IMG/VR virus record: IMGVR_UViG_3300035190_001334
Span: 32,001-96,000 of that record
DNA length: 64,000 nt
Strand: one strand, 5' to 3'
Origin: a virus
Shown: positions 1-64,000 of the stretch, piece by piece
How positions within the stretch are numbered: the stretch's first letter is position 1
How the letters are laid out: every line of letters begins with the position of its first letter
Notes under the pieces: model-generated
Seen by the model: only the letters and a program-made list of their open reading frames with translations
What the model was told of the DNA's origin: nothing
The model's database searches: none
Program-made: the position numbers and the translations under genes

Positions 1-2
1 AC

Positions 3-224
3 AAACTACTGCTGACAACTGAGAGCAAACTAGAGTTAGCAACTTCACTTCTTTCTGCATCACACGTTAGATTTAATTTACCTGTAAAAGTCAGACACTT
101 AGAAACAAATTCGAGCCTGTTGTTTAGTAGCTCACTAATAGTAATTGCAAGCTACCTATGGGATTCTTTGTCAGAAATCAATTGGGATTCTATTTCTGAT
201 TCACTGTGGGACAATCTCGGTTAA
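3..224 (+). CDS. 3' end of a truncated hypothetical (possibly baseplate/tail) protein
   Basis: Open frame from the window edge to TAA at 222-224, ending ...YLWDSLSEINWDSISDSLWDNLG (three WD-x repeats). Confidence 0.6.
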   Translation, partial: KLLLTTESKLELATSLLSASHVRFNLPVKVRHLETNSSLLFSSSLIVIASYLWDSLSEINWDSISDSLWDNLG

Positions 225-227
225 TCC

Positions 228-920
228 CTAGTATATAAACCCGTTATAACGGCGCACTTTAAAATTAGCAAAAGGAGAAGTTTTACGCGATGCATCCATT
301 GTTCTCTGCCTGCCTCTTCTTCTGACACTTCCTTCAGGTTCGTTTGGTTTTAGTTCCTCAGGCTTTATTTTCTGCGACTTAGGACTAATTCTTTCTGTGG
401 TAGCGCCAACTGGATTAAGATTATTCAAATCAGTAGGTCTAGAAGCACCAGATTGAGTTTGACCACTTGCATTTGGCACAGTAATAGCTGTAGTGTCGAT
501 AGTTTGTTGACTTGCAGGTAATTGTGCTTGCTGCTTAGGCGCGTTTGGAGTAAATGGCTGATTGTTAATCGGTGTCTGGGTTACATTTGTAGCTGAAGCA
601 TTTGTAGTAGCAGGTAAAAGAGCCTGATTACCAACTTGACCAGCTTTACGCGCTTGCCAAGCATTTCTAAGGCTTGAACCGCCATAACCAGCAGCACCTC
701 CTAATGCAGCACCACCAGCTACTTGACCAGCAAGATTACCAATCGATTTATCATCACTGCCAAGGTAATTAATAGCACCAACACCTGCACCGATGCCAGC
801 ACCAATTTTAGCCGCACCACCAGAAGTAGATAATGCTTTGCCAGCTAATCCTGCCCAATCAAAAGGTGCAAAATTTGCATTTTTATATTTAGTTGCTCTT
901 GCGTATGCTGAAATTCTCAT
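228..920 (-). CDS. Glycine-zipper protein with ANF motifs; putative internal virion protein
   Basis: YARATKYKNANF at the N-terminus, Gly-zipper hairpin IGAGIGAGVGA...VAGGAALGGAAGYG, PFANF near the C-terminus. Confidence 0.65.
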   Translation of the reverse strand: MRISAYARATKYKNANFAPFDWAGLAGKALSTSGGAAKIGAGIGAGVGAINYLGSDDKSIGNLAGQVAGGAALGGAAGYGGSSLRNAWQARKAGQVGNQALLPATTNASATNVTQTPINNQPFTPNAPKQQAQLPASQQTIDTTAITVPNASGQTQSGASRPTDLNNLNPVGATTERISPKSQKIKPEELKPNEPEGSVRRRGRQRTMDASRKTSPFANFKVRRYNGFIY

Positions 921-938
921 GTTTTAGGCAGTAAATTG

Positions 939-1379
939 CTAAAGTAATGCATCTATTGTATCCTGTAGGCTCAAAGAATCAAAACCAGCAGCCACGTACA
1001 TAGGCACTTTTACTGTTGGTTGCCAGTTAGGGTCAGGTTCAGTTTCAGCCATTAATGCGCCTAATGCCTGTGCAGTTTCAGGCGACATTACACCGCCAGC
1101 AACAAGGGTGGTGATGTTATCCTGAATAAATCCAATATCTCCATTTTGAAGGGCAGGAATCAAGCCTTGCCTGTAAGTTAAGCTCTCGCTAATAGGGTGC
1201 TTTTCAGCGTCAGGGATGAGCGTGAATGCTTCTCTGATATCAATTGGTTTAGGCACATCAAGTCTAGGTACTGTGTTTGCAACTTCCACTTCAGTTGCTA
1301 ACAGATAACTCCACAAATCATTGGGATTTGTGATGTTTAGGGCTTCAGATTGAGAAAGAATCCACTGTTGTTTGTTCAT
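939..1379 (-). CDS. Hypothetical protein downstream of fibre genes
   Basis: 146-aa ORF abutting 1380..2231. Confidence 0.55.
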   Translation of the reverse strand: MNKQQWILSQSEALNITNPNDLWSYLLATEVEVANTVPRLDVPKPIDIREAFTLIPDAEKHPISESLTYRQGLIPALQNGDIGFIQDNITTLVAGGVMSPETAQALGALMAETEPDPNWQPTVKVPMYVAAGFDSLSLQDTIDALL

Positions 1380-2231
1380 TTATATCACCGTAATTCCAAA
1401 ATAAGCGCCTTGATTTCGTTCTAGTAGTTGGCGGTCATTGCCAGATAAAACGGATGGGAAAAAAGTAATCTCTTGTACGAACAAATTCCCCCACTCTATC
1501 GCATTTGGAGAAACACCAACACGGAAAAAATCCCCTGTAGTATTGAGAGACCTAGCGTTTGACGCGAATTGAGTGCCATCTCGAAATAAGGTTACAGTTG
1601 TTGAATCAAAAGTAACACTTGCTACTTTTGCTGCAAGTGTAGGCGATTGGTTATCTGTCACATCTTGGTTAAACCCAGCAAAATAAGGGTTCCCAGAGGG
1701 GGAAGCTCTATTTTGCAATAGGAACCAATTGCCTACTCCTCCAGTAGAGCCTTGCCCACAAATTGAATTTGTCCCTAAAGTAGTTTCGGGCTTATAGACG
1801 ACATTCATAGTTCTAGGATTTGCGCCAATAGGAAGCCCAACAGAACCATTAACTAAGGATGTACTTGTCCCGTTGAATCTAATTGCTGGTCTGCCATTTA
1901 CAAGATTTACTACGCCACTTGTTACAATTTGAGGCTGAATCGCAGTGGTTGGTTGAGGTAAATTCCTCGAATTGCCTGATTGGTCGAGCCAAGTAGCAGC
2001 AAACCCATTCCCAACGCCAACAAAGTCAATCAAATCAGGTATATTTAAGTCCCCATTTGAGATAGAGCCAATCCCTCTCACTTCGTTATCGCTAGAGCGG
2101 CGAACAGTCATCAGCGACCCCAAATAATTAGAGTAGAAGCGGCGCACACTATACACCGCAGAGGCGCTTACGGATAATGAATCACCTATAAATTGAGAAC
2201 CACTATCTCTCAATAATCTTCTAGCAAACAT
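1380..2231 (-). CDS. Concanavalin/LamG-like (arabinofuranosidase-B-like) receptor-binding protein
   Basis: YSVRR, VRRSSDN, WLDQSGNSR, NGRPAIRFNG and RQLLERNQGAYFG are motifs typical of this phage lectin-like domain. Confidence 0.65.
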   Translation of the reverse strand: MFARRLLRDSGSQFIGDSLSVSASAVYSVRRFYSNYLGSLMTVRRSSDNEVRGIGSISNGDLNIPDLIDFVGVGNGFAATWLDQSGNSRNLPQPTTAIQPQIVTSGVVNLVNGRPAIRFNGTSTSLVNGSVGLPIGANPRTMNVVYKPETTLGTNSICGQGSTGGVGNWFLLQNRASPSGNPYFAGFNQDVTDNQSPTLAAKVASVTFDSTTVTLFRDGTQFASNARSLNTTGDFFRVGVSPNAIEWGNLFVQEITFFPSVLSGNDRQLLERNQGAYFGITVI

Positions 2232-3373
2232 CAGTACACCTCACAAGATGCTTTTGCTGTAAGTGTTTCAGAGTTGGCAGCAGGAGTAAAAGCTGCATTA
2301 CAGCGCAGGTAAAACCACAAGCTAGTAGCCTCTAGAGGAGTGATAAATTTGATGTTTTTGGCAACCGCAAATACTTTATCCCCAATCACAGTAATAGTAA
2401 GCGGATACCCATCGGCAGGTGCAGCTGCATTAGGGAGTGTAGCTGTGAGCAGTGAATTATCAGATACTGGAGAGCCTGCTACTTGAGTATCAGCTTCAGT
2501 TGTAAAAAAACGTACTGAAAGCGCCATATTTGTAGGGATAGCGGTGATATCAATAATCACTTGGAAATCATTGATAAACAATGATTGACCATTAGCACCC
2601 ACATTAGCAAATACACCTCTACCACCATAACTATCCCCTATTGAGTATTGTGCAAGACCAGAGGTGCGAGTGATTAGGGCTGATGTTAGTTCTTTTACTT
2701 TTGGGGTAAAAGGGGTAAGTGCTGATAGTTGTGCAGCAGGGAGGACTACAGGTACTGAACTAGCGACTAAGGCTTGTCCTAGGGCTGGTGTCTTACTATC
2801 TATAGAAGTAAGAGAAGCATTTCCAGTTGTTTGATTCGCTGCTGTAGATACACCCGCAACGCTTACTTGTGAAGTATTTGCCGCCGCTCTTAAAGCTACT
2901 GTAGCTGTACCTGTGACGGCTGCAAGAGCGCTCAATCTAAATTTTGCGTGTCCTATAACTTCAATCTGCCAAATCCCCACAGACGCGCTTGGAATAGTAG
3001 CACTATTCGCACCTGTGACCATATTTTTAAATACGGCATTCGTAGGAGTAACCCAATTAGTCCCATCGGTGGTGATTTGTGCTGATAGAGCGCCTGTATA
3101 AGTTCCAGTTACTTGAATCGTAACTGTACCTTTGCTATCAAGGTCTATAGATACAGTGGAGCCAGCCGTTGCAGCACCAGTGGGAACTAGATTTTGAGTG
3201 GTAATTGTACCTGTTGCAGTTGTATCAGCAACACCACCAGAACCTATACCTAGCAGACTATTTAACGTATCTAGCCTATCTATTTGACTTTGCTCAAGCT
3301 TAGCCCCACGCTCAGAATCTAAATACGACTCTAGCCCAGCTTTCTCTGCGGTTAATTTATCTGTGAGCGACAT
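2231..3373 (-). CDS. Putative tail-fibre/virion structural protein
   Basis: Thr/Ala/Gly-rich, beta-type 380-aa ORF, translationally coupled to the LamG-like gene. Confidence 0.5.
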   Translation of the reverse strand: MSLTDKLTAEKAGLESYLDSERGAKLEQSQIDRLDTLNSLLGIGSGGVADTTATGTITTQNLVPTGAATAGSTVSIDLDSKGTVTIQVTGTYTGALSAQITTDGTNWVTPTNAVFKNMVTGANSATIPSASVGIWQIEVIGHAKFRLSALAAVTGTATVALRAAANTSQVSVAGVSTAANQTTGNASLTSIDSKTPALGQALVASSVPVVLPAAQLSALTPFTPKVKELTSALITRTSGLAQYSIGDSYGGRGVFANVGANGQSLFINDFQVIIDITAIPTNMALSVRFFTTEADTQVAGSPVSDNSLLTATLPNAAAPADGYPLTITVIGDKVFAVAKNIKFITPLEATSLWFYLRCNAAFTPAANSETLTAKASCEVY

Positions 3374-3422
3374 CCGCTTACCAATTTATTAATTTTCTAC
3401 TTCTATTGTATACTATTAAAAT

Positions 3423-4280
3423 ATGACAGTAAAAATTGGATATTCCATCAGCGATGTTTCAGCAATCAAAGCTCTTCCGACAGCTTTGCTTCTAAATGGC
3501 TATGCACGTTTATGTAGGTCAGTCAATGCGTGGTTTAGCTATAATTCCGCCTCTACGGCTACTGCTGATGATGTGTCGATATTATTACCAGCTTCAGGTA
3601 TCGGTAGATGGTTTAAGCTAAAAGCTGACGTAGCTGCGACTGATGTACTTAATTTTAGCGAAGCAGTAGATGACCGAGTTGCTTCGCTTATACAAAATAG
3701 CTCGACAATTAGTGCTAGTTATAATGACACTGCTAATACACTTACTTTTTCTGTGGTAAACGCAAGTATTGGTGATACGCAGGTTAGTAGTCTCAGCCAG
3801 TCAAAAATAACAAATTTAACGAGCGACCTAGCAAGTAAACTTTCAGCAAATCAAAATATTACTGTGTCTGGGGATGCAACTGGAAGTGGGGCAACAAGCA
3901 TTACTCTAACACTTGGAAATTCGGGTGTGACCGCAGGAAGCTATACAAATGCAAATATCACTGTGGATGCTAAAGGAAGAGTGACAAGTGCCGCTAATGG
4001 CACTGAATCAATTCAAGATGAGATAGCTAATACTTTAGTTGCTGGTACAAATATTTCTTTAAACTACAATGACACCGCAGGTACTTTGACTATTAATTCT
4101 ACTGCTGGAAGTTCTGGCACTAACGTAGAAATTAGAGATGGGGGTATAACATTGACTTCTGCGGCGACAAGTCTTAATTTTGTGGGTAATGGTGTAGTAG
4201 TCTCAAATACTGGAAGCGATGTGACTGTTACAATAGAAGGTAACAAAGCAGGACTTTATGAATTTTTTAATTTAATTTAA
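3423..4280 (+). CDS. Tail fibre protein
   Basis: Fibre motif SGVTAGSYTNANITVDAKGRVTSA, duplicated YNDTA(N/G)TLT repeat, and an N-terminal ...AIKAL...GRWFK module shared with 20085..21683. Confidence 0.65.
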   Translation: MTVKIGYSISDVSAIKALPTALLLNGYARLCRSVNAWFSYNSASTATADDVSILLPASGIGRWFKLKADVAATDVLNFSEAVDDRVASLIQNSSTISASYNDTANTLTFSVVNASIGDTQVSSLSQSKITNLTSDLASKLSANQNITVSGDATGSGATSITLTLGNSGVTAGSYTNANITVDAKGRVTSAANGTESIQDEIANTLVAGTNISLNYNDTAGTLTINSTAGSSGTNVEIRDGGITLTSAATSLNFVGNGVVVSNTGSDVTVTIEGNKAGLYEFFNLI

Positions 4281-4284
4281 TTTT

Positions 4285-4665
4285 ATGGCAGCATCACCAG
4301 CATATACAGCTACACCAAGAACAGAAAGAGCCGAAATATCTATTGCTAATACTAATCGCGATGGTACAGGTACTATTGTCAATCTTTTTACTGCTGGAAC
4401 TGGCGGTAGTAGACTAGAAAGAATTACAATTTGTGCTACGGGAACAACTACGGATGGAATAATCCGTTTGTATCTATATGACGGAACAAATACAGATTTA
4501 TGGAAAGAATTACCAGTTACCGCAGTAACTCCAAGTGGAACTGTTTTGGCATACACTATCCAACTAGTATCTTTGGCTTTTATACTTAGTAATGGAAAGA
4601 GTATAAAAGTATCTACGCAAAATGCCGAAAATTTTCGAGTTATTGCTGAAGGAGGTGATTTTTAA
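4285..4665 (+). CDS. Small virion structural protein (fibre-associated)
   Basis: 126-aa beta-rich ORF in the fibre operon. Confidence 0.5.
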   Translation: MAASPAYTATPRTERAEISIANTNRDGTGTIVNLFTAGTGGSRLERITICATGTTTDGIIRLYLYDGTNTDLWKELPVTAVTPSGTVLAYTIQLVSLAFILSNGKSIKVSTQNAENFRVIAEGGDF

Positions 4666-5459
4666 TGAATTTTGGTACTTTTGGTATACCTGTAGGATTG
4701 GGACTTAACTCTGGCTTGTTTAGTTTGCCTACCTATAAAAATTTATGGACTCCAACTTATATTACAACTCAATTATGGCTAGACTCTGCTGCACTAGAAA
4801 CAATCACTATTAGCTCTGGAATTGTAAACCAATGGAAGGATAAATCTGGGAATAATCACACTTTTTCTAATGGGGATTCTTCTGCTTGTCCATCTTATGT
4901 AGCTAATTCCTTAAATAATTTACCAGCGTTAATGTTTGATGGAGTTAATGATACCTTGAGTACTAGTATTATTAATACTCAATCGACTAATACAAGTACT
5001 TTTGTAGTGTCGAAACCTTCTTCAATTAATGTAAAAGGACACACTTTTAAAAATGGGGATTCTGACGGCTATGCAATAGGCTATGGTAGTAGTACATCAG
5101 ATAATAATGGGAATAGTTTTATTTATTTGAGAGAAGCAATACAATGGCATCCCTCTTTGTCCTATGGTGGTACTGCATCAAACATAGTCTCTTCTATATT
5201 GGGAGATAGTACTATTGTTAATTACTTAAATGGTAATAATATACAAACAATAGCAGGTAGCCCTTTAGCTCCTTCAGGAAATACTTATATTGGTGGTTCA
5301 CGACATTTTAGCGGGAATGTATTTGAGGTAATATTTTGTTCTTCAGTTCTTACAAATATAGACCGCCAAAAAGTAGAAGGATACCTAGCCCATAAATGGG
5401 GATTAACAGCTAGCTTACCAAATACTCATCTTTACAAATCTTTACCACCCCTTTTATAA
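4665..5459 (+). CDS. LamG/concanavalin-like receptor-binding protein
   Basis: LWLDS, QWKDKSGN, FDGVND and RQKVEGYLAHKWGL motifs; resembles 1380..2231. Confidence 0.65.
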   Translation: MNFGTFGIPVGLGLNSGLFSLPTYKNLWTPTYITTQLWLDSAALETITISSGIVNQWKDKSGNNHTFSNGDSSACPSYVANSLNNLPALMFDGVNDTLSTSIINTQSTNTSTFVVSKPSSINVKGHTFKNGDSDGYAIGYGSSTSDNNGNSFIYLREAIQWHPSLSYGGTASNIVSSILGDSTIVNYLNGNNIQTIAGSPLAPSGNTYIGGSRHFSGNVFEVIFCSSVLTNIDRQKVEGYLAHKWGLTASLPNTHLYKSLPPLL

Positions 5460-8158
5460 TGACCTTAATTAAACCGTCTACGACATACTACTATCGCACT
5501 AAAGCTGTCAATCTTGATGGTGAATCTGCATATTCAAATATAGTCTCCGTGACTACTCCAGTTTCATCAATTGGCGTAAATATTACACCTCCATCTCCGT
5601 CAGCACCGATAATCATCGCTTCAGAAAAAAATAGTAATTCTATCAAAGTCGAGATACAAAAAAATCTACCAAACGAATACATAAAAGAGCTAAAACTTGA
5701 TGTATCGTTAAACGCCGACTTCAGCGCACCCCTTTATTCTGGACTGACATTTTTACTCCCAGATAACGTAGTTGGGACAGAAAAAGAAACTCTAGCACTC
5801 ACTATTGGCGGCTTGGCGGCAAATACACTCTACTACTACCGATTACGTTTCTCAAATGCAACTGGACTATCTGCGTGGACTTCTACTTCGCTTTCAACAA
5901 CCACGAACTTCCCTATTCCAGACGCTTTAGGCACAACGAACCTCACTGCTATTGCCGCCCGACTTAATTGGGGCAAAGTAACTGGCGCGACCACCTATTT
6001 TGTAGATTTGGCGACCAATTCTAGTTTTACATCCTTAATTCTTGATAATGTCAATGTAGGAGATGTAAGTTTTCGAGATGTAGGGTCGCTTACTGCTGAA
6101 AACCAATACTACTATCGGGTAAGAGCTTCAAATGGAACTATAACCTCAGCCAATAGTAATATAGTAACTTTTACAACACTTAGGGATGTAGAAACTTATA
6201 ATGAGCAGTTTCAAAATCTTGCCACACCGACAATTAGCAATATTACTGATATATATTTAACTTCTTTTTCTACCTCTTGGAACGCAGTGGATTTGGCGGA
6301 TAGCTATAGTGTTCAAGTATCGGCAGCTTCAGATTTTAGCTCGATTGCTCAAACTATTGCAACCAAGAATACGTCGGTCATCTTTACGGGACTAACTGCG
6401 GCAACTGTCTACTATGTGCGAGTACGGGCAATTTCTGTATGGCAAACGACTGCATATTCCGCTACACAAGTTGTAACTACTCTTTCACTTAATACTTCTC
6501 TCAATCCCCCTCAACTGCTCACACCGACAACAATCACTTCTCGTAGTATCTTATTTCAATGGGTTCTACGCAGTTATGCAACTCGATATTTGTTTGAGTT
6601 AAGTACTTCATCCGTATTTGCTTCGGTTGCTTATTCTACTATCGTAGGGAATGTCGGGTCTTTGTTGTTGGATGAAGGCATTAGCCCTGCAACAATCTAT
6701 TATTCACGTATTAGGGCGCTCAATTCTAGTCAGTCCTCAGATTACTCCAATGCAGTTACTACAACAACTTCAGCAGCCCTTACAAGCATCACTGGAATCA
6801 CTACAACTAGCATTACCGATACTTCGGCAGTTATTGGGTGGACTTTGAATGGCAGCTACACCAATTATTTGCTGTCAGTATGGAAAACAGAGTCAAATGC
6901 TTACTTAGGGGTCAACTTCTACCGCAACAAGAGCCTCGGCAACACCAACACACATACAATTGACCTATTCTTAGAGCCAAGTAGCAACTACAACTACACA
7001 ATCACTGGAAAAACAGCATCTGGCGACACAAAAACAACTGCGATACAGACATTTTCGACAAAAGCCGCCGCCCCAATACTGCAACTAGCCAAAAACCTCC
7101 TAACTTGGACATACAATCTCAACAATCTTGAAGTTAGCACTGATTCTGACTTCAAGTTCTTGCTTAGGGGGTATCCAAGAACGGTTACGGACAATGGCAG
7201 CTTCAATATAGAGAATTTGCTCGATTCCAACAACAATTACTATATTCGCGGCAACTTTAACGGCGGCATTTACTCCAATGTGGTCAGTACATCAGCTTTG
7301 GCGGTCTACAAGGGCATCGTTGGCAAAACTTCCTTTTCTGCCATCTGGAAGCGCAGTGCTGGAGCTACTTCATACAGTGTCCAACTAAAAGTGCTAGATA
7401 CTGGCAACTATGTGCCTGTAAGTGGCTTCACGTTCCCTAAGAATGTAGGCGACGTTAATAGCTACACATTTGAATCTCTTTCTGCTGACACACAATATCA
7501 GGTAATTGTATATGACTCCAATTCAAACGTTTCTACTCCATACCTATTCAAAACTAATTTGTTTAGTGATACAGAAGAACCTAGTACTGCATCTCTTACG
7601 GTTCCTACAGTAACTCTTAGTGGAAGTGCTGATTTTGACCGAGCAAACGTAGTATTAACTGGCTATTCTAAGTATCTAGTCAATTTGGCGCGAGATAGTG
7701 CATTCACACTCGACAATACCTATTTTGAGAGCAGTTCCAATAATATCGAGCTTTTACTCAAACCTAATCGTACATATTATTTACGCGCCTATGGTTACAA
7801 CGGTACTAATCGCACAGCTTCACCATCAACTACACTTACTATCAATACACCAGCAGAGCCATACACAGCGTTAGCCATCTCTTCTGCACCAAGTATTACT
7901 AACGTCAATATACTTGATGAATCACAGGTTGAAATTAAGTTCGCTCAAGTAAGTAATGCTACCGATTATAAGTTGGAGATTAGTCGTGCAAGTACTTTCA
8001 CAATTCTCGAAGAGCTTAGTGTTACTAGGTCTGCTGATAACAAATTCTTAATCTTCGGATTGAGTGGAACGACTGTATATTATGCTAGGTTGTATGCTTT
8101 CAATAGCACCAAAATCAGCGCTTACTCTGGAACCACAATAATCGATACTACCCCATAA
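5459..8158 (+). CDS. Fibronectin type III repeat protein (virion surface)
   Basis: Repeated W...A..Y...S....F...L.....YY.R(V/I)RA pattern, about 8 FN3-like units. Confidence 0.8.
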   Translation: MTLIKPSTTYYYRTKAVNLDGESAYSNIVSVTTPVSSIGVNITPPSPSAPIIIASEKNSNSIKVEIQKNLPNEYIKELKLDVSLNADFSAPLYSGLTFLLPDNVVGTEKETLALTIGGLAANTLYYYRLRFSNATGLSAWTSTSLSTTTNFPIPDALGTTNLTAIAARLNWGKVTGATTYFVDLATNSSFTSLILDNVNVGDVSFRDVGSLTAENQYYYRVRASNGTITSANSNIVTFTTLRDVETYNEQFQNLATPTISNITDIYLTSFSTSWNAVDLADSYSVQVSAASDFSSIAQTIATKNTSVIFTGLTAATVYYVRVRAISVWQTTAYSATQVVTTLSLNTSLNPPQLLTPTTITSRSILFQWVLRSYATRYLFELSTSSVFASVAYSTIVGNVGSLLLDEGISPATIYYSRIRALNSSQSSDYSNAVTTTTSAALTSITGITTTSITDTSAVIGWTLNGSYTNYLLSVWKTESNAYLGVNFYRNKSLGNTNTHTIDLFLEPSSNYNYTITGKTASGDTKTTAIQTFSTKAAAPILQLAKNLLTWTYNLNNLEVSTDSDFKFLLRGYPRTVTDNGSFNIENLLDSNNNYYIRGNFNGGIYSNVVSTSALAVYKGIVGKTSFSAIWKRSAGATSYSVQLKVLDTGNYVPVSGFTFPKNVGDVNSYTFESLSADTQYQVIVYDSNSNVSTPYLFKTNLFSDTEEPSTASLTVPTVTLSGSADFDRANVVLTGYSKYLVNLARDSAFTLDNTYFESSSNNIELLLKPNRTYYLRAYGYNGTNRTASPSTTLTINTPAEPYTALAISSAPSITNVNILDESQVEIKFAQVSNATDYKLEISRASTFTILEELSVTRSADNKFLIFGLSGTTVYYARLYAFNSTKISAYSGTTIIDTTP

Positions 8159-8162
8159 AAAT

Positions 8163-8330
8163 ATGATGAAACACTTCACTCATTTCGCTAAGGCTCATTC
8201 GTCGGGCGCTAACTTTGCAAATATTTATCAAACAGGGCTACAAAATTTGATTAGTCCTGTTGTAGAAAAAGAAACTAAAAAATACGTCAGAAAAAAGAAA
8301 GAGCAAGCAGAGGCAGAAAAGGAGGGTTAG
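8163..8330 (+). CDS. 55-aa small protein with ANF motif (not in ORF track)
   Basis: MMKHFTHFAKAHSSGANFANIYQTGLQNLISPVVEKETKKYVRKKKEQAEAEKEG; starts 4 nt after the FN3 gene stop. Confidence 0.6.
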   Translation: MMKHFTHFAKAHSSGANFANIYQTGLQNLISPVVEKETKKYVRKKKEQAEAEKEG

Positions 8331-9859
8331 GCTTGCGGCGCTCCATCTTGAGGAGGATATTGCTCAGCTTGTCCTTCAATTGGGGCTGGAGGAGCCTGAA
8401 GTTGATTAATTTGCGCCTGTAGAGCCAATACTTCACTTTGTTTTTGCAACTCTTTTTGTATCTCAGCTTTGAGTGCATCTTCTTGTTTCTTGGCTTTCTC
8501 ATCTTCATCGAGTGAAGGTAATCCAAGGTTCTTACGGATAAGGCTAAGTACCTCAACGTCATCGGCAGGAATGATGCCAGATGCAATGAGCGAGGTAATG
8601 GTGCTGAGACGACCATTAACTGTTGCTTGGTCTTCTTCGACATCGAATACAAACTCGCCCCAATCTTCGCTGAACCAACTTGAAGGGAAGTTGTCGTGCA
8701 ATAAACCACGAATCATTTTGTGGATAATTTCGTGCTTGAGTGTGGTAGTTAGTGCGAAGATGGTTGAGTCAAAGGTCATCTTGAAATTTTGACCAAAGCC
8801 GTTATTACCTAGATTTGTCGTTCCTGAGCCGCTATTAACGTCAAAGATGCCTGAAGGTATGGCGAAACTGGATTGAATGCCTCTGTCGATGTATTCTAGC
8901 GCTTTGAAATGGTTTTCGCTAGTGTTTTGTATTTGGATGCGAGTAAGTTCAACGTCGCTATCCGTAACAATGAATCCTCGCTTTTGGATATCTTTTAGTT
9001 GGTGCGAAAGAGCAGCTTGTTTTGTTAGTTGGAGTGGCTTGCCCTTGTTGTCTTTTTTGACGTTACCTTTGGTGTCAACCATTGTGGTCGTACCGTTGTT
9101 GGGTGTTTTTGCCCAGAGTAGACCTTCGCTATCGTTTTTGATGCGAAGTGCTAAGTGGGTGAGTACTACTTTTTTTAATTTGTAATATGAATTTGCCGCA
9201 AACCCGTCCCCCACACCCCATACGGCGGTTTTGTCAAAGGCTGCTCCGCTTGTGTTTGTGATGTGTAAGAGCTTCTGATATGGAATTTTTACTTGCTTCC
9301 CATTTCCATTATCGTACAAAACCCACTCAATCTTCCCAGAACTTTTAGATGACTTTCCAAAAGATATGATTTGCTCAGGATTTAAAACGTGGATGTTGCC
9401 GATTCTCCACTGACCACGATAACCTCTGATTTTAGCTGACTTAGTGAACTCAGCAAGAGCTATTCCATAGAGGATTACTGAGCTAAACATCTGGAATATG
9501 ATTTTTTTAAAGCTTTTTGGTAAAGTTTTTAGGTTGGAATTTATAAAAACTTCTATTTCTTTCTTGCTATGTTTATATTCGCCAAATGAGCTTGTACATC
9601 TTAACGCTTTGAAACTTAAGCACTGTTTGGCTACGGGGTCGCGATTACCTAGCTCACTTAACTGTTTTATGCTAGGGCGCTCGTTTTCATTGGGGTGCGC
9701 TATTTCAGCATGAGCATCTGCCGTCAATGACTGAATTTCTACGCTATACATTCCTTGTACGCCAGCATTCATAGGGACTGGAGTGTTGGCGAATAAAAGC
9801 TCGTCGTCTAGCTCTGCTAAATTAAGTGATAGTTGTGTGGCTTCTGCTTCGAGAGGCAT
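8327..9859 (-). CDS. Portal protein (Mu gp29/DUF935-like)
   Basis: 510 aa with DPVAKQCL, ILYGIALAE, IPYQKLLHI, WGVG, EYIDRGI pattern and a Q/P-rich C-tail typical of portals. Confidence 0.75.
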   Translation of the reverse strand: MPLEAEATQLSLNLAELDDELLFANTPVPMNAGVQGMYSVEIQSLTADAHAEIAHPNENERPSIKQLSELGNRDPVAKQCLSFKALRCTSSFGEYKHSKKEIEVFINSNLKTLPKSFKKIIFQMFSSVILYGIALAEFTKSAKIRGYRGQWRIGNIHVLNPEQIISFGKSSKSSGKIEWVLYDNGNGKQVKIPYQKLLHITNTSGAAFDKTAVWGVGDGFAANSYYKLKKVVLTHLALRIKNDSEGLLWAKTPNNGTTTMVDTKGNVKKDNKGKPLQLTKQAALSHQLKDIQKRGFIVTDSDVELTRIQIQNTSENHFKALEYIDRGIQSSFAIPSGIFDVNSGSGTTNLGNNGFGQNFKMTFDSTIFALTTTLKHEIIHKMIRGLLHDNFPSSWFSEDWGEFVFDVEEDQATVNGRLSTITSLIASGIIPADDVEVLSLIRKNLGLPSLDEDEKAKKQEDALKAEIQKELQKQSEVLALQAQINQLQAPPAPIEGQAEQYPPQDGAPQA

Positions 9860-9886
9860 TTTAAAGTGGTATATGAAAGTATTAGT

Positions 9887-10552
9887 CTATTCTAGCGCAT
9901 TATAAGCATAGGCTAATTTCTCTTCGTCAGTGGCATTGCGCCAGCCCTCCCATTTAGGTTTTGTATTCCTTATTCTGCGATACAAAGTATTAAGCAATAC
10001 TTGTTCCGCTTCGGCTGCAATTTTTCTTGTTGGGTAGTATTTCCCGTTTATCATAACTGGCAAAGTTCTCCAGTGGTTCTCCCCACTAATTTTCTCTAGA
10101 GTTTCTTTAGATTTAAGCTTGCCGAGTTTTGCTATATGCTCTGGACTAAGTTTTCTACCCTTTTTCGCCTTGCTTAGCTTCTTCTTGTGTTCCTCGGTGA
10201 ATTTCTTACCCTTTTTCACAGCACTAAGTTTAGCCCTCATTTCTGGGGTTTGAATGCCCCCACCATAACCTCCAAGACAGATATTATAGGTATCGGGACG
10301 CTCTATAAATTCCTGAGTGACCATTTCAGCTTCAGCCAAATAAGCACCCTCAGCACAGGAAAATTCTGCAAGAGTAATCCTGCTAAAATTAGCTCTTCCA
10401 TATTTTTCAATAGCTGGTTTTAAGGCATAGCCACTGCCAAGATAGCGTTTGGAGTCAAAGGTATCGGTCAGTCTATGTACCCCAACATAAATCCTGCCAT
10501 TGCAAACGTTCGTAGTTTGATATAAAATCCAAGTCTCTTTATCTGTTTCCAT
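9887..10552 (-). CDS. GIY-YIG homing endonuclease with NUMOD3-like repeats
   Basis: ILYQTTN...IYVGVH...YLGSG...KYGRANF...YNICLGG; repeats KGKKFTEEHKKKLS / KGRKLSPEHIAKL. Confidence 0.9.
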   Translation of the reverse strand: METDKETWILYQTTNVCNGRIYVGVHRLTDTFDSKRYLGSGYALKPAIEKYGRANFSRITLAEFSCAEGAYLAEAEMVTQEFIERPDTYNICLGGYGGGIQTPEMRAKLSAVKKGKKFTEEHKKKLSKAKKGRKLSPEHIAKLGKLKSKETLEKISGENHWRTLPVMINGKYYPTRKIAAEAEQVLLNTLYRRIRNTKPKWEGWRNATDEEKLAYAYNALE

Positions 10553-10608
10553 TGCAAATATACCTTACCTGAGTTATAATAATAAGTATAACACACTGTG
10601 AGTACAAA

Positions 10609-10752
10609 ATGCGTCCTGATAAAAGTAAAAGATTGAATGTGAAATTGTCCGTAAAAAGACACGAAAAATTAGTAAAGTATGCCGAGTCTCAAGATAAAGA
10701 TATGACCTCTGTTATTGAGTGTTTTATTGATTCTCTTCCCAACATAGAATAA
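10609..10752 (+). CDS. Ribbon-helix-helix-like small DNA-binding protein (not in ORF track)
   Basis: MRPDKSKRLNVKLSVKRHEKLVKYAESQDKDMTSVIECFIDSLPNIE; paralog of 21688..21834; divergent from the GIY-YIG gene. Confidence 0.75.
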   Translation: MRPDKSKRLNVKLSVKRHEKLVKYAESQDKDMTSVIECFIDSLPNIE

Positions 10753-10755
10753 ACG

Positions 10756-11502
10756 ATGCCAGATTTCACCTTCCCTAAAATCTCAGGTTACGAGTTCCTT
10801 GCGCCCCGCAACCAAGTGAGCTTCCCCTTTCAAACAATCTTTGCTGCTGATGACTTTGCCTTACACGATAGCTTAAACGGTTCGTATGATAAACATTTCC
10901 CCCTTTATACCCTTACCAACATAAAAAATGCAGGTAGCGACTGGCGACCCAGCATCAACCTTATCAGCGCCACAGGAACTGAAAAAAAACTAACAGGCGC
11001 ACTCACACCAATAATCTACAAAGACAAAATCAACAGGCGAGAATATGGTCGCAAAGAACAGGTGCATCCCCAACTTGGCAACAGTAAACTAGTCTTGAAC
11101 CGCATATACTACCGAGAATTTCTGATACCTAAATTTGACCCTCGATATTCCTTAATTATCGATAAAAAGTTCATCACCAACACAATTCAAAGACCAGCAG
11201 AGCAAGCTATAGACATCGGTAAAGCCACTTCTAGCGTCCTAGAGGCGTTTCCAAGAGGTAGTCTCGTCAAATACTCCAACTATTACTGGAGATGCCTTAA
11301 AGCCACTAAAGCCTACCCTACAGCTACCGATTCTGACTGGCAGCAACTTCCTGAACGACAATCCATTTTCACTGCTGACATTTACTCAATTTTTGGCAGT
11401 GATGTGCAATATTTGCAAACTTACAGCGAAGACCGTAATTTTCGACCTGAACAACAAGATACCTCTCTGGTTACATATAATGTTTCGTGCTTTTATGGTT
11501 AG
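10756..11502 (+). CDS. Hypothetical protein with a small carbohydrate-binding-like module
   Basis: FPRGSLVKYSNYYWRCLKA...P...SDWQQL resembles CBM5/12-type aromatic modules. Confidence 0.5.
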   Translation: MPDFTFPKISGYEFLAPRNQVSFPFQTIFAADDFALHDSLNGSYDKHFPLYTLTNIKNAGSDWRPSINLISATGTEKKLTGALTPIIYKDKINRREYGRKEQVHPQLGNSKLVLNRIYYREFLIPKFDPRYSLIIDKKFITNTIQRPAEQAIDIGKATSSVLEAFPRGSLVKYSNYYWRCLKATKAYPTATDSDWQQLPERQSIFTADIYSIFGSDVQYLQTYSEDRNFRPEQQDTSLVTYNVSCFYG

Positions 11503-11510
11503 ATAGAGAT

Positions 11511-11609
11511 ATGATTACAATAATTTTGATTGTGTTAGCAGTGCTTGGCGCTGGAGTTAGGATTTACTTCTACAAAGAAATTTTAGATTTAATTGAGAAA
11601 AATAAATGA
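11511..11609 (+). CDS. 32-aa single-pass membrane peptide
   Basis: MITIILIVLAVLGAGVRIYFYKEILDLIEKNK; overlaps (ATGA) a further 18-aa hydrophobic ORF at 11606..11662. Confidence 0.4.
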   Translation: MITIILIVLAVLGAGVRIYFYKEILDLIEKNK

Positions 11610-11699
11610 TTACTTGGATTTTGGCTGTTTGGCAACTTATGAAGTTTGTTCCTTGGAGATAATATACTTCTTAAGATAGATATACATAAGTGTATATTG

Positions 11700-11708
11700 T
11701 GCTATATT
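11700..11708 (+). promoter_or_regulatory. Extended -10 element for the tRNA array
   Basis: TGCTATATT ends 7 nt before the first tRNA. Confidence 0.5.
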
Positions 11709-11715
11709 GAAAATA

Positions 11716-11793
11716 AGCAGAGATTAAGCTATGATGCGCTTCTGAGTCTCATAAACTTTTGCATATTGGGTTTGAATCCCAACTCTGCTACCA
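11716..11793 (+). tRNA. tRNA-Met(CAT)-like, degenerate D arm, encoded CCA
   Basis: Acceptor AGCAGAG/CTCTGCT-A-CCA, loop CTCATAA, T arm TTGGG-TTTGAAT-CCCAA. Confidence 0.55.
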
Positions 11794-11796
11794 AAA

Positions 11797-11868
11797 CCGA
11801 AAGTAATTCATTGGTAGAAGTGCCGCCTTGGACGCGGAGAGTAGTTAGTTCGATTCTAACCTTTCGGA
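11797..11868 (+). tRNA. tRNA-Pro(TGG)
   Basis: CCGAAAG/CTTTCGG acceptor, CCGC-CTTGGAC-GCGG anticodon arm, GTTAG-TTCGATT-CTAAC T arm. Confidence 0.8.
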
Positions 11869-11870
11869 TT

Positions 11871-11953
11871 GGCTTGATTGCCAAAACAAAACACCCTTCC
11901 GAGTGTCTCGGATTGCTTAGTGAAAGTGGCAGCTTCAACGCTGCATCAAGCCT
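11871..11953 (+). pseudogene. tRNA-like element of unclear identity
   Basis: Acceptor GGCTTGA/TCAAGCC and T-arm-like GCAGC-TTCAAC-GCTGC are present, but there is no D arm and the anticodon arm is aberrant (TCCGAG-TGT-CTCGGA). Confidence 0.5.
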
Positions 11954-12005
11954 AATATTGGTTTGGTTCCCACAGGTGGTCATGGAAACTAATATTGGTG
12001 TTCAT

Positions 12006-12078
12006 GCGGCTTTAACTCAGAGGCAGAGTGCTTCGCTTCCAACGAAGAAGTCGGTGATTTCAAAATTCCCAAGCCGCT
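12006..12078 (+). tRNA. tRNA-Gly(TCC), imperfect T arm
   Basis: GCGGCTT/AAGCCGC acceptor; CTTCG-CTTCCAA-CGAAG. Confidence 0.75.
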
Positions 12079-12081
12079 TAA

Positions 12082-12153
12082 TCCTAATTAGCTTAATGGT
12101 AAAGCGTCATTCTGTTAAAATGAAAGATTTTAGTTCGAGTCTAAAATTAGGAG
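12082..12153 (+). tRNA. tRNA-Asn(GTT)
   Basis: TCCTAAT/ATTAGGA acceptor; TCATT-CTGTTAA-AATGA; GTTCGAGT T loop. Confidence 0.85.
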
Positions 12154-12156
12154 TCT

Positions 12157-12228
12157 GGGTAATTCGCTCAGTGGGAGAGCATACGGCTTTTAACCGTACA
12201 TTCCTGAGTTCAAATCTCAGATAACCCT
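12157..12228 (+). tRNA. tRNA-Lys(TTT)
   Basis: TACGG-CTTTTAA-CCGTA anticodon arm; CTGAG-TTCAAAT-CTCAG T arm. Confidence 0.85.
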
Positions 12229-12306
12229 TTGTGCTTAGCTCAGTTGGATTAGAGCATTGAGTTTCTACCTCAAGAGTCGCTGGTTCGAGTCCAGCAGCAC
12301 AAGCCA
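12229..12306 (+). tRNA. tRNA-Arg(TCT) with encoded CCA
   Basis: TTGTGCT/AGCACAA-G-CCA; TTGAG-TTTCTAC-CTCAA; GCTGG-TTCGAGT-CCAGC. Confidence 0.9.
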
Positions 12307-12309
12307 AAT

Positions 12310-12381
12310 GCCCAAATAGCTCAGTGGGAGAGCAGTGGTTTTGTAAACCAAAGGTTGTCAGTCCGAATCTGACTTTGGGCT
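12310..12381 (+). tRNA. tRNA-Thr(TGT)
   Basis: GCCCAAA/TTTGGGC acceptor; TGGT-TTTGTAA-ACCA; GTCAG-TCCGAAT-CTGAC. Confidence 0.8.
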
Positions 12382-14309
12382 TAATCCTTAATTTCAATAT
12401 TTTCTCGCCCATTCTCCACAAAGCCGCTTGGGAAGAGCGACGGCTGTTCCCCTAGCTCTGCTTGCTGTTCAGGGTTTGGCGCGAACACCAGAAGTGATTC
12501 CGAGTCATTTGCAGCAATAGGTCTGTACCCAATATTGTAAGTACTAATTCCTCCAGCACCAAAGCTCCCTAATATCTGATTGTAGACGTTTATATAAGCG
12601 TTCTGGCTATTAAGTGCATTTGGGGGATAGAAGCCTGACACAGCCGCAAAACCCGACTGAGGTATTGTAACTGAGCTATCGTAATACCTATCGCCAGAGG
12701 ACGAATTACTAACAACTCTACGTGGATTTACTTGATAGTAGTAACAGCCATCGTGCGAAAATAGTGGCGGCATCGAGTATTTCAACACAAACTCAAAAAT
12801 ACCTTGCCTGACAGCAAAAAAGCCACTCTCAGGGTTTATTGGCGTACTCCAAGTAGTCATAGCTCTATTGGGTATGTCCGTCTTTATGAGCGCACCATAA
12901 GGGTTAGTACCATCTACGAATAGCTGCCCTTTCATTTTTTCACCTGTAAGACGATTAATACCGTAAGTGAACTGATTTTTAACTGTTGGGTAGACATCTA
13001 AAATTTTTCCATAAGCCCACCAATACTGATATCCCCAAGAATAACTAACGCCCCTCTCACCTTGCGCGTGTTTGATGTCATAAGGTTGCTCAATTTTTCC
13101 TTCTGCCATGCCCATATCAAGTCGCAGCATATTTACACCTTCCTTAGAAGCCGCTAGTACTCCAAAAGGATTAGGTCGCAACACATTTGATTCTTGCTTA
13201 TATTTGTGTAAACTGAATCTAGCTTCATCAGTCCCGTAGTCAGGGTCTTTTCGCTTAGATGCAAGTCGATAGTTGGTATTTCCGACATAAGTGGCTTGGG
13301 AGTTGCAGGTTTCAGTGATTGTTTTTTGAGTCAGGTAATTAGCTGACATTTCAGGACGCAAACACAAGTCAAGGGCATAGTTCGAGTTCCTTTTCTGCAC
13401 AAGTACCGAAGTTTCGTCAAAAGCTTGTTGGTCAAATTGCACGGAGGCATTTCTACTGCGTTTCCTAAGTACTGACTGCCCTCTGCACCAAGTAAATGAA
13501 TATGTTGGTGTAACACTGTAGGAAACAACCGTAACACCTAATCTTGACTTACCGTTACTGATTTGCTTATATCTGCTATCATCTCTCGGCGCAAACCCGT
13601 AAACAGGAATTTTGTCGTCTGAGTCGATAGCTAAAGCGCCCCAAATACCTCCCCCCAAGTATTTAAGTGACTCCAGAGAGAAATTCTCCTTGAAACAACT
13701 AGGAACTCCAGTATCATCAAGGTTAAGCTCATATACTGTCTTTTCTGTAACAGCTATTCCGTCGTTAGCTGGTGATATGTCTGCGTTGTCGATAGTAACC
13801 AAACGCCAGTCCACATCTTTTAAGCCATATTGCCTAGTAACAACAGATTTAACATAGGCAAGATGTACAGACCACCCTTCTCGGTTTCTAGAGTTTGCTG
13901 TGACGTAAGCGCGAATTTGGGTCTGGTAGCTATCACAGAAAAAAGTGAAGATTGGTTCGTTAACGCCGTACAGGTCTTCATCGACGAAAACTGAGAAGTA
14001 GTTGATAAGGTCTTCTTCTGTCTCTGGGAACTTAACTGGCGCTGGCAGAGGGAATTGGGCTAGCACAGCGCTTCTCTCTAGGTTGGCTTGAGCTATACGC
14101 AATCTAGCAGTTACTGTTTCAAGTGACAACCCTTCAAGTTTGCGAACAGTCACAAGTTTAAAGAGCGACTCATTGGATGTTTTTTGCTTTGTTCGTTTTT
14201 GTACTTTCGTATCTACCGTCGATTGGTTGGAAACTAGAAGCCACTCATTCGTCTGGCTTTCTTGTAACCAAATTTTTCCTGTGGAATCACGTTTAATAAA
14301 TCTTCCCAT
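12381..14309 (-). CDS. Hypothetical 642-aa protein (possibly virion)
   Basis: Long ORF coupled to 14309..15055; no motif recognised. Confidence 0.6.
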   Translation of the reverse strand: MGRFIKRDSTGKIWLQESQTNEWLLVSNQSTVDTKVQKRTKQKTSNESLFKLVTVRKLEGLSLETVTARLRIAQANLERSAVLAQFPLPAPVKFPETEEDLINYFSVFVDEDLYGVNEPIFTFFCDSYQTQIRAYVTANSRNREGWSVHLAYVKSVVTRQYGLKDVDWRLVTIDNADISPANDGIAVTEKTVYELNLDDTGVPSCFKENFSLESLKYLGGGIWGALAIDSDDKIPVYGFAPRDDSRYKQISNGKSRLGVTVVSYSVTPTYSFTWCRGQSVLRKRSRNASVQFDQQAFDETSVLVQKRNSNYALDLCLRPEMSANYLTQKTITETCNSQATYVGNTNYRLASKRKDPDYGTDEARFSLHKYKQESNVLRPNPFGVLAASKEGVNMLRLDMGMAEGKIEQPYDIKHAQGERGVSYSWGYQYWWAYGKILDVYPTVKNQFTYGINRLTGEKMKGQLFVDGTNPYGALIKTDIPNRAMTTWSTPINPESGFFAVRQGIFEFVLKYSMPPLFSHDGCYYYQVNPRRVVSNSSSGDRYYDSSVTIPQSGFAAVSGFYPPNALNSQNAYINVYNQILGSFGAGGISTYNIGYRPIAANDSESLLVFAPNPEQQAELGEQPSLFPSGFVENGRENIEIKD

Positions 14310-15055
14310 TATGCAATAGGAATTTTTGTAGAAACTGGAGATTGTGTTGCAAATTTATTACGAATATATCTTGCGCCTTTAGTGATGCCAGTTCCATCTG
14401 CTGTGGCACGACCAGCAGCACCTAGAAATGCCCCTGTAACTGCACCTTGAGCGCCACGTCCAATCATCTTGCCAACCCGACCTAAGCCAGATGTATTAGC
14501 CATCTCTTCTTCTGACTCTCCAAGACCGCCTCCTTTAGCCAATCCCGCACCAAGACCGACAAGACTGCCAATTTTAGCTGCTCCGCCAATGCCGAAATTT
14601 GCAAAATGCTGGAAATTACCTGAAAATCCTCCATATTGACCAGTTTGGAATTGTTGTTGACTTTTCCAATTTCCGACACTCATCTTCTTGCGAACCACAC
14701 CTCCTGCATCATAAAATTCATCAGGAGCAAGAGGTTTTTGACCGTTTCTAGGCGCTTGTTGCTTGCTAAGACCTCTACCTACCGATTGCGATGCCAAAGC
14801 TTCTGTACGTGCGTCTGGAGCAGTGCCATATTTAATATTTGCAGAACGTTGGTCGCGAGTTAATGAAAATGGCGAGTTATTTAGCTTCTGATTGCCAATG
14901 GCAGCTACATTTTTCTGGTTGAAAGCATCTATAACACCTTGCTTTGTTTTAGGTTGATTAGCAAATTGTTGACCTTTGTTTTTCAAAGTGTTTAGTACTG
15001 CTTGACCTTGAGTAGCCAAGTTTTTAAAGAAGAAGTCGGAGGTTTGGTATGCCAT
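14309..15055 (-). CDS. Glycine-zipper protein with ANF motif; putative internal virion protein
   Basis: FSGNFQHFANF followed by the module IGSLVGLGAGLAKGGGLGESEEEMANTSGLGRVGKMIG. Confidence 0.65.
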   Translation of the reverse strand: MAYQTSDFFFKNLATQGQAVLNTLKNKGQQFANQPKTKQGVIDAFNQKNVAAIGNQKLNNSPFSLTRDQRSANIKYGTAPDARTEALASQSVGRGLSKQQAPRNGQKPLAPDEFYDAGGVVRKKMSVGNWKSQQQFQTGQYGGFSGNFQHFANFGIGGAAKIGSLVGLGAGLAKGGGLGESEEEMANTSGLGRVGKMIGRGAQGAVTGAFLGAAGRATADGTGITKGARYIRNKFATQSPVSTKIPIA

Positions 15056-15097
15056 TATTTAATTGGTAGTGAAAGTCTTTACTCTAGTTTATCATTG

Positions 15098-18000
15098 CTA
15101 GTTTTTCGGCAAAGGTAAATTTGGAGGGAGAAAGTCAGTAGTGTACCGAGATTGACCTAGCGTGACTCTGAATGATTGAATATATCCTGAAAAATTGGTT
15201 ATGCTATAACCAATATTTAAATTTTCCGTCCAATTCATATTTATATTCTTAGTTTTGTCGCGAAGCTCTCCCTCGACAAAAAGACGAGAGTAGCCATTTT
15301 TATTCGTAAGAGCTAAATGGAACCACTTTTTCGGTTCTATGTCTTCAGCAACCATCGGACTTGTATAGTTCGGTTGGCTCTTGTAACAGCGAATGGTCGC
15401 CTCATCATTGAATGCAAATATTCTGGGATTATGTTGACCTGAAGACAAAATACCTTGCAAAATTGAATCAGAATTATATGAACTACCGCTTAAAGAGTTT
15501 ACATCACCTACTATCGGCTCTGGAACATACTCAACCGCATCTGCTGCGCTCCCAATCACTATATTGTTGCTCCGAGTAAATAATCCCGAAACGGCTTGGA
15601 TACTTGTGTTGAAAGTGCTGGATAACGAGGTGTAAACTTTATACCCTATACTTCCTGCACGTTTTTGCCACTCCGCAACAAACCCATTAGCTCCCTTAAC
15701 TCTATTTTCTGCCACTTCTGGAGATTCAATCGCTGAATCACTAGTAACCGAAACGCTATTAACATCGCCAACCAATTTATTGTCAAATCCATCTACTTTC
15801 CTTGAAAAATCACTCGTATTTGATATATCAACAACATAATCAGTAGCTCCAACAATATCGCTCCAACTAATATCAAACGATGTAGGAGTAACCGACGATG
15901 CAGGGCTTGCAATAGGGGCAGAAAGAGAGAATGTGGTCAGCGAGGATAAATAGATGTAGAACTCAATGCAATAGTCCTGATTGGCGCTCAGTGGCTGCTG
16001 AAGCGTGGCAACAATGCTTGAACCCTGACCATTAAACCGCATAGACTTTAACAAGCCAGTAGGATACTCATCTCCGACTACATCGACATTATTTACTGCA
16101 AGTGTGACCTCATACTGGCTCTCGTCAACGATATTCGTTCCAGTGGGTTGAAGCAGCAGCAATGTTTGGTTGTAGTACGGGTCGGGCAAATAATCAGGAA
16201 CCACAGCAGTCCTAGTAAGTGTGTTTGACGCTTGATTCAAAGTGCCAATTGCCGATGCGACCGTATTTGCCGCCACTGAGACTGAAAAAGTACCACTTGT
16301 GAGCGCCTGAATTTCAAACGAGTAGCTATTGTTGTTACTTGCCTTGAGAAGACCACCCACAATACAATTAGTCAGTGTCAGAGCCGCCAAACTGAAGGCT
16401 GGAGCATCTTTGTTGAGAGTAACTGTCGCATATAGCTTGTAGCTGTTATCGTTAGACTGAGTAGTGGCAAAAACAATAGTGAAAGGACTATTCTCTACAA
16501 AAACGGCTGTATTGTTGGTAGTTGCGCTGAAATCCTTGTTTGGTAAGCTTGGCTCATTGTGAATTGCTATGTTGAAGTACACTTTCTGGTCAGTTACTTC
16601 GTTTTCCAATAATAGCGTTGCAACATAAGTGTTGTACTGAGTATTCACAACGTCAGCAGATTGCCCTAGAATCGTCACTACAGGCAAGTTAGTAAGCTCG
16701 ATGATGCTATTGAAGGTCAGCGACAGTGTATTGCCATTGACAGCCTTATTTGACACGTAGTTGTCCGATACCAATGAAATGTAGTCGAGCAATTCTGTTA
16801 CATCAAGAATATTTGTAACAAGTGGGTATGGTATTAGAGGTACATCGTGTTGGTAAGCTGTGTAGAGAGCTTTTCCAACTGTGAGGCGTAAGTTCGACAA
16901 AAAGTACGGTGCTTGAGTGACGCGATTTTTGTAGTAGCCAATTTTTAGGTCGCCACTAGAGATGTTGATAACATTACCTGACTGCACAAGCCCAATTCGT
17001 ACTCCATTACGATAAAACCGATAGACATTGCCTTTTTTCGTAATTGCAAAATGAGGGAATTTCTGCTGTAAGGTGTATGCTCCATTCTCGTATGCTGGAT
17101 AAACTGGATTGTTACCTGAAAATACGTCTGTCTCAGCTAAAGTAACCCCAGAGAACAAGCTAGTAGGTAAGTCGATGCTTCGAGCCATGACTATGTTGCC
17201 ATTAACCGCTAGAACTGCAAAACCAAAACCAGACTTCTCGACAGAAAAGAGATGAGCTGTATTCTGAGGGCTAAAAGTGTTGCCGCGATAGTGAAATTCG
17301 ATAGTCCAATCCCCAGTAAGCACTAACGATGAACTTTGACCAATGGCTTCAAAATTATCGTAAGTCAGTCCAGACTGCTCTAATTGAGGCACTACCGCCA
17401 AAGAACTATCTGTACCTATAGGAAACACCGTAGAAGAAAATAACGTGTTGTTGGTGACTATTTCAGCTAGTTGATATTGGTTTGGTGAAACATCATTGAT
17501 TGTGGTTGATAACTGAAAAGGTAGTTGCAAAATTGGGAAAGATTCAGCATAAATCCGTGCAAGCAAGTTACTTTTTGATGAGCTAATGTTAGAGTCCGTT
17601 ATACCAGCACCTTCTAGCGCCTGAACATACACCACACCTTGTTTTTCGGGAGTTATGTTGAATTGGTAAGTCTGCTTCAACTCGTCAATCAAATTTAGGT
17701 TGGACAAAACGCCATTTGAAACACCTATTTTGCTAATGTCGAACGTAGTGATAGCTGCATCCCAAGTAATTGTGCAACTGAAAGCTTCGTTAATGTAAGG
17801 GCTTGAACCGCTTGTTATGGTGGGTACAGGTGCATTTTTGTTGATGACATACGATTGACCTTCAAAGCTTAACTCACCTGTGTAATTCGATATAAGTGTT
17901 GAGATGCCTTTATATCTGACCGTTCTCCTATCTACAAAATTTAAGCCTAGTTTGCCATTACCAGTTCCAGTTGTGGCTGTAACAACGTACTCAAGCTCGT

Positions 18001-20029
18001 TATTTTTGACAATGGTAGTCAGTGCCGCGCCAGCCACACCTTCTATCTGAGAAAGGCTAAAATCCGCAAGAACCAAGTTATCAACTGCTTGTGCAAGGTA
18101 AACATACCACTGACAAGTGCTGGTGCTAATAGATGGGGTAGTGACGACAGTAACAATAGCCAAAATTCGTGCTTTGGGGTGGGTCAGCACGTTAGTTGTC
18201 AAAGGCAGAGGTTGTAGGCAGTGATTATAGAAATAGTCGTTAGGGACGGTCGAACTTACAAAGCGGTTGGCATTGGTGACGCGCAAACCCTTAACACCTA
18301 AAGTTCTTGTAGCCCCTCCACTAGATGATACCCAAGGCTGATACAGACTGCCAAATTTAAGTTCGAGTTTGTTTGTCTCTTGATACAGAGTGCCAGCGTA
18401 GGCAACCGTTTTTACATTGACTCCGTTGATATAGAAGTACAAAAAGCCGTCTTCCCTTGAAACAGCTAAATGAGTGTTAGGTTCGCCAAAAACCGACGCA
18501 ATTTTCACTGTGCTGGTAGTGATATTAGAGTTGATGGAGCCATTGTTGTAGAAAAGAATGTCTGTGCTAGGTAAAACGTAATCGGTCAAAGTACTGCCCC
18601 GTCGAGTTACTAAGTTGCCAGTTTCAGAGCTAAAAGTCTTCCAATTAATGCCATCTTCGCTGCAACTAAAGCTGAGATATGCCCCAAGCCTTCTGCTACT
18701 ATTTTGTAAGTCAGAGTAAAAGCTAAAGTCAATGCTGGCAACTAGTTTGTTATTAGAGGTGAGCGACAGCAGATTAACCTTTTCAACACCATCTGTATCT
18801 GAAATATTGAGACTTAGCCATTCCTCTAAAGTTTTGTTCTGCAAAAGACCAGCATTATTCTCAAAAAGACCAAGATAAAGCTCCATAGTCCATCGGGAAG
18901 TAGATAAATTGGTCGTAATCTGCTCAGAGGTGTAAGTGGTGTTGCCTTCAAGTTCTAAGAAGCCGCTATTGAAGTTTGGTACTTTCTTGCGTAGCTCTGT
19001 GTTACTAAGTCGCTTGAAATTTGGTGCATAGTTGTAGGCATCAAACTGTAGAGGGAAATTGAACAAAGTATCTGCATAACTAGCATCAACTCTGTTAGCT
19101 ACAGCGTTTTTTGGCAGTGGTAGTGTGTAATTGTAGAAAGAGGAAGGATATCTAGAGACAGTTTTGGTGATTCTGAAGTTGGAGATGCCGCCACTAAAAC
19201 TTGCATCAATCATATTGGTCGAAATAAAACCAATCAGTGAGTCAGCAAGAAGTGGCGCTCCCAAAGAAAGCCTTGTTAGCGCAGTGTCAGCGTTGTCAGC
19301 AGCATTGAAAGTTAAGTTGTAGGAAAAAGCGTAGATGTTTGTTTGTGTGAAATTGATGTAAGTTTTTAGTTGATTAGCTTCCCTGACAATTGCGACTGTG
19401 TAAAACTGATTGACGGCTATTGGTGAGGTGTTTATTTTGAAGGTCGCACCTTTAGAGTAGAAATAAAGGTCTGTGTTCAGTAAAAATAGTCCGTAGCCGT
19501 TGGTGCTATTGTTACCAGTAGAAATAATTGGTGTTTGTCTGTAATCACCTGCATTGATTTGTATACAAGCCCCCATACCAAAAACAGTTTGAACTGGGTA
19601 AATTGTGTCTACATAAAAAGACAAGTCAATAGTGAAATTATCCGTACCTAAACTAAACCCCTCAGAATATCCACTTAGTTGCACATCACAGTAGCTTGGC
19701 TTGACTAACGATTCACCTTGCCCTAGATTAAGTTCCGCAGCCCTACTGATGCGATTTACTGCGTTTGGGATGCGTAGACATGAACTGACACCTGCAAGAG
19801 TCGGTATTCCTGTGGTTGGGTAATTTATTGCAGAATCGATGCTTGTTCCAGTGAAATTTTTGACATGGCGCTGAAAACGTGAATAATCACGGCTAAATGG
19901 CAGACCTCGGCTGTTATCGCTGGCGCTTCCTGAGATGAGCAAGATAACGTCATTGAAATATACGTCCTCGACCACAGAGTTAGTGGCATCAGCGCTTGCT
20001 AGGTATTTTGCGAGAGTCTTTCCTTCCAT
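15098..20029 (-). CDS. Giant multi-LamG / Ig-like / FN3 fibre or adhesin
   Basis: Four LamG-like units (FTIDLSF, WTMELY, WTIEFHY, YCIEFYI; endings such as FRITK..SRY and FRVTLGQSRY) separated by Ig-like and FN3-like segments. Confidence 0.75.
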   Translation of the reverse strand: MEGKTLAKYLASADATNSVVEDVYFNDVILLISGSASDNSRGLPFSRDYSRFQRHVKNFTGTSIDSAINYPTTGIPTLAGVSSCLRIPNAVNRISRAAELNLGQGESLVKPSYCDVQLSGYSEGFSLGTDNFTIDLSFYVDTIYPVQTVFGMGACIQINAGDYRQTPIISTGNNSTNGYGLFLLNTDLYFYSKGATFKINTSPIAVNQFYTVAIVREANQLKTYINFTQTNIYAFSYNLTFNAADNADTALTRLSLGAPLLADSLIGFISTNMIDASFSGGISNFRITKTVSRYPSSFYNYTLPLPKNAVANRVDASYADTLFNFPLQFDAYNYAPNFKRLSNTELRKKVPNFNSGFLELEGNTTYTSEQITTNLSTSRWTMELYLGLFENNAGLLQNKTLEEWLSLNISDTDGVEKVNLLSLTSNNKLVASIDFSFYSDLQNSSRRLGAYLSFSCSEDGINWKTFSSETGNLVTRRGSTLTDYVLPSTDILFYNNGSINSNITTSTVKIASVFGEPNTHLAVSREDGFLYFYINGVNVKTVAYAGTLYQETNKLELKFGSLYQPWVSSSGGATRTLGVKGLRVTNANRFVSSTVPNDYFYNHCLQPLPLTTNVLTHPKARILAIVTVVTTPSISTSTCQWYVYLAQAVDNLVLADFSLSQIEGVAGAALTTIVKNNELEYVVTATTGTGNGKLGLNFVDRRTVRYKGISTLISNYTGELSFEGQSYVINKNAPVPTITSGSSPYINEAFSCTITWDAAITTFDISKIGVSNGVLSNLNLIDELKQTYQFNITPEKQGVVYVQALEGAGITDSNISSSKSNLLARIYAESFPILQLPFQLSTTINDVSPNQYQLAEIVTNNTLFSSTVFPIGTDSSLAVVPQLEQSGLTYDNFEAIGQSSSLVLTGDWTIEFHYRGNTFSPQNTAHLFSVEKSGFGFAVLAVNGNIVMARSIDLPTSLFSGVTLAETDVFSGNNPVYPAYENGAYTLQQKFPHFAITKKGNVYRFYRNGVRIGLVQSGNVINISSGDLKIGYYKNRVTQAPYFLSNLRLTVGKALYTAYQHDVPLIPYPLVTNILDVTELLDYISLVSDNYVSNKAVNGNTLSLTFNSIIELTNLPVVTILGQSADVVNTQYNTYVATLLLENEVTDQKVYFNIAIHNEPSLPNKDFSATTNNTAVFVENSPFTIVFATTQSNDNSYKLYATVTLNKDAPAFSLAALTLTNCIVGGLLKASNNNSYSFEIQALTSGTFSVSVAANTVASAIGTLNQASNTLTRTAVVPDYLPDPYYNQTLLLLQPTGTNIVDESQYEVTLAVNNVDVVGDEYPTGLLKSMRFNGQGSSIVATLQQPLSANQDYCIEFYIYLSSLTTFSLSAPIASPASSVTPTSFDISWSDIVGATDYVVDISNTSDFSRKVDGFDNKLVGDVNSVSVTSDSAIESPEVAENRVKGANGFVAEWQKRAGSIGYKVYTSLSSTFNTSIQAVSGLFTRSNNIVIGSAADAVEYVPEPIVGDVNSLSGSSYNSDSILQGILSSGQHNPRIFAFNDEATIRCYKSQPNYTSPMVAEDIEPKKWFHLALTNKNGYSRLFVEGELRDKTKNINMNWTENLNIGYSITNFSGYIQSFRVTLGQSRYTTDFLPPNLPLPKN

Positions 20030-20084
20030 CAGACCATTATAACTTGCTGGCGCTCATTTCTTTCTGTCTACGAACGTCAGTGAG

Positions 20085-21683
20085 CTACCCTGCATCAGTA
20101 GTAGCAATCTTACCACGCTTCTTTACCACTCCAACACTATCCTTACGGGCTGAAAAAAGTATGATGTCAGATTTGCCATTTCCCGACAAAACTGGAGTTG
20201 TCCCACTAGGGAACAAGATAGTGTTGTCAAAAGCTACCGCACCTGTATTCTGTACCAATTCGACAATAAGTGCTTTAGTTTGATTATTGGCAAGCGTAGC
20301 GGTAAAGTTAATGTTAGTGATGGTGTTGCTTATATCTGCAACTGGAGTTTTTAAGATGAGGTAGTCATAATCTGCGTCAAGGTCGATTGTGTAGTTTGTC
20401 GGTGAGGATATTGTCACGGTGTTGGTCTTTATTTGGTCGCCAAGAGCCGTTATCACTTCGTTAGATAGCTTTGCCAGTCCAACGCTTCCGTCGGGCAATG
20501 CAGGATTAAAAACGACCCATCTACCAGTGGTCGGATTAGTGTTAGGAATCAGAACTGTGTCGCCGTTGTCGGACGCAGTGGATGCAGCATCGTACTTGTA
20601 AGGTCTATTGACCGATTCAACCAAACGCACTTGACCAGACTTGTATTGCACTGAGTTCAAGCTCTTGAGCGCCGCAATGTTGTCCACTGGCGCGTCCCAG
20701 AAAAGAAGGTCTTGTAGAAGCGCGTAATTGACCAGCTTGGGGTAGATACTGATGAAACTTTGTGCCGATACTCCGTCTAGAAGCTGTGAAGATGGTGTGA
20801 CTTCAATTACCACTGCTGAACCATCGGGGATGCCCTTGTTGAGCGCAATATCAAGCGTAGGGTACTCTTGCACCACTCCAAGGTTGTCGATACCAGTTGT
20901 ATCCAAGGCGAAAGAGGTGAGGTTTAAGTATCCAATAATCTTGACACCAAAGACGAGCCGTATAGCTGGGTCAGAGGTGTATTCGCTTAGATTGAGACGT
21001 AAACCCGTCAAAGTACCGCCAGTGTCGTTCACAATCCAGTATTTGATAGGGACTGGAATGGAATTGATGTTTTCGAGTGGGGCAACGAGTAGTGTCTCTT
21101 GGTCAGCGCTGATTACGTCAATTTCGGCTAACGAAGTGGTTTCGTAGAGGCTTGCTTCTCTAGTCTTGAACCAGCGACCGCTATTGTGTGCTAACACAGT
21201 AATATTATCGACACTTTCTACCGAACCGCTAACAAATTCGTAGCAGAAACCATTGGAATTTAAAGCTGCCCTAGTTCCCGTCAACAACCCAGTAAGATTA
21301 CTGATATCTGAAGGATTATTATATGTAGAGTTATTTAAAACAGATAAAGTTACATTAGTCGGAGTAACAGGTGTTATATAGTCTGCGGCAAAATGAGAAA
21401 ATTTGTATATTACCCTACTAGTTGTATAAGTATTGGTACTAGATATAGAAATAAGAGACTCTTTTACATCTTCATAGCCCAACGTGGTGAAGGTATCCGA
21501 AGAAATTACTATCGAGCCACTAGAAGATACTGTAATACTTGCAGATGGGGATGGTACAGTATACCCAGCCCTATTTCGCCTAACAAGCCACAGATAATAT
21601 GTCCCAGCCGCAAGGCTACCTCCTCCTACTGTTGATACTGTAGGGGCTACCAGTGTTTTACTTGAAGCATAGATAGTTTTCAT
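20085..21683 (-). CDS. Tail/fibre-attachment structural protein
   Basis: Two ...D..TVL...GRW modules; C-terminal QNTG...LSGNGK.DII module shared with 58490..60331. Confidence 0.6.
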   Translation of the reverse strand: MKTIYASSKTLVAPTVSTVGGGSLAAGTYYLWLVRRNRAGYTVPSPSASITVSSSGSIVISSDTFTTLGYEDVKESLISISSTNTYTTSRVIYKFSHFAADYITPVTPTNVTLSVLNNSTYNNPSDISNLTGLLTGTRAALNSNGFCYEFVSGSVESVDNITVLAHNSGRWFKTREASLYETTSLAEIDVISADQETLLVAPLENINSIPVPIKYWIVNDTGGTLTGLRLNLSEYTSDPAIRLVFGVKIIGYLNLTSFALDTTGIDNLGVVQEYPTLDIALNKGIPDGSAVVIEVTPSSQLLDGVSAQSFISIYPKLVNYALLQDLLFWDAPVDNIAALKSLNSVQYKSGQVRLVESVNRPYKYDAASTASDNGDTVLIPNTNPTTGRWVVFNPALPDGSVGLAKLSNEVITALGDQIKTNTVTISSPTNYTIDLDADYDYLILKTPVADISNTITNINFTATLANNQTKALIVELVQNTGAVAFDNTILFPSGTTPVLSGNGKSDIILFSARKDSVGVVKKRGKIATTDAG

Positions 21684-21687
21684 TATC

Positions 21688-21834
21688 TTATTTTAACACT
21701 ACCACTTCAGGCAAAGAATCAATCCAGTCTTCAAAAAGTACCGTCATGGCTCTGTCTCTGGACTCGGCGTAATTTTTAAGCTTTGTCATGCGTTTCTCTG
21801 ACAAAGTGGCGTTGAATCTCTTATCTTTACTCAT
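21688..21834 (-). CDS. Ribbon-helix-helix-like small DNA-binding protein (not in ORF track)
   Basis: MSKDKRFNATLSEKRMTKLKNYAESRDRAMTVLFEDWIDSLPEVVVLK; paralog of 10609..10752. Confidence 0.75.
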   Translation of the reverse strand: MSKDKRFNATLSEKRMTKLKNYAESRDRAMTVLFEDWIDSLPEVVVLK

Positions 21835-21892
21835 GATTAGTGTCAATGTTATGTTATACTTACTATTATATCCTAGAAAACGATATTACGCA

Positions 21893-22672
21893 ATGACAAA
21901 AGATAAAGATACATGGATTTTGTATAAAACTGAAAATTTGGTAAATCATAGAAGTTATGTTGGAGTGCATAAACTTGCCGACAACCTACGCTCTAAGAAT
22001 TACCTTGGTAGTGGAAATAATATAAAGACAGCTATAAAGAAATACGGAAGAGAAAATTTCATTAGAACTACACTTGCAGAGTTTGCTTGTGCCGAAGACG
22101 CTTACTCGGCTGAAGAAAAGATGGTAACTGAGGAATTTATTAAACGTAAAGATACTTATAACATAAGTCTTGGTGGTCGTGGTAGTTCCAAACATACGGA
22201 AGAAGCTAAGGCGAAAATTGCTATTTCACACAAGGGGAGAGAGTTTACGGAGCAACATAGGGCAAAAATCAGCGCGTCAGCAAAAGGTAGAAAGATGACT
22301 GAAGAAACAAAAATGAAAATTGCGATTGCAAACACAGGAAAAAAGCATACAGAAGAAACAATGAAAAAACTTCGAGGTAGAATTGTCAGCGAAGAGACTA
22401 GAGCAAAAAGTGCGGAGATATTTAGGGGTAAAACGCACACAGAGGAGGCAAAAAGTAGGATGAGCGAGGCAGCTAAACTTAGAACTGGTGCTAAAAATCA
22501 TTCAAGTATAGCAGTAGTGATAAATGGTAAATATTATGAAAATGCACATATAGCATCCCCCTTAGAACAAACACATTATCAAACTATAGTAAGTAGACTA
22601 AAATCGCCAACAGCTAAATGGTCTGAATGGCGCTATGCTACTGAAGAGGAAAAATTGTCCCACCAGATGTAG
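21893..22672 (+). CDS. GIY-YIG homing endonuclease with NUMOD3 repeats
   Basis: Start set at MTKDKDTWILY by alignment with 9887..10552; YVGVH, YLGSG, YNISLGG; repeated HTEE(A/T)K motifs. Confidence 0.9.
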   Translation: MTKDKDTWILYKTENLVNHRSYVGVHKLADNLRSKNYLGSGNNIKTAIKKYGRENFIRTTLAEFACAEDAYSAEEKMVTEEFIKRKDTYNISLGGRGSSKHTEEAKAKIAISHKGREFTEQHRAKISASAKGRKMTEETKMKIAIANTGKKHTEETMKKLRGRIVSEETRAKSAEIFRGKTHTEEAKSRMSEAAKLRTGAKNHSSIAVVINGKYYENAHIASPLEQTHYQTIVSRLKSPTAKWSEWRYATEEEKLSHQM

Positions 22673-22724
22673 TTGTGATGGTCGGTACAGGTAAGGTCTT
22701 TGACGCTGCGTAGGTAGTCTTCAT
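22638..22724 (-). pseudogene. Orphaned original 5' end of the 20085..21683 gene
   Basis: MKTTYAASKTLPVPTITTTSGG matches MKTIYASSKTLVAPTVSTVGGG at 14/22 positions, then runs into the antisense of the endonuclease 3' end and stops. Confidence 0.8.
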
Positions 22725-22726
22725 AT

Positions 22727-22897
22727 TTACTTCATAATAGTTGTATTTGTGACGGACGTGACTATATTAAAAGTAAACGTATCACTGCCTTGTGTGAGTT
22801 TTACCCGATTTCCTTCTTGGACGACTCGCGGAACCACATTTTGCAGCCCAGCTTTGATGGCGGCTAGCGCCTCTGTGTAGTCGATGTCTTGGTTCAT
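22727..22897 (-). CDS. 56-aa hypothetical protein
   Basis: MNQDIDYTEALAAIKAGLQNVVPRVV...TTIMK; its stop is 2 nt before the orphan ATG at 22724. Confidence 0.55.
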   Translation of the reverse strand: MNQDIDYTEALAAIKAGLQNVVPRVVQEGNRVKLTQGSDTFTFNIVTSVTNTTIMK

Positions 22898-23003
22898 TTG
22901 ATTATTATACCTTGTTCCCTATTTCTTTTCTGCAAGCTAACGCAGTGACGAGCGCAAGCGAGTGGTACGTGTTATCATAACAAGTAAACATACACCAAAC
23001 AAT

Positions 23004-23306
23004 ATGACCTATCCAATTTCTGCATTTGTCGAAGCAGCCGAAGCGTTACGTGAAGAATACGAAAATGCTGAAGTTACGTCGTCCGATACGTCGATTACAG
23101 TCTCTCGTACTGTTGTCTCTGAAGAAGGTGCTACATATACTTATGGCATCGAGTTTACACCCCCTGATGCTGAATATGATGAAGAGCTTGTCGAATTGTA
23201 CGTCGAAGACTTGTACGAGTCACTTTATGGTGAGGATGTCGAGTACGAAGATGAAGAAGGTGAAGATGACGAGGAATATGATGAAAACGGTTATGTTGTA
23301 GCATAG
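23004..23306 (+). CDS. Highly acidic 100-aa protein
   Basis: From MTYPISAF: 33 D/E against 2 R and 0 K. Confidence 0.7.
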   Translation: MTYPISAFVEAAEALREEYENAEVTSSDTSITVSRTVVSEEGATYTYGIEFTPPDAEYDEELVELYVEDLYESLYGEDVEYEDEEGEDDEEYDENGYVVA

Positions 23307-23332
23307 CTTTTAGTTTGTATGCTCGAAACTGT

Positions 23333-23366
23333 GACCCTCGGTTGTAATGACTGGGGGTTTCTTGTT
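23333..23366 (+). terminator. Probable intrinsic terminator
   Basis: GACCCTCGGTT-GTAAT-GACTGGGGGTT hairpin followed by TCTTGTT. Confidence 0.55.
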
Positions 23367-23683
23367 GCACAAGGCTATATAAGGAAATTGGATTGAACTC
23401 AAGCGCCGTATGGCTAGTAGAAGGGATTGTTCAATAAAAATAATACTAATATAAGAAACTTTGTAAAAATACAAAAATAGAGCTTGAAACCCTTTAAATA
23501 CGTTACTCGTTACAAGACTTACACATGGAAAATTTAAAAAATACAAAATTTATAACAAAGCTTGTAAGTGCCTAAACATATACCTAAGATGATAAAAACG
23601 AAATTATACTAAACAAAAATTACAAAAAATATAACATGGTCTGGAGTGTGTTATTATTAAAATACAAATGTATAATAGTAAAT

Positions 23684-24409
23684 ATGATTTCAGATGAACC
23701 TTTAGCAATTACACCAGTAGAAATTGTGGGTGCCTTAAACAAGATACCTACAGATACCGATTTTGTAGAAAAAGCTATTACCAAATGGGAAAGGGCTGGA
23801 GACAATGCTCAGCTTGCTGCTACTAGTTTGATAATGTTACATCAGTTGGCAGACATCAAGACAACTTTAGCTGCTCTCAACAACACCGTACAAAATTTAA
23901 ACGACACAATCGGCAACCCCAAAGAAGTTAGCGTAGTAAAGTTGACTACTAAATTTGTGAGGGAGCCAGAGCTTCGGGAAGGGTTTTCTGTTTTTGTAGA
24001 CGAAAAAGACGGTAAGCAGAAATTGCAATACCAAGGCAAGACAGATACCTACATCATTTTTGAGGCTTTTGATAGACTTCATCTAAAACTGAAAAACTAC
24101 TACGGTTTGAAAGAGATAACTCATAAGACAATGAACAACGCCTTGATTAAGTCTTTCAACTGGTCTAAAGCAGAGGCTCAGGATTGGGATGAAGCTACCA
24201 AGAAGACTACAATCTTGCAAACTGCTGATTTACTTTACCTAAAGAAAAAAAGTAAAAAACTGACTATTCCAGAAATCAAACTTGCCCTCAGTCCTTTAGA
24301 GGAGACAACAAGATTCATCAAAAATACTTTACTTGACGCTGGTTGGGTTACTTTGAGGCAAGGTACTTGCAACACTATTTTCTATACACATTCAAACGGA
24401 GACTACTAA
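23684..24409 (+). CDS. Hypothetical protein (coiled-coil plus possible C-terminal winged helix)
   Basis: Start MISDEP follows a TATAAT; 241 aa. Confidence 0.55.
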   Translation: MISDEPLAITPVEIVGALNKIPTDTDFVEKAITKWERAGDNAQLAATSLIMLHQLADIKTTLAALNNTVQNLNDTIGNPKEVSVVKLTTKFVREPELREGFSVFVDEKDGKQKLQYQGKTDTYIIFEAFDRLHLKLKNYYGLKEITHKTMNNALIKSFNWSKAEAQDWDEATKKTTILQTADLLYLKKKSKKLTIPEIKLALSPLEETTRFIKNTLLDAGWVTLRQGTCNTIFYTHSNGDY

Positions 24410-24410
24410 A

Positions 24411-24500
24411 ATGACTCAAACATTTATTTATGCTATCTACTGCCCAAATAAACAGGAAGTTAAAATTGGTCAAAAGAAGAAATTACAGATTTACTTTTAG
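24411..24500 (+). pseudogene. Truncated GIY-YIG (T5orf172-like) N-terminus
   Basis: MTQTFIYAIYCPNKQEVKIG then an early stop. Confidence 0.45.
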
Positions 24501-24557
24501 GTAACGGCTATATATTAAAAACTTATCCTTCAAATCGAGTTAAATACTTTAAAAACC

Positions 24558-24803
24558 ATGACACACAACCCAAAATCAGGTTACTCCTGCAACATGATTA
24601 TTATCGATGACGTGATTACCCCATTTCCAACACCAGAGCAGAAAGCCAGTATGCTTCGATTGTACCAAGAACATTTAGATAGTCAAATCGCAAGTGTTTT
24701 TCGTACTGCCAATTACAACCATAATTTTGGAGTTGCCAACACTGCTGACCTACAAAGCCAGTTGGTTGCTAAGAAGCTTCATGAAGAACTACAAAAAACT
24801 TGA
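24558..24803 (+). CDS. Small protein with a terminase Walker-B-like segment
   Basis: GYSCNMIIIDDVI versus GGTVFIIDDII in the TerL of this window. Confidence 0.45.
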   Translation: MTHNPKSGYSCNMIIIDDVITPFPTPEQKASMLRLYQEHLDSQIASVFRTANYNHNFGVANTADLQSQLVAKKLHEELQKT

Positions 24804-24819
24804 GGTTGCAACTACTAAT

Positions 24820-25083
24820 ATGATTAAATGGCATGAACCTGAAAATACCAACAAATTTCTCACCTTTGAAGATGTAGACAAAATGATGAAAAGCTACAAT
24901 CCGACAGAGTTCAAACAACAATACCTGAATATGCCTGAACCCAGTGAGCCTCCTTGTATCTCATCAGAAGTTCTGGACAAAGCAAAAGAAAGTTGGATGT
25001 TAAGAACTGCCGACTATAGACGAGGCAAGATGCGCGAAATTTTCAATGTGCTGGAAACAGAATTTAGGGGAGAAGAGCATTAA
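24820..25083 (+). CDS. Small hypothetical protein
   Basis: MIKWHEPEN...FKQQYLNMP; 87 aa. Confidence 0.5.
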   Translation: MIKWHEPENTNKFLTFEDVDKMMKSYNPTEFKQQYLNMPEPSEPPCISSEVLDKAKESWMLRTADYRRGKMREIFNVLETEFRGEEH

Positions 25084-27764
25084 AGCCCACTTGAACCAGA
25101 ATTTACCCACCTTCCCATGCCATAAGGAACCCCTGAAACATCTACTCCGATTGAGTTCGGCAAACCTGTTACGTTCACAGTTGTCACCAGCCCACCTTTA
25201 ATACTATTTAGCGCTGTAGCGGTCGTACTAACTGCCGTGAGGGTAACTGGCACTACTTCGCCGAATGTGACATTGACGGGCTGATTAAGCGCACCTCCGT
25301 TGATTATCTGCGTAGTGAACGTACTCGACTTAGCAGCCCACTTTTGCCCAAAGTATTGAAACACACTATTAGGCTTTATTGCGTTTTGTGTCCACGTAAA
25401 TGATGTGGTTAAGCTGGCTCCGTCGAACACATCTTTATGCAGCTTGAATGTAGCGCCCTTGATTGCTTCTTGTAAGTTCTGCGCCCCAGTAATTGTCACA
25501 TCGCTCAATATGTTGCGGTCACGTACATTTGAGGTCAGATAAGTCAGCGAGTCTTTGAGTCCATTCTTGTCCTGAATAGGGTTAAGTTGGTTCACTGGCT
25601 TGCGTACTGTAGCGCTAGGAGGTCGCCCCAAAGCTGTACTAAAGCTTGAACTCTGTATGTTGCCCTTGAAGCTGGCATCAGCAACTGTGCGGATTGTTCC
25701 GTAGATTGAGTAGGAGTCGTCTTTGAAACTGGCATCATTAGCTGCGGTTGAATAGGATGGTACTGCTGAACCATCTTTTTTCTGCTGTGTTGGAATCACC
25801 TTGTTGACATCAATGCTCGGCGGAACGCCCTGACCAATTACTGCATCATCAGGCACATCCATATAACTGAATGGACGATAATAAGTACCACTATATGTCT
25901 CGTTTGCGTTAATTGAACCTAAGAGTCCATTTAGGTCATTGAATGTTTCATAAATTCTATCGATATTTGGCTTAGTTGTCTTGCTTGGGCGAATCATGTA
26001 GCGAGTATGCTCGTAAACTTCTTCACCAGTGGTCAAATAGATAGGGTTCTTGCCCCAGAGTGAAGCTGCTTGGTCATTATACTCAGGGTTGCCACTAACA
26101 GCCGCAGAAATCGAATATCTCGACTTACTAACTATCATCAAATTAGGAACCCAATCAGGACTAGGGAACAAAACTGCTACAGGGTCTTGAGTGCTTGGGG
26201 AGTTAGGTAGTTGTGCCTTGGGAATATACTCGACATTCCAATCAACTTTGTCGCCATCTTTGTAATATTTGCTAAACGGCTCGATGAAATAGTCTACGCG
26301 CTCGGTAATAGGGATTTTGCGATATAGGAAGCTTTCAAGTTTGCATTTTGCCTTGTAAACAGAAAGATAGTAGTGTTGGAGGCTGATGGGGTCGTTTGCA
26401 ATTAGATTACCAATTTGCAGCAGGAAAGTAAGGTTGATGTATGCCTGAATACTCCCTTGCGACCAACTTGCAGCATCCTCATTAGCAAAACGCTTAATTG
26501 TCCAACCTTCAGTCTGTTCAGCGACCAAAACTTGTGAATTAGACTTGAGGAGGTTCTGGTACTGCTCTGGAACTTCAATTTTGACGTAGTTCCCATACGC
26601 ATCCTTCACTTGAGGCTTGATGTCAAGTTCAAGCGGCTGATAAATGAAATCGGTCTGCTTAATGCTAGTTACGCGCCACACGATAGGACGCGCAAAGATA
26701 TTCTGTCCCACCATACCCATAGCTTGATTTACAAGGTCGCCAAGCAGTCCTTTCAATGCGTTACGTTGTGCTGCTGGATTACTTTGCATCCTGTTAAGAA
26801 TTGAAGTGTCAATATTGATTGGAGCCATCGGGTCAGTAACTAGTTCTAGCGCCGAGTGACTAAAACCGTAAGTGCCACTAATTTCCGACTGCGGTTGCCC
26901 GTATTTGTAAAGCGTAATCTTAAATTGCTTACTTAAACCACCGTTATCAACAAACACACTAAGGTCGCGAGGAACTAAGCTACCATCTCCGACTTCTACT
27001 GGAGGTAAGTGGGGATTAGGGTCGCCATCGTAAAGTACATACTCATCATCGGTCACTTGGACGTAAGTATTTTGTAGTCCATAATTAGTTCCACCATTCC
27101 AGTTCAGTAATGTATTTTTGTAGCAAGGTGTCTCGTTGTCCGTCAAAGTAATTTCAGTAAGAGGCGTAGCCGTAATTGAGCGTCCAGAACCAAGTGCAAC
27201 GTAATCGATGCCAGATTGTGAGTAAATAGCTACTTTGCCGTCAAGGATAGCGCGTTCATCTAAAAAAGACCGCAAGGTGAAGAAATCTGTGTTGGCTGGT
27301 CGGTAAGGAAGATTGACAAAGCCACTTAAACCTGTGATTGGGCAGTTGATGCCAGTGAAAAGAGATACTTGAGATAAGAGCGAAGCTAGACTGAAGCGGT
27401 AGAACTGTTCACCAATAATTTGCGCTGAACGCCCATAAGCCAAAACAAACTTAGCTGTGTTGATTGGTTTTTCTGTAAAGAGCTTGCTTACATGAGAATA
27501 GCTAAGTGAAACTTCGTATTTTACAAATATATTACCTACTTTCTGCACTTGAGGTGATTCTTTGTAGCTGTAGTTAGTCAGATAAAAATTGTAGTTACCA
27601 AAGGTTAAGTCACTTCCCAAATCAGGTATTTCATTCAGAGTTGCCACGTAAATGACGGCAGAAAGAGATGGAGGTTGGTCAAGCTCCTGATTTAGCGTGT
27701 AGGTACCTACAACGGCTCTGAGAGGATTTTCGGCGCTACTGGTAAGATTTGTGACTAAGGACAC
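25080..27764 (-). CDS. Tail tip / hub-like structural protein
   Basis: 894 aa; last large gene of the operon downstream of the tape measure. Confidence 0.5.
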   Translation of the reverse strand: MSLVTNLTSSAENPLRAVVGTYTLNQELDQPPSLSAVIYVATLNEIPDLGSDLTFGNYNFYLTNYSYKESPQVQKVGNIFVKYEVSLSYSHVSKLFTEKPINTAKFVLAYGRSAQIIGEQFYRFSLASLLSQVSLFTGINCPITGLSGFVNLPYRPANTDFFTLRSFLDERAILDGKVAIYSQSGIDYVALGSGRSITATPLTEITLTDNETPCYKNTLLNWNGGTNYGLQNTYVQVTDDEYVLYDGDPNPHLPPVEVGDGSLVPRDLSVFVDNGGLSKQFKITLYKYGQPQSEISGTYGFSHSALELVTDPMAPINIDTSILNRMQSNPAAQRNALKGLLGDLVNQAMGMVGQNIFARPIVWRVTSIKQTDFIYQPLELDIKPQVKDAYGNYVKIEVPEQYQNLLKSNSQVLVAEQTEGWTIKRFANEDAASWSQGSIQAYINLTFLLQIGNLIANDPISLQHYYLSVYKAKCKLESFLYRKIPITERVDYFIEPFSKYYKDGDKVDWNVEYIPKAQLPNSPSTQDPVAVLFPSPDWVPNLMIVSKSRYSISAAVSGNPEYNDQAASLWGKNPIYLTTGEEVYEHTRYMIRPSKTTKPNIDRIYETFNDLNGLLGSINANETYSGTYYRPFSYMDVPDDAVIGQGVPPSIDVNKVIPTQQKKDGSAVPSYSTAANDASFKDDSYSIYGTIRTVADASFKGNIQSSSFSTALGRPPSATVRKPVNQLNPIQDKNGLKDSLTYLTSNVRDRNILSDVTITGAQNLQEAIKGATFKLHKDVFDGASLTTSFTWTQNAIKPNSVFQYFGQKWAAKSSTFTTQIINGGALNQPVNVTFGEVVPVTLTAVSTTATALNSIKGGLVTTVNVTGLPNSIGVDVSGVPYGMGRWVNSGSSGL

Positions 27765-28414
27765 AATAATATATCCCCCTGCGAAGTGAAGAAACTATTT
27801 TTGCCAAACTTCAAGAACTTGTCGTATCGGTAAACCTGCCCGTAGTAACTGACGCTCTCAGTATCAACCGCCGCCCCTGCCAGCCTGAGTAACTTCTTTT
27901 TCTGCACAAGCGAAGCGAATCCGAGAAATGGTGAAAGTATGTCAAAATCAAGACGTACTCTGATGGTCGTGCGGTCAGTGATTGAAAAGCCTTTGATGTC
28001 CGAAACTTTATATGCGGTCGTGTCTCGGTCTTTAAAAATAATTGCGTTCGGGAAGTATACAGTCCAGTCTAAATCTGTGTGGCTGTTGAGGTCAGTGAAA
28101 TGGAAATCGAGCGTAGCCGTCTTGGAAATAGGGTAATCGCCAGTTGTCAAGTAGTAGCAAGCATTGAGGTCAGGTGTGGCAAAGCGAGAGCCTGAGTTAT
28201 TGTATCCATCAGCGCCGAGAGAGACAAAGTTGAAACCGACAAGAAAAGGTAACTTGAATTTCTGGTCTAACTTGATTACAGTCAGATAAGAGGCTTGTGC
28301 TGTATATGTGTCAAGATTTACAGTATTAGTAGATTCGCTTGTATATGGCGACACGGCTGCACCTCCAACCCAAGTTGGCAATCGTTTGGGCGTATCTTTA
28401 AGTAGTTTCCACAT
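27755..28414 (-). CDS. Minor tail protein
   Basis: Position in the operon after the tape measure. Confidence 0.45.
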   Translation of the reverse strand: MWKLLKDTPKRLPTWVGGAAVSPYTSESTNTVNLDTYTAQASYLTVIKLDQKFKLPFLVGFNFVSLGADGYNNSGSRFATPDLNACYYLTTGDYPISKTATLDFHFTDLNSHTDLDWTVYFPNAIIFKDRDTTAYKVSDIKGFSITDRTTIRVRLDFDILSPFLGFASLVQKKKLLRLAGAAVDTESVSYYGQVYRYDKFLKFGKNSFFTSQGDILLCP

Positions 28415-28783
28415 CTAACTTATCGCAAATTCTGGACTATTTAACTCGACTCCTGTAAGAGTGTAATTACGATAGCATTGTTCGGAGCCTACCGTGTATA
28501 TGCCACTATAGTCTACAGCTATAACTACCCAATTCTGTCCCCTAAATGAGAATGATTGAGAACCAAATTGTTGTAAAGAAGGTTTTTGAAATGGAATACC
28601 AGCTACTTTAATTCCTTCAAAATTTATTGTTACTGTTTCATAAGTAACAGAACCAGCCAACAAGGAAGAGTTGTTGAGCAGAAAGAAAGCATTCGCGTTC
28701 TGAGCATTAATTTTCCCAAAAGAAACTGCTCCCGATTTTAACGGAAAGCCAAAAAGCTTCTCTTGGGAATAACTAAGACCCAC
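28415..28783 (-). CDS. Minor tail protein
   Basis: Position; N-terminus QEKLFGFP resembles QTKLYGIP of the neighbour 28789..29196. Confidence 0.45.
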   Translation of the reverse strand: MGLSYSQEKLFGFPLKSGAVSFGKINAQNANAFFLLNNSSLLAGSVTYETVTINFEGIKVAGIPFQKPSLQQFGSQSFSFRGQNWVVIAVDYSGIYTVGSEQCYRNYTLTGVELNSPEFAIS

Positions 28784-28788
28784 TAGGA

Positions 28789-29196
28789 TTACCCAATCTT
28801 AGAGCGATATTCGTTGGTAACGAAAGTAACAGGGAAGCTCTTGAGAGATTCATCACTTGCCCCAACTCGGATACCACCTTTTTCTTCAAAGGAGAAAGGA
28901 TATAGGGTGTACTCACGGTAAGTTTGACCACCGACAAGACCAGTTCCTGCTGTCAAGTTGACTTGGTTCAGCAACATGGCTTCAGAGTTGGCGTTTGCAT
29001 CAGCTTTGATTTCTTGCACTTTAGTAAGGGAGATACCTCCAAAATCAAAAGTCCAAGTAACAGCAACTACCGATGCGCCGATAGAGAAGTCACCTAAGTT
29101 GGCGATGGTACTATCGATTGCCAGTTCCCCAGCCGTAATTTTGTCCGACGGCACTGGTATGCCGTAGAGCTTGGTTTGTTGGACGTTTAATGCCAT
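28789..29196 (-). CDS. Minor tail (distal-tail-like) protein
   Basis: Immediately downstream of the tape measure gene. Confidence 0.45.
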   Translation of the reverse strand: MALNVQQTKLYGIPVPSDKITAGELAIDSTIANLGDFSIGASVVAVTWTFDFGGISLTKVQEIKADANANSEAMLLNQVNLTAGTGLVGGQTYREYTLYPFSFEEKGGIRVGASDESLKSFPVTFVTNEYRSKIG

Positions 29197-29239
29197 AGTT
29201 GTTTTTCTTCACTATTTTCTCTAAGTATATCACTCTGGA

Positions 29240-32200
29240 TTAAGTGACATAACTCTTGGTCAAATCATTAAAGTCTCTACCGAACTTGGTAAATGCTTTC
29301 ACAGCTATATCATTGAATTGTTTCGAGATATCGCCAAATCTACCAGCAGCGTCTCCAGTTAGTGTAGTTTTCACACCGTCAATCGTGACTTGGTTGTTAA
29401 TTGTCAAGTTGAGGCTCTGTTGACCAGAAATTGAGCTAGTGGTTTGAGGCTTGTTAGGCGAAGCGTCACGAAAATCATTAGTAATCTTGCGAGTTTCTTT
29501 GTTTATCTGGTCTTGAAGTTGCTGTGCTTGCTGTTGAACGGAATCTCTAGTGCTGCCGCCAATAGTTTGCAGTTGTCTTTGAGTTGCCTCGAAGTCTGCC
29601 CCAAAGGGTGTACGGTTAGTGATATTTTGGATAGGCTGTTGAGTAGCAAAGCCAGTACTTAGTGCTTTACTAACAAGGTCAATAGATACCAAGCCACCAC
29701 TAGGGTTTCGTTGGGCAATATCGAGAATTTGACTCTGACCATTTAAGCCAATGTTGTTGATTTTGCTGAACGTATCTTGTCTTACAAAACTTTGCGTCTC
29801 CCTATTCAGAGCTAAGGAACCAAGAGTCTGTTTCTGAGCGTCAGCGATGTTTTTGGGGATGTCACCGATGAATTGATTTACACCACTAATGTCGCCAACT
29901 TGAATACCGCTACTTGGGTCAAGCTTAGAAACCAGTACCGATAGCAACTTAGTCTGAGTCAGCGCATTGACCAACATTGTCTCTTCAGTCTTTAGTTGTT
30001 GCTCCTGAACTTGAAGTGTGTTAAGTTCTTTCTCACCAGCACGACCAGCTTCATTCTTATCAGCCTGTGTTTTCTCGATAGTCGCAAGAATTTCGTTACG
30101 ACCAATAAGAGCTTGGGCAGCAGGATTATTTTGACCGAACAGACCGAGAACCGAAGAACTGAAACCTCGCGTAGCTTGATTGCTTTGGACTGTGGAAGCC
30201 TCTCTACGTCCTTGCAGGTCTAATCGAGCGTTAGCCAATGTTGCTACCTTCTCAAGCTTATCTGAGCCTTCCCTTGCTGTTGCCGAAAATCTTTCTAATG
30301 AAGCATTGACACCTTCAAGAATTGTTTTTTGCTTAATGTATTGGAAGTCACGGTCAGCTTCGGCTCTTGCAGTTTTAAGTTGGCGCTCAATGTCTGCTTG
30401 TTGCTTTTTAAGTTCAGGATTGTTAACTCCGTTCCTTGTCGCATCAGCATTAGCACTTGCAACTCGGTCACGAACTGCTTGAACAGTATTGACTCTGGCA
30501 GTTACTTTACTAATTTCCTTATTCGCATCAAGTAATAATTGGCTAGTTTTATCAGCTAGTTTTGCACCAATATTACTGAACACTGCACCAAGCGAAGAGG
30601 CAGAAAAGAGAGATGATGCAGTAGAGCCAAGTGAACTGAATGCGTCGCCTACTCCTTTTGAGATATCCGCAAGACGTTGTTGAGGTGCGAACGATGCATC
30701 AATGGCAGCTTCATTACGTGCAATAGTCTCGGCTAACGCGCCAATTTCTTGTTTGAGGCGATTAGCAACAACTGTGAACTTGAGGTCTTGTTCGGCTTGC
30801 TGGACAACTTTCTTGGCACTTTCGATATCAATGTTACCAACGCGCTCTTTTAGTTGGTCAGAGGCTCCAGTTATAGAGGTTTTTCTATTTTTGGCACTAT
30901 CTACTTTCTTTTGAAGGTCGTCTATTTCTTTTTTTGCGTTTTCTATCGCTTTTACAGTCAGTTCAGTTACTGCGGTAGAATTAAGTTTTCGAGAAACTCC
31001 TGTATTTAAAAAACTATTACCAACACTATCAGTGTTTACAAGCAAAGCGATTTTAGCATCAACCTCTTTTTGGACTCTATCTTCAAGCCTAAAACCAGTA
31101 TCACTTCTACCCTTTCTATTTGCGTAAGACTTGTCAACCTCTTCTCTAAAGAATTGCTCTTTTAGTGCTGGTAACGCCGAGGCATCTATTTTTATTTGCC
31201 CTTTCGATAATAATTGTTTACTCCTATCAACTTGACTCTGCGCTAAGTTTATATCTGCTTCTGCCCTAGCTGTTTCTTTAGCTACAGCCGCTTTGTCAGC
31301 TAAATTGATTTTGTTGTTTATGCCAAATTTAGACCCAGCATCCTTTTCAGAGATGTTGCCAGATTTGAGAACTTGTTGTAGCAGTTTTGTGCGATTGCCA
31401 ACCTCAGCTTGTGCCGCTTGTAAAATATTGCCCTTAGTTATTTCCTCTTCCCGCGCCGATATAGCTAAGGACTCTTGCTTGACAGACAATTCTTTTTCTG
31501 CCGCAGCCAGCTTTGCTTGCGCCAACGAGACTGACAACGAACCAAATTTACTTTCCTGAGCAAATGTGGAGACTATGTTTTTCTGCACCTCCAATAGCCC
31601 TTGATTGAAGCTGAGTAGTTGTTTACGCTTACCAAGTTCTTCGGTGATTTGCCCAGAGTTTTTGATATTAAAAGCTTCGGCACTAAGGTCAGCAATTTTA
31701 CTTAGTCGGTCTGCATAGTCTTGGGCGCTAATATTAGGTGCATCTAGAGACTTGCGAAGAGCATCGATGTTGCTTTGTATACCTTGAAGACTTCGTTTAG
31801 TAGATTGCCCGATAGCTTCTCCTCCAATTGCCCCAGCACTTGAAAGAACAGAAAAAAGTCTACCGTAAGAGTTTGTTACTGCATTGTTATAGCTAATTAT
31901 TTTGTCTGTAGCTACCTTGAAAGCCTCGTCCATAGCTCTTTGTGCAGTAGGGTCAGAAGCAACAAACTGCATTACCTTTACGTCTTCTGTAAGTCTTTTA
32001 AGACTGTTAATTGCTCCTTTGGGGTCAATATCAGCTTGTACAGTGATATTGCTCAATACACCTTGCAATTGAGGTAGAATTTTTGAGAACTCTTCAATAT
32101 CAACTTTAGACAGGTCAATTTTATCTATTGTGAATATTTTGTCAAGTGTCTGCTTAAGCTGCGTAAACTGAGCTTTAGATGAACTATTGAAAGATACACT

Positions 32201-34915
32201 TGTACTGATTGCAATAGGTACTGCACTATCAAAAGACTGTAATCTTCTCAACTGACTAGTCAGAAGAATACGTTTTTGTTCAATGTCAGCCGCTTTTTTT
32301 TGTTGTTCAGCTTGTTTTTTTAGTGATTCAAGCTGCTCTTGAAACTCTTGGACTCTTTCGCGACTACCAACTCCACCTTTCTCTTCTTCAGCTTTTATTT
32401 TTGACTGAACAGTAGCTACACGTTTTTCAATGATGTCTTTTTGAGCTTGAAATGAATTTCTAACGGCTTGTACATCTTCTTCATTAAGAACAATACCAAG
32501 TTGAATTTTTTGCTTGGCAGTTTTTTCAGCGTCAGTTACAGCCTTGAAATTACCAGACTTGATACCAGCTTGGTCGGTATTGACTTGAGATGTTAAAAGT
32601 GAAGTAGCTCTATCTGCTTCGCGTTGAAATCGGTCATTTTGAGCAGCATTGCCATTAAGAATATTGAAACTTTGCCCTAAATTACTGATAATAGTATTCA
32701 GAGCTTTTGCGTCAGAGCTTAGACCTTTAAGTTGGGTTCTTGAATCGCTTATCCCTTTTACAAATTCATCGAGTCCAGCAACACCTTTAAGCTCCTTTAG
32801 GTCGTTGGCTAGTTCTTTTACTTCAGGGATACTTGCTGCGTTAGCGTAAGCGTTAAATGAAGTCACACCACCCGCAAGAGCCGTGCCAAGTAGTGCAATT
32901 CCACCACCAACAAGTCCAGTTGATAGCCCAAAACTTAGTAGTTCCTTGGTTGCACCTCCGATTACGTTACGAATAGGAGCCGATGCATTGTAAAGTTTAC
33001 CGACAGCACCCGTAGTCTTGTCAAAACTTTCTTTTGTGCTTGCGATGAAGTTCTTGTTCGTTGGTGTCTCAACAATCACATTAGGATTTACTAACGCTTT
33101 TGCCCCACCTTTAGTAACTTCTTTACCTACATTGGAAATCTCTTCATTGACTTGCTGGACAATACCCTTGACCTTGGAGACAACTGCTTTGGCAATTCTC
33201 ACAATTGCAGCTTCTATTTTTTGTGCGAGAGTTTCGTACTTTATATCACCATCGTCAAGTTTGAGGGCTTGCTTGATTGTTTGACCTAAGCGACCAAGAT
33301 TCTTGAACAGAAAAGAGAAAAATGCAAGTGGAGCGACCACACTGAATACGCTACCGATGAATCCAGAGACAGCCTGAAACTTATTGGCAATTCCGTCAAG
33401 CTGACCTGCAAATGAGCCAAAACTGCTACTACTCTTAGTTGCAAGAACTCCTAGCAAAGTATTTGTATCTTGCAGATTCTTTTTGACAGATTCTCCTACA
33501 CCAGAGCCGAAATCTTCGACCGCAGCTTGTGATTTGTTGAACGAAGACCTAAACGCACCTTCAAGAGTTTCACCACGCTCCTTAGCGCTTTGCTTCAGCT
33601 TGTCCTGACCAATGCTGCTACCTGCTTCATCAATAGTTTGTCGGAAGCTTTTACGATTCTCTCCGCCAGACTGCAACAATGCGTTCGCCGCCTTGACTGC
33701 TTCACTCGAACTGAAAATTCTATTAAGAGCATCCCGACTTCCGCCAGTAGCTTTGCCCAAACGCTCGATAATGCTAATCAGACCATCTTGCTTGAGCGCC
33801 CCAAAACCAAATTGAATTGGCTTACCAGCTTCATCTCTGAGAATACCTAAAGCTTCCTGCGCCTTTGAGCTATTATTAACAATCTCAGAAACAAGCGAAC
33901 GAATCGCAGTTGAACCTTCGCCAGCAGATAGACCTTGTGTAGTGACAAGAGCCAAAGCCGTAGCCATTTCCTCGAACGCAACACCAGCACCTACACCAGT
34001 TGACGCTAATTCAGCCGCTTCGCTGTTTAGCTGATTGAGGGTGAGAATACCTACCTTAGTAGTCGCAAAGAGTTGTGAAGCCCGTTTATCGGCATCTCTG
34101 AAGCTATCCCCTAAGTTCTTATTGGCAGAAAGAATCTTGACAATCCCTTGATTGGTTCCTTCAATATCAGCAAAACCAACTTCAGATAGGTTGATAGACG
34201 CGCTACCAACACTTTTTTGAGCTAGTTTGGAGGCAAAACCCGCAGAAGCAACGTCATACTGAGCATTGAGGGTCTGTGTAGAGTTTGTGGCAAAATTTGT
34301 CTCACGTTGTAATTCGCGCAAAGCCTTGATACGAGCGCCAACCGCACTGAGAGCAGATTCCTCGCTAGTGGTTGTTATTGTGGCAAGACGAAATGCAGCA
34401 CTCTCAACTTTGCTATACGCAGCAACCGCGCCGATAGACCATTTTTGGTATGAACTGTTGTCGAAGATAATTTGGCTGGCAGTACTAATGCGATTGAATA
34501 CACCGTCAGTAGTCTCTTCAAGAATCTTGATGTTCGCACCAAACTCTTTTGTGCCAAGAATTGCTTCGCTGAAATCTAGACTCTTACTGATACCGACTAA
34601 GTTCTTGACAGAAGTATAAGCGCCATCTACAATGCTTTTTGCGCCTTGAATCTTGTTGAATGCACTGCTGATGTTGGCTACAGCAAACGTGGCATTTATA
34701 GCGATGGAGCCGAGCGCACCAAGAGAAGCACCTAATTTAGCCGTCTGACTAATATTAGATGCCCAAGTACCCGACAATTTAGTGAGACTTTTATCAAGTT
34801 CAGCAACGTTGCCGAGCGTACCCCGAATATCCTCGCCAATGTTTAGAGTGCCTTTATTAAGCGCATCTTTAATTGCTGACTGAGATGGGGATGTATCTAT
34901 TGAGGGTGCTGCCAT
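29240..34915 (-). CDS. Tail tape measure protein
   Basis: 1891 aa, helical, with a TP901-like core (YDVASAGF...QLFATTKVG.LTLNQL...GVAFEEMATALALVTTQGLSAGEGSTAIRS) and hydrophobic segments. Confidence 0.9.
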   Translation of the reverse strand: MAAPSIDTSPSQSAIKDALNKGTLNIGEDIRGTLGNVAELDKSLTKLSGTWASNISQTAKLGASLGALGSIAINATFAVANISSAFNKIQGAKSIVDGAYTSVKNLVGISKSLDFSEAILGTKEFGANIKILEETTDGVFNRISTASQIIFDNSSYQKWSIGAVAAYSKVESAAFRLATITTTSEESALSAVGARIKALRELQRETNFATNSTQTLNAQYDVASAGFASKLAQKSVGSASINLSEVGFADIEGTNQGIVKILSANKNLGDSFRDADKRASQLFATTKVGILTLNQLNSEAAELASTGVGAGVAFEEMATALALVTTQGLSAGEGSTAIRSLVSEIVNNSSKAQEALGILRDEAGKPIQFGFGALKQDGLISIIERLGKATGGSRDALNRIFSSSEAVKAANALLQSGGENRKSFRQTIDEAGSSIGQDKLKQSAKERGETLEGAFRSSFNKSQAAVEDFGSGVGESVKKNLQDTNTLLGVLATKSSSSFGSFAGQLDGIANKFQAVSGFIGSVFSVVAPLAFFSFLFKNLGRLGQTIKQALKLDDGDIKYETLAQKIEAAIVRIAKAVVSKVKGIVQQVNEEISNVGKEVTKGGAKALVNPNVIVETPTNKNFIASTKESFDKTTGAVGKLYNASAPIRNVIGGATKELLSFGLSTGLVGGGIALLGTALAGGVTSFNAYANAASIPEVKELANDLKELKGVAGLDEFVKGISDSRTQLKGLSSDAKALNTIISNLGQSFNILNGNAAQNDRFQREADRATSLLTSQVNTDQAGIKSGNFKAVTDAEKTAKQKIQLGIVLNEEDVQAVRNSFQAQKDIIEKRVATVQSKIKAEEEKGGVGSRERVQEFQEQLESLKKQAEQQKKAADIEQKRILLTSQLRRLQSFDSAVPIAISTSVSFNSSSKAQFTQLKQTLDKIFTIDKIDLSKVDIEEFSKILPQLQGVLSNITVQADIDPKGAINSLKRLTEDVKVMQFVASDPTAQRAMDEAFKVATDKIISYNNAVTNSYGRLFSVLSSAGAIGGEAIGQSTKRSLQGIQSNIDALRKSLDAPNISAQDYADRLSKIADLSAEAFNIKNSGQITEELGKRKQLLSFNQGLLEVQKNIVSTFAQESKFGSLSVSLAQAKLAAAEKELSVKQESLAISAREEEITKGNILQAAQAEVGNRTKLLQQVLKSGNISEKDAGSKFGINNKINLADKAAVAKETARAEADINLAQSQVDRSKQLLSKGQIKIDASALPALKEQFFREEVDKSYANRKGRSDTGFRLEDRVQKEVDAKIALLVNTDSVGNSFLNTGVSRKLNSTAVTELTVKAIENAKKEIDDLQKKVDSAKNRKTSITGASDQLKERVGNIDIESAKKVVQQAEQDLKFTVVANRLKQEIGALAETIARNEAAIDASFAPQQRLADISKGVGDAFSSLGSTASSLFSASSLGAVFSNIGAKLADKTSQLLLDANKEISKVTARVNTVQAVRDRVASANADATRNGVNNPELKKQQADIERQLKTARAEADRDFQYIKQKTILEGVNASLERFSATAREGSDKLEKVATLANARLDLQGRREASTVQSNQATRGFSSSVLGLFGQNNPAAQALIGRNEILATIEKTQADKNEAGRAGEKELNTLQVQEQQLKTEETMLVNALTQTKLLSVLVSKLDPSSGIQVGDISGVNQFIGDIPKNIADAQKQTLGSLALNRETQSFVRQDTFSKINNIGLNGQSQILDIAQRNPSGGLVSIDLVSKALSTGFATQQPIQNITNRTPFGADFEATQRQLQTIGGSTRDSVQQQAQQLQDQINKETRKITNDFRDASPNKPQTTSSISGQQSLNLTINNQVTIDGVKTTLTGDAAGRFGDISKQFNDIAVKAFTKFGRDFNDLTKSYVT

Positions 34916-34970
34916 GTTGCCTTACACTTCTTTTCCACTAACGTAGTTGCCTCCAATCATTGTATCATCG

Positions 34971-35423
34971 CTACTGATTGAAGAAGTCGAAGCTGTATTT
35001 CTTGATGCCTCTCAGGGTTCGCTTGTCTAGATTTTCCCAAGGTATTTGCTTATTGCCTAAATTGTCCAACAACTCGTTGAACTTCTGGTTTTTTATTTCT
35101 TGCAGCTTGATATCAGGAGAATACGAAGCTTCGCGTTTGAGGGCTAAAAGTGTCCGAATCTCCCAATAGTCAAGAGTGCGCCATAGCTCCAGAGCGTTCT
35201 CTGGATATGCAGAAAGAAGACAGTCAAGAATTACATCACTGACTTCAAATTCTACAGGGTCTTTGAACTGCGGGAAATTTAGTTCGGTAAGTCTTCGGTT
35301 GGTTTTGGCTTGTAGGTTTCGACTAGACTTTCGATTTCCTTCTCCCGTTCTAGAAGAAGTTTGCCCTGATTCAGTTTCCACTGATGGTAATGGTTCTGAA
35401 GGTGTAGCTCGAAGGGCAAAAAA
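34971..35423 (-). CDS. Tail assembly chaperone gpT-like extension (probably expressed by -1 frameshift)
   Basis: The -1 frame relative to 35279..35800 is open through the slippery T-TTT-TTG at 35417-35423; directly upstream of the tape measure. Confidence 0.65.
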   Translation of the reverse strand, partial: FFALRATPSEPLPSVETESGQTSSRTGEGNRKSSRNLQAKTNRRLTELNFPQFKDPVEFEVSDVILDCLLSAYPENALELWRTLDYWEIRTLLALKREASYSPDIKLQEIKNQKFNELLDNLGNKQIPWENLDKRTLRGIKKYSFDFFNQ

Positions 35424-35800
35424 TGTAGCTTGCTGACCTCTGGTTCTGTAGTGCTTTCAACTTTGCGGGTCTTTTCGTCAATGGAGCCGTTGAATACTAA
35501 GCGAACGAGTTGTTCCCAGTTTTCCTTGAGGTCTTCATAGTCCAAATAGGCTTCGTCTTCGCCTTGAATTGGTAACAGTCCCAAATACTCTTTGATGAGT
35601 GCAACAATGTCGTCCTGAATAAATAACTCGGAAATGGCTCCGTTTACTTCAAGATACTTGCCTACTAACTCACCTTGAAGTTCAATTAGGCGTTTTAAAT
35701 TGCTTTGCGGAGTACGTCTTACGCGAACTTTTTTGCCGCTATCTAGAACGACCTCTAGGGTTTGGTAGGATGGTTTGTTTAATGTCGAGGAGCTTGCCAT
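35279..35800 (-). CDS. Tail assembly chaperone (gpG-like)
   Basis: Position and overlapping second frame. Confidence 0.65.
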   Translation of the reverse strand: MASSSTLNKPSYQTLEVVLDSGKKVRVRRTPQSNLKRLIELQGELVGKYLEVNGAISELFIQDDIVALIKEYLGLLPIQGEDEAYLDYEDLKENWEQLVRLVFNGSIDEKTRKVESTTEPEVSKLHFLPFELHLQNHYHQWKLNQGKLLLEREKEIESLVETYKPKPTEDLPN

Positions 35801-36167
35801 AAAATTGTCCTAATTGTGTTTTTTCGTTGAGTGTTGATTTGTTTTGCACCGACAGCTTTGGTTGAAAAGCGTAAAGTGCCTTGTAGCCGTAAGATTCGTT
35901 GCGTGGGTCTTCTTTCTGATGTATAGACCGAAGAAAGAAAGAGCATATCCTACCATCAAAAGCCATCACATAGAAAAACAAGTCAAATATGTAATCCAAT
36001 ATGAGTGGACTTTCGTAATAATTAGCATAGCATATCTCTATTGTCGCTTTGTCTGAGTCAACAACAATATGGTAAGGGGCAGGGAACGTAAAAAAATCGC
36101 TATCCAAACTCCTGACAAAGAGGTTAGAGATAGCGAAATATTTAGTACCTTCACATTCGATACTCAT
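35739..36167 (-). CDS. Hypothetical tail-region protein
   Basis: 142-aa ORF in the operon. Confidence 0.5.
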   Translation of the reverse strand: MSIECEGTKYFAISNLFVRSLDSDFFTFPAPYHIVVDSDKATIEICYANYYESPLILDYIFDLFFYVMAFDGRICSFFLRSIHQKEDPRNESYGYKALYAFQPKLSVQNKSTLNEKTQLGQFYGKLLDIKQTILPNPRGRSR

Positions 36168-36173
36168 TTAAGT

Positions 36174-37025
36174 TTATGCGCCAGTAGGAGCAGCTACACC
36201 AGCTTTGGTACGATAGTTGTTGAGGTCGATTTGATACTGACCGATGTTGCTGTAAGTCAAGGCTGAGTAGTTCAGACCATTAAAACCTTCAGTGCTACCG
36301 ACAACCTGAGAACCGTCAAGAGTTGCAGAAGAAATGCTGAGAGTGGCTTTTGCATTTACTGCGTTATCAACAGGAGTTAAGCGAAGAACTGTTAACACGC
36401 CATCAACTGCACCGCCCTTTATGGTGACGTTGCCAGCTACGCCTGTGGTCGCTACTGTGCTGTCGAAGTCGATTTCGTTGGGGTTAGCTACGGCAGTGGA
36501 CTTACGGACTGCTGTGACGCGAATCTTGGGGGTTACAGAGACGCTTGCAACTTTACTTTCGGTAAGGGCTTTGTCAATGTAGATTTTACGGGCTGCGTAG
36601 TCGATTTTGGTGACAATTGTATTACTAGGAATACCTGTGCCAGCAGAAGCTACGGTAATTGCATCCCCAGACTTCACACCTAAGTTGGTGCTGTTGTAGT
36701 TTTCGTCATAAGTAATTTCCTTCAATCCAGAAGCCAAATAGACGTTATTAACCGCTACGTTGCTTTTTGCAGTCAAGGAACCAGTCGCAACTGCGGTAAT
36801 AAAATCACCAACACGAACTTTATCGAATGCACCAGCAACTTCAGCTTTTAGTTTGGATTGGGTAGCGATAGGAATGACAGATGCGGTGATGTCAGCTTGT
36901 GCAACAGCGATAGTTACAGGAACGTACTCAGAGTCACCAATTGTTTTGATTGGGTTTGTGCTGAGGTCGAGGGTTGTAAGTACTGTAGGATTAGCTACTC
37001 CTAAAGCAATTTGAATGTTTGACAT
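36174..37025 (-). CDS. Tail structural protein (candidate major tail protein)
   Basis: T/A/V-rich 283 aa between connector genes and chaperones; own promoter-like element. Confidence 0.45.
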   Translation of the reverse strand: MSNIQIALGVANPTVLTTLDLSTNPIKTIGDSEYVPVTIAVAQADITASVIPIATQSKLKAEVAGAFDKVRVGDFITAVATGSLTAKSNVAVNNVYLASGLKEITYDENYNSTNLGVKSGDAITVASAGTGIPSNTIVTKIDYAARKIYIDKALTESKVASVSVTPKIRVTAVRKSTAVANPNEIDFDSTVATTGVAGNVTIKGGAVDGVLTVLRLTPVDNAVNAKATLSISSATLDGSQVVGSTEGFNGLNYSALTYSNIGQYQIDLNNYRTKAGVAAPTGA

Positions 37026-37064
37026 AGTTATTTGTTCTTAACGTTAAGATTTAGTTTAATTATA

Positions 37065-37547
37065 TCAGTACGCAAATACCGCGCAATTTATCTTGGCTAA
37101 GTCGAATATTCTATCAGTTTTATCAACCGACTCATATCTGATAATAATCCCTTGTTCTTTGTCAATAGTAAAAGGTATATTGTCATCAACCTCACTATTT
37201 TGAAGTATACGACAAATTTCTTTAGCTACATGGTGAGTTAATCCTGAAGCTGAGTCTGTATGCTTGTACGACAATACATAAGCAATTGTAAGGCTAATTA
37301 CATTACCTGCGCCAATAGGGAACAAAAAAGACTCCTCATTACGAAATATCTTCAGCAGTGGGTAGATATTCGTCCCTAGAGGCAGTTTGTTGGTGTTGTC
37401 TACTGTATAACTGGAAATAGCTGATTTGCCGCCTAAAGGCGTACTGAACGTAATATTAACCTCATTTCTAATGTACGCCGCAATTGTCTGAAGGTCTACG
37501 TCAGGAAACTTAAAATCGATTGGGTAAGTGGGACGGTCTATGAACAT
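37065..37547 (-). CDS. Tail completion/terminator-like protein
   Basis: Size, position and YPLLKIFR segment. Confidence 0.45.
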   Translation of the reverse strand: MFIDRPTYPIDFKFPDVDLQTIAAYIRNEVNITFSTPLGGKSAISSYTVDNTNKLPLGTNIYPLLKIFRNEESFLFPIGAGNVISLTIAYVLSYKHTDSASGLTHHVAKEICRILQNSEVDDNIPFTIDKEQGIIIRYESVDKTDRIFDLAKINCAVFAY

Positions 37548-37556
37548 GGCTTCGCT

Positions 37557-38258
37557 CTACCAAAAACTGATTGTATCTTGATTGCGATAATTACCAGAAG
37601 GAGGAATGTACCGAGCGCGTCGAGTCTGTACTCCATCTATAACGAAGTCACTATCGTTAGTACCAACAACATCATTGAAATCGTCAGCACAATAAAAACT
37701 AGGCTCGATGTTTAAGTTCTTCTTGAAAATATCTGTGTCGCTTGTGCCGTCATTGTTAAAGTCATAACCAATGAAGGCTTTGAGTTCTTCACCAGCCAGT
37801 ACGATGTTTTTGTTTTGTTGTTGCTGAGCGTTAGGGTCATTTTGAATAGCTTGAAGTGCTGCGTTTGCACCAGCTACGAAGATGCCAGTACCCGCAAATA
37901 GCGATTGCAGCCTATCTAAGCCACGTTGCAGTGTTATTTGGCTAAATCCATCATTGTTAGCTTCACCGTCGGTCTGACGAGGAAATTTGAAGTCAATGAT
38001 TTTGGCAATTGCGATATCTTCAGCAATCATTTTCAGATAGTTGACTGTAGATGCCTCGGTAAGCTTAAGAGGGAACACATAAATCATTTGAAGATATGTG
38101 TCGATGTCACCTGATTCAATTTCGTCTACAAGCATCTCGACAGTTTCAGTATCAATCTCTTGGGTAGCGATACCAGTGATGCCAGATGTCTCGAAAGGCA
38201 CAACTTCGAGGCGACCTTTTAGCTTTTTTGTTAATGAGGAGATGTTTGCGTATTTCAT
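37557..38258 (-). CDS. Head-tail adaptor (Mu gp36-like)
   Basis: MKYA.I..L, IDTYL...YVFPL, L..IAEDIA pattern. Confidence 0.6.
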   Translation of the reverse strand: MKYANISSLTKKLKGRLEVVPFETSGITGIATQEIDTETVEMLVDEIESGDIDTYLQMIYVFPLKLTEASTVNYLKMIAEDIAIAKIIDFKFPRQTDGEANNDGFSQITLQRGLDRLQSLFAGTGIFVAGANAALQAIQNDPNAQQQQNKNIVLAGEELKAFIGYDFNNDGTSDTDIFKKNLNIEPSFYCADDFNDVVGTNDSDFVIDGVQTRRARYIPPSGNYRNQDTISFW

Positions 38259-38266
38259 AACTGCGT

Positions 38267-38794
38267 TTAGCCGTAAAGTAGTTTTCCGACATAGGGGAGA
38301 TAGCCTTGACGAATAGCAGACTTACCTTCGCGGAATGTGTCTAGTTTGGCTCGATAGTTGGCTCTGGCGTTGGCACTCTCACGAATTTTATTCTTAGCTT
38401 CGATTTCTCGCTGCCGATGGATAGCTTCGTTGATTTGTTGGTCAGTCATCTCTGCTAACTCATCATCGGGGATATCATCGATGGAGTAATATCTTTGGCG
38501 ACCAGTTAAGTTTAGGAACTCGGCTACTCGTTGATTGTCAGGGGCAGAAAAAGGAGATGAGTAGTTACCTAGCCCAAAATTAGCTAAATTAGTGTTCATA
38601 AATGCGAATGTCATGTTCTTGCCCATACCTGCTGAGATTACACCTTTGCGGCGCTTTACTACTGGTGCTGTGAAACCGCCACTTTTCTTGTTGGTCGCGC
38701 CCATACGAGCTTGGGGCAATCGCTCTCCGAAGAGTGGCTTCATTGCCCCTTGTTTCATCTTGGGTAGGTTTGGCGCTTTAAGCTGATTTTCCAT
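38267..38794 (-). CDS. Basic protein with ANF/AEF motifs; putative internal head protein
   Basis: FMNTNLANF and FSAPDNQRVAEF. Confidence 0.55.
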   Translation of the reverse strand: MENQLKAPNLPKMKQGAMKPLFGERLPQARMGATNKKSGGFTAPVVKRRKGVISAGMGKNMTFAFMNTNLANFGLGNYSSPFSAPDNQRVAEFLNLTGRQRYYSIDDIPDDELAEMTDQQINEAIHRQREIEAKNKIRESANARANYRAKLDTFREGKSAIRQGYLPYVGKLLYG

Positions 38795-39305
38795 TTGTGG
38801 TTTCTGCGGTGTAGCCGAATGTCTTGAGTCCTTCGTAGACTAGACCATGAGTAGGGTCGGGCAGTTCAAAGTCGATAACGGCAATGTCTTCCCATTTCTT
38901 GCCGCCCTTGAGTGGAGCGATGCGGTCTAGTTGTGCGTATGATTCAATTTTAGCATCTTTACGAGCTTCGGTGATTTTTTGGGTTGCTACTTTGCCGACG
39001 AACTTGAGGGCTTCAATTTCGGAAGGTTCTGCGGAATTGATTTTCAGCTTTTTGACTGTGTGGATTGTGGTTGTGTTGTCGAAGGTCAGGTCGTTGCTAG
39101 GGATGAAGGAGATATCAGGATTGAGGTTGGTGGGAGTAACGGCTTGGAACTCACTAGCGTTGACCAGAACTGCGGTAGATTTAGTTCTGGCTTCTACAAT
39201 GTCAATTTCTGTTTCACTGTAGATACCCTCTGGGACTACAAATCCCTCATAATTTATATATGCGGGAAAAATACGATATTGCTTTGGAGGTGTTTTGGGA
39301 ATCAT
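38778..39305 (-). CDS. Helix-hairpin-helix (ComEA-like) DNA-binding domain protein
   Basis: KLKINSAEPSEIEALKFVGKVATQKITEAR...IESYAQLDRI; start set at MIPKTPP. Confidence 0.7.
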   Translation of the reverse strand: MIPKTPPKQYRIFPAYINYEGFVVPEGIYSETEIDIVEARTKSTAVLVNASEFQAVTPTNLNPDISFIPSNDLTFDNTTTIHTVKKLKINSAEPSEIEALKFVGKVATQKITEARKDAKIESYAQLDRIAPLKGGKKWEDIAVIDFELPDPTHGLVYEGLKTFGYTAETTNGKSA

Positions 39306-39327
39306 AGTTGTATAAGTGTAGATGTAT

Positions 39328-40572
39328 TTATGATAGCAGAGATTGTAAAGCTTCAAGTCTAGCTAAATGTGCTTCTTCGGGTGTGTTGAAACTGCCGACA
39401 CGCTTAGTTTTGTTGTTTACAGATATAACAGAGTAAAACTTGTTGTACTTAGGATACACTCCAACAGGTAATTCTCGCTCTTTTTTAGGTTTGTTAAAAA
39501 GTTCTGCAAAAGATTCATCACCATCATAATAATATTTTTCGGCTTTGATACGATGCTCTCTTGCTTCCTCTTCTGTACCAAAGTTACCTACAGAAAATGT
39601 TTTATTGTTGACTGTAATACAGGCTGTGTAAGTACCATGCCCATTTCTACTGACTCCAACGCCTTTACGCTTTTGGTTAGTTTTAGTTTTAGCTTTTGAA
39701 CGCGCAGCCTCTAATTCTTTCTTAAATTCATGTTGTCCATCCCAATATACTTTCTCAGCAAGACTTCTCACTAGACGCGCTTGCTCTTCAGTTTCGTACC
39801 TACCGAGTTCTGTAGTTTTCCCATTGTAAAAAATACTTGCTGCCCAACTTCCACTTTCAACCAAACGTACTCCTAACCCATAGATTCTGGAGTTAGCTAT
39901 ATACTTACCGTCTTTTTCTACTCCTCTTCTGTGGGTAAACAACTCATCTAATTCTGATTGTTTTTCCGCGATACCATCAATATACAATTCTTCGGCAACT
40001 TTTCGTACTTGTCTTGCTAATTCTTCTGTTCTATATTTACCAAGACAAACTTTTTTATTCGTTCCAATCTCAACCTTTATAACTACACCCCAACAATCAT
40101 CCGCGTATTTTGTTACACCAGACCCACGAACTAATCTAGCTTTTGATAACTTTAAACGTGTCTCTTCTGAAACAGCCTTACCAAAATTAGGATTTTTCTC
40201 TCCTTTATTGTTTTCCGACATCTTCTTTCTTGTATTTTCCGATATAGGAATAATTTCAGCATCAGGATTTGTAATCTTCAATACGTTATAGCATAAAGAC
40301 CAGTCCTCTACGCCATCTAAATAAGTTTGCTCTAATTGTCTAATTTCTTTTACTGTAGCGTTTTCCAAAAGTTCTACAATCTCAAAGAAGAAATTATCTT
40401 CTCCGTTTTTAGTGAAAGAAGCCTGTAGTTGCTTATTACCGTGTTTACCTCTTCTTAATCTTGATAAGTGAGTACTTTTTCTGTAATTGAGATTGTTGCT
40501 TGAACCAATGTAATATTTTCCATTGATTTTATTCGTGATTTTGTAAATTCCAGCCGATTTAGGGAAGTCCAT
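39328..40572 (-). CDS. GIY-YIG endonuclease with NUMOD3 and four AP2-like domains
   Basis: GIYKITNKINGKYYIGSS; repeats LGKYRTEELA, LGRYETEEQA, VGNFGTEEEA, VGSFNTPEEA. Confidence 0.9.
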   Translation of the reverse strand: MDFPKSAGIYKITNKINGKYYIGSSNNLNYRKSTHLSRLRRGKHGNKQLQASFTKNGEDNFFFEIVELLENATVKEIRQLEQTYLDGVEDWSLCYNVLKITNPDAEIIPISENTRKKMSENNKGEKNPNFGKAVSEETRLKLSKARLVRGSGVTKYADDCWGVVIKVEIGTNKKVCLGKYRTEELARQVRKVAEELYIDGIAEKQSELDELFTHRRGVEKDGKYIANSRIYGLGVRLVESGSWAASIFYNGKTTELGRYETEEQARLVRSLAEKVYWDGQHEFKKELEAARSKAKTKTNQKRKGVGVSRNGHGTYTACITVNNKTFSVGNFGTEEEAREHRIKAEKYYYDGDESFAELFNKPKKERELPVGVYPKYNKFYSVISVNNKTKRVGSFNTPEEAHLARLEALQSLLS

Positions 40573-40590
40573 AATTTTGTAATAAGGATA

Positions 40591-40657
40591 TTAAGGATAA
40601 AAGAAAAAAGTGGGAGGCAGTCCTTAAGCTGTTTTCGTATTGCAATTACTATCCCAC
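40591..40657 (-). ncRNA. Candidate structured 5' leader of the endonuclease gene
   Basis: On the minus strand GTGGGA...TCCCAC closes two hairpins joined by GAAAA; loop TTAAGGA is complementary to a downstream TCCTTAA. Confidence 0.45.
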
Positions 40658-40670
40658 ATAACTATAATAA

Positions 40671-40710
40671 CAAAAATCTCTCCCTAAACAATATGTCTAA
40701 GGAGAGATTT
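40671..40710 (-). terminator. Intrinsic terminator after the major capsid gene
   Basis: AAATCTCTCCTTAGACA-TAT-TGTTTAGGGAGAGATTT hairpin running into a T tract. Confidence 0.75.
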
Positions 40711-40734
40711 AATTTTAACTAATTAGCATTAGTA

Positions 40735-41982
40735 TTAGGAGATGACAGTTAAACCGTCAGCAGGGTTGAAAGTGGTAAATTCCGCAAGATTTACTGAACT
40801 TTCCAAGTTAGCCAATTTAGCAAATTTACGTGCGCTTCCAGTGCGACCAATAGTAGGAGCCGCAACCAACTGCATACTTGCAGTGTTGGTGATGGAAAGA
40901 GGTGGGTCGCCAGCTTTGGTGTACGTGTTGACGTAGATACCTGCTTTTCCTCCGTTCTCAAGAGTTCCGCCAAGAATACGATTAAACTGACCTTGACGAC
41001 TTAGGAATACTACAGTACCTTCATCAAGTACACGAGTAGGAACTGACTTGCCTTCATTGTCTGTTAGTTCTACATAGTCGTCAACTAAGACGAACTTAGG
41101 TAAAAATCTGCGAGTTAGAACTTCATTAACTTGGTCAATAGAAGGAGTACCAGTAATAACGTTACCGATAACATTAGCTGCAACTACAGCTTCCTTAACC
41201 GACTTACAACGAACCATATTCAAAAGAAGACGTTCGCTAATTGCAATTTCGTCAGCAGGGAACCCGTTAACCCACTTGTAGTTAGAGTGCATATCTACAA
41301 GGTCTTGTAAAGGGTCAGCAGTTTCGTGCTGAGTCCAGTCGCGCTTGAGAGAGTCAACAGTTTCAGTTCCGTTGTAATCCGTTTGATATACGGGCTGAGG
41401 GAACATATTTCTGCGAACAGGCTGAGCTTTTAACCAATTTAACGAAACGTTCAGACCTGTACGACGGTCGGTATACGCCATTTTACCAGTTTGTAGAGTC
41501 TGCCAAGCAAGATAGTCAATCAAATTGATGTGACCACGAACAAGAGAAGCTACAGAACCAAAAATGACCTTAGCCAATTCGTTATCTTGCCCTAACTGCA
41601 CTTTACCTTCAGAAACTTGAATATTCTGAATGGTGATGTTGCGTAACTTAGCGATTTCGCTAACTTCTTGCATACGCCACTGCGTATCTTCATCCCAGTG
41701 ATACGAAATCGCTGCTTTGAAGTTACGAGCTTGAATGCGAGAGAAGTCGCCTTTTTTCGCTTCAGGATAATCCTGACCAGTTGCAACAAGAGACGCAATG
41801 GGGTCTGTGGTTGTCCCAAGATAAGCAAGCCAATCACGACCTGTCTTTTCAATCAAGGGAACATAAGTGTTGAGAACTTTGCTGCGTTCTTTGGTCTGAC
41901 GAAGGGTATTGTTGATAACCAAGTCCGCCGCCTTAGCAGCGCGTGCTTCTTTTAAAAAGCTTTCAATAGGGGACATTGCCAT
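40735..41982 (-). CDS. Major capsid protein (lambda gpE / Phage_cap_E-like)
   Basis: 415 aa; LAWQTLQTGK, W....ADPLQDL, G.PADEIAIS motifs; downstream of scaffold and decoration genes. Confidence 0.85.
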   Translation of the reverse strand: MAMSPIESFLKEARAAKAADLVINNTLRQTKERSKVLNTYVPLIEKTGRDWLAYLGTTTDPIASLVATGQDYPEAKKGDFSRIQARNFKAAISYHWDEDTQWRMQEVSEIAKLRNITIQNIQVSEGKVQLGQDNELAKVIFGSVASLVRGHINLIDYLAWQTLQTGKMAYTDRRTGLNVSLNWLKAQPVRRNMFPQPVYQTDYNGTETVDSLKRDWTQHETADPLQDLVDMHSNYKWVNGFPADEIAISERLLLNMVRCKSVKEAVVAANVIGNVITGTPSIDQVNEVLTRRFLPKFVLVDDYVELTDNEGKSVPTRVLDEGTVVFLSRQGQFNRILGGTLENGGKAGIYVNTYTKAGDPPLSITNTASMQLVAAPTIGRTGSARKFAKLANLESSVNLAEFTTFNPADGLTVIS

Positions 41983-41998
41983 TTTTTATATTTCTCCG

Positions 41999-42907
41999 TT
42001 ATTTGTTGAAGTATGGTTTAATGTGCAAGTGCAAACCAAACAAACGCTTCAATTGACGGTCAATGTAGGGCAGATTGTTTTGATAGATACCAGCAATTTC
42101 ACTGATAACTGCAAAATGGCGCACAGGCTCGTTGGTTAGGTCTACAGGGTCAGGATACAAACCGAGAACTTCTTCAACGTTAATACCGACAATAGTGTTG
42201 ATAGGTAGAGCTTGAGCAGCGTTAGCAGCCAAAGTCACCGAACGAACACCAGTGGTAGCATTTTCAGCACCGATTGCGAGAATCGTACCTAAAGGAGTGA
42301 GATTATCACCTAAGTAACCAGCTTCAGTAGTTTCGACAACAACTTGACCAGCAGCACCAGAGGTAGTGAAGTACACATCATAGCTGTCGTTAGCGTAGAT
42401 AGTAGCTACAGCAGTAGAACCAACTTGAGCGAAGGTAATGCCAGCAGCCAACAGAGCAGCAGCGTTAGCGGTCGCGAAATCAGCAGCAGCACCAGCACCA
42501 GTTTGAGTAGCTCCTACAGTTGCCGAGTAAGTCACACCACCAATCTTGGCAGTAATAACATCACTAGTAGCAAAAGTGCCAACAAACTTGATTCGAGCGA
42601 AACAGTGCTTAGCGTACAGTACATCGCCAACCTTAAATTGAGAACAAGGGGTCTTCAATGAGATAGTGGGAGAGTTAGTAGCGGTCGCAGCGTTTAAGCG
42701 AGTGCGAGGAAGAAAACGGGCAACTCTTTCGCCAGAAGTGCCAGTAGTAGCGATGAAGCTACCTTCAGGAACTGCGGCAATCCCTTCAGAGTTGAGTTGA
42801 ATATCGGCACTCTTAATTTCAACACCATCAATTGCAACTTTCTTAGCTGCGGCGTTGAAAATGATTGCCTTACCGTTACGGATATATTTTTGAGTTGTTA
42901 AATACAT
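41999..42907 (-). CDS. Head decoration protein (gpD-like with inserted domain)
   Basis: VPEGSFIA...RFLP at the N-terminus and IYQNNLP near the C-terminus; directly upstream of MCP. Confidence 0.6.
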   Translation of the reverse strand: MYLTTQKYIRNGKAIIFNAAAKKVAIDGVEIKSADIQLNSEGIAAVPEGSFIATTGTSGERVARFLPRTRLNAATATNSPTISLKTPCSQFKVGDVLYAKHCFARIKFVGTFATSDVITAKIGGVTYSATVGATQTGAGAAADFATANAAALLAAGITFAQVGSTAVATIYANDSYDVYFTTSGAAGQVVVETTEAGYLGDNLTPLGTILAIGAENATTGVRSVTLAANAAQALPINTIVGINVEEVLGLYPDPVDLTNEPVRHFAVISEIAGIYQNNLPYIDRQLKRLFGLHLHIKPYFNK

Positions 42908-42922
42908 TGTGTTTTTTGCTCC

Positions 42923-43834
42923 TTATAGTCCGAAATCCAGACCCATAGCAATCAAGTCGCCCTTAGCAGCTTCTTCAAGGCTAGATGAGAAATTAGCAGT
43001 TGCAACTTCTTCAGCGCTAACAGAGAAGTCAGTGAACTGAGTCACATTAGCAACATTACGCAATAGAGAGTAAGCAAACTCCGACATATTGAGTTGTTCT
43101 TGCAAATCACGCGCACCGTTAGTTTGAGCGATACCAGTAAACTGAGCAACTCGTTGGCGAGGGTCAGAGAAGTTACCGATAAGAGCTTCCTTCATTGCAG
43201 GGGTGATAACACCGTCAACAACGTCTTGACTAACACGGGCGTTCAAATCGGTCAGTGCTTGAGATAATTGTGCTTCAAAGTTAGCTTGAGAGAATTGGGC
43301 TTCAAGAGCTTCTTTTTCTGCACGAAGTTTTTGGATTTCGCTAACTACTGTCTTATTGAAATTAGCTTGAATTGCTGGGTTGTATGCCGCAGCGTAATTA
43401 GCAGCGTCTTCAGTCATAGGTTCTTCTGCGCCTCCTTCAGCGCCTTCTGTTGCGTATTGTGCTTCTAGAGCTTGGCGGTCTTGTTCTAACACTCCATCAG
43501 CAACTTCGATAAGTTTATCCAAGTCTTCTTCGGTAGCATCAGGGAATGCAGAAATCATTGCTTCCAAATCTTCGACATTATCAACGATGTTTTCGCCACT
43601 AATGTAGCCAGTTACATCTTCTTCGCTTAATCCAGTTGCCTGAACGAGAGCTTGAATACCAGCACTGATTGCAGGGGAAGTATCCTCTGGGTCAGTAATT
43701 AGGTCAGCAAACTGAGCTTCAATAAGGTCAAGCAAGAGTTCGCCAAAAGCATTGGTTGGATTGAGTTCGGTCGCTTGACCTTCTCCTTCTATACCAGCGT
43801 CCTGAGCGCCTAAATCTTGTTGTTCTTCATCCAT
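42923..43834 (-). CDS. Capsid scaffolding protein
   Basis: Acidic, coiled-coil, DGVITPAMKE motif; several ANF/AQF motifs. Confidence 0.65.
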   Translation of the reverse strand: MDEEQQDLGAQDAGIEGEGQATELNPTNAFGELLLDLIEAQFADLITDPEDTSPAISAGIQALVQATGLSEEDVTGYISGENIVDNVEDLEAMISAFPDATEEDLDKLIEVADGVLEQDRQALEAQYATEGAEGGAEEPMTEDAANYAAAYNPAIQANFNKTVVSEIQKLRAEKEALEAQFSQANFEAQLSQALTDLNARVSQDVVDGVITPAMKEALIGNFSDPRQRVAQFTGIAQTNGARDLQEQLNMSEFAYSLLRNVANVTQFTDFSVSAEEVATANFSSSLEEAAKGDLIAMGLDFGL

Positions 43835-43864
43835 TTTTATTATTTTCGTTTTTAGGATTAAAAC

Positions 43865-43900
43865 AATAATGCCACACTAATTTCTCAGCATGGCATTATT
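43865..43900 (-). terminator. Stem-loop (terminator or processing site) upstream of the scaffold gene
   Basis: AATAATGCCATGCTGA-GAAA-TTAGTGTGGCATTATT followed by GTTTT. Confidence 0.6.
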
Positions 43901-43933
43901 TATGGCTTTTTCCCGTAACTGACGTAATGACTG

Positions 43934-45607
43934 CTATTCGATTTCTATAGAGCGTGGAACTGTGTTGGGATTCTTGAATGCGTCTGGATTATCCTTGCGA
44001 CGACTCTGTAAACGTTGGTTAGCTTGATAACGATTGACACCAGCGCCAGCAACTGAACCAACTCCACGACCTACACCAGCACCTAATCCAGTCATACCAA
44101 GTACTTTACCTGCACGACCGACCAAACCTGTGCTTCTTCGTTGCTCTTCTGTTTCATTGATACCAGAACCTTCAAGAGCGCCTAGACCCGCACCAACAGC
44201 AGTACCGACATTAGCGGCATTGATTTGAGGAGATAGATTGCCAAAACGATTTGCAGCACCTCTAGCAACTTTTTGAGCGCCATTAACTAAACCAGTAGGA
44301 ATGATGCCAAACGATGCAGACTTACGGATGCTTTTGCTATAACGAGCTTCGTTTTCTTGTTTCTTTTGTGCCAATTTAGCAGCAAGTAGACCACCACCAG
44401 CAAGTGCAGTACCTCCAACACCGATTGCAGCATATTTAGCTGCCTTATCCGTGTCAAGAACTTTAGCTACAGAGTTAAGCGCATCATGAGTACCTACAGC
44501 CGCTTTAGCAGCCCCATAGTTAACTTTGTCTGCAATACCAAAAGGAAGACTTGCGACAATACGATTACCAGTCACAGAAGCTAAATTACCTCCACCAGCC
44601 TTAGTCGCAGCTTTACGAACCACTTTAGCTGCGGGTTGTGTGATTAATTTGCCAGCAGATACAAGACCTTTATTAATTTGGTCGCCAATGCCAAAATTAG
44701 CTTCTTGTTGACGTTTGAGGAAGTTTGCTGATTTGCGGATTTCTTTATTGAAGTACTTGCCTACTGGCTTGCCCGATTCAATCATCGAGTTGATTTCTTT
44801 TACCCCCATACTTGCAGGTACTTTAGGGTCGCGCAATTTCTTTTTCTGCATCTTGCCGCGCAAAGTTGACTCTAAGCTGACGACTCCAGTATTGTTTTGA
44901 GGGATATATGTGCTTCCGTGTTGGATTAGGCGTTGAATTGTAGCTGGGTCTTGGAAATTTGCTGATTTGCGAATCATTTTACTTAACTCTGTAGTTGAAT
45001 TTACGTTTACTGTGTTTGGTGGGATACCTCCACCTGCTTCTTTTTTCATTCTGACTTTACCAAGCAAACTACCAAAAAATTGCTTAGTAGTTTCTATATC
45101 TTGTTTACCTTTGTTAATAGCTTGGTCAATCAACGGTGTTGGCTCAGGTCGTGTAGATTGACGTAGTAGTTCTTCCGCCATCCTAGCTTCTCTTTGGTCA
45201 AGATTCGGAGCTACAACCTCTTGCACTTTATTTTTTACAGCTTCAACTTCCTTACCAACTCTATTAGCAGCTTTACGAACGCCTCTAGGATTTGCAGCTT
45301 CGTGTTGAGCTACAACAGCCTCTCGTCTTCGTAATTCTAGTTCAGGAGCCACAGCAGCTTTATAACGATTTACACCATATCCAGCCCCAGCACCAAGTCC
45401 AGCACCGACAGTAGAGCTTGTCAGCACCTTACCTAAACGATTACCGACATTAGTAGCTCTCTTTTCTGCATCTGATTCAAATATGCCAGCACCTTGTAAT
45501 AGTCCAAGTCCACCGCCCACACCAGCACCAATTTTCACTGCATTAGGTATGGCAGAAAGAAGTGAGGGAGCGAAGCTGGCTGATTTTCGTAGTAGTTTTT
45601 TAGTCAT
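43934..45607 (-). CDS. Glycine-zipper polyprotein with RKSA(S/N)F junctions
   Basis: RKSASF twice, RKSANF twice, QEANF; two copies of the G-x-G-x-x-E-[ST]...G-x-R-x-GK module. Confidence 0.7.
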   Translation of the reverse strand: MTKKLLRKSASFAPSLLSAIPNAVKIGAGVGGGLGLLQGAGIFESDAEKRATNVGNRLGKVLTSSTVGAGLGAGAGYGVNRYKAAVAPELELRRREAVVAQHEAANPRGVRKAANRVGKEVEAVKNKVQEVVAPNLDQREARMAEELLRQSTRPEPTPLIDQAINKGKQDIETTKQFFGSLLGKVRMKKEAGGGIPPNTVNVNSTTELSKMIRKSANFQDPATIQRLIQHGSTYIPQNNTGVVSLESTLRGKMQKKKLRDPKVPASMGVKEINSMIESGKPVGKYFNKEIRKSANFLKRQQEANFGIGDQINKGLVSAGKLITQPAAKVVRKAATKAGGGNLASVTGNRIVASLPFGIADKVNYGAAKAAVGTHDALNSVAKVLDTDKAAKYAAIGVGGTALAGGGLLAAKLAQKKQENEARYSKSIRKSASFGIIPTGLVNGAQKVARGAANRFGNLSPQINAANVGTAVGAGLGALEGSGINETEEQRRSTGLVGRAGKVLGMTGLGAGVGRGVGSVAGAGVNRYQANQRLQSRRKDNPDAFKNPNTVPRSIEIE

Positions 45608-45609
45608 GG

Positions 45610-46971
45610 TTATCCTTGGTATCTATTGCGTCCAGATTCTCTCAAAATCTTGGTTGCATGGTAAAGTCTAGAATTGTCTTGCTGACCAGTTAAAGATTGA
45701 GGAATAGCTGTAGGTGCTTGGTAGTCATTGTAACTACCGATTGACCTTGGTGAGTAACCTACTTCTTCTCCTGTTAAAGATTGGGGGATGCCTACAGGAG
45801 ATTGATAATCGCCGTTCCATTGAGGAGGAAGTGGCAGTCTTTCGGAAATTTTATCGCGTAAATACTTACCGCTTTTTAAACCATATTCTTTGGCTTGACC
45901 ACCGTAACCTTCAGCTTGTTGGCGTAAGCCTTCAAAGTCAATATCAGGTGTTTCGCCCTTCAAAGCCTTGTAAGCAAGCAAACCACCACCAGCTAAACCA
46001 GCAAGACCTGCTCCAGCACCCAGACGTTGTTTAACGGAAGAGCCTTTAATTGCATCAATAACACCAAACTCAGCTACAGCTTGAATATATGCACGTTTGA
46101 ATTGAATATAAGTAGAATTATGTTTACGTGTGAATTTTGTCATGTTTTTGTTGTTTTTGTTAAAGTGAGAACCTAGTAAATAAGATGTAGCACCTGCCGA
46201 AGCAAGACCACCTCCTACAATACCCAAACCTGTTAAAGCGGCATTTTTAGTATTTTCGCGATTCAGATTATTTAAGTCATTATAGTACCGATTTTCGGTC
46301 TTTTCTTGTTCGCTGTTGGATAATCTTTTATATTTTTTTGAAGGCTCTATTCTGTTTTTGAATCGGTCTACTTTATTGAGGGCATTGTCATATTCTGTGT
46401 CTTTATTGGGTTGTAAAGAGGCTACAAGATTACCTCCAGCTAACCCGCCTAATACTCCAGAACCAATTATATTTTTATATTCGACGTATTTAGTTAGTTC
46501 TTCTGGAGATAAGTCTTGAACGTTATCAGGTAAAGAAAAGAAATTAGCGAAATGTTGTTTGTCGCCACTGAAATCGTTGTTAAGACCGTAACCTAATCCT
46601 ATAGCACCTCCAACTGCGCCAGCACCTAAAGTGCCAACACCGATGCCTTTAGCTTTATTAAGCCATCTGCTAACTTCTGCATCTGATTCTCTATTGCGAG
46701 TCGAGTCACCAATAACTCTATCTCTCTGAACTCTGAGCTTTTGTAGCTCTCTTATTTTTTGTTTCTCTGGTAGGTTGCTTTCTAAGAGTGCGCGAGATTG
46801 TTGGTCGTAGTCTACATTTGCATCAGACTCTCTACCTAAAGAACGAGCTTTACTTCGATAATAAGCATCTTCTCCCCACTTGTTACCGATATATTTACCA
46901 ATAACTCCGCCACCAAGAGCTAATCCTGCCCCTGCGCCAACTCCACCTAATGCGTAATCTTCAAAGTCCAT
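45610..46971 (-). CDS. Glycine-zipper polyprotein with ANF/AEF junctions
   Basis: Three Gly-zipper modules separated by FSGDKQHFANF and FKRAYIQAVAEF. Confidence 0.7.
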   Translation of the reverse strand: MDFEDYALGGVGAGAGLALGGGVIGKYIGNKWGEDAYYRSKARSLGRESDANVDYDQQSRALLESNLPEKQKIRELQKLRVQRDRVIGDSTRNRESDAEVSRWLNKAKGIGVGTLGAGAVGGAIGLGYGLNNDFSGDKQHFANFFSLPDNVQDLSPEELTKYVEYKNIIGSGVLGGLAGGNLVASLQPNKDTEYDNALNKVDRFKNRIEPSKKYKRLSNSEQEKTENRYYNDLNNLNRENTKNAALTGLGIVGGGLASAGATSYLLGSHFNKNNKNMTKFTRKHNSTYIQFKRAYIQAVAEFGVIDAIKGSSVKQRLGAGAGLAGLAGGGLLAYKALKGETPDIDFEGLRQQAEGYGGQAKEYGLKSGKYLRDKISERLPLPPQWNGDYQSPVGIPQSLTGEEVGYSPRSIGSYNDYQAPTAIPQSLTGQQDNSRLYHATKILRESGRNRYQG

Positions 46972-46975
46972 AGTG

Positions 46976-47908
46976 TTATTGATACTTATTAGTTAATTGT
47001 ACATCATCAGCCTGTTTTTGTTTTCTACGCTCGTCATAAGCTTTCTTAAGTGTGTAACCACCATGAACTAGACCGATAGCATTAGCTGCTGCAACTGTTT
47101 CACCTAAACGACTTTTACCTACGTTTGGTAGTGCAGAAGGAATAGGATGTGCAGCTTGTCTTTCTATTTCTAAGCTGCGACCATGAAAGAACCCATCATC
47201 TCTACCCATTTGCTCCTCTAAAGCAGCACGACGTAAAAACGGTTTAGATAAGTCATCGACAAATTTATATTTGCCTTCTGGCTCTACCTTATAAAGCTCA
47301 CCATCTAAAGCTGCCAACCTACCACCGTCCATTGCAGCGTTAAGAGTAGAGTAGAAATTTTTCTGAGGTAATCCGAATTTATATTTGTAGGTAACAGGCT
47401 CATCGTATTCTCTTGTAATTACTAAGGAGGGGTTGACAACACCCTTTTTAGATAAACTTTCATAATTTTGCCTGATGTTCTTGTCACTAATTAAATCTTG
47501 AAAACTAGGGTATCTTGGAATGTTAGATACATCTACATCCTCACCACTGACTCCAGCAGCGTTTGCCGATAGTATTGTTGGGTGAGTGTGAGCCATTTGT
47601 AGATTCTCAAGACCTCCTAAGTTGTTGGGGTAGCCTTTTACCCAAGGAACTATTCTATCAAGTGGAATTGACGTTGAAATAGCTTCTTTACTCGGAAGAT
47701 TAATTGCATCTTTGAAAGTACGATTACCTAGTGTGTTTATGTAGTTCGCAGAAGTATAGCCGACCTCAGAATTTGGATACTTACTGACTAAACCTCGCAA
47801 ACTATTCTCTGCATGGTCTTTTAGGTTAGGGTATTCATCTACAGATTTACCTGTAAGATTTTCTAGATAGTCGTCCCAACTAATACCAAAATTTACAAAG
47901 TGTCTCAT
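46976..47908 (-). CDS. JAB/JAMM-like metalloenzyme candidate with N-terminal HFVNF tag
   Basis: MRHFVNF start; NSEVGY...AHTHP...YPSFQDL matches E...HxH...SxxD. Confidence 0.55.
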   Translation of the reverse strand: MRHFVNFGISWDDYLENLTGKSVDEYPNLKDHAENSLRGLVSKYPNSEVGYTSANYINTLGNRTFKDAINLPSKEAISTSIPLDRIVPWVKGYPNNLGGLENLQMAHTHPTILSANAAGVSGEDVDVSNIPRYPSFQDLISDKNIRQNYESLSKKGVVNPSLVITREYDEPVTYKYKFGLPQKNFYSTLNAAMDGGRLAALDGELYKVEPEGKYKFVDDLSKPFLRRAALEEQMGRDDGFFHGRSLEIERQAAHPIPSALPNVGKSRLGETVAAANAIGLVHGGYTLKKAYDERRKQKQADDVQLTNKYQ

Positions 47909-47910
47909 AG

Positions 47911-49611
47911 TTACAAAGCACCCCAATTTACATTTTTCAATCCTGTTCGCAACACAGACTTAACATCACCATTCAAAGCCGCATCAATAATCCGATTACG
48001 AGAACCGTCATCGATTACATCCCCTTTAGCTTTTGCTATTAATGCGCGACGGAGTTGCTTATCCTTAATTGCGTCAAGAGCAGCAAGTTTTTGTGCCTCG
48101 AACACCTCTTCTTGTTGGTCAGCAGCCTTTTTTCTATTGTAGATACCGTAAAGTGTACCTCCAATAGCTAAGCTTGGGGTAATTAGTGGGTCGAAAAAAT
48201 TTGCAGTATTAGAATTGTCGTTGAATTGTAGCTGAGTACCTACTAAGTAGCCTTCCCTAGCTAAGGAGCCTCCTACTAACCCCCCAGCCATACTAGCACC
48301 TAAATACTTGCCAGTTCTACCTACATTTTGGAAGTACTTATCTCTCAAACTTCCTTGTTGAAGTTTTTTTTCTTCGGGAGACAAGTTATTGAATCTTTGT
48401 AATTCATCTACAAATTCTTGGTTTTGGTTTTTAAATTGCTCCCTAGAAGTGCCAGTCAGTCTTCGTGCGACACTCCCACCAAGTAAAGCACCGCCAATAC
48501 CTGAACCTAAATAACCAGCACCATATAGCAACTGAGCATCTTCAGGAGACATAAACTCAGCAATCTTGCCTTTACTTCTAGAATACCGAGTAGTCTTGCC
48601 TTTTCTTTTCTGCACTTCGGCTTGCTGTGCAGGAGTAAGTCTGTCAAGAGGATTATCCGTAATACCTTGAAGTAAAGGGTTGCCAGTAATATTAGCAGCT
48701 TCGCGAATCAAGTTGTCTGCATGGTATTGAGGACTGTCGAAATAGCTAGCTGCAAAGTCTTGAGCATTTTTATCTTTGAGGCTATTTACCTTGTAGGCAT
48801 CAAGCGCTCTTTGTTTGTTGAGCTTAGATAGCAAACCATACCCAGCAACTAATGTACCTCCGATTGCAGCAAGTGGAAGTGCTTTTTCTTTTTTAATGAA
48901 GAAAGGGTTACGAACACCAATCTTAGGAAATGCGAAGTTGGCTGGTGTAACTAAAGGGGCAGCACTAAAAAAGTTGTATGGCACTCTCACCTGAGTTTGA
49001 GGTTGTTGGGCTTGCGCTTGACGTTGTTCCAATAGTAGATTCCTTTTTGCAATTATTTCTTGTACTTTGTCGCGGTGAGCTTGAGCCTGAGCTTGTTTTT
49101 CTTTCTCTGCTTCTTTAGTTTTATGATTTTGATATAGCAAAGCCCCCGCCGCTAAAGGTGCAACAGTTAAACCTCCAAGAGTACCGACAACTGCTGCCTC
49201 ATTAGCCCCAAATTTATCAATTAATTTGTTAGATACATAATTTACAGCAGGAGCAACTAAAGGGAGATTGCTATTTGCATATTTATCCCGAAGTCTTTGG
49301 GTTTCTGCCTTGGCTACTCTAGCTTTTTTAGCTACTGCTCTATCACCTTGAGCATTTCCGATTTCAGTTGATGTTGGCTCAGGGGCTTTAGGTGGCTCAG
49401 AAGCCCGTCTTTCGCGTTCACGCGCTATTTTGGCGCGTTCCTTCATAACAGCTTCTTCATTCATCTGCTGTTGACGAGATTTTCCTCTGGGGCGATTATC
49501 TTTCTGCTTTCTAAAGAAAGGGTCATTCCCCCAGTTAGTTTCCCTCCCCTCCCTATTGTTAGGGGCGTATTTCTGTTGTCTAGCCGCAAACTCAGCTTTC
49601 AAACTTAACAT
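47911..49611 (-). CDS. Glycine-zipper polyprotein with ANF/AEF junctions
   Basis: KAEF, VTPANF, KIAEF and NTANF separate four modules, each with a Gly-rich hydrophobic helix. Confidence 0.7.
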   Translation of the reverse strand: MLSLKAEFAARQQKYAPNNREGRETNWGNDPFFRKQKDNRPRGKSRQQQMNEEAVMKERAKIARERERRASEPPKAPEPTSTEIGNAQGDRAVAKKARVAKAETQRLRDKYANSNLPLVAPAVNYVSNKLIDKFGANEAAVVGTLGGLTVAPLAAGALLYQNHKTKEAEKEKQAQAQAHRDKVQEIIAKRNLLLEQRQAQAQQPQTQVRVPYNFFSAAPLVTPANFAFPKIGVRNPFFIKKEKALPLAAIGGTLVAGYGLLSKLNKQRALDAYKVNSLKDKNAQDFAASYFDSPQYHADNLIREAANITGNPLLQGITDNPLDRLTPAQQAEVQKRKGKTTRYSRSKGKIAEFMSPEDAQLLYGAGYLGSGIGGALLGGSVARRLTGTSREQFKNQNQEFVDELQRFNNLSPEEKKLQQGSLRDKYFQNVGRTGKYLGASMAGGLVGGSLAREGYLVGTQLQFNDNSNTANFFDPLITPSLAIGGTLYGIYNRKKAADQQEEVFEAQKLAALDAIKDKQLRRALIAKAKGDVIDDGSRNRIIDAALNGDVKSVLRTGLKNVNWGAL

Positions 49612-50630
49612 CTAGCTGTACCTCGTACATACTTCTTGGTTGTGCCAATTGACAAGTTGAACTGAGCCAACTTATTACTACCACGCTTATAAGTAGTTTG
49701 TTGCTGTAATTGTGGAATTGTCATGCCACTCTCAGCACCACCTTGCAATTGAGCCTGAGTTTGTGCAGCTTGGTCTTGCTGAGTCATTACGCCAGCTTGT
49801 GCTTGCTGATTCATTTGTTGCATTAACTGAGTCAAACCGAGCAGTTCGATAATCTTGACACTGAACCCATTTAACTGAGAGTAAATCAATTGCAACAACA
49901 CTTCTGGGCTATCAATGTTAATCGCATCGTTGTCATAAGCATTTTTGAGCAAGAGCCACAATTTCTGGCAAATTTCGTTGTATTCGTCTTGAAGGTCGTC
50001 AATTGCTTGGTCATTAGCATCAAGCTCATCCCAAGTTACTGCGTTGCCACTATCTGGTATTCCAGAGAAGTTAGCGGTCATTGCTTTGCCCACTTTTTTA
50101 TGAAATAGTCCCATGTTAGGAATTGCAGGAATAGGTACAAGGCTGAGTTCCATGATGCGATGTTCGTTAGGGTCAAGGTTAAGTCCCATGCTAACGCTCT
50201 TGACACCACTACGCAATGCTTCAATACCTTTAGCTGCTGCAACCTTTACGCCACTTAAGAACATCCCAAGCTTGCCTACTAAATGCTTGGAATTTTGGTT
50301 TGGTAAATCTGCTTCCGTAATTACTTTTGTGAACGCTCGTCCTGAAATACTTCCAATAGTATTTGGAATATCTTTTTTGTGGTCAGCACAAACAGGTACA
50401 ACTGTGCCGCTATCGATAGCTCGGTTGGTATGCTCAACGATTGTATTGAGACGTTCGGGACTAAATTCGTGTTCAACATCAGTACTATCGGTAAACTTGC
50501 CTTCAGTGGCTACAAGAGCCGTGTACTCGTCTTTAATAGGAGTGCCAGAAACCAACACCTGCCCCAACTCAAAGTTGGCTCTTGATGCTGGGGCTTTAAA
50601 ATAAGCGATATTAGGTGAGGTTTTTTTCAT
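49605..50630 (-). CDS. Prohead protease (Mu gpI-like)
   Basis: EGKFTD, VPVCADH, KSVSMG, ELSLVPIPAIPNM motifs; upstream of scaffold and MCP. Confidence 0.75.
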   Translation of the reverse strand: MKKTSPNIAYFKAPASRANFELGQVLVSGTPIKDEYTALVATEGKFTDSTDVEHEFSPERLNTIVEHTNRAIDSGTVVPVCADHKKDIPNTIGSISGRAFTKVITEADLPNQNSKHLVGKLGMFLSGVKVAAAKGIEALRSGVKSVSMGLNLDPNEHRIMELSLVPIPAIPNMGLFHKKVGKAMTANFSGIPDSGNAVTWDELDANDQAIDDLQDEYNEICQKLWLLLKNAYDNDAINIDSPEVLLQLIYSQLNGFSVKIIELLGLTQLMQQMNQQAQAGVMTQQDQAAQTQAQLQGGAESGMTIPQLQQQTTYKRGSNKLAQFNLSIGTTKKYVRGTARC

Positions 50631-50674
50631 TGTTAGCTAATGCGCTATCATAACTATATAGATACAATCTTAAC

Positions 50675-50914
50675 ATGAACGACAAGTCACTCTTTAACCA
50701 GCAAGTCGGGGATAAGCTACGCCGCCTTCGTAAAGCCAAGAACAAATCTCAGGCTAGTGTCGCCGCAGATTTCTCTTTTGGGCAAGATGTTGTTAGTGAG
50801 ATTGAACGTGGGGTAAAAACAATCAGTGCATTTGAGTTGGCAGCTTTTAGCGCGTATTACGAGAAGCCTATCGTGTATTTTTACATGAACTCGCCTCTAC
50901 CCTCTAAGAAATAA
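50675..50914 (+). CDS. XRE-family helix-turn-helix regulator
   Basis: VGDKLRRLRKAKNKSQASVA...VSEIERG. Confidence 0.85.
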   Translation: MNDKSLFNQQVGDKLRRLRKAKNKSQASVAADFSFGQDVVSEIERGVKTISAFELAAFSAYYEKPIVYFYMNSPLPSKK

Positions 50915-52496
50915 TACTGACACTTCGAGCTACCTTATTTACAATATTCTTTTCTGCCCCAACAAAATTGAGTGCTTCAAGTCCTGATTCTACTATGCGG
51001 GGTAAGTTGGCTGCATCTGGTACGGGCAATCGAGGTGTTGTAAACGTCGAGTAAATAGCTTTGGCTGTGGCATTGCCTAGTGATTTGTTAGATGCTAGTA
51101 GTGCAAGTCCAGCGACGAATGCAGTAGCAGCGATAGCAATCTTAATTGGTGTACCTAAGCCGCCTTGTGGTGGACGATTTGGAGGTTGTTTTTTAGGGTC
51201 AAAATCTTCTTCGTCAATGTCTTCCGAGAGCGAGTAATAACACATACAACTACAATGGAAAGGTATAGAAGGTTTGCTGTGATTCCGCCACACGGTAGGG
51301 TTTCCGCGTTTGTAGTTAATAACATCCCCTCCGCTTCTTTGATTCTCTATTATCTCGAACAAGTAGTATTCAAGACCATCTTGAAGTTCACAATCTTCAC
51401 ATGGTACTGGGTCAGTTCTCTTACTTCCACTTGCTAATCTCTTGTACCTACTAATCAGTGCGTATTCCCTATCAACATTCCATCTAAAGCGTTTGTATCT
51501 ATCAGCTTTACCTCCAAATGCCGCTACCTTCCCGAAGTTGTATGCAATTGCCAACTCGGTCTTCACAATTACATCTGGCGACTGTTGCTTAAACGCGCCT
51601 TGCAAGCCTTGCTGGTCTTTGTTGATAATGTTCCTAATCCTTACTTTGAGAAGGTTAAGGTCGTATTCGTACTTGTTACGTTGAGATTTGATGTTAGTGA
51701 TGTACTCTCGATTATCAGCTAAGAATAATGCAACAGCCTTACGAATTTGCTTGTTACTTTCGGCTGAGTATGATGTTTGCAATACTCGACGACGCTTACC
51801 TAAGTAGTTACTTGATATGAAGTTCTGTTTCTCGTCGTTATTACCATATAAGAAGTTCATCATGGCAGCTTTACCTGCATTAGTGCTGTCACTAATCTTG
51901 TTGAGCATATAGACATTACGAGAGACTTCATCAGCTATCTTGACACGCTCTTGTATCTTGGCAACATCGTTAATATTCGTTTGTTCAGCACGTTGATTAA
52001 GAAGGTTGTTAACTGCATTGCGGGTCAAACTATACCTAATCTTATTTTTGTTCTCTGCCTCGTAACTCTTTGGTGCTGCGGCAAACTCTACCGACAGTTC
52101 CTTGGTGTCTTCTGTTATTACTTGCGTGTCGAAGTATTTACGAATATCATCATCGCCATACTCGTACAAATAGTCGTACATCTGATGTCTCAGCGCCAAT
52201 TTAATCATTGACTCGAAGTTAGTAGTCAGAACTTTACCGAACTCGACCTGCACCTTAGCAAAATACTTGTTAGTGATATCACTCACATTCTTTTCTGCAA
52301 ACTTGTCGAAGATGGTGCTTGGTACTTCATAGATGCTGGTATTCGATTTGGCAATCCACTTAGCTAGTTCATCGACAAAGGTGTTCTTAGCAAAGTCACT
52401 GTTGATTGCTCTGCGAACTTGCAGAACTGACTCAGCCAACGCTTTGAAATATTCTTGCGTCTTGAACTCTTTGAAGCTATTGGACTGTTTTCGCAT
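50904..52496 (-). CDS. Head morphogenesis protein (Mu gpF / SPP1 gp7-like)
   Basis: IVKTELAIAYNFG, CEDC..QDG, IPFHCSCMC; hydrophobic segment near the C-terminus. Confidence 0.75.
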   Translation of the reverse strand: MRKQSNSFKEFKTQEYFKALAESVLQVRRAINSDFAKNTFVDELAKWIAKSNTSIYEVPSTIFDKFAEKNVSDITNKYFAKVQVEFGKVLTTNFESMIKLALRHQMYDYLYEYGDDDIRKYFDTQVITEDTKELSVEFAAAPKSYEAENKNKIRYSLTRNAVNNLLNQRAEQTNINDVAKIQERVKIADEVSRNVYMLNKISDSTNAGKAAMMNFLYGNNDEKQNFISSNYLGKRRRVLQTSYSAESNKQIRKAVALFLADNREYITNIKSQRNKYEYDLNLLKVRIRNIINKDQQGLQGAFKQQSPDVIVKTELAIAYNFGKVAAFGGKADRYKRFRWNVDREYALISRYKRLASGSKRTDPVPCEDCELQDGLEYYLFEIIENQRSGGDVINYKRGNPTVWRNHSKPSIPFHCSCMCYYSLSEDIDEEDFDPKKQPPNRPPQGGLGTPIKIAIAATAFVAGLALLASNKSLGNATAKAIYSTFTTPRLPVPDAANLPRIVESGLEALNFVGAEKNIVNKVARSVSIIS

Positions 52497-52534
52497 CGTG
52501 GTAGACTTGGAATTGATATGTATATTACTTCATT

Positions 52535-53092
52535 ATGACACAACTTACACCCGAACCTTACGTCGATACCGTAAGGAAGCAGAAAGAGAAAGACCTTATC
52601 AATGTGACTAAAAAGACGCGCAAGCACATACCAGCTTACGTTTTCCAAGCTCATGCCAATTTACTTGAGCGATTTCCAGACTCAGGACATTTTCTAACTC
52701 CAGCATTTGTCTACCAAACACTTCGCGAAATTACCAAGGCAGCTAAGGCTCAACTATGTGCTGATGAAACTTCGACCATTGACATTTTTGGTTTGGGCAA
52801 ATTAGTACTACTCCGCAAGAAAGCATACAGGAGCGAAGACAAGACCAAGCAGCAACTATATTTGAAGTTCAGGCACTCCAATGTCTTCTTGTATGAAATT
52901 CGCAGACATCACGGTACAGCTACACCAGCCGAACTCAAGATGCTGGAAAAGTCTGACAACTATATGAAGGAATTGCAAGCCAAACGGGAGAAATTTTTAC
53001 GCGAACGAGAAATGAAGAGGAAGGGTGAACTGGATGAACTTGACCCAAGCAATTATTTGAGTCAATTTTCAGGTGTTCTTGACCTTAATTAG
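52535..53092 (+). CDS. HU/IHF-like DNA-binding protein
   Basis: IDIFGLGKLVLLRKKA...LKFRHS resembles the HU beta-arm signature. Confidence 0.5.
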   Translation: MTQLTPEPYVDTVRKQKEKDLINVTKKTRKHIPAYVFQAHANLLERFPDSGHFLTPAFVYQTLREITKAAKAQLCADETSTIDIFGLGKLVLLRKKAYRSEDKTKQQLYLKFRHSNVFLYEIRRHHGTATPAELKMLEKSDNYMKELQAKREKFLREREMKRKGELDELDPSNYLSQFSGVLDLN

Positions 53093-56000
53093 ATTGCATA
53101 AGCACTACTAGGTGGTGCAAAGCTTGCACCGTTGTAAAGCGAGATTCTTCGATACACCACAAAAGAATCCAAGTTGATGTTCAAGCCGCTTGTAGTTATT
53201 GCAGTGGCTTGTCCTATTTGTGCAGGTGTATTCCAGTCACGGTACTCGTAGTCATCAGCAGCTTCGTATACTCGAACTCCACCAACATACAACCTTAGTA
53301 TTCCATTTTGTCTTGTCAGAGCAATGTGGTTGAATACAGTCGAGGATAGGGACAAAGCTACAGAAAAGAGAGCAAGCCCAAGTATTAGAGAGCGCCCTAA
53401 GTATAATCGGTCGGCAGAAAAGAACAGTGAGAGTCCTTGTTGTGTGTAGATGTTAACCACCTCACCATTGGTAGCTTGGTCAGTAAGCAGCCAACCCGCA
53501 ATTGTAAAATCGCCCGACAGAAAAGAGAAGTCTGAGTCATTTGGTATTTGCACATAAGCTGGTACACTGTTTTTGGAAATAGGAAAGCTAGCGGCTCCGA
53601 ACTTTTTGGTAACGGTGTCAAGTACCGAGATGTTGCTGGTCAAGGTCTTGGAGCGATAACTTTGGTCAATAATACTGCTATCGAAGTTCAGTAACGTAAC
53701 TATTTTAGCTGGCTGGTAGTAGTCGCGAATGCTTCGCTCGATGGCAGAAAAAGAAGTTGGACTAATCTTGTAGTCCACAATACAAAACATGGCTACACTG
53801 CCTTTTACACTCCTGTCCTCGAACACCCTGTCCTTAGCAATGGAATTGATGGTAACTAGGTCAGTTGAGTTGAAAATGACTACGCTTAACGATTCTTCAG
53901 GTAGCACATAATCACGCTCTCTTTCTGCCCCGTTCGCCCAAACGTCCCCGTAGAAGTCATTTGCCAGTAATTCTCCATTGTTCCCAGAATTGAAAATGTT
54001 GTTGCTATCCTGACCAAATAAGAAAGCTGCACCAGTTTGCCCTGCTTTGCGAATGTAAGCCATGACGAAGCAGTAACCACTACTTGTGCTGGGAGTGCCG
54101 AAGTCGAGGTGCGAAGAGCCATCTATCTCAAATCGAGCCGCAGGTAGTCCATCGAGTTGAGTTGGTGTTGTGTAATTCACTGCGTTCGTCGATATTAATT
54201 CCTGACCATTTGTGCGATACTCATCAAGTTGAAGTATGTTGCCGCTTGATAGTGTAACGGTTTCAGGTGTGACGATGAAAAATGAACTGAAGGTATTAAG
54301 CAGTCCTTTCAAGTTGATGTAAAGCTGATTAGTAAGTAAAGTGATGCTGACGTTAAAACTGAAAGTGACAGACTCGGTAGCTGTGTAGGTTCGGATGGTG
54401 AAACTGATAAAATCGTCGGTCGGGCAAGTGAATGTAAGGTCGTTGCCAGTTATTGTTGCCGAGTAGTGGTTGACCAGTATTTCATAGCTGACTGCATTAC
54501 CAGCAATTTCAGTGACCTTTTTGTCGAGGTTAACAATAACGTCAGAGCTATACCTGAACTCAGTTGAAGTGTTAAACAACAGTAAAGTAGAATCAAAAAA
54601 CTTGTTGGCTAGTAAGTGTGTAGCTTCTGCAAGTTCAGCTTCGCTCAATGCAACAGACCAGCCAATGAAATACAGTAGTTCCCCTTTCAGTTGAGAAGAG
54701 AATCCACTAAAGCCTATTGAAGAAGTTGCATTAGTAGCCGCGATGATTGCGCCGTAGTCTATGGGTTGGCGATAATTAAAAGTATTGACCCCAACTTTGT
54801 TGACTTTTGTGTTCAACTGCGTTATAGCTGTAGTTCCAAACACATCATCACTGGTTCCTGTAGTCCAAAGAACACCATTGGCAAATATATCTGGAAAGCC
54901 GTTAGCCATGAAGCGTTCACCAGTTTGTTTCTGCTTATATACCCAAATGAAGGTTTTGCAATTGACTGAAGTGCCTGAGAGTGAACGAGGATTGAGAGAA
55001 CTATTGGTGATGAAGGAAGAGGTCGTACCGTTGTAAGTTATTTGGTTGACCGAATCGGCTGTGCTGGTGACGTACAGAGGCTTATCAGGTAATCGGCGTG
55101 AGTCTTCCCATTTAGTTATGTTGCCAAAATTATCGGTGTAAATTCCGTAAGGTATGTCATCTACATCTTTTAACGTGGAAAGTGATACCGCTATGTTTGA
55201 TTGTTGTGGTAAGTCAAGAATAAAGGGGTCTGCTATTACAGTTTCTAGTGAAAAACTAAAATAAGACACCATACTATTGCTGTTAGTGATGCTGATGCTA
55301 AAACTACCATCAAAAACTTCAGGTATATAACCTGATAAAACTGAACCTGTGAAGCTTAGTCCTAAGCCACTTGGAGATATATAGCTGTACGAAGTGATAT
55401 CAAAAAATTCGTCAATTGCAATAGTCGCAAAGTCAAAGCTAAAATAAGCCCCAACAAATGCTCTAAATGAAGGTTGAGATGAAATAACTACACCATTGTA
55501 AGCAATATATATTTGAGCTAACTTAGCTTCTACTGATGCCAATATATCTAACGGGCAAGGTGATGATGATGTGATGATTGCAGCTATTTTTCCACGAACA
55601 CTGAAGTTGCTAGTCCCATTTTTACCCCCAAAACCTGTAATAGTTTCATACTCGTTGCTATTGGATATGTTGGTGACACTTAAAATTCTTGAGGTGTTAA
55701 GGGGAACGAACGTTGTTGGTGCTACTGCTCGACTATTTATTCTTGATGTGGCATTGTAAATAGAGTTGCCAGCTAAAGGCTGCTCTGACCAAAGCGAAGC
55801 GCCACCAGAAGGAAAAGCATCATAAAGAAAAGGTGGGTCGCCTAGTGTTTGACGAGGGGCATATATTAGAAAACTACCTGACTCCCTTGTAAGGTAAACG
55901 AGAATAATTGTACCTACATTGATAGGTCTGTTGAAAAATAGTTGTTGATTACCAGTATCTGAGAAGTTTATGCTTGGCTGATTATTAAACTGGCTATCAT

Positions 56001-56241
56001 TAGGTATTAATGTAGGTCTATTGCTTGTAGCTTGTAGATAGTTACCATCGAAAAGCAAGTTGTAAATGGTTTGGACTTGATTGTTGTCTCCAGTAGTACC
56101 TATCTTCGAGAACTCTAGATATTCTGGGTCACATAAATACAGACCATTCAAATCTGGTATTAACTTTGCAACGTCATAAACCTGACTAGTATATGAGTAA
56201 CCACCAGAAAAAGAATGATTAAATGCTGCCGATAATTTCAT
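53089..56241 (-). CDS. Multi-LamG-domain tail fibre/adhesin
   Basis: Three internal lectin-like repeats plus a C-terminal LamG (DFTIAGW, HIALTRQNG.LRLYVGG). Confidence 0.7.
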   Translation of the reverse strand: MKLSAAFNHSFSGGYSYTSQVYDVAKLIPDLNGLYLCDPEYLEFSKIGTTGDNNQVQTIYNLLFDGNYLQATSNRPTLIPNDSQFNNQPSINFSDTGNQQLFFNRPINVGTIILVYLTRESGSFLIYAPRQTLGDPPFLYDAFPSGGASLWSEQPLAGNSIYNATSRINSRAVAPTTFVPLNTSRILSVTNISNSNEYETITGFGGKNGTSNFSVRGKIAAIITSSSPCPLDILASVEAKLAQIYIAYNGVVISSQPSFRAFVGAYFSFDFATIAIDEFFDITSYSYISPSGLGLSFTGSVLSGYIPEVFDGSFSISITNSNSMVSYFSFSLETVIADPFILDLPQQSNIAVSLSTLKDVDDIPYGIYTDNFGNITKWEDSRRLPDKPLYVTSTADSVNQITYNGTTSSFITNSSLNPRSLSGTSVNCKTFIWVYKQKQTGERFMANGFPDIFANGVLWTTGTSDDVFGTTAITQLNTKVNKVGVNTFNYRQPIDYGAIIAATNATSSIGFSGFSSQLKGELLYFIGWSVALSEAELAEATHLLANKFFDSTLLLFNTSTEFRYSSDVIVNLDKKVTEIAGNAVSYEILVNHYSATITGNDLTFTCPTDDFISFTIRTYTATESVTFSFNVSITLLTNQLYINLKGLLNTFSSFFIVTPETVTLSSGNILQLDEYRTNGQELISTNAVNYTTPTQLDGLPAARFEIDGSSHLDFGTPSTSSGYCFVMAYIRKAGQTGAAFLFGQDSNNIFNSGNNGELLANDFYGDVWANGAERERDYVLPEESLSVVIFNSTDLVTINSIAKDRVFEDRSVKGSVAMFCIVDYKISPTSFSAIERSIRDYYQPAKIVTLLNFDSSIIDQSYRSKTLTSNISVLDTVTKKFGAASFPISKNSVPAYVQIPNDSDFSFLSGDFTIAGWLLTDQATNGEVVNIYTQQGLSLFFSADRLYLGRSLILGLALFSVALSLSSTVFNHIALTRQNGILRLYVGGVRVYEAADDYEYRDWNTPAQIGQATAITTSGLNINLDSFVVYRRISLYNGASFAPPSSAYAI

Positions 56242-56746
56242 CGAGCTTCACTTTGGTATAGGCTATGAGGAGATTAGCCACAATATTTTTTGAGTTAGGG
56301 AATTGCAAGTCCTTCCATGTCTGCAAGAATAGCAACCACCCCCCGTCTTTGGTCACGTAATTCTTTATTGTATCAAGCTCTGCTTCACTTAGAGGTACAG
56401 TTGTTTTGGTCTTAGTAGCTACTAACTGAGGTAAGGGAGGAAGTACGGCACAGTCAGGACAATCACGCACTACTGACCGCCAAGCCTCGACTGCATCTTT
56501 TGTTGCTTTTGTAAGATGTTTCGCGCTACTTACCCAGTCCACACTTGCCAATACTTCTTTTCTGCGCTCTTGGCTTACACCTATTTGTTGTGGTGCAATT
56601 TCTTCAGGTGCAGGAGTAAACCCATACAAAGATAAGGTGTCGTCATCAATATAGGACGGCTCTACTACCGTACCCAATTCGTTGAGCAGCAATAATATGG
56701 CTCTAGCACGATTTATTAATTGACCTTCCTTGTTTCTGTACAGCAT
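56219..56746 (-). CDS. Tail fibre assembly chaperone-like protein
   Basis: R..VLASVDW...AWRSVVRDCP...LPPLP resembles the (Y/W)RQALRD.P chaperone motif. Confidence 0.5.
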   Translation of the reverse strand: MLYRNKEGQLINRARAILLLLNELGTVVEPSYIDDDTLSLYGFTPAPEEIAPQQIGVSQERRKEVLASVDWVSSAKHLTKATKDAVEAWRSVVRDCPDCAVLPPLPQLVATKTKTTVPLSEAELDTIKNYVTKDGGWLLFLQTWKDLQFPNSKNIVANLLIAYTKVKLDEIIGSI

Positions 56747-56752
56747 TGGTGG

Positions 56753-57508
56753 CTACAAACCTAATTTTTTCTTTATCCAGTGTACCACTTTAGTCGTCCT
56801 AGAAGTGCCTCTGTCGTATATAAGGCTGTTTACTCGCATCACTTTTTGATAAGCCGAGTTTGTAACAGAGGAACTCCAACCAACTTCCCCTCCTCTAGAT
56901 ACTTCACATTTTTCAGGGCTGTCGTATTGAATGAAAATAGCTCCATAAGGGTCGGTGAGAACGTCATCTTGAAGCAACATCACATACTGACCAAACATAT
57001 AGCAATTAATTAAGAATCTGCGTTGCTGGATAGATATAGTTGGCAAATCTCTATTAATGTGAATAAAAGTTTTGTGAGCGCCAAGCGTTTTTAAAAATTC
57101 ATAGTCATTAGAACTGAAAACGGAAATTGTATCTAAGTCTTTTGTTTTATGAAGCACAGACTCTACGCCAAATCTAGTAGCTTCTGCAAGAGTTGAAATT
57201 CTGCGCCAATGGTAAAGGGTATTCTGTTTACCGTTGTGGAAGCCTGTAATGAGTACTCTATCGGCTTGAGTCAATTCACGTAACTCTACCGCTATATCGT
57301 CAAGATTTTCAAGTAACTGCAAATCCGCCCCACGTAAAAGGTCTATAGCAAATCCCACTGGTTTAGACTTAAGGATAAGCACCAAATTCGTGATAAAAAT
57401 GAGGGTCAGCAATAGCGGTGTAGATTGTGGAGGAAGAGTCACAGGATACCCGAATATATCTAAAGAGGGATTCTCAGTTTGCTGACCCTCATATTGCTTA
57501 AGTCCCAT
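56753..57508 (-). CDS. Holin candidate: TM helix plus GAF-like domain
   Basis: LLLTLIFITNLVLIL TM segment; LRELTQADRVLITGFHNG GAF-like start; YGAIFIQY. Confidence 0.5.
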   Translation of the reverse strand: MGLKQYEGQQTENPSLDIFGYPVTLPPQSTPLLLTLIFITNLVLILKSKPVGFAIDLLRGADLQLLENLDDIAVELRELTQADRVLITGFHNGKQNTLYHWRRISTLAEATRFGVESVLHKTKDLDTISVFSSNDYEFLKTLGAHKTFIHINRDLPTISIQQRRFLINCYMFGQYVMLLQDDVLTDPYGAIFIQYDSPEKCEVSRGGEVGWSSSVTNSAYQKVMRVNSLIYDRGTSRTTKVVHWIKKKLGL

Positions 57509-58493
57509 TAGAAAATGACCCCATATTACGATTTTTGTGTAAAATAACTACTTTTATCTTAACATCATCCTTATATATCAGTAAGGTGTAGGTATTCTCT
57601 GGTTTGCTTATCTTAGGTAAATATCCGTTCTCAAATCTTATATCTGCATCTGCTTTGAAACTTACAATACCAGTAAAATTACTTAGATTGAGAGTGAAAA
57701 ACTTAAGGTGGTTGTTATTAATAACTAGTTGTATGTTCAGTACCTTCACTCCGTTGGTGCAGACTACGTTAGTTTCGGAATGTTGGATAGTGTCAATAAT
57801 GAGACTTGATAGTGGCTGTGTTGCTGATATGTTTTGGCAGTTATATATTAGATTATTAAGTGATTTTCCATTGCAGTTAAGCGCACCTCCAAGTACAGGC
57901 GACCTATCCCACCTAATACTTAATGGAAGCACTTTTTTAGTGTTACCAAAACCCCCTTGATTAGTTGGAGCAAAATTAGATACTAGGCAAGCATAAGGTA
58001 TCGGAGCTAACTCATACTCTATATCATCAAATTTACTTAGTGCTGAAGCTTCAGGGGCATAGTACCACTCTTCGTTTGAGGCATTATAAGTTAGTGCATA
58101 TTTGTTTCGCGCTACCGTATCAACTACATCACTCAGTTGTTTTATCTGATATTCTTTTCTGACCGTGTTAATCACTTGCCCCAAAGAGTTAACTGCCAAG
58201 TAAGTGTCAGCACCACCTATTACTACACCTGAAATATCTCTTAAGTAGATGTTAGGTACGGTTGTCGTTAGTTGCCCTTTGTAAAAACGAAGGATAGCTC
58301 CATCAGAGTATGTATAGTACTTAATAAAGTCTTTAAGGTTGCGTTTGCTATTACCTACAATTGCTACACTATTTTTATATGTCTTTGTGGTTATGTTTTT
58401 AGACATAAATCCTAAAAGCAAAGTGCCTACAGGAATCAGATTGTAGTCAGCAGTATTTTCATTTACTGTATGTGGAAATATGCTAACGCTCAT
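57498..58493 (-). CDS. Tail fibre-related protein
   Basis: QLSDV repeat, DRSPVLGGALNCNG motif; resembles 58490..60331. Confidence 0.55.
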   Translation of the reverse strand: MSVSIFPHTVNENTADYNLIPVGTLLLGFMSKNITTKTYKNSVAIVGNSKRNLKDFIKYYTYSDGAILRFYKGQLTTTVPNIYLRDISGVVIGGADTYLAVNSLGQVINTVRKEYQIKQLSDVVDTVARNKYALTYNASNEEWYYAPEASALSKFDDIEYELAPIPYACLVSNFAPTNQGGFGNTKKVLPLSIRWDRSPVLGGALNCNGKSLNNLIYNCQNISATQPLSSLIIDTIQHSETNVVCTNGVKVLNIQLVINNNHLKFFTLNLSNFTGIVSFKADADIRFENGYLPKISKPENTYTLLIYKDDVKIKVVILHKNRNMGSFSNGT

Positions 58494-60331
58494 GAGAATA
58501 TCTGATTACCAATACTGTGGTGAAAGTAATTGAACGACTGCGAGTGAACTACATCTTCAAGACCACCCAAGCGCCCAAACCTCATAGCTGGAGGCTGATA
58601 AACTGCATCTGTATAGCGACCTTTACCTACCGTCAATCGAACTGAATCAAGTCGCCCAATCATACTTATAGTTGCCGAAGAGATAGCTAAATTAGTAACT
58701 CCAGAATCAATCATAAGCCCTGTTTTTTCTGTCAGCAATTGACCATCACAATGCACCTTGATGCTCGTCCCAACTCGCGTGACAGAAAAGAATATGTAGC
58801 GGCTGTTCTGGTATCTAAAAAGTCGGTTGGCGTTATCAAATGTGTAGGTGTTAGCGCCAATAACCAGAGTGAACGTGAGGTTTTGTGTACTGGTTGTTAA
58901 TTGACCTGTATAACTAATCTTAAAGTTGGTTGAGTCAAAATATTTGTGTGTGACTGACGTAGTTGATTCGTAAAATGCTGTGTTTTGGTATTGCAGATAA
59001 AATTCAAATGTGAAGTCGCCTGTGACATTGATAGTGGCAGCAGGGGTGATGGTAATGGTGTCGATGCTGTTATCGAACTCTGCAATTTGGTTAGGGATGC
59101 CGAAGGTCGTGATGTCAGTATCTTGTTGCGTTACCCCTAATATTGCAACTGGAACTGATAAGCTACTCTTGTCCTCATACCAAAGCTTGCTGCGCCATGA
59201 TTGCGCCTCAAAGTCTAGCAGTAGTTTGACGTACTTGAAATAGTCGTCGTATAGTTTAGGAGCCGCCAGTAGTTGTGCTTGGTTATCTACGATGTCATAT
59301 CGCCATGCAGGTATTCCGCCTTGCCCCAGCGCAGCTATATTAAGTGCAGTTGCTGTGACGTAAGTGGTAATTGTTCCCCCGACGTTCTGAACCAGTACTG
59401 TGATGATGTCAGTTTTGCCATTGCCTGATAGCTTAATCGCTCTACCATCTTCGTACTTGACGTTAGTTAGACCGCCAATGAGAATTTGACCAGTGTTTTG
59501 CCGTATCTCAATCAACATCACGGCTGCTTGATTACTCGCTGGCGCGATTTGTGGCAACAAGATACACTGTGATTGAGTTTCTACGGCTACACCCGTTACA
59601 ATCCAATAATCCGCAGTAGCATAAGGCAGATTAATAGTGGGAGCATTACCCACCACTGTACCAATATTAGTAAAAGAATTATAAAGATAATTGCCATTGG
59701 CGTTGAGGTTTGCACCCAATGTCGGATTAGGGTCACGAACAATTTGCAGGTCTTGATTGCTCCAGACAGTCCCGCCAACATCAAGTGAAAGTATTTGGAA
59801 TCGGTGTGGGTCGTCTACTAATCCTGTAGTTGGAGTTATCTCAACGTCATCAAGTTCATTTACTAAGTTGATTCTATTGCGAGGCTTCCATCTTGCTGCG
59901 GTTGCGTCCCAATACAGTACTTGATTGTTTTCCAGTGTGCTTAAATCTACGTCTGTAAGCTGTGATAATGCATAATCTGGACTTGCATTCACATAGGCTT
60001 CACGAAGCGCGTCATAGCGCAAATACTGTCCATTTGTGGGACTGTTTATTTCTACATCACTAAGTCTAGTGAGACTGCCAATCTGCGACGCTGCTGTAAA
60101 ACCGTTGCCTTGCTTGACTAGGAAATCGCCTTCACGCGCATTAGTTATATTGACATCTTGAAGCTCCGTAAACTTCTGAACCCCCTTGCCAATCTCCAGT
60201 ACTTTGCCAGTGAAGTCCTTCGTATAAAGAACTGCTTGCTCATCTTTAATTGCCAAGACAAGTTCACCAACAGCAATTTCGTGTGGTGCTGGTAGTGAGT
60301 CATTGTTGAGAGTATGCTTAAGTATTGACAC
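58490..60331 (-). CDS. Tail fibre with L.DV.I repeats and C-terminal LamG
   Basis: P...IAVGEL....LYTK N-terminus, four L(Q/S/T/D)DV repeats, DPNPTLGANLNANG, DFTFEFY...VRLTVGKGRY. Confidence 0.7.
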   Translation of the reverse strand: MSILKHTLNNDSLPAPHEIAVGELVLAIKDEQAVLYTKDFTGKVLEIGKGVQKFTELQDVNITNAREGDFLVKQGNGFTAASQIGSLTRLSDVEINSPTNGQYLRYDALREAYVNASPDYALSQLTDVDLSTLENNQVLYWDATAARWKPRNRINLVNELDDVEITPTTGLVDDPHRFQILSLDVGGTVWSNQDLQIVRDPNPTLGANLNANGNYLYNSFTNIGTVVGNAPTINLPYATADYWIVTGVAVETQSQCILLPQIAPASNQAAVMLIEIRQNTGQILIGGLTNVKYEDGRAIKLSGNGKTDIITVLVQNVGGTITTYVTATALNIAALGQGGIPAWRYDIVDNQAQLLAAPKLYDDYFKYVKLLLDFEAQSWRSKLWYEDKSSLSVPVAILGVTQQDTDITTFGIPNQIAEFDNSIDTITITPAATINVTGDFTFEFYLQYQNTAFYESTTSVTHKYFDSTNFKISYTGQLTTSTQNLTFTLVIGANTYTFDNANRLFRYQNSRYIFFSVTRVGTSIKVHCDGQLLTEKTGLMIDSGVTNLAISSATISMIGRLDSVRLTVGKGRYTDAVYQPPAMRFGRLGGLEDVVHSQSFNYFHHSIGNQIFS

Positions 60332-60695
60332 AAGCTGGTGTTAATTGGTTATCTAGGCGTTCAAGATATTCAAGGCTGGTTAGGTCATGTTCAATAAGGC
60401 TAAGTATCCTGATGATTCCATAGAGGTCGCCTATGTCTGCTAATTTATTGAGGTTATACTTCTTCCAGTCGTTTGCAATTTTATAAAGTAGGTCAAAATC
60501 GTTTTGGTACAAGAACTCACCAGCCAGATACAGCACCTGAGACAGAAAATACAACTGGCGTTGTTGAGTACTTAAATCTAGAGCCACTACAAGGTCGCGC
60601 CAATGAAGCATAAACATTTTGACCTTAGCCATTGGGAAGGATAGCGAGGCGCTGTATACTATTTTGTCTGTGATGTAGTCTTTGGGGTTGGTCAT
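60318..60695 (-). CDS. Hypothetical protein
   Basis: Start set at MTNPKDY to avoid overlap with TerL. Confidence 0.5.
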   Translation of the reverse strand: MTNPKDYITDKIVYSASLSFPMAKVKMFMLHWRDLVVALDLSTQQRQLYFLSQVLYLAGEFLYQNDFDLLYKIANDWKKYNLNKLADIGDLYGIIRILSLIEHDLTSLEYLERLDNQLTPACVNT

Positions 60696-60705
60696 GCGGT
60701 TAGGT

Positions 60706-62373
60706 CTAGAATTGAATACTATTAATATCTTCTGTGCTAGGTACGCTATCAGTGAAAATAAAGAAGTCATTGGATTCATTATAACTTGAGTCGTGTTTTG
60801 CCCAATACTCGTCTTCAGTAAGTTTGTGGTCGCTGTCGCCAAATAGCATGATGGTACTGTTGCTGGTTTTTTGGCTTAGGTAGCCGATTGCATAACTTAC
60901 ATCGTCTACCCACTCGTTAGTTGAAAATAGCGGGAATCCAACCAACTCATTAATAGCGTGGTCTGGGTCGTATGTCTCGTCAAGAGTGTAGTCGGTTGAA
61001 TGAGGTTTGTAGAAATACAGTTGCCCATTTTTAATGAAAGGTACAGCAGCACCAAATCGCTTTTCTTTGTCTGCCTGTGTCTTGCCGCCCCACACGCTAG
61101 GTCTGAAAGGTACAATGTTAGGGAACTCACTAGCAAGTAACCGCATCACTGCTTCGCCATTAGCTTTTGCCTCAACACCAATTTCAGCTTCGGGATATTT
61201 CTTGGCTAGTTTTTTGATAGCTGCCATTTGCCCTACGATGTCCAGTTTAGCGCGAATACCATCGATGACATAGTAGCTATCTTCTTTTCTGCCTACCACT
61301 GCGCCGAGATTCCAGCTTGTAGACGCTTCTGATGCCGCAAAGGTCAAATCCCACATGATAAGCATCGAGTCCATCTTAGTTGGCTTCTGTGACACAATGC
61401 GAATATCTTTCTCGTCGAGCGTGATACCCTTACCACCACCTGAAGGGTCTTGTTGGAAGAGCGTCTTGCGTCTGATTGGATTGATTGTCTCAAGGTAACT
61501 GAGAGGTAAGCGCTTCTTGTCCATAAGCTCACCTTCAGTCTTGCGTGGGTCATTCCACTTGGCTCCGAGGGGCGAGAAGTAAGTCTTACGAGCAGCAAAC
61601 TCAGCAGGTATACAAAGCTCAAAGAAACCGTCTTCACCTTTGTATTTCTCAAAGAGGTGAGCAATTAAGTCATCATCACCAAGACGCTGACAAATTGCCA
61701 TCTTGACATCGGTATTAACATCATTGCTACGTCCGAATAGCTGGTCAGTTACCCAGTTATTGCGCTCACGACGAATACGCTCGTTTTGATACATTGTTTC
61801 ATCGATAATGTCATCGATGATGAATACGGTTCCCCCATTACCGATAATTCCAGTGTCAGGTGAAGATATATTGATGTCACCACTTGCGGTATTACTAATC
61901 TTTTTCTTAGTTGATTGGTCTTCCGATAACTTAAAGGCAAAGTTTGGGCTTTCTAGTTTGCAATATCTATCTCCATACCGAGGGTTGTTAATGATGTTTC
62001 GACTTTTAATTAAGTTTGTAGTGCAAAGGTCTAACTTGTGAGAAGATAGGAAAAAACGTTCTTCTGGTGTTGTAATCCATCTGAAGGCTGGCGTACAAAT
62101 GGATGCTACACTGGTTTTCGAGCTACGGGGGCTAACAGTAATCGCAAGCTTTCTTATTTGCCTATTTAATGCCGCTTCAATATGTTCGGCAATAATATCA
62201 ATGTGCCAATTACTCACTAGTGGCGTACCTTCATACAAATCCCAAGCCCAAGGTACAAAGTGGCGCAACTTCTTACTCGCTTTTTCTGCCAACACATCAT
62301 CGAGCGCGTCACTCATCTTGCGGAGTTCAGCTTCGCTCATGTCATTGGATTGTTTCTGTGTGGTTCTTGCCAT
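60706..62373 (-). CDS. terL: Terminase large subunit
   Basis: NWHI..I, SPRSSKT Walker-A variant, FIIDD Walker B, ICQRL coupling motif, RNase H-like MWD, VEAKANG, DDVSYA. Confidence 0.92.
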   Translation of the reverse strand: MARTTQKQSNDMSEAELRKMSDALDDVLAEKASKKLRHFVPWAWDLYEGTPLVSNWHIDIIAEHIEAALNRQIRKLAITVSPRSSKTSVASICTPAFRWITTPEERFFLSSHKLDLCTTNLIKSRNIINNPRYGDRYCKLESPNFAFKLSEDQSTKKKISNTASGDINISSPDTGIIGNGGTVFIIDDIIDETMYQNERIRRERNNWVTDQLFGRSNDVNTDVKMAICQRLGDDDLIAHLFEKYKGEDGFFELCIPAEFAARKTYFSPLGAKWNDPRKTEGELMDKKRLPLSYLETINPIRRKTLFQQDPSGGGKGITLDEKDIRIVSQKPTKMDSMLIMWDLTFAASEASTSWNLGAVVGRKEDSYYVIDGIRAKLDIVGQMAAIKKLAKKYPEAEIGVEAKANGEAVMRLLASEFPNIVPFRPSVWGGKTQADKEKRFGAAVPFIKNGQLYFYKPHSTDYTLDETYDPDHAINELVGFPLFSTNEWVDDVSYAIGYLSQKTSNSTIMLFGDSDHKLTEDEYWAKHDSSYNESNDFFIFTDSVPSTEDINSIQF

Positions 62374-62426
62374 AGAGTTATATGTTGTGTTATATTGGTC
62401 AAGTATATCATTAGGTTGAATTGGCT

Positions 62427-62591
62427 ATGACCCCAGACTATTTCCAGCAAAAAACTGCATACAACAATAAGAAAGCTAATAATGTTGTTATATCTAAAGG
62501 TTTCCAAGATTTTATAGATAGTTTACCTAAAACCTATGAACCAAAAGCCAGAATAGTAAAACAAGATGGCTCGATTCAAAGTTCAGATTAA
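62427..62591 (+). CDS. 54-aa hypothetical protein
   Basis: MTPDYFQQ...FQDFIDSLPK...; divergent from terL. Confidence 0.3.
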   Translation: MTPDYFQQKTAYNNKKANNVVISKGFQDFIDSLPKTYEPKARIVKQDGSIQSSD

Positions 62592-62895
62592 AAACAGTAT
62601 CCTCAAGCAGCCTGTCAAGCGCTACATTCCGCCTGATACTATTGGTGTGCAGTTCTTGATTGACTTTGCTAAATGTGATGCTAAAAATTCGCGTACTATC
62701 GAGTACTTGAAGGTTATCATGCCGTCAGAAAAGAATGTTGTAGCAGCTAATGCAGTGACGGTTTGGATAGTCGCGCACAAAGAACTGGACTTGAAGCTAT
62801 ATAGCCCTAAGCAGGGCGTGGTAGAGTACATTGATAGCAACCTCACTCCGTTCGGGGTGCAGAAAAAAGAGATTAGGAGAAGTAATGACAAATAA
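62566..62895 (+). CDS. Hypothetical protein
   Basis: 109-aa ORF. Confidence 0.5.
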   Translation: MARFKVQIKNSILKQPVKRYIPPDTIGVQFLIDFAKCDAKNSRTIEYLKVIMPSEKNVVAANAVTVWIVAHKELDLKLYSPKQGVVEYIDSNLTPFGVQKKEIRRSNDK

Positions 62896-63613
62896 CATAG
62901 AACAAAAGCTGCAATCACTACGCAACTTAAATAGTGAACAGCCCGAAATGCAAAAGATAACAGTACATAAACTCAGCAAAACAAGTTGGGTAAATTGGAC
63001 TGATATTAAACGCGCATATATTCTTGGCAAGCGTATCGAGGAGTTCGACGAGGAGACTGGACACACGCGGATTTGGTCTGAGAGCTACAATCTGCAAGAA
63101 CTTGCTGAGGAGTTTGGTGTTGGAGTTAGTCAGCTAACCAAGAAGTCGGCTACCGAAGGTTGGGGCGGATTGCGCGATAGTTACTTGGCGCGAGTACAGG
63201 AAGAGGCGCTAGGCACTGAGCTTGGTTATTTCACCAACGAGGAGAGCGAGACTGAGGCAAACAGCTTGGCTATCATTCGTAAGGGCATGAAACTGATTAA
63301 CTTAGGGCTTGAGCAAGAGTATGGCGACTTACTTGAGGCTGTGGACGCTGATGGTGATGTGGACTTGCGCGAGTATAGTAAGGTCAACTTGAAGGCGCTG
63401 ACTGAAGGAATCAAGGGGCTGAAGATGCTGCATGAGATGCATGGTAAGGTGATGGAGCAAGCACCTAAGACTAACCAAGAGCTACTGGAGCAACTGAATC
63501 GTAGCAAGACGGTTGAGAGGCTGAAGAATCCTAAAGAGCGCGAGAAATTGCAAAAGGAGCTACAAAAGAAATTGCAACTCCTTAGTCAGATAGAGGAAGA
63601 TGATGAAGATTAG
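62885..63613 (+). CDS. Terminase small subunit candidate (HTH plus helical)
   Basis: W..IKRAYI.G ... LQELAEEFGVGVSQLTKKSATEGW...R pattern typical of TerS N-terminal HTH; near terL. Confidence 0.55.
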   Translation: MTNNIEQKLQSLRNLNSEQPEMQKITVHKLSKTSWVNWTDIKRAYILGKRIEEFDEETGHTRIWSESYNLQELAEEFGVGVSQLTKKSATEGWGGLRDSYLARVQEEALGTELGYFTNEESETEANSLAIIRKGMKLINLGLEQEYGDLLEAVDADGDVDLREYSKVNLKALTEGIKGLKMLHEMHGKVMEQAPKTNQELLEQLNRSKTVERLKNPKEREKLQKELQKKLQLLSQIEEDDED

Positions 63614-63990
63614 TCGTCGATGTTGTTACGGCGATAGTACTTAGCATTTGCATAGGCATCTTTTAACCCTTCTTTGGCTACGCCTCCTGTAAAACCAAGT
63701 CCACCACCGACAATTCCGCCAACACCCGCATTGCCGACTAATTTACCTAATCTCCCCAAGCCTGTAGTTCTAGCTTTTTCTTCTTCTGACTCTCCAACAC
63801 CCGAACCTTTAACTAGTCCAGCAGCAGCCCCAATACCAGCACCAATTTGTACTCCTCTGTTCTGTGCAAAGGCTTGACCTACTCCCTTGGCTGCACTGCC
63901 AGCATCTTGAACGTTGTGCCAATAAGGACGGGCTTTATCTACTATTGCAGGTAAGGGATTTGTGAAACCAAAATTAGCGAAATGTTGCAT
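63610..63990 (-). CDS. Glycine-zipper protein with N-terminal QHFANF; putative internal virion protein
   Basis: MQHFANF; IGAGIGAAAGLVKGSGVGESEEEKARTTGLGRLGKLVG. May extend beyond the window edge. Confidence 0.65.
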   Translation of the reverse strand: MQHFANFGFTNPLPAIVDKARPYWHNVQDAGSAAKGVGQAFAQNRGVQIGAGIGAAAGLVKGSGVGESEEEKARTTGLGRLGKLVGNAGVGGIVGGGLGFTGGVAKEGLKDAYANAKYYRRNNIDD

Positions 63991-64000
63991 CTGTGTGTGT

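Follow-up and report, generated by a model that had tools for sequence, protein, structure and literature searches.

In phage T4, the free-standing seg (GIY-YIG) and mob (HNH) endonucleases move by intronless homing and co-convert flanking markers, and the transcription of I-TevI is autorepressed, the endonuclease itself being the repressor (PMC2988022). The mobile endonuclease ORFs (mORFs) of fungal mitochondria are accompanied by a foreign gene C-terminus and are described in atp6 of Allomyces macrogynus and in atp6, atp9, cox2 and nad3 of Glomus sp. (PMC3630166). Moon et al. reported that Arc ribbon–helix–helix (RHH) proteins are repressors of IS605-family transposons and that Arc homologues are also found beside homing endonucleases (bioRxiv 10.64898/2026.09.24.754181). 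Barth et al. described nuclease genes at the boundaries of genetic exchange, termed ‘HEG islands’ (PMC10448857). Our literature search turned up neither a paper on endonucleases of Pseudanabaena phages nor a phage in which a 5′ end was replaced and a stump left.

The window analysed here is a stretch of 64,000 nt from the genome of a Pseudanabaena cyanophage, in which a cassette of a GIY-YIG endonuclease gene and an Arc-like RHH gene lies within a tail-fibre-like gene region. The upstream end of the locus is marked by g56, a 56-aa gene taken from the ORF list (22727–22897, minus strand); it shares 96% amino acid identity with its L007 homologue. Its native place in cassette-free relatives is next to the tail gene, which in PA-SR01, L007, L008 and L011 directly follows the g56 homologue. 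In the window, g56 is followed by a native 5′ remnant of the tail-fibre-like gene (22658–22724, minus strand; 67 nt, that is 22 codons and one nucleotide) and by the endonuclease gene (21890–22672, plus strand; 260 aa), which is free-standing and antisense to the tail operon. A divergent spacer of 55 nt (21835–21889), a candidate for overlapping bidirectional promoters and an RHH operator, separates it from the 48-aa RHH gene (21688–21834, minus strand). The latter and the tail gene share one orientation, with 4 nt between the end of the RHH gene and the tail-gene ATG (21683). The working tail-fibre-like gene (21683–20085, minus strand; 532 aa) opens MKTIYASSKTLVAPTVSTVGGG and consists of a foreign AT-rich 5′ tract (21207–21683, minus strand; gene nt 1–477, aa 1–159) and a backbone-type remainder (20085–21206, minus strand; gene nt 478–1599). 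The locus is probably a case of intronless homing combined with gene-end replacement of the mitochondrial style, cleavage by the endonuclease being predicted.

The ATG of the remnant is found at 22724, 2 nt past g56, and the remnant opens MKTTYAASKTLPVPTITTTSGG. Its frame continues as TIFPLQ into antisense endonuclease sequence and reaches a stop at 22640–22638, and the final four codons and stop of the endonuclease gene (22658–22672) are the antisense of the remnant. A preliminary description of this stretch had noted an old start cut off by the 3′ end of the endonuclease gene and had proposed that the element invaded a coding sequence. The former is confirmed and the latter supported: the junction falls after nt 67, and the upstream edge of the cassette lies within the old coding sequence. 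The remnant matches the intact gene starts of cassette-free relatives at 63/66 nt (L007) and 61/66 nt (L006), a likeness far beyond chance. Also, a 397-nt block with 89.4% identity to L007 runs from g56 through the 2-nt spacer and ends exactly at gene nt 67. The same 2-nt spacing is seen in L007, L008, L011 and PA-SR01, all of them cassette-free, and there the gene continues from the remnant sequence without a break, as had been predicted. At nt 67 itself the window has A (AGC, a Ser codon, as in L006 and L007) and the second composite genome, L029, has T (TCA, as in L013), and therefore the two stumps match different native allele types.

This arrangement resembles that of the mORFs in that a duplicated gene end flanks the endonuclease ORF and the inserted copy is fused in frame, leaving the host gene whole. 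In both cases the native copy is an unexpressed stump matching close relatives (91–98% for mORFs, PMC3630166; 63/66 nt here); the inserted copy has 64–81% nucleotide identity in the Glomus mORFs (PMC3630166) and about 53–59% here. There are also clear differences: the 5′ end and start codon are replaced here, whereas it is the 3′ end in mORFs; the endonuclease gene runs antisense to the host gene and out of its frame, whereas that of a mORF lies downstream on the same strand; and the host is a phage structural gene, with an RHH regulator that belongs to the element. Given the 5′ replacement and the antisense endonuclease, we regard the locus as a mirror-image variant which works like a mORF, not as a member of that group.

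Concerning the working gene, the comparison with relatives shows a chimera of the foreign AT-rich tract and a local L006-like backbone. Gene nt 1–477 has 52–66% nucleotide identity to ten relatives, and about 85–91% to L029 and L030 up to nt ~450, falling to 0.74–0.76 in the last window before the breakpoint. The 3′ remainder is 94% identical to L006 (dS 0.22, dN 0.02), with several 90-nt windows at 100%. The AT-richness of the 5′ part, which the preliminary description had judged by eye, is confirmed by GC3 values of 0.27 in the first 480 nt and 0.48 in the rest; nine cassette-free relatives have no comparable drop (0.37–0.49 in the 5′ part, 0.34–0.45 in the rest). At gene nt 477–480 (window 21207/21204) informative sites go abruptly from the donor type to that of the backbone, and the 477-nt donor-type tract directly adjoins the cassette. 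We infer that it is a co-conversion tract caused by the endonuclease. The 532-aa ORF is intact and aligns end to end with 30 homologues.

The preliminary description had further stated that the intact gene starts 4 nt past the RHH stop, that its start shares 14 of 22 residues with the old one, and that most codons of the shared residues are changed. These counts hold: 35 of the first 66 nt are identical, and 12 of the 14 common residues use different codons. The conclusion drawn from them, a recoded replacement of the N-terminus, does not. Between the AT-rich tract and the old alleles synonymous sites are saturated (pS 0.83), 28% of the non-synonymous sites differ (pN 0.28) and amino acid identity is about 64%. 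The same allele class is found as a natural one in L030, in its native context and with neither cassette nor remnant, a finding which had been named beforehand as speaking against the proposal. The AT-rich start is, on this divergence and distribution, an old natural allele and not a recoded copy. As L030 carries it without the cassette, its spread need not depend on the endonuclease. Among its carriers the tract has a dS of 0.44–0.50, compared with 0.93 for their 3′ parts; it is therefore younger than those parts and has moved between backbones. Around nt 49–84 the similarity of old to AT-rich alleles is near its lowest (0.43–0.44), and conservation of the putative target region among the old alleles is unremarkable (0.69–0.70).

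The product of the 260-aa gene is predicted to be a free-standing GIY-YIG/NUMOD3 homing endonuclease with separate C-terminal DNA-binding modules. It matches PHROG 314 ‘homing endonuclease’ (E 2.4e-44) and Pfam NUMOD3 (39.7 bits, cutoff 20.4), and SegE_GIY-YIG below the cutoff (17.3 bits, cutoff 25). A paralogue, L031C, passes PF01541 (25.8, cutoff 22.6), and it alone matches I-TevI_DNA-bd, at a sub-cutoff score. The motif WILY..YVGVHK..YLGSG..AEF..YN..GG is invariant in the window endonuclease and 12 paralogues (n=13), and the conserved catalytic positions of GIY-YIG enzymes (Tyr, Tyr, Glu, Asn) are present in the window endonuclease. The number of NUMOD3 repeats differs among paralogues, and a C-terminal block (W.W/YR.AT.EE) is conserved. 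The endonucleases of the window and of L029, both at the tail-gene site, have 53% protein identity, and 37–57% DNA identity in the NUMOD3 DNA-binding region. Their targets may differ. Paralogues have recombined, and DNA-binding repeats have been shuffled between them. Searches of the PDB by sequence with the endonuclease, and likewise with the tail protein, gave no matches. The likeness to T4 seg extends to a free-standing GIY-YIG enzyme whose DNA-binding tail is modular, a location between phage genes, variable presence among relatives and an adjoining donor tract. The seg genes, however, are cleanly intergenic or split a gene into two working pieces, whereas here a dead 67-nt stump is accompanied by a foreign start; the endonuclease here also has a separate RHH partner gene, and its cleavage activity is predicted.

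The RHH protein is evidently homologous to the Arc repressors of IS605/TnpB elements. A profile search with it found 219 clusters; homologues lie divergent to TnpB, and the identity to TnpB-adjacent members is 43–48% (profile E 1e-12 to 1e-16). The window sequence itself has no Pfam match and an Arc-like PHROG match at E 0.008 only, while members of its family match DUF6364 (33/44), 56B_RHH (19/44) and RHH_10 (8/44). The RHH profiles gave only marginal matches in the PDB, to ParG and 56B. The AF2 monomer is one long helix, which is uninformative for an obligate dimer. The homodimer model scored 0.52, compared with 0.00 for the best control, a value that may reflect likeness to solved RHH dimers; in the calibration of this score the mark was reached by 20 of 30 known pairs and by one of 23 single chains. 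Across the homodimer runs contact agreement was at least 96%, partner pLDDT was at least 80 and residues 5–11 are predicted to pair between the copies.

In the spacer, the boxes TATAAT and TATAACA are invariant in an alignment of nine module spacers. A scan of both strands for sigma-70 promoters gave 7 matches, with 4.9 expected from shuffling, which is not significant. L031, which lacks the RHH gene there, has a TATAAT box about 25 nt ahead of the ATG of the tail gene. Arc-type RHH proteins shut such divergent promoters, and binding to the operator was shown for the IS605 Arc homologues (bioRxiv 10.64898/2026.09.24.754181); by homology, the RHH protein of the cassette may repress overlapping divergent promoters and so limit expression of the endonuclease. 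The likeness to IS605 Arc lies in a homologous small RHH protein whose gene and a divergently transcribed nuclease gene are some 45–70 nt apart. The partner here is a protein-guided GIY-YIG enzyme in a phage, not TnpB or TnpA, and the repression is putative. The promoter of a homing endonuclease would be under repression as in I-TevI, but the candidate repressor is a separate RHH protein.

Its distribution indicates that the endonuclease–RHH pair is a recurrent mobile module, with at least three sites in this group of Pseudanabaena phages. The window, L029 and L031/L032 have the tail-gene site (site C) occupied, and it is empty in PA-SR01, Pam2, L006–L013 and L030; sites A and B are also variable in presence and absence among relatives. 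The orientation is constant: the RHH gene lies along the host gene and 0–25 nt before it, with the endonuclease gene antisense, and in three site-A copies the RHH stop overlaps the ATG of the host gene. The window contains a second copy (9887–10752; endonuclease 10552–9887, minus strand; RHH 10609–10752, plus strand), with the RHH gene 3 nt before a 248-aa gene. This copy is cleanly intergenic and has no remnant; in PA-SR01 the corresponding site is empty, with 42 nt between the genes. A remnant is found only at the tail-gene site. When the first 60 aa of the downstream gene were aligned locally to the 3′ flank of the endonuclease gene, no remnant was found at the other two module sites, the scores being 21–27 (noise), compared with 78–80 here, and therefore the stump is not general to the module.

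The composite is known from two genomes, the window and L029, a 139-kb scaffold from ENA. L029 is an independent assembly with about 85–90% DNA identity to the window and has the same order of remnant, antisense 260-aa endonuclease gene, RHH gene and AT-rich gene start; its junction also falls after nt 67, but behind a gene of the MKHFADFG family and not g56. A scan of viral contigs for the junction pattern gave no further composites. Metagenome contigs were likewise scanned for the RHH-stop/ATG junction; this yielded four contigs, none of which encodes relatives of the cassette or of the tail protein. The cassette of the window lies at a mosaic boundary, as in HEG islands: the endonuclease gene is placed exactly where the best-matching relative changes, from L007 upstream to L006 downstream, and DNA-binding repeats are shuffled. 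Unlike in HEG islands, the boundary falls within a coding sequence with a retained stump, and hundreds of bases are concerned, not more than 10 kb.

We favour, with a probability of roughly 0.7, the reading that a mobile module of endonuclease and RHH gene gave rise to the composite once, by break repair, and that the composite then spread by homing. The module would at first have been located immediately before the ATG of an AT-rich allele like that of L030. A phage with the old allele would have been cut in the 5′ region of the gene, and the composite would have arisen once during repair of the double-strand break: the upstream end would have been joined illegitimately at nt 67, to the endonuclease gene's 3′ end, and legitimate recombination of the downstream end would have taken place within the gene's conserved part. 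A short microhomology may have aided the upstream joining, though the microhomology at the junction is borderline and rests on two distant paralogues. Spread would then have occurred by ordinary homing. The stump and the upstream DNA would serve as the left homology arm, so that each genome would keep its own native stump sequence; the tail gene would be the right arm, with the crossover in this phage at gene nt 477–480, and the AT-rich 5′ tract would be carried along as a co-conversion tract. The candidate cleavage target is the old allele, the AT-rich allele and the interrupted stump being putatively immune. From the preliminary description we keep intronless homing, which is supported by the foreign 5′ tract at the cassette and by a presence/absence pattern of the endonuclease family, at this and other sites, like that of free-standing homing endonucleases; the recoded segment is given up. 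Two relatives with empty sites, PA-SR01 and Pam2, are in culture, so that these predictions can be tested at the bench.

Ordinary mosaicism would also produce a chimeric gene: the AT-rich N-terminal module would have been swapped by plain homologous recombination when phages infected one cell together, and the cassette with its stump would be an unrelated illegitimate insertion at a hotspot, cleavage not being causal. Such a hotspot lies between g56 and the tail gene, where 6 of 10 relatives carry one or two unrelated genes of the MQHFA[ND]FG family; the N-terminal alleles of the tail gene are mosaic in L013 and L031, L030 has the AT-rich allele and no cassette, and identity between endonucleases at one site is only about 50%. 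We nevertheless consider this account rather unlikely, because tract boundary, cassette and stump are contiguous in two genomes with an identical junction, the 532-aa allele form has four known carriers of which three have an endonuclease at the site, the backbones are older than the tract, and the module family has the presence/absence pattern of homing elements.

A strict version of the recoding idea, in which the 5′ segment is an integral part of the element and specifies an unchanged protein in codons altered on purpose so that the recognition site is lost, and in which the tail gene is expressed from the RHH promoter, is in our view very unlikely. It draws on the codon changes in the first 22 codons, the low similarity at nt 49–84, the conserved promoter boxes with an RHH stop 4 nt from the ATG, and the TATAAT box before the tail gene of L031. 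Against it, the pN and amino acid identity of the tract are those of an old divergent allele, which in L030 stands in native context without the cassette; the duplication covers 67 nt only, compared with a foreign tract of 477 nt; and Arc-type RHH proteins repress such promoters (bioRxiv 10.64898/2026.09.24.754181). The record is a metagenome contig from IMG/VR, and related strains co-occur in freshwater metagenomes, so that reads of two phage strains could have been mis-joined into a chimera with a duplication. Such an assembly artefact is hardly credible, given the same architecture and junction in the independent assembly of L029, the intact state of all ORFs, and clean breakpoints within conserved sequence.

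If break repair followed by homing is the correct reading, the locus is a natural example of a selfish nuclease which enters a phage coding sequence with neither intron nor intein and keeps the gene working through a replacement start, and the sharp mosaic boundary inside a virion gene would be explained. It also suggests that N-terminal domains of tail proteins may hitch-hike on homing elements, and it would link the Arc repressors of IS605/TnpB with phage homing endonucleases through a shared logic, in which a small RHH protein quiets a homing nuclease. A more far-reaching proposal appears doubtful to us: that endonuclease, Arc-like RHH protein and portable gene start form a self-contained ‘gene-head replacement’ element with its own regulated promoter, which lands inside the 5′ end of structural genes and systematically sweeps tail-fibre-like N-terminal domains across phage backbones, its regulator having passed between IS605/TnpB transposons and the homing endonucleases of phages. 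Were this true, two classes of homing nuclease that differ in mechanism would be under the control of a single repressor family.

Concerning the structure of the 532-aa protein, the AF2 model has a mean pLDDT of 49.8, and a Foldseek search of the PDB with this model gave nothing usable (TM ~0.15 or less). The model is confident only at residues about 9–115 and 417–530. The swapped tract contains an N-terminal domain that is confidently modelled as a beta domain.

The source record is 145,466 bp long, of which the window covers bases 32001-96000, and its closest cultured relatives are the Pseudanabaena phages PA-SR01 and Pam2 (~83% nucleotide identity). On the minus strand, a 56-aa gene (g56, 22897-22727) is followed after 2 nt by an ATG at 22724, from which 22 codons read like the beginning of a tail-fibre-like gene; beyond these codons the reading of this stump is out of frame and ends at a stop at 22640-22638. 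The endonuclease ORF lies on the plus strand (21890-22672), and over the final four codons and the stop (22658-22672) it reads the strand complementary to the stump. A 55-nt spacer separates it from a 48-aa RHH gene (21834-21688, minus strand), and 4 nt past the latter starts an intact tail-fibre-like gene of 532 aa (21683-20085, minus strand), whose Pam2 homologue is annotated as a tail fibre protein in the Pam2 record.

Ten relatives were recovered for comparison. The preliminary description had predicted that the remnant would be contiguous with the gene in relatives free of the cassette, and this is the arrangement found in PA-SR01, L007, L008 and L011: g56, 2 nt, and then the intact tail-fibre-like gene. 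The stump matches the gene starts of the cassette-free relatives L007 and L006 at 63/66 and 61/66 nt, respectively, vs 35/66 for the window's own working start. Also, a BLAST block of 397 nt, 89.4% identical to L007, spans g56 and the spacer and ends exactly at nt 67 of its tail-fibre-like gene. Judged by these alignments, the stump is the native gene start.

Concerning the working gene, the first ~480 nt are only 47-71% identical to each of the ten relatives (90-nt windows), whereas from ~nt 480 on the identity to L006 climbs to 0.91-1.00 in most 90-nt windows. Over nt 1-480 the window is the outlier (0.56-0.61; relatives among themselves 0.62-0.99), and from nt 541 to the 3' end of the gene its identity to L006 is 0.94. 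The AT-richness noticed earlier by eye in the first ~500 nt is borne out by GC3, which is 0.27 in the 5' part and 0.48 in the rest, with no such drop in the relatives. A search with residues 1-165 returned three other proteins of the 532-aa form, and their contigs were retrieved; the 5' tract is ~85-91% identical at the DNA level to two of these, L029 and L030, up to nt ~450, and their GC3 is likewise low there (0.28). Three-way informative sites place the switch from donor-type to L006-type sequence between gene nt 477 and 480 (window 21207/21204). On this evidence the working gene is a chimera.

Substitution rates were estimated by the Nei-Gojobori method, treating the tract and the rest of the gene separately. 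Against L006, the 5' tract has a pS of 0.83 (saturated) and a pN of 0.28, and the rest of the gene a dS of 0.22 and a dN of 0.02; against L029 or L030, dS is 0.44-0.50 in the 5' tract and ~0.93 in the 3' part. By these estimates the tract is an old, diverged allele, and its transfer between backbones is more recent than the backbone split. In L030 the AT-rich allele stands directly behind an MQHF-family gene (1 nt spacing), without endonuclease, RHH gene or stump. The proposal that the 5' segment is a recoded, cleavage-resistant copy made by the element is not supported, given both this divergence and the cassette-free allele in L030, an observation which the preliminary description itself had named as speaking against it. 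The L030 arrangement is compatible with homing in which a natural allele of the donor is co-converted.

The same site is found in other states. Insertions cluster in the 2-nt gap that separates g56 from the tail-fibre-like gene: one or two paralogous genes (155-219 aa) occupy this hotspot in most relatives. These start with MQHFA[ND]FG..KQANKQLKRL, with an N-terminal Ala-x-Phe motif, and are located at L006 4455-5000, L009 480-1539, L010 4341-4997, L013 4275-4838, L002 (Pam2) 6601-7880, L029 3692-4957 and L030 1638-2806. A third state is seen in L031 (5269-6001) and equally in L032, where a 229-aa GIY-YIG/NUMOD3 endonuclease lies between g56, whose 3' end it overlaps, and the tail gene, without RHH gene or stump. 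The tail gene of these two is AT-rich-like over nt ~270-450 only, and the module spacer's TATAAT box persists ~25 nt before its ATG. Across 31 homologues of the tail-fibre-like protein (window 20085-21683), variation is concentrated in the N-terminal ~160 aa (58-91% aa identity among relatives) and conservation is high in the C-terminal ~370 aa (86-97%), which is the opposite of the usual tail-fibre pattern. The structure predictions for this protein were too poor in quality for use.

The composite of stump, cassette and AT-rich gene is known from two genomes only, the window and L029, a 139-kb ENA scaffold. There, an MKHFADFG-family gene is followed by the stump MKTTYAASEALTSPTITTTSGG, an antisense 260-aa endonuclease, a 48-aa RHH gene and, 4 nt past it, the AT-rich gene. 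In both genomes the endonuclease ORF ends six residues past an EEE motif, and nt 67 is the last one before the junction. At this position the window has A, like the AGC serine codon of L006 and L007, and L029 has T, like the TCA codon of L013; the two stumps therefore each resemble a native allele of their own kind. Two histories would account for this. One is a single origin with later homing, the left crossover lying within the stump or in upstream DNA; the other is repeated insertion at one precise site. Both histories point to site-specific insertion within coding sequence. There is an apparent but borderline microhomology at the junction (TCCCACC of the endonuclease 3' end vs GGTGGGA of the gene), and the endonuclease ending EKL[S/N]H is present in two paralogues too.

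The locus resembles T4 intronless homing with co-conversion (PMC2988022) and the fungal mitochondrial mORFs, in which a foreign gene C-terminus and an endonuclease ORF are inserted and the native C-terminus is left as a stump (PMC3630166). Three features set it apart from these systems: it is the 5' end with its start codon that has been replaced, the endonuclease lies antisense, and the unit includes an Arc-like regulator; no phage example of such an arrangement was found in the searchable literature. The cassette is placed where the best-matching relative changes, as in Barth et al. (PMC10448857).

The endonuclease–RHH pair is present in two copies in the window's genome and at a minimum of three sites among the relatives: before a 248-aa gene (site A), behind a 1643-aa gene (site B) and at the present tail-gene site (site C). 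In every copy the RHH gene is co-oriented with the host gene that follows and stops 0-25 nt short of it, with the endonuclease antisense; in three site-A copies the RHH stop overlaps the host-gene ATG. The second copy in the window (9887-10752; 221-aa endonuclease on the minus strand, 47-aa RHH on the plus strand) is cleanly intergenic: the 248-aa gene follows after 3 nt, and a 510-aa gene on the opposite strand starts 27 nt away. Site A is unoccupied in PA-SR01 (42-nt intergenic gap), and four other relatives carry a module there. At site B the window's genome has no module; in PA-SR01 and three further relatives the module directly follows the 1643-aa Laminin_G_3 gene (L019 1468-2450, corresponding to PA-SR01 54896-55900; L024; L027; L029 12993-13599), and the endonuclease 3' end touches or overlaps the stop of that gene. 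Comparing the three sites, a stump is found at site C only.

Pairwise identity of the endonucleases is ~42-55% (53% for the two site-C enzymes). At the DNA level, similarity between the window and L029 is 80-95% over the stretch that leads from the gene start across the RHH gene and spacer into the first ~90 nt of the endonuclease; it falls to 37-57% in the NUMOD3 region and returns to 68-82% where the endonuclease 3' end meets the stump. The two RHH sequence types (MSKDKRFNA... and MRPDKSKRLNA...) track neither insertion site nor endonuclease; the window RHH (21688-21834) shares 98% identity with the RHH at site B in another phage (L024 1294-1440), whose endonuclease shares 51% with that of the window. 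The paralogues thus recombine freely, which weakens any claim that the present enzyme still targets site C.

Concerning the endonuclease, the ORF at 21890-22672 matches PHROG 314 (E 2.4e-44) and NUMOD3 (39.7 bits, cutoff 20.4), and retains the catalytic-domain motif invariant in 12 paralogues; by these matches it is a GIY-YIG/NUMOD3 homing endonuclease. A mechanical ORF list gives it an earlier start, at 21788 (294 aa), in which case the added stretch 21788-21889 would run into the RHH gene; since the paralogues all start where ATG 21890 lies (MTKDKDTWILY), this longer form is probably unused. The NUMOD3 region (window 22180-22600) is the least conserved stretch of the cassette, which suggests repeat shuffling in the DNA-binding arm. 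The number of NUMOD3 repeats varies widely among 13 paralogues (221-350 aa).

An HMM built from 13 RHH sequences found 219 representative clusters; 44 sampled family members matched DUF6364 (33/44), 56B_RHH (19/44) and RHH_10 (8/44). Three distant members (43-48% identical) are each divergent to a TnpB/OrfB_IS605 gene and are the 'Arc' proteins of Moon et al., who report in a preprint that Arc represses the divergent promoter of IS605 elements and that Arc homologues also adjoin homing endonucleases (bioRxiv 10.64898/2026.09.24.754181). Because of this homology, we infer that the phage RHH protein represses the overlapping candidate promoters of the module. The TATAAT and TATAACA boxes are invariant across nine module spacers. 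Transcription of the tail gene may start at this candidate promoter or reach it by read-through from the operon upstream. The RHH homodimer model scored 0.52 (best control 0.00), a score which may reflect likeness to solved RHH dimers; in calibration, the mark was reached by 20 of 30 known pairs and 1 of 23 single chains. The homodimer runs had at least 96% contact agreement and a partner pLDDT of at least 80, with residues 5-11 of both copies paired.

Follow-up and report, generated by a model that had tools for sequence, protein, structure and literature searches.

In a Pseudanabaena phage (a Pam2/PA-SR01-like cyanosiphovirus) and in a large uncultured clade around it, which comprises 163 protease clusters at 50% identity and has Pam2 and PA-SR01 as its only isolates, a short peptide of the form A-x-F marks, as judged from sequence, proteins of the head: the protease, the scaffold and a variable group of packaged proteins that are basic and rich in glycine. 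The explanation that we favor, with moderate confidence, is that (A/V/S/T)-x-F would be a head-assembly signal combining capsid targeting with predicted cleavage by the assemblin-fold protease encoded at 49605-50630. Protease, cargo, scaffold, a 302-aa protein and major capsid protein (MCP) are encoded in this order both in remote loci and in the window, that is, the whole 64,000-nucleotide stretch of phage DNA analyzed here. Its head genes are:

49605..50630, minus strand: prohead protease, 341 aa, with leader, catalytic domain, helical scaffold-like domain and short basic tail
47911..49611, minus strand: putative cargo polyprotein 1, 566 aa, pI 9.9; leader MLSLKAEF; sites after residues 8, 226, 353 and 472
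46976..47908, minus strand: putative cargo protein 2, 310 aa counted from Met7; leader MRHFVNF, P3 = Val; HTHP...SGED JAMM-like motif
45610..46971, minus strand: putative cargo polyprotein 3, 453 aa, pI 9.3; 18 GxxxG; KQHFANF (142-144) and AEF (300-302)
43934..45607, minus strand: putative cargo polyprotein 4, 557 aa, pI 10.4; 21 GxxxG; five (L/I)RKSA(N/S)F or ANF sites, after residues 12, 218, 296, 305 and 433
42923..43834, minus strand: acidic scaffold-like protein, 303 aa, pI 4.1; six A-(N/Q)-F, at 40, 157, 179, 184, 230 and 280
40735..41982, minus strand: MCP (phrog_29, E 1.3e-19), 95% identical to the Pam2 MCP

Distribution of the motif and the borders of modules

The ORFs and motif strings of the original prediction match the sequence, and its count of 17 ANF tripeptides in ten window ORFs was reproduced. 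The six ORFs of 42923-50630 (2536 aa) contain ANF 11 times where their composition predicts 0.56 (Poisson P 2.6e-11), and it is the strongest outlier among all tripeptides there, whereas the remaining 17,888 aa of the window hold 6 against 4.2 expected, which bears out the proposed enrichment in the head block; as had also been stated, ANF is absent from the tape measure (1891 aa) and the fibre (1643 aa). The broader form A-[NESQ]-F occurs 20 times in the block against 2.11 expected (P 1.7e-13) and 22 times in the rest of the window against 15.4 expected. The figure of ten ANF-bearing ORFs was right, but one of them (9887-10552) is a GIY-YIG homing endonuclease rather than a head-associated or Gly-zipper protein, so the ANF there is probably due to chance.

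At all 21 A.F sites of the block the middle residue is N, Q, E, S or Y. The motif had been described as bipartite, with an aromatic residue upstream; of 18 sites, 15 do have F, Y or W at -4 to -12 (background 45%, P 0.001), but this component is weaker than claimed and is partly explained by repeated modules. Forms that illustrate the frequent aromatic residue ahead of the motif are MQHF-x-N-F and (L/I)RKSA-x-F. Small residues are weakly preferred at P1' (10 of 20 sites against 27%, P 0.02), and P3 is not Ala alone, as the leaders of Pam2 virion proteins also carry Val, Thr and Ser. Likewise, ORF 46976-47926, which at first look was free of the motif, has its start at Met7, and the sequence from there, MRHFVNF, is the leader with Val in place of Ala. 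The slot of 46976-47908 is occupied in close relatives by ORFs of 149-309 aa.

The motif had been placed at boundaries between repeated modules, and the fragments that it delimits are homologous modules: by BLAST, fragment 145-302 of cargo 3 is homologous to fragment 354-472 of cargo 1, and fragments 13-218 and 434-557 of cargo 4 are repeats. When cargo 4 is aligned with seven relatives, A and F are invariant while P2 varies (N/S/E/V), and the relatives carry insertions and N-terminal fusions at the IRKSA(N/S)F sites. By simple arithmetic, cutting at the sites would give 11 fragments that are at least 78 aa long, in addition to the 310-aa protein. Carriers of the motif are also dispersed elsewhere in the window:

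14309..15055, minus strand: dispersed carrier, 248 aa; body running to ...FQHFANF (152-154), then a 94-aa Gly-zipper module
228..920, minus strand: basic Gly-zipper protein, 230 aa; ANF at 15-17 and 218-220, the latter ten residues from the end
63610..63990, minus strand: Gly-zipper module after MQHFANF; the ORF runs past the window end
8163..8330, plus strand: small ORF, 55 aa; MMKHFTHF start, GANF ten residues downstream

The 94-aa module of the first of these is homologous to the modules of cargo 4, and Pam2 gp46, which is present in virions, aligns to residues 18-154 of the same protein and stops exactly after ANF. Fusions, fissions, insertions and one gene end all fall exactly at the motif. 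In the whole genome, the ORF at 63610..63990 encodes 313 aa, with the motif internal at residues 192-194. The role of the 55-aa ORF as a carrier is uncertain; Pam2 gp52 (MKHFVCF), a possible counterpart by eye only, was negative in mass spectrometry (MS).

Homologues of the scaffold-like protein lie between protease and MCP in remote loci and have conserved (E/M/L)A(E/N)F and DR(V/F)A(A/Q)F(S/T) sites; at 179 and 184, N and Q are swapped among relatives. AQF40 is probably not a site, because it is AQY in most relatives. The MCP is probably unprocessed: its AEF400 is missing in five relatives, and the 47-kDa band of PA-SR01 is consistent with the full-length protein.

The protease and its homologues

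The catalytic domain of ORF 49605-50630 has, by its structural model, the assemblin/T4 gp21 prohead-protease fold, in line with the proposed identity of this gene. An AlphaFold model made with an MSA (pLDDT 75.6; >90 over most of 40-170) is folded at residues 33-178 and 200-295, and pLDDT falls below 50 at residues 1-32, 179-199 and most of 296-341. The model matches the VZV protease, an assemblin (Z 11.0, 119 aa, rmsd 3.5), T4 gp21 (5jbl; Z 9.5, 122 aa) and the HCMV protease (Z 8.3), all of which score above unrelated helical matches; the best Foldseek matches are nearly all herpesvirus proteases, with weak E-values of 0.01-0.1. The protein also matches phrog_976 "head maturation protease" (E 5.7e-5), as do 42 of 71 remote homologues (about 25-60% identity) that were collected for comparison, and His84 and Ser147, the putative catalytic residues, are invariant across these 71, together with E161 and S163. 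The original prediction called this protease Mu-I-like. Pfam PF10123 Mu-like_Pro (Mu gpI) was not matched with HMMER by the protease (E up to 0.01), by any of the 71 homologues or in a six-frame search of the whole genome (E up to 10). What stands of the label is a published HHpred assignment of PA-SR01 ORF24 to PF10123 (E 4.5e-18), which suggests remote kinship only, and the Mu-type portal and MuF genes at the locus of one remote relative (Portal_Mu and a faint Phage_Mu_F match).

All four A-x-F sites of the protease, at residues 9-11 (AYF), 18-20 (ANF), 186-188 (ANF) and 322-324 (AQF), lie in predicted disordered segments with pLDDT <50; ANF18 and ANF186 flank the folded region 33-178 on either side, and so do bracket the catalytic domain as had been noted. 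The same arrangement recurs in the 71 homologues, where the three corresponding linkers are enriched 3-8 fold in A-x-F and the folded domains are poor in it: per 100 aa there are 2.19 A.F in the leader, 2.87 in the linker and 1.09 in the tail (0.34 expected), while the catalytic domain has 0.18 and the helical domain 0.06. The motif is present at the three positions in 38, 33 and 63 of the 71 homologues, some of which are without one or more. In the remote locus L014, AEF is the top tripeptide outlier (15 vs. 1.04 expected, P 5e-13): at least eight small basic Gly-zipper ORFs have a leader that ends in AEF within the first 12 residues, in most cases M..LGDY(T/A/V)AEF, and three other ORFs and the protease tail contain similar copies internally. 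In a second remote locus, L019, AEF is the second-ranked tripeptide. These observations support the proposed link between the motif and the protease family.

Motif-bearing proteins in the Pam2 virion

The association of motif and leader proteins with virions could be examined in Pam2, for which virion MS is published as presence or absence only (PMC9382816, Table S2). Pam2 ORFs bearing ANF were detected in 9 of 16 cases, against 18 of 175 others (Fisher P 3.6e-5), and ORFs starting with M.HF..F in 7 of 9 against 20 of 182 others (Fisher P 1.6e-5), so that the expected presence in virions was found as an enrichment; these tests overcount independent events, since the leader proteins are partly paralogous (gp39-44, gp187). 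The latter share about 20 residues past the leader and are encoded among tail genes, and they may instead be located in the tail. Detected proteins include gp15, which is syntenic with cargo polyprotein 1 and has the leader MSLKAEF, gp17, the homologue of cargo 4, and gp57, which has the same two ANF sites as the 230-aa protein at 228..920 (residues 15 and 238); the detected motif and leader genes include some 100 kb from the head module. Absent from the MS detections are the protease (gp14), encoded in the head module near scaffold and MCP, the scaffold (gp18), gp16 (ANF164) and gp37 (MQHFADF).

Proposed targeting and cleavage, and their precedents

The original prediction offered cutting at A-x-F or a packaging tag as alternatives, and its testable parts (protease identity, family link, module borders and virion association) came out favorably. 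According to the explanation that we favor, the signal, lying in an N-terminal leader of 5-20 residues, between polyprotein modules or at the C-terminus, would recruit its carriers into the procapsid. After shell assembly, the protease would cleave behind Phe (P3 small [Ala/Val/Ser/Thr], P2 free, P1 Phe), detaching itself from its own leader, helical scaffold-like domain and tail, and would fragment the acidic scaffold, allowing the scaffold to exit. About a dozen basic Gly-zipper modules would be released from the four hypervariable cargo genes and remain in the head, where they may neutralize the charge of DNA or from which they may be ejected as membrane-active proteins. We infer the binding, the scissile bond after Phe and the function of the cargo; removal of the leader is suggested by the motif in the protease's own linkers and by the module borders after Phe. 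In gp46 the motif stands at the extreme C-terminus with nothing to remove, which favors a role in binding there, or a remnant of a module since deleted.

An uncleaved tag that serves only for targeting or docking, bound by the scaffold, the protease helical domain or the inner capsid surface in the way that encapsulin shells bind their cargo-loading peptides, with full-length cargo in the head, would suit the occurrence of the motif in N-terminal, internal and C-terminal positions, its place at the end of gp46, the enrichment of leader proteins in virions and the several copies per protein, which could allow multivalent binding. We consider it unlikely, since it leaves unexplained why, across 71 homologues, the protease carries the motif in its three disordered linkers and avoids it in its folded domains, why genes are fused or split exactly behind Phe, and why the motif-rich scaffold and the protease are absent from virions; moreover, the P3-x-P1 shape fits the known specificity pattern of assemblin-fold proteases. 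Cleavage by some other peptidase, either one from the host or the JAMM-like protein of 46976-47908, which itself has a leader, is far less probable still. The latter protein has HTHP-x10-SGED and weak RadC/JAB structural neighbours, and host Prp in Firmicutes, which cuts the capsid and scaffold leaders of 80alpha after Phe-Ala, is a precedent; but the JAMM-like gene is not conserved and none was recognized in remote loci, whereas the motif tracks the assemblin-fold protease family and lies in the linkers of that very protease.

That the motif has no signalling function, and is a by-product of duplicated modules and of the shared ancestry of paralogous Gly-zipper proteins, is disfavored and has the slightest chance of all. 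Many carriers are paralogous modules, and IRKSA(N/S)F is repeated within one protein; however, the flanks of the motif are unrelated among protease, scaffold, cargo and the 310-aa protein, the leaders M(Q/E/I/R)HF-x-x-F, M..KAEF and MxKK..KxA-x-F stand before unrelated sequences, and in remote loci, whose proteases are about 27-35% identical, the motif reappears in another leader context; it is also depleted in folded domains and keeps A and F while its neighbours change.

The favored combination of tag and cut site has a close functional precedent in T4, whose internal proteins carry a capsid targeting sequence that is cleaved (PMC10052503) and whose protease acts on itself and on the scaffold as well. 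The precedent suggests, by analogy, that A-x-F may be both. T4 gp21 has the same fold as the phage protease, with no sequence similarity found between the two, but cuts after Glu (L/I-x-E), whereas P1 here would be Phe; the cargo here consists of multi-module Gly-zipper polyproteins in a hypervariable cassette, unlike the T4 internal proteins (IPI-III, Alt), and the phage is a siphovirus with Mu-like head gene order. In the phiKZ/SPN3US lineage, SPN3US gp245 cleaves after A-X-E at P3-P1, and phiKZ gp175 and gp245 (A/S/G-x-E) show the small P3, free P2 and defining P1 that are predicted here; there are many sites per substrate, the protease's own C-terminal part is removed and abundant ejection proteins are processed (PMC10052503). 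The P1 residue is again Glu rather than the predicted Phe, and the propeptides are mostly long (111-254 aa), in contrast to the 5-20 aa leaders here, where sites also lie between modules. Fusions of the Mu gpI/P2 gpO type resemble the present protease in carrying a helical scaffold-like domain behind the protease domain and in the order protease, scaffold, MCP, but the scaffold gene is separate here and PF10123 is unmatched by HMMER. Herpesvirus assemblins (V/L-x-A|S), the best structural matches, are Ser-His proteases fused to scaffold, and their linkers contain the sites of self-cleavage for release and maturation; they differ in P1 (Ala), in belonging to eukaryotic viruses and in being without a cargo leader system. 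The cargo-loading peptide of encapsulins is likewise short and portable and directs unrelated cargo into an HK97-fold shell, although it is C-terminal, uncleaved and without a protease partner.

To our knowledge, cleavage rules of prohead proteases are known for few model phages, and those of the T4 and phiKZ/SPN3US lineages end in Glu; a small-x-Phe specificity was not found in the literature searched. The present analysis predicts such a rule from sequence alone for a protease family that is without a Pfam model and has two cultured members, and the rule is directly testable in both of these culturable phages. It would explain the hypervariable cassette between protease and scaffold as cargo, it leads to a rereading of the published Pam2 virion proteome, in which about a dozen "hypothetical" proteins share one leader, and it would offer a simple rule by which packaged proteins can be annotated in related phages from metagenomes. 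More tentatively, and with the balance of our judgment somewhat against it, a Phe-specific assemblin-fold protease and a portable A-x-F leader of 5-12 residues may throughout this clade of tailed phages load a rapidly shuffled set of basic Gly-zipper peptides and release them from polyproteins, after which the peptides would leave together with the DNA at ejection and act on it or on the host envelope; if true, foreign proteins could be loaded into these capsids with the leader as a ready-made tag.

Head block and protease fold

The window covers bases 32001–96000 of a source virus record of 145,466 bases. Its MCP and protease are 95 and 93% identical, respectively, to the counterparts in Pam2 and PA-SR01, cultured Pseudanabaena phages described as siphoviruses of 137–143 kb with heads of ~100 nm (PMC9382816). 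The head block is arranged in this order:

49605–50630, minus strand: protease, first in the block
47911–49611, minus strand: cargo ORF, between protease and scaffold
46976–47926, minus strand: cargo ORF, same interval
45610–46971, minus strand: cargo ORF, same interval
43934–45607, minus strand: cargo ORF (cargo 4), same interval
42923–43834, minus strand: acidic scaffold-like ORF of 303 aa, after the cargo ORFs
302-aa ORF, minus strand: between the scaffold-like ORF and the MCP
40735–41982, minus strand: MCP, last in the block

The sole portal-like gene (8327–9859, minus strand; weak PF04860 match, E 1.9e-6; its homologue Pam2 gp50 called portal by HHpred) lies ~40 kb away from the protease–scaffold–MCP block. 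A 530-aa ORF upstream of the protease (50904–52496) has no recognizable family, and a 1050-aa ORF (53089–56241, minus strand), situated between the protease and the terminase region, carries a Laminin_G_3/concanavalin-like domain at its C-terminus (E 4e-9); its Pam2 homologue is named "adaptor" and is MS-negative.

No Pfam family was matched by the protease or its homologues, nor by the cargo or scaffold; PF10123 (HMMER) has no match anywhere in the whole genome, protein and profile sequence searches of the PDB returned no relevant match, and PHROGs gave a weak "head maturation protease" match. Among 50,697 phage records searched by tblastn with three family members, only Pam2 and PA-SR01 carry the protease; 163 homologues were recovered from 1.84 billion representative proteins. 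In an alignment of 71 homologues, ~25–60% identical to the window protease, H84, S147, E161, and S163 are invariant. With this alignment AlphaFold modeled a confident catalytic domain (residues 33–178) and helical domain (200–295), the single-sequence model having a pLDDT of 38; residues 1–32, 179–199, and the tail from 296 are mostly below 50. The catalytic domain matches VZV assemblin (Z 11.0), T4 gp21 (Z 9.5), and HCMV protease (Z 8.3), and the best Foldseek matches are nearly all herpesvirus proteases. All A-x-F motifs of the protease (residues 9–11, 18–20, 186–188, and 322–324) fall within the low-confidence segments.

Distribution of the A-x-F motif

The original prediction had counted 17 ANF tripeptides in ten window ORFs and none in the tape measure and fiber proteins, and both counts hold. 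Its proposed enrichment in the head block is borne out: the six block ORFs (2536 aa) contain 11 ANF against 0.56 expected from composition (P 2.6e-11), the most extreme block tripeptide (runner-up GAG at 8e-7), vs. 6 against 4.2 expected in the remainder of the window. A-[NESQ]-F occurs 20 times in the block (expected 2.1) and 22 times elsewhere in the window (expected 15.4), and the middle residue of all block A.F sites is N, Q, E, S, or Y. The predicted upstream aromatic residue is likewise found, 4–12 positions before 15 of 18 sites (background 45%, P 0.001). Genome-wide, the ANF count is 21 in ~42,900 aa, the non-block copies being mostly in Gly-zipper ORFs. The ANF in ORF 9887–10552 is probably due to chance, since this ORF is a homing endonuclease. 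It is one of three GIY-YIG endonucleases, with 21788–22672 (plus strand) and 39328–40572 (minus strand, as is 9887–10552); two match phrog_314 and the third carries GIY-YIG, NUMOD3, and AP2 domains. This third ORF directly follows the MCP gene, where Pam2 has only a 216-nt gap, and so represents a recent insertion event within the structural module. A 55-aa ORF at 8163–8330 (plus strand) starts with MMKHFTHF, with GANF ten residues on; the start of Pam2 gp52, MKHFVCF, is similar, and gp52 is MS-negative in virions.

Among the 71 protease homologues, A/S-x-F recurs at three common places:

Site 1: leader ahead of the catalytic domain
Site 2: linker immediately preceding ALTW(D/E)E, the conserved start of the helical domain (e.g., SANF|ALT, KADF|ALT)
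Site 3: AEF after the helical domain, with a Gly-zipper and basic tail beyond it in many homologues

The remote locus L014 (protease P0049) has AEF as its top tripeptide outlier (15 vs. 1.04 expected, P 5e-13). Eight small, very basic ORFs of this locus (pI 10.4–11.9), most containing several GxxxG, begin with a leader that ends in AEF within the first 12 residues, mostly M..(L/M)GDY(T/A/V)AEF, after which xRGxDKxPRKRR and then a Gly-zipper usually come; similar leader copies lie inside three more ORFs and the protease tail. AEF ranks second among the tripeptides of remote locus L019 and is in modest excess in three other loci. Scaffold homologues in remote loci have two conserved A-x-F sites in common with the window scaffold, and in one remote locus Portal_Mu and a faint Phage_Mu_F match adjoin the protease. 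The motif is a property of the protease family that extends beyond the window phage.

Cargo cassette and virion proteins

The gene number and size of the cargo region are hypervariable among 13 close relatives (protease >92% identical), with the motif retained. The cassette (43934–49611 in the window; L001–L013 in relatives) differs in almost every relative, with 3–5 ORFs of 149–696 aa, the flanking protease and scaffold being highly conserved; in PA-SR01 the opposite strand of the cassette additionally encodes a DEAD/DEAH helicase. By sequence comparison, the cassette is a hotspot of module shuffling. When members of the 43934 family are aligned, all five sites keep A and F without exception, P2 is N, S, E, or V (P3, P2, and P1 denote the first, middle, and last motif residue before the proposed cut) and flanking residues are 64–95% conserved. 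Additional modules are inserted between motif copies in L002 and Pam2, and fusion to an upstream protein in L004 and L007 has turned M.KK..RKSA-x-F, usually found at the start, into an internal linker. The predicted position of the motif at module boundaries is confirmed: dividing the proteins there gives fragments that are homologous modules. One of these, the Gly-zipper module, recurs in cargo 4 (residues 13–218 and 434–557) and in the ORFs at 63610, 14309, and 228; a homologue search gave no match of similar length, and the ESM Atlas returned viral hypotheticals only. Pam2 gp46 aligns to residues 18–154 of ORF 14309–15055; because gp46 ends exactly at ...FQHFANF while the window protein runs on into the Gly-zipper module, the junction lies directly after Phe. 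ORFs ending in A-x-F are not a general rule, only Pam2 gp46 and gp169 doing so.

The seemingly motif-free ORF 46976–47926 begins MRHFVNF when read from Met7. This leader-bearing protein (46976–47908, minus strand, 310 aa) contains AHTHP-x10-SGED, which resembles a JAMM/MPN metal site; its structural neighbors in the ESM Atlas include RadC/JAB clusters at low TM (0.31–0.34 by query; 0.63 by the 150-aa MPN row), and it has no match in Pfam or PHROG. It could be a packaged metallopeptidase.

Pam2 virion proteins identified by mass spectrometry are listed in Table S2 of the Pam2 paper (PMC9382816). Cargo gp15 and gp17, gp19 (the 302-aa homologue), and the MCP are MS-positive; protease gp14, gp16, and scaffold gp18 are MS-negative, and gp37, which like gp16 carries a leader or motif, is also absent from the list. 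ANF-bearing ORFs are MS-positive in 9/16 cases vs. 18/175 for others (P 3.6e-5), and ORFs starting with M.HF..F in 7/9 (gp39, 41, 42, 44, 118, 186, and 187) vs. 20/182 for the rest (P 1.6e-5), a set that includes paralogues: gp39–44, among the tail genes, and gp187 have ~20 residues in common after the leader. gp118 and gp186–189 are located among non-structural genes. Pam2 leaders have A, V, T, or S at P3. The sections of the Pam2 paper examined give no sign that the shared leader was noticed.

MS-positive gp189 (L022 40801–41769, i.e., ON014754 140801–141769) carries the annotation "casein kinase I-like"; since MQHFADF is internal (residue 191), it resembles two modules, each delimited by a leader. 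A kinase-like protein may be packaged in the Pam2 virion. The Pam2 product names "botulinum neurotoxin type A/B", "neurexin", and "receptor tyrosine phosphatase delta" look like weak-hit artefacts, with modest scores in the published table (gp3, BLASTp E 8.3e-08; others, HHpred probability 0.97–0.998), and should not be taken as toxin genes.

Proposed targeting and cleavage

In T4, cleavage by gp21 occurs after L/I-x-E, a motif that also forms the end of the 10-residue capsid targeting sequence. Proteases of the assemblin/gp21 fold read P3 and P1. The cuts made by SPN3US gp245 follow A-X-E, and its substrates are gp245 itself as well as many head and ejection proteins, which it trims (PMC10052503). 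The window system resembles such prohead proteases and targeting propeptides but differs from those of T4 and SPN3US in its proposed P1, Phe instead of Glu. Also distinctive are the protease family, for which Pfam has no model, and the cargo, which is multi-module and encoded in a hypervariable cassette. The literature searched (A-x-F or Phe-specific prohead proteases, Gly-zipper head cargo, Pam2 structure) yielded no prior description of the motif, and the JBD30 paper has nothing about cleavage motifs.

Targeting followed by cleavage with Phe at P1 is the simplest reading, since it follows the same logic as SPN3US gp245 and T4 gp21, and the motif probably acts in targeting and as a putative cleavage site for the assemblin-fold protease. 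A self-processing site would be enriched in linkers and avoided in folded domains, and the observed pattern fits: A.F per 100 residues is 2.19 in the leader, 2.87 in the linker, and 1.09 in the tail (expected 0.34), vs. 0.18 in the catalytic and 0.06 in the helical domain. That the motif is instead an uncleaved tag seems rather unlikely, although the C-terminal motif of gp46 argues that some sites can serve for binding only; cutting by another peptidase, or a motif without function, makes up a small remainder. In the targeting-and-cleavage scheme, the leader would direct a protein to the capsid and the protease would afterwards cut after Phe, with its own cut sites at residues 20, 188, and 324. 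Such cutting would reduce the scaffold (pI 4.1) to pieces of 5–117 aa, and three cargo genes would yield 11 fragments of 78–218 aa (pI 7.9–11.1). Processing of the MCP at its AEF400 was rejected, since five relatives lack this site and the MCP band of PA-SR01 agrees with an uncut protein. As a guess, the basic Gly-zipper modules might neutralize DNA charge or act on membranes after ejection.

What the first reader, a model, noticed from the sequence alone, without database searches (positions are those of the whole stretch)
43934..49611. Repeated glycine-zipper hairpin modules: candidate DNA-ejection or membrane-channel proteins
Seen: most ANF-delimited units contain a Gly-zipper helix, or two flanking a charged loop of variable length. 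One unit, (I/V)GxxxGxxxGxxxGxGxxE[ST]xxxxxxTxxxxRxGK, occurs four times (twice in 43934, once each in 14309 and 63610). Longer-loop variants occur in 45610 and 47911. Established: GxxxG zippers mediate membrane helix packing and oligomeric pores. Inference: these are released head proteins that insert into the host envelope to form or guard the ejection channel, or membrane-active effectors.
Basis: partly seen in the sequence, partly recalled or inferred. Interest (0 to 1): 0.8.

Follow-up and report, generated by a model that had tools for sequence, protein, structure and literature searches.

The report
Glycine-zipper cargo proteins of a cyanophage head
A Pseudanabaena cyanophage carries a fast-changing block of genes between its head protease and scaffold; they encode basic proteins built from glycine-zipper helix pairs, whose counterparts in phage Pam2 were found in virus particles, so they are probably packed in the head, but whether they act on the host membrane is untested.

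Summary
The strict pattern occurs exactly four times in the 145-kb genome, at the places named. A profile of it finds only 30 protein clusters among 1.84 billion, all apparently from this phage lineage.

The window is a relative of Pseudanabaena siphophages Pam2 and PA-SR01. The four genes lie between a Mu gpI-like prohead protease and the scaffold. Their flanks are 74-96% conserved, while this block is reshuffled in every relative, always at A-x-F sites, which the protease and scaffold also carry.

Published mass spectrometry found the Pam2 orthologues gp15, gp17, gp46, gp57 and gp189 in virions.

My best reading (0.5) is protease-cut internal head cargo, comparable to T4 internal proteins but built from glycine-zipper hairpins.

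The membrane or ejection-channel part is unproven:
- The four-fold module is less hydrophobic than buried segments of soluble proteins here.
- Its loop is conserved and highly charged.
- AlphaFold2 gives no confident fold.
- Longer, uncharged arms in 45610 and 47911 are better membrane candidates.

One module is always fused to a Bud32/RIO-like kinase.

This scan noted the same module in related genomes, and similar glycine-zipper cargo in other phage lineages. I call it a new variant of a known kind.

The parts
47911..49611 (-). Cargo gene 1 (566 aa, basic). It has three predicted A-x-F-delimited units, with sites at aa 224-226 and 470-472. Gly/Ala-rich hydrophobic helices lie at aa 141-159, 244-262, 361-385 and 437-460.
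   Evidence: It is 76% identical to Pam2 gp15, which is MS-positive in virions. It has no strict GxxxGxxxG.
46976..47908 (-). Cargo gene 2 (310 aa from the ATG). It has an MRHFVNF leader, an enzyme-like body with an invariant E..HTHP..PSxxD pattern, and a conserved basic C-terminal tail. It has no glycine zipper.
   Evidence: alignment A4. No Pfam, NCBIfam or PDB match. Absent from the Pam2 and PA-SR01 cassettes.
45610..46971 (-). Cargo gene 3 (453 aa). Unit 1 (aa 1-144) has two uncharged Gly-zipper arms of 20-22 residues (aa 6-25 and 109-130) around an 80-residue charged loop, and ends in HFANF. Unit 2 has further arms at aa 168-186, 244-266 and 315-337.
   Evidence: Unit 1 is conserved in 13 homologues, and the downstream units are swapped exactly at A-x-F.
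43934..45607 (-). Cargo gene 4 (557 aa; 85 K+R against 42 D+E). Predicted units are aa 1-12 (leader), 13-218, 219-296, 297-305, 306-433 and 434-557. They are bounded by (I)RK[SA]A[NS]F or EANF.
   Evidence: There are 77 homologues with the same boundaries but shuffled units. It is 84% identical to Pam2 gp17, which is MS-positive.
45368..45529 (-). Four-fold hairpin module, copy 1 (aa 27-80 of the 43934 protein).
   Evidence: Nearly every residue is invariant among 27 orthologues.
44027..44206 (-). Four-fold hairpin module, copy 2 (aa 468-527 of the 43934 protein).
14381..14569 (-). Four-fold hairpin module, copy 3 (aa 163-225 of the 14309-15055 protein), directly after FQHFANF.
   Evidence: Pam2 gp46, which matches the N-terminal part only, is MS-positive.
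63652..63846 (-). Four-fold hairpin module, copy 4 (aa 236-300 of a 313-aa protein whose start lies beyond the window, at window-equivalent 64551). It follows MQHFANF and a Bud32/RIO-like kinase domain.
   Evidence: Pam2 gp189 is MS-positive. The kinase-module fusion is present in 6 of 6 related genomes.
49605..50630 (-). Prohead protease (Mu gpI-like) with A-N-F at aa 18-20 and at aa 186-188.
   Evidence: phrog_976 at E 5.7e-5. PA-SR01 authors' HHpred result, 'Mu-like prophage I protein'. Sites. It is 92-94% conserved in relatives.
42923..43834 (-). Acidic scaffold-like protein with three A-N-F sites.
   Evidence: Pam2 gp18 was not detected in virions.
228..920 (-). Dispersed Gly-zipper protein (230 aa) with ANF at aa 15-17 and 218-220.
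   Evidence: It is 74% identical to Pam2 gp57, which is MS-positive. The module HMM does not match it significantly.

Best explanation
The four genes are a hypervariable cassette of internal head ('cargo') proteins of a Pam2/PA-SR01-like cyanosiphophage.

Proposed mechanism:
1. They are made as basic precursors or polyproteins.
2. They are taken into the prohead together with the Mu gpI-like protease and the scaffold.
3. They are cut after the Phe of A-x-F sites. The site types are (I)RK[SA]A[NS]F, [QKR]HFANF, and short N-terminal leaders such as MRHFVNF or MTKKLLRKSASF.
4. The predicted pieces weigh about 9-34 kDa and most have pI 9.4-11.
5. The pieces stay in the DNA-filled head.

Most pieces carry one or two glycine/alanine-zipper helices. 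One particular module of about 60-75 residues recurs four times in this genome and 3-6 times in each relative. It consists of zipper helix, conserved acidic loop GE[ST]EEE[RK]..T..GR.GK, and a second zipper helix. It always lies shortly downstream of an A-x-F site.

I think the zipper helices let these otherwise unfolded peptides self-associate tightly. After leaving the head with the DNA, the longer uncharged arms (45610 unit 1, 47911) would bind or permeabilise the host cytoplasmic membrane. That could help DNA entry, or entry of co-packaged enzymes such as the kinase.

Shown here: the sequence pattern, its conservation and lineage restriction, and unit shuffling at A-x-F. Shown by others: virion presence of the Pam2 orthologues.
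Inferred: cleavage, ejection, and any membrane activity.

Rough odds: packaged head proteins 0.8; cut at A-x-F 0.7; membrane-active after ejection 0.35-0.4.
For: - Position between the protease (phrog_976) and the scaffold, upstream of the major capsid protein (phrog_29).
- ANF is seen 22 times against 8.4 expected genome-wide. It is concentrated in the protease, the scaffold and the Gly-zipper proteins.
- In 77 homologues of 43934 the unit boundaries are always RK[SA]A[NS]F although unit order differs. In the 45610 family, units are inserted or deleted exactly at A-x-F.
- Stand-alone module proteins start with M[QKR]HFANF, and several proteins end in ..NF.
- Pam2 orthologues are MS-positive in virions; the protease and scaffold are not.
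- Flanking genes are 74-96% identical among five genomes, while the cassette differs in gene number and length. T4 internal-protein regions behave the same way, with the capsid targeting leader as the shared feature (PMC9026906).
- The predicted pieces are basic.
- No stable monomer fold is predicted: pLDDT 36 and 50.
- The module is under strong purifying selection.
- Secreted glycine-zipper effectors that permeabilise membranes, or carry an enzyme across them, are known: Tde1 (PMC10240207), and Tse4, CdzC/D and TelE (cited in PMC12955049).
Against: - No cleavage product, ejection or membrane activity has been observed for any of these proteins.
- The Pam2 table gives only presence or absence, with no peptides or termini.
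- The four-fold module is too polar for a conventional transmembrane hairpin (+6 to +8 kcal/mol summed Hessa). Its first arm is short and its loop is conserved and charged.
- The tape-measure protein already has better membrane-type segments.
- The major capsid protein carries no ANF, so the protease's specificity is not anchored on a classical substrate.
- Pam2 gp46 is in virions without a module, so the module is not needed for packaging of that protein, and gp46 may be a tail part.
- Pfam glycine-zipper families match only below threshold, at E about 0.1.
Confidence: 0.5

Rival explanations
1. The proteins are internal head proteins that never touch a membrane. The basic, unfolded peptides coat or organise the packed DNA, or form an inner body. 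The glycine zippers serve only for tight helix-helix self-association inside the capsid.
For: - The units are strongly basic.
- The four-fold module is too polar for a membrane-spanning hairpin and has a conserved charged loop.
- Orthologues are present in virions.
- Each paralogous module keeps its own invariant non-glycine residues, which suggests specific partners.
- T4 heads hold hundreds of copies of small basic internal proteins (PMC9026906).
Against: - The cassette is hypervariable, which fits host-interaction proteins better than an architectural role.
- The uncharged 20-22-residue arms in 45610 unit 1 look made for a bilayer.
- Fusion to a kinase suggests delivery into the host.
Confidence: 0.25
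2. The four-fold hairpin module is a loading or anchoring device. It binds the inside of the prohead (capsid protein, protease or scaffold) and so carries attached cargo, such as the kinase, into the head. Cleavage at A-x-F then frees the cargo. This would resemble a T4 capsid targeting sequence or an encapsulin cargo-loading peptide.
For: - The module always lies next to an A-x-F site.
- It is fused to the Bud32/RIO-like kinase in 6 of 6 genomes, and that protein is in Pam2 virions.
- Its loop is strongly conserved, as expected for a specific binding surface.
Against: - Many module proteins are stand-alone, 113-141 aa, with no cargo at all.
- Proteins without the module (46976 family; Pam2 gp46 and gp15) carry only the short A-x-F leader, and two of those are MS-positive. 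The leader, not the module, is therefore the better candidate for targeting.
- A module of 60-75 residues is much longer than known targeting peptides (own knowledge).
Confidence: 0.15
3. The proteins are membrane proteins of the infected cell, for example holin-like or superinfection-exclusion proteins, and not virion components.
For: - The glycine-zipper pattern itself.
- A weak sub-threshold match of 47911 aa 445-495 to the Pam3 gp28 holin family (E 0.043).
Against: - Orthologues were detected in purified virions.
- The genes lie inside the head-assembly block.
- The hydrophobicity is too low for Sec-type insertion.
- The A-x-F motif is shared with the protease and the scaffold.
Confidence: 0.05

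Closest known systems
T4 internal proteins IPI, IPII, IPIII and Alt, with their capsid targeting sequence, cut by prohead protease gp21 (PMC9026906)
   Same: They are small basic proteins taken into the prohead core. They carry a short N-terminal leader that ends at the protease's cut site. They are retained in the filled head and delivered with the DNA. The proteins vary among related phages while the leader is shared.
   Different: - The motif here is A-x-F, not L/I-x-E.
- Several units are strung together as polyproteins with internal sites.
- The cargo is dominated by glycine-zipper helices.
- The phage is a long-tailed siphophage with a Mu gpI-like protease.
- Neither cutting nor ejection has been shown here.
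Processed head, inner-body and ejection proteins of phiKZ-like giant phages, cut at S/A/G-x-E (own knowledge, not checked here)
   Same: Many head proteins are cut by the prohead protease at a short motif, including multiple internal cuts. Some products are ejected.
   Different: The lineage, motif and protease branch all differ. Those proteins are not known for glycine-zipper hairpins.
Ejection proteins of short-tailed phages: P22 gp7/gp16/gp20, T7 gp14/gp15/gp16 (PMC8954989, PMC8402733; titles and abstracts seen)
   Same: They are stored inside the head, must pass through the tail, change conformation, and build a conduit through the envelope.
   Different: - Those are large proteins of podophages that lack a tape measure.
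- This is a siphophage whose tape-measure protein already has membrane-type segments.
- There is no sequence similarity.
Secreted glycine-zipper effectors: Tde1 N-terminal zipper (PMC10240207), and Tse4, CdzC/CdzD, TelE and LXG-T2 (PMC12955049)
   Same: They are soluble when delivered. Repeated GxxxG helices permeabilise the target's cytoplasmic membrane. In Tde1 the zipper carries an attached enzyme across the membrane, which parallels the kinase-module fusion here.
   Different: Those are delivered by secretion systems, not a virion. There is no detectable homology, and the four-fold module here is more polar and has a long conserved acidic loop.
Pfam glycine-zipper families (PF13488 Gly-zipper_Omp, PF13441 Gly-zipper_YMGG, PF13436 Gly-zipper_OmpA; the SlyB-type transmembrane alpha-hairpin)
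   Same: Gly-x3-Gly helices arranged as a hairpin.
   Different: Matches are only sub-threshold, at E about 0.1 and in two metagenomic relatives, not the window proteins. The Atlas similarity to a YMGG cluster is 0.76, below the level of a lead. These proteins have no lipoprotein signal.

Membership tests
Transmembrane glycine zipper (Kim et al. 2005; cited in PMC12955049) | (G/A/S)xxxGxxxG pattern with conserved 4-residue spacing | tested here: met
   The invariant Gly columns are 4 apart in both arms across 11 sequences of 31-48% identity. The pattern is enriched against shuffles in 43934 and 45610. 47911 does not meet the strict pattern.
Transmembrane glycine zipper (Kim et al. 2005; cited in PMC12955049) | The zipper lies in a helix hydrophobic and long enough to span a bilayer | tested here: inconclusive
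   - Four-fold module: Kyte-Doolittle 1.0-1.3 over 19 residues, Hessa sum +6 to +8, and a first arm of about 12-13 residues between polar positions. It is not transmembrane-like.
- 45610 unit 1 arms (20-22 uncharged residues, +4.2 to +4.6) and 47911 aa 141-159 (+3.0) are borderline.
- Soluble proteins in the window reach +3 to +4.5.
- No dedicated transmembrane predictor was available.
Pfam Gly-zipper_Omp / YMGG / OmpA / 2TM families | Score above the Pfam gathering threshold | tested here: not met
   No hit at E <= 0.1 for any window protein. Two relatives score 12-13 bits against cut-offs of 25-27. NCBIfam gives nothing.
T4-type internal head proteins (targeting leader plus prohead-protease cleavage) | Present inside the mature head | tested here: inconclusive
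   Orthologues in Pam2 were detected by mass spectrometry of purified virions (PMC9382816 supplementary table 2; orthology). Location in head versus tail was not resolved, and this phage itself was not analysed.
T4-type internal head proteins (targeting leader plus prohead-protease cleavage) | Short leader or internal sites cut by the phage's own prohead protease | not testable with these tools
   Only indirect support is available. The motif is shared with the protease and the scaffold, it is conserved at unit boundaries, and some proteins start with M..ANF or end in ..NF.
Phage ejection (pilot) proteins | Leave the virion with the DNA and enter the host envelope or cytoplasm | not testable with these tools
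   No data exist. The library holds no paper on this for Pam2 or PA-SR01.
Bud32/RIO-type atypical protein kinase (for the domain fused to module copy 4) | Catalytic loop HxDxHxxN and a downstream metal-binding Asp | tested here: met
   GH-x-D-x-H-x-GN and L-x-D-N are invariant in 13 sequences.
Bud32/RIO-type atypical protein kinase (for the domain fused to module copy 4) | Significant profile match to a kinase family | tested here: not met
   All profile scores are far below the curated cut-offs: NF011464 Bud32 at E 8.8e-5 (22 bits against 246) and PF03109 ABC1 at E 0.007.

The most novel reading that the evidence does not exclude
The hairpins are a virion-delivered membrane-translocation device. 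After protease release in the head and ejection, glycine-zipper hairpin peptides oligomerise in the cyanobacterial cytoplasmic membrane. There they open the way for the DNA, or for co-packaged enzymes (the Bud32/RIO-like kinase, the JAMM-like protein). This would be a phage counterpart of the Tde1 glycine-zipper translocation mechanism. A further twist is possible: the module's conserved E-[S/T]-E-E-E loop could be a substrate of the co-packaged acidophilic-type kinase, which would make the hairpin switchable. Earlier notes of this scan report similar glycine-zipper cargo next to other protease motifs in unrelated large phages. If so, this may be a widespread, undescribed class of phage entry proteins.
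Probability: 0.3. Interest if true: 0.8.

Novelty: new variant of a known kind. Interest (0 to 1): 0.55.

Why it matters
How long-tailed phages of cyanobacteria get DNA and proteins across the envelope is poorly known. Internal head proteins have been studied almost only in T4, phiKZ-like and short-tailed phages.

Here a cultured phage group (Pam2, PA-SR01) offers a compact and testable case. It has a hypervariable cassette of small basic glycine-zipper peptides with a recognisable cut-site tag, and a virion-borne kinase fused to the same module.

If the peptides are membrane-active, they would be a new class of phage entry factors. They would also be a natural way of tagging proteins for packaging into heads. 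If they are not, they still define a new kind of capsid-internal protein.

The library I could search holds no paper linking glycine zippers to virion proteins.

Tried and rejected
- **Family searches.** Pfam, PHROGs and NCBIfam gave nothing for the four genes and the dispersed module proteins. The exceptions were the protease, the capsid protein and weak kinase hits.
- **PDB profile searches.** The module profile (A3) and the 46976 family profile (A4) gave only chance-level hits.
- **AlphaFold2.** The whole 43934 protein with 27 homologues gave pLDDT 36. The module with 11 sequences gave pLDDT 50.5, a helix-loop-helix at low confidence.
- **Foldseek.** The module model against the PDB gave no match at E <= 0.001. 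I did not run further fold searches on such a weak model.
- **ESM Atlas.** It returned only unnamed viral clusters at 0.83-0.85 and a Gly-zipper_YMGG cluster at 0.76, both below the level of a lead.
- **More module copies.** An HMM search of the genome for divergent copies found none beyond the four.
- **The look-up of encoding contigs.** I took genomic context from IMG/VR loci and whole related genomes instead.
- **Module as conventional transmembrane hairpin.** Rejected on hydrophobicity, arm length and loop charge.
- **JAMM assignment for 46976.** It rests on motif spacing only and has no statistical support.
- **PA-SR01 SDS-PAGE bands (16, 28, 47, 99 kDa).** They cannot be assigned to these proteins.
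Full report
**What the window is.** The major capsid protein (40735-41982, phrog_29) is 95% identical to that of Pseudanabaena siphophages Pam2 (ON014754) and PA-SR01 (MT234670). The window is bases 32001-96000 of a 145,466-bp phage genome.

On the minus strand the head block reads as follows:
- a 530-aa protein (50904-52496);
- a head maturation protease (49605-50630; phrog_976; the PA-SR01 authors called it 'Mu-like prophage I protein');
- four genes of unknown function (47911-49611, 46976-47908, 45610-46971, 43934-45607);
- an acidic scaffold-like protein (42923-43834);
- a 302-aa protein;
- the major capsid protein.

**Checking the observation.** The copies align at 34-48% identity. The invariant set is G-x3-G-x3-G-x3-G-x-G-x2-E, T, R-x-G-K and G-x3-G. 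With seven more relatives added, the conserved glycine columns keep a 4-residue spacing in both arms. That is what a helical zipper predicts, and simple glycine richness does not.

GxxxGxxxG is over-represented against shuffles in 43934 (9 against 1.0, 0 of 2000 shuffles) and in 45610 (5 against 1.0, 9 of 2000). By my reading of the units printed, 8 of 11 A-x-F-bounded units hold at least one Gly/Ala-rich hydrophobic helix.

Two caveats apply. 47911 has no strict zipper, and 46976 has none. The long-loop units are not homologous to the four-fold module. However, unit 1 of 45610 is a conserved long-loop hairpin family of its own.

**How rare the module is.** A profile of the four copies, scored against 1.84 billion representative proteins, finds only 30 at E <= 0.001. 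All look like the same phage lineage. Many are stand-alone proteins of 113-141 aa that begin M[QKR]HFANF and then consist of the module. Others are kinase-module fusions or head-cassette proteins.

IMG/VR holds 15 loci, mostly on contigs of 116-148 kb. Five related complete genomes each carry 3-6 hits: one on the kinase-like protein and two to four in the head cassette. No Pfam, NCBIfam, PHROG or PDB family matches.

**The A-x-F frame around the modules.** ANF occurs 22 times against 8.4 expected in the genome's proteins. It is concentrated in the protease (aa 18 and 186), the scaffold (three sites), the four cassette genes and the dispersed Gly-zipper proteins.
- In 77 homologues of 43934 the unit boundaries are always (I)RK[SA]A[NS]F, although unit order and number differ.
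- In the 45610 family, units are inserted or lost exactly at A-x-F.
- Short N-terminal leaders end in the motif: MRHFVNF, MTKKLLRKSASF, MQHFANF, even MANF.
- Several metagenomic relatives end in ..NF.

This pattern is what a cut site after Phe, doubling as a tag, would leave. It remains an inference.

**Evidence that these are virion proteins.** Supplementary table 2 of the Pam2 paper (PMC9382816) marks the proteins found by mass spectrometry of purified particles. Local tblastn pairs the window genes with Pam2 genes:
- 47911 with gp15 (MS-positive);
- 43934 with gp17 (MS-positive);
- the N-terminal part of 14309 with gp46 (MS-positive);
- 228-920 with gp57 (MS-positive);
- the 63610 protein with gp189 (MS-positive).

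The protease gp14, gp16 and the scaffold gp18 are negative. This is the strongest external support. It does not say whether the proteins are in the head or the tail, whether they are cut, or how many copies there are.

**Comparative anatomy.** Across five genomes, identity to the window proteins is 92-94% for the protease, 74-84% for the scaffold, 84-93% for the 302-aa protein and 77-96% for the capsid protein. The stretch between protease and scaffold changes in gene number and total length in each. In this window it has four genes and about 1886 aa.

46976 is present only here among the three cultured or deposited genomes. T4-like phages show the same contrast: their packaged internal proteins vary while the targeting leader is shared (PMC9026906).

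**Can the hairpins be membrane helices?** I summed a simple Hessa scale over 19-residue windows.

| Segment | Hessa sum (kcal/mol) |
|---|---|
| Arms of the four-fold module | +6 to +8 (Kyte-Doolittle 1.0-1.3) |
| Buried 19-mers of soluble proteins in the window (portal-like, 302-aa protein and others) | +3 to +4.5 |
| Tape-measure protein segments | +1.2 and +2.2 |
| 530-aa head protein, one segment | +1.5 |
| 45610 unit 1 arms (aa 6-25 and 109-130) | +4.2 to +4.6 |
| 47911 aa 141-159 | +3.0 |

Arm 1 of the module has only about 12-13 residues between polar or charged positions. The 17-residue loop is conserved and carries 7-9 charges. The four-fold module is therefore a poor conventional transmembrane hairpin.

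The arms of 45610 unit 1 are 20-22 uncharged residues long, and 47911 aa 141-159 is similarly hydrophobic. These are borderline candidates, and short termini could cross a bilayer while the long charged loop stays behind.

Such marginal hydrophobicity would be compatible with delivery in a soluble state, as for secreted glycine-zipper effectors (Tde1: PMC10240207; Tse4, CdzC/D, TelE: PMC12955049). I did not compare hydrophobicity with those proteins. The membrane idea is thus neither excluded nor supported.

**Structure.** AlphaFold2 gave pLDDT 36 for the whole 43934 protein with 27 homologues. It gave 50.5 for the module with 11 sequences, as helix 50-65, loop, helix 80-103. Foldseek found nothing significant.

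The lack of a stable monomer fold fits proteins that must pass through a tail tube, or that fold only as oligomers. It is weak evidence. Within orthologues almost every module residue is invariant, and the two paralogous modules of 43934 each keep their own non-glycine residues. This points to specific contacts rather than a spacer.

**Attached cargo.** Module copy 4 sits at the C-terminus of a 313-aa protein. Its first 190 residues carry an invariant GH-x-D-x-H-x-GN ... L-x-D-N pattern. They give weak matches to Bud32, Kdo kinase, LanKC and ABC1/UbiB models, all below curated cut-offs.

The fusion is present in all six genomes, and the Pam2 protein is in virions. 46976 has an MRHFVNF leader and an invariant E..HTHP..PSxxD pattern reminiscent of JAMM metalloproteases, but there is no statistical support for this.

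**Verdict.** The best reading is a hypervariable cassette of protease-processed internal head cargo built from glycine-zipper helix pairs. That makes it a new variant of the T4-type internal-protein theme, in a siphophage with an A-x-F tag.

Notes from this scan show the same module in related genomes (e1-5878724, e1-2901665). They also show similar glycine-zipper cargo next to other cut-site motifs in unrelated large phages (for example e1-5632056, e1-5730557). I did not test those notes. If they hold, the theme is widespread.

Noticed in passing
window 46976-47908 (-): This 310-aa protein has an MRHFVNF leader and, in 9 homologues, an invariant E48 ... H107-T-H109-P ... S135-x-x-D138. The spacing recalls JAMM/MPN+ metalloproteases. 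There is no Pfam, NCBIfam or PDB support. The gene is absent from the Pam2 and PA-SR01 cassettes.
   Followed up: partly
window 63610-64000 (-), continuing to L005:610-1551 (-): A Bud32/RIO-like mini-kinase domain is fused through MQHFANF to one hairpin module. The fusion is conserved in 6 of 6 related genomes, and Pam2 gp189 is found in virions. The module loop E-[S/T]-E-E-E resembles an acidophilic-kinase site (untested idea).
   Followed up: partly
P0091, P0092, P0096, P0097, P0100, P0103; loci L009, L010, L015, L016, L017: Several metagenomic module proteins end exactly in ..NF. Many module-bearing proteins end in P-x-x-I-E-I-[D/E]. The first suggests that a C-terminal ..NF is the natural product end. 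The second is an unexplained conserved tail.
   Followed up: no
window 29240-34915 (-): The 1891-aa tape-measure protein has clearly more membrane-like segments (aa 519-537 and 659-677, the second a Gly-zipper type) than the four-fold head module. It also has three [AS][NS]F sites.
   Followed up: no
window 50904-52496 (-): The 530-aa head-block protein holds the most hydrophobic helix of the block (aa 451-469) and two Cys clusters. It is 88-90% conserved in relatives. Its Pam2 orthologue gp10 was not detected by mass spectrometry.
   Followed up: no
window 8327-9859 (-): A portal-like gene (PF04860, E 1.9e-6, below the gathering score) lies about 40 kb from the protease/scaffold/capsid block. 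A 613-aa MS-positive protein follows the large terminase at 58490-60331.
   Followed up: no
window 39328-40572 (-): A GIY-YIG-type endonuclease gene with about four tandem repeats of a roughly 55-aa DNA-binding-like unit is inserted directly downstream of the major capsid gene.
   Followed up: no
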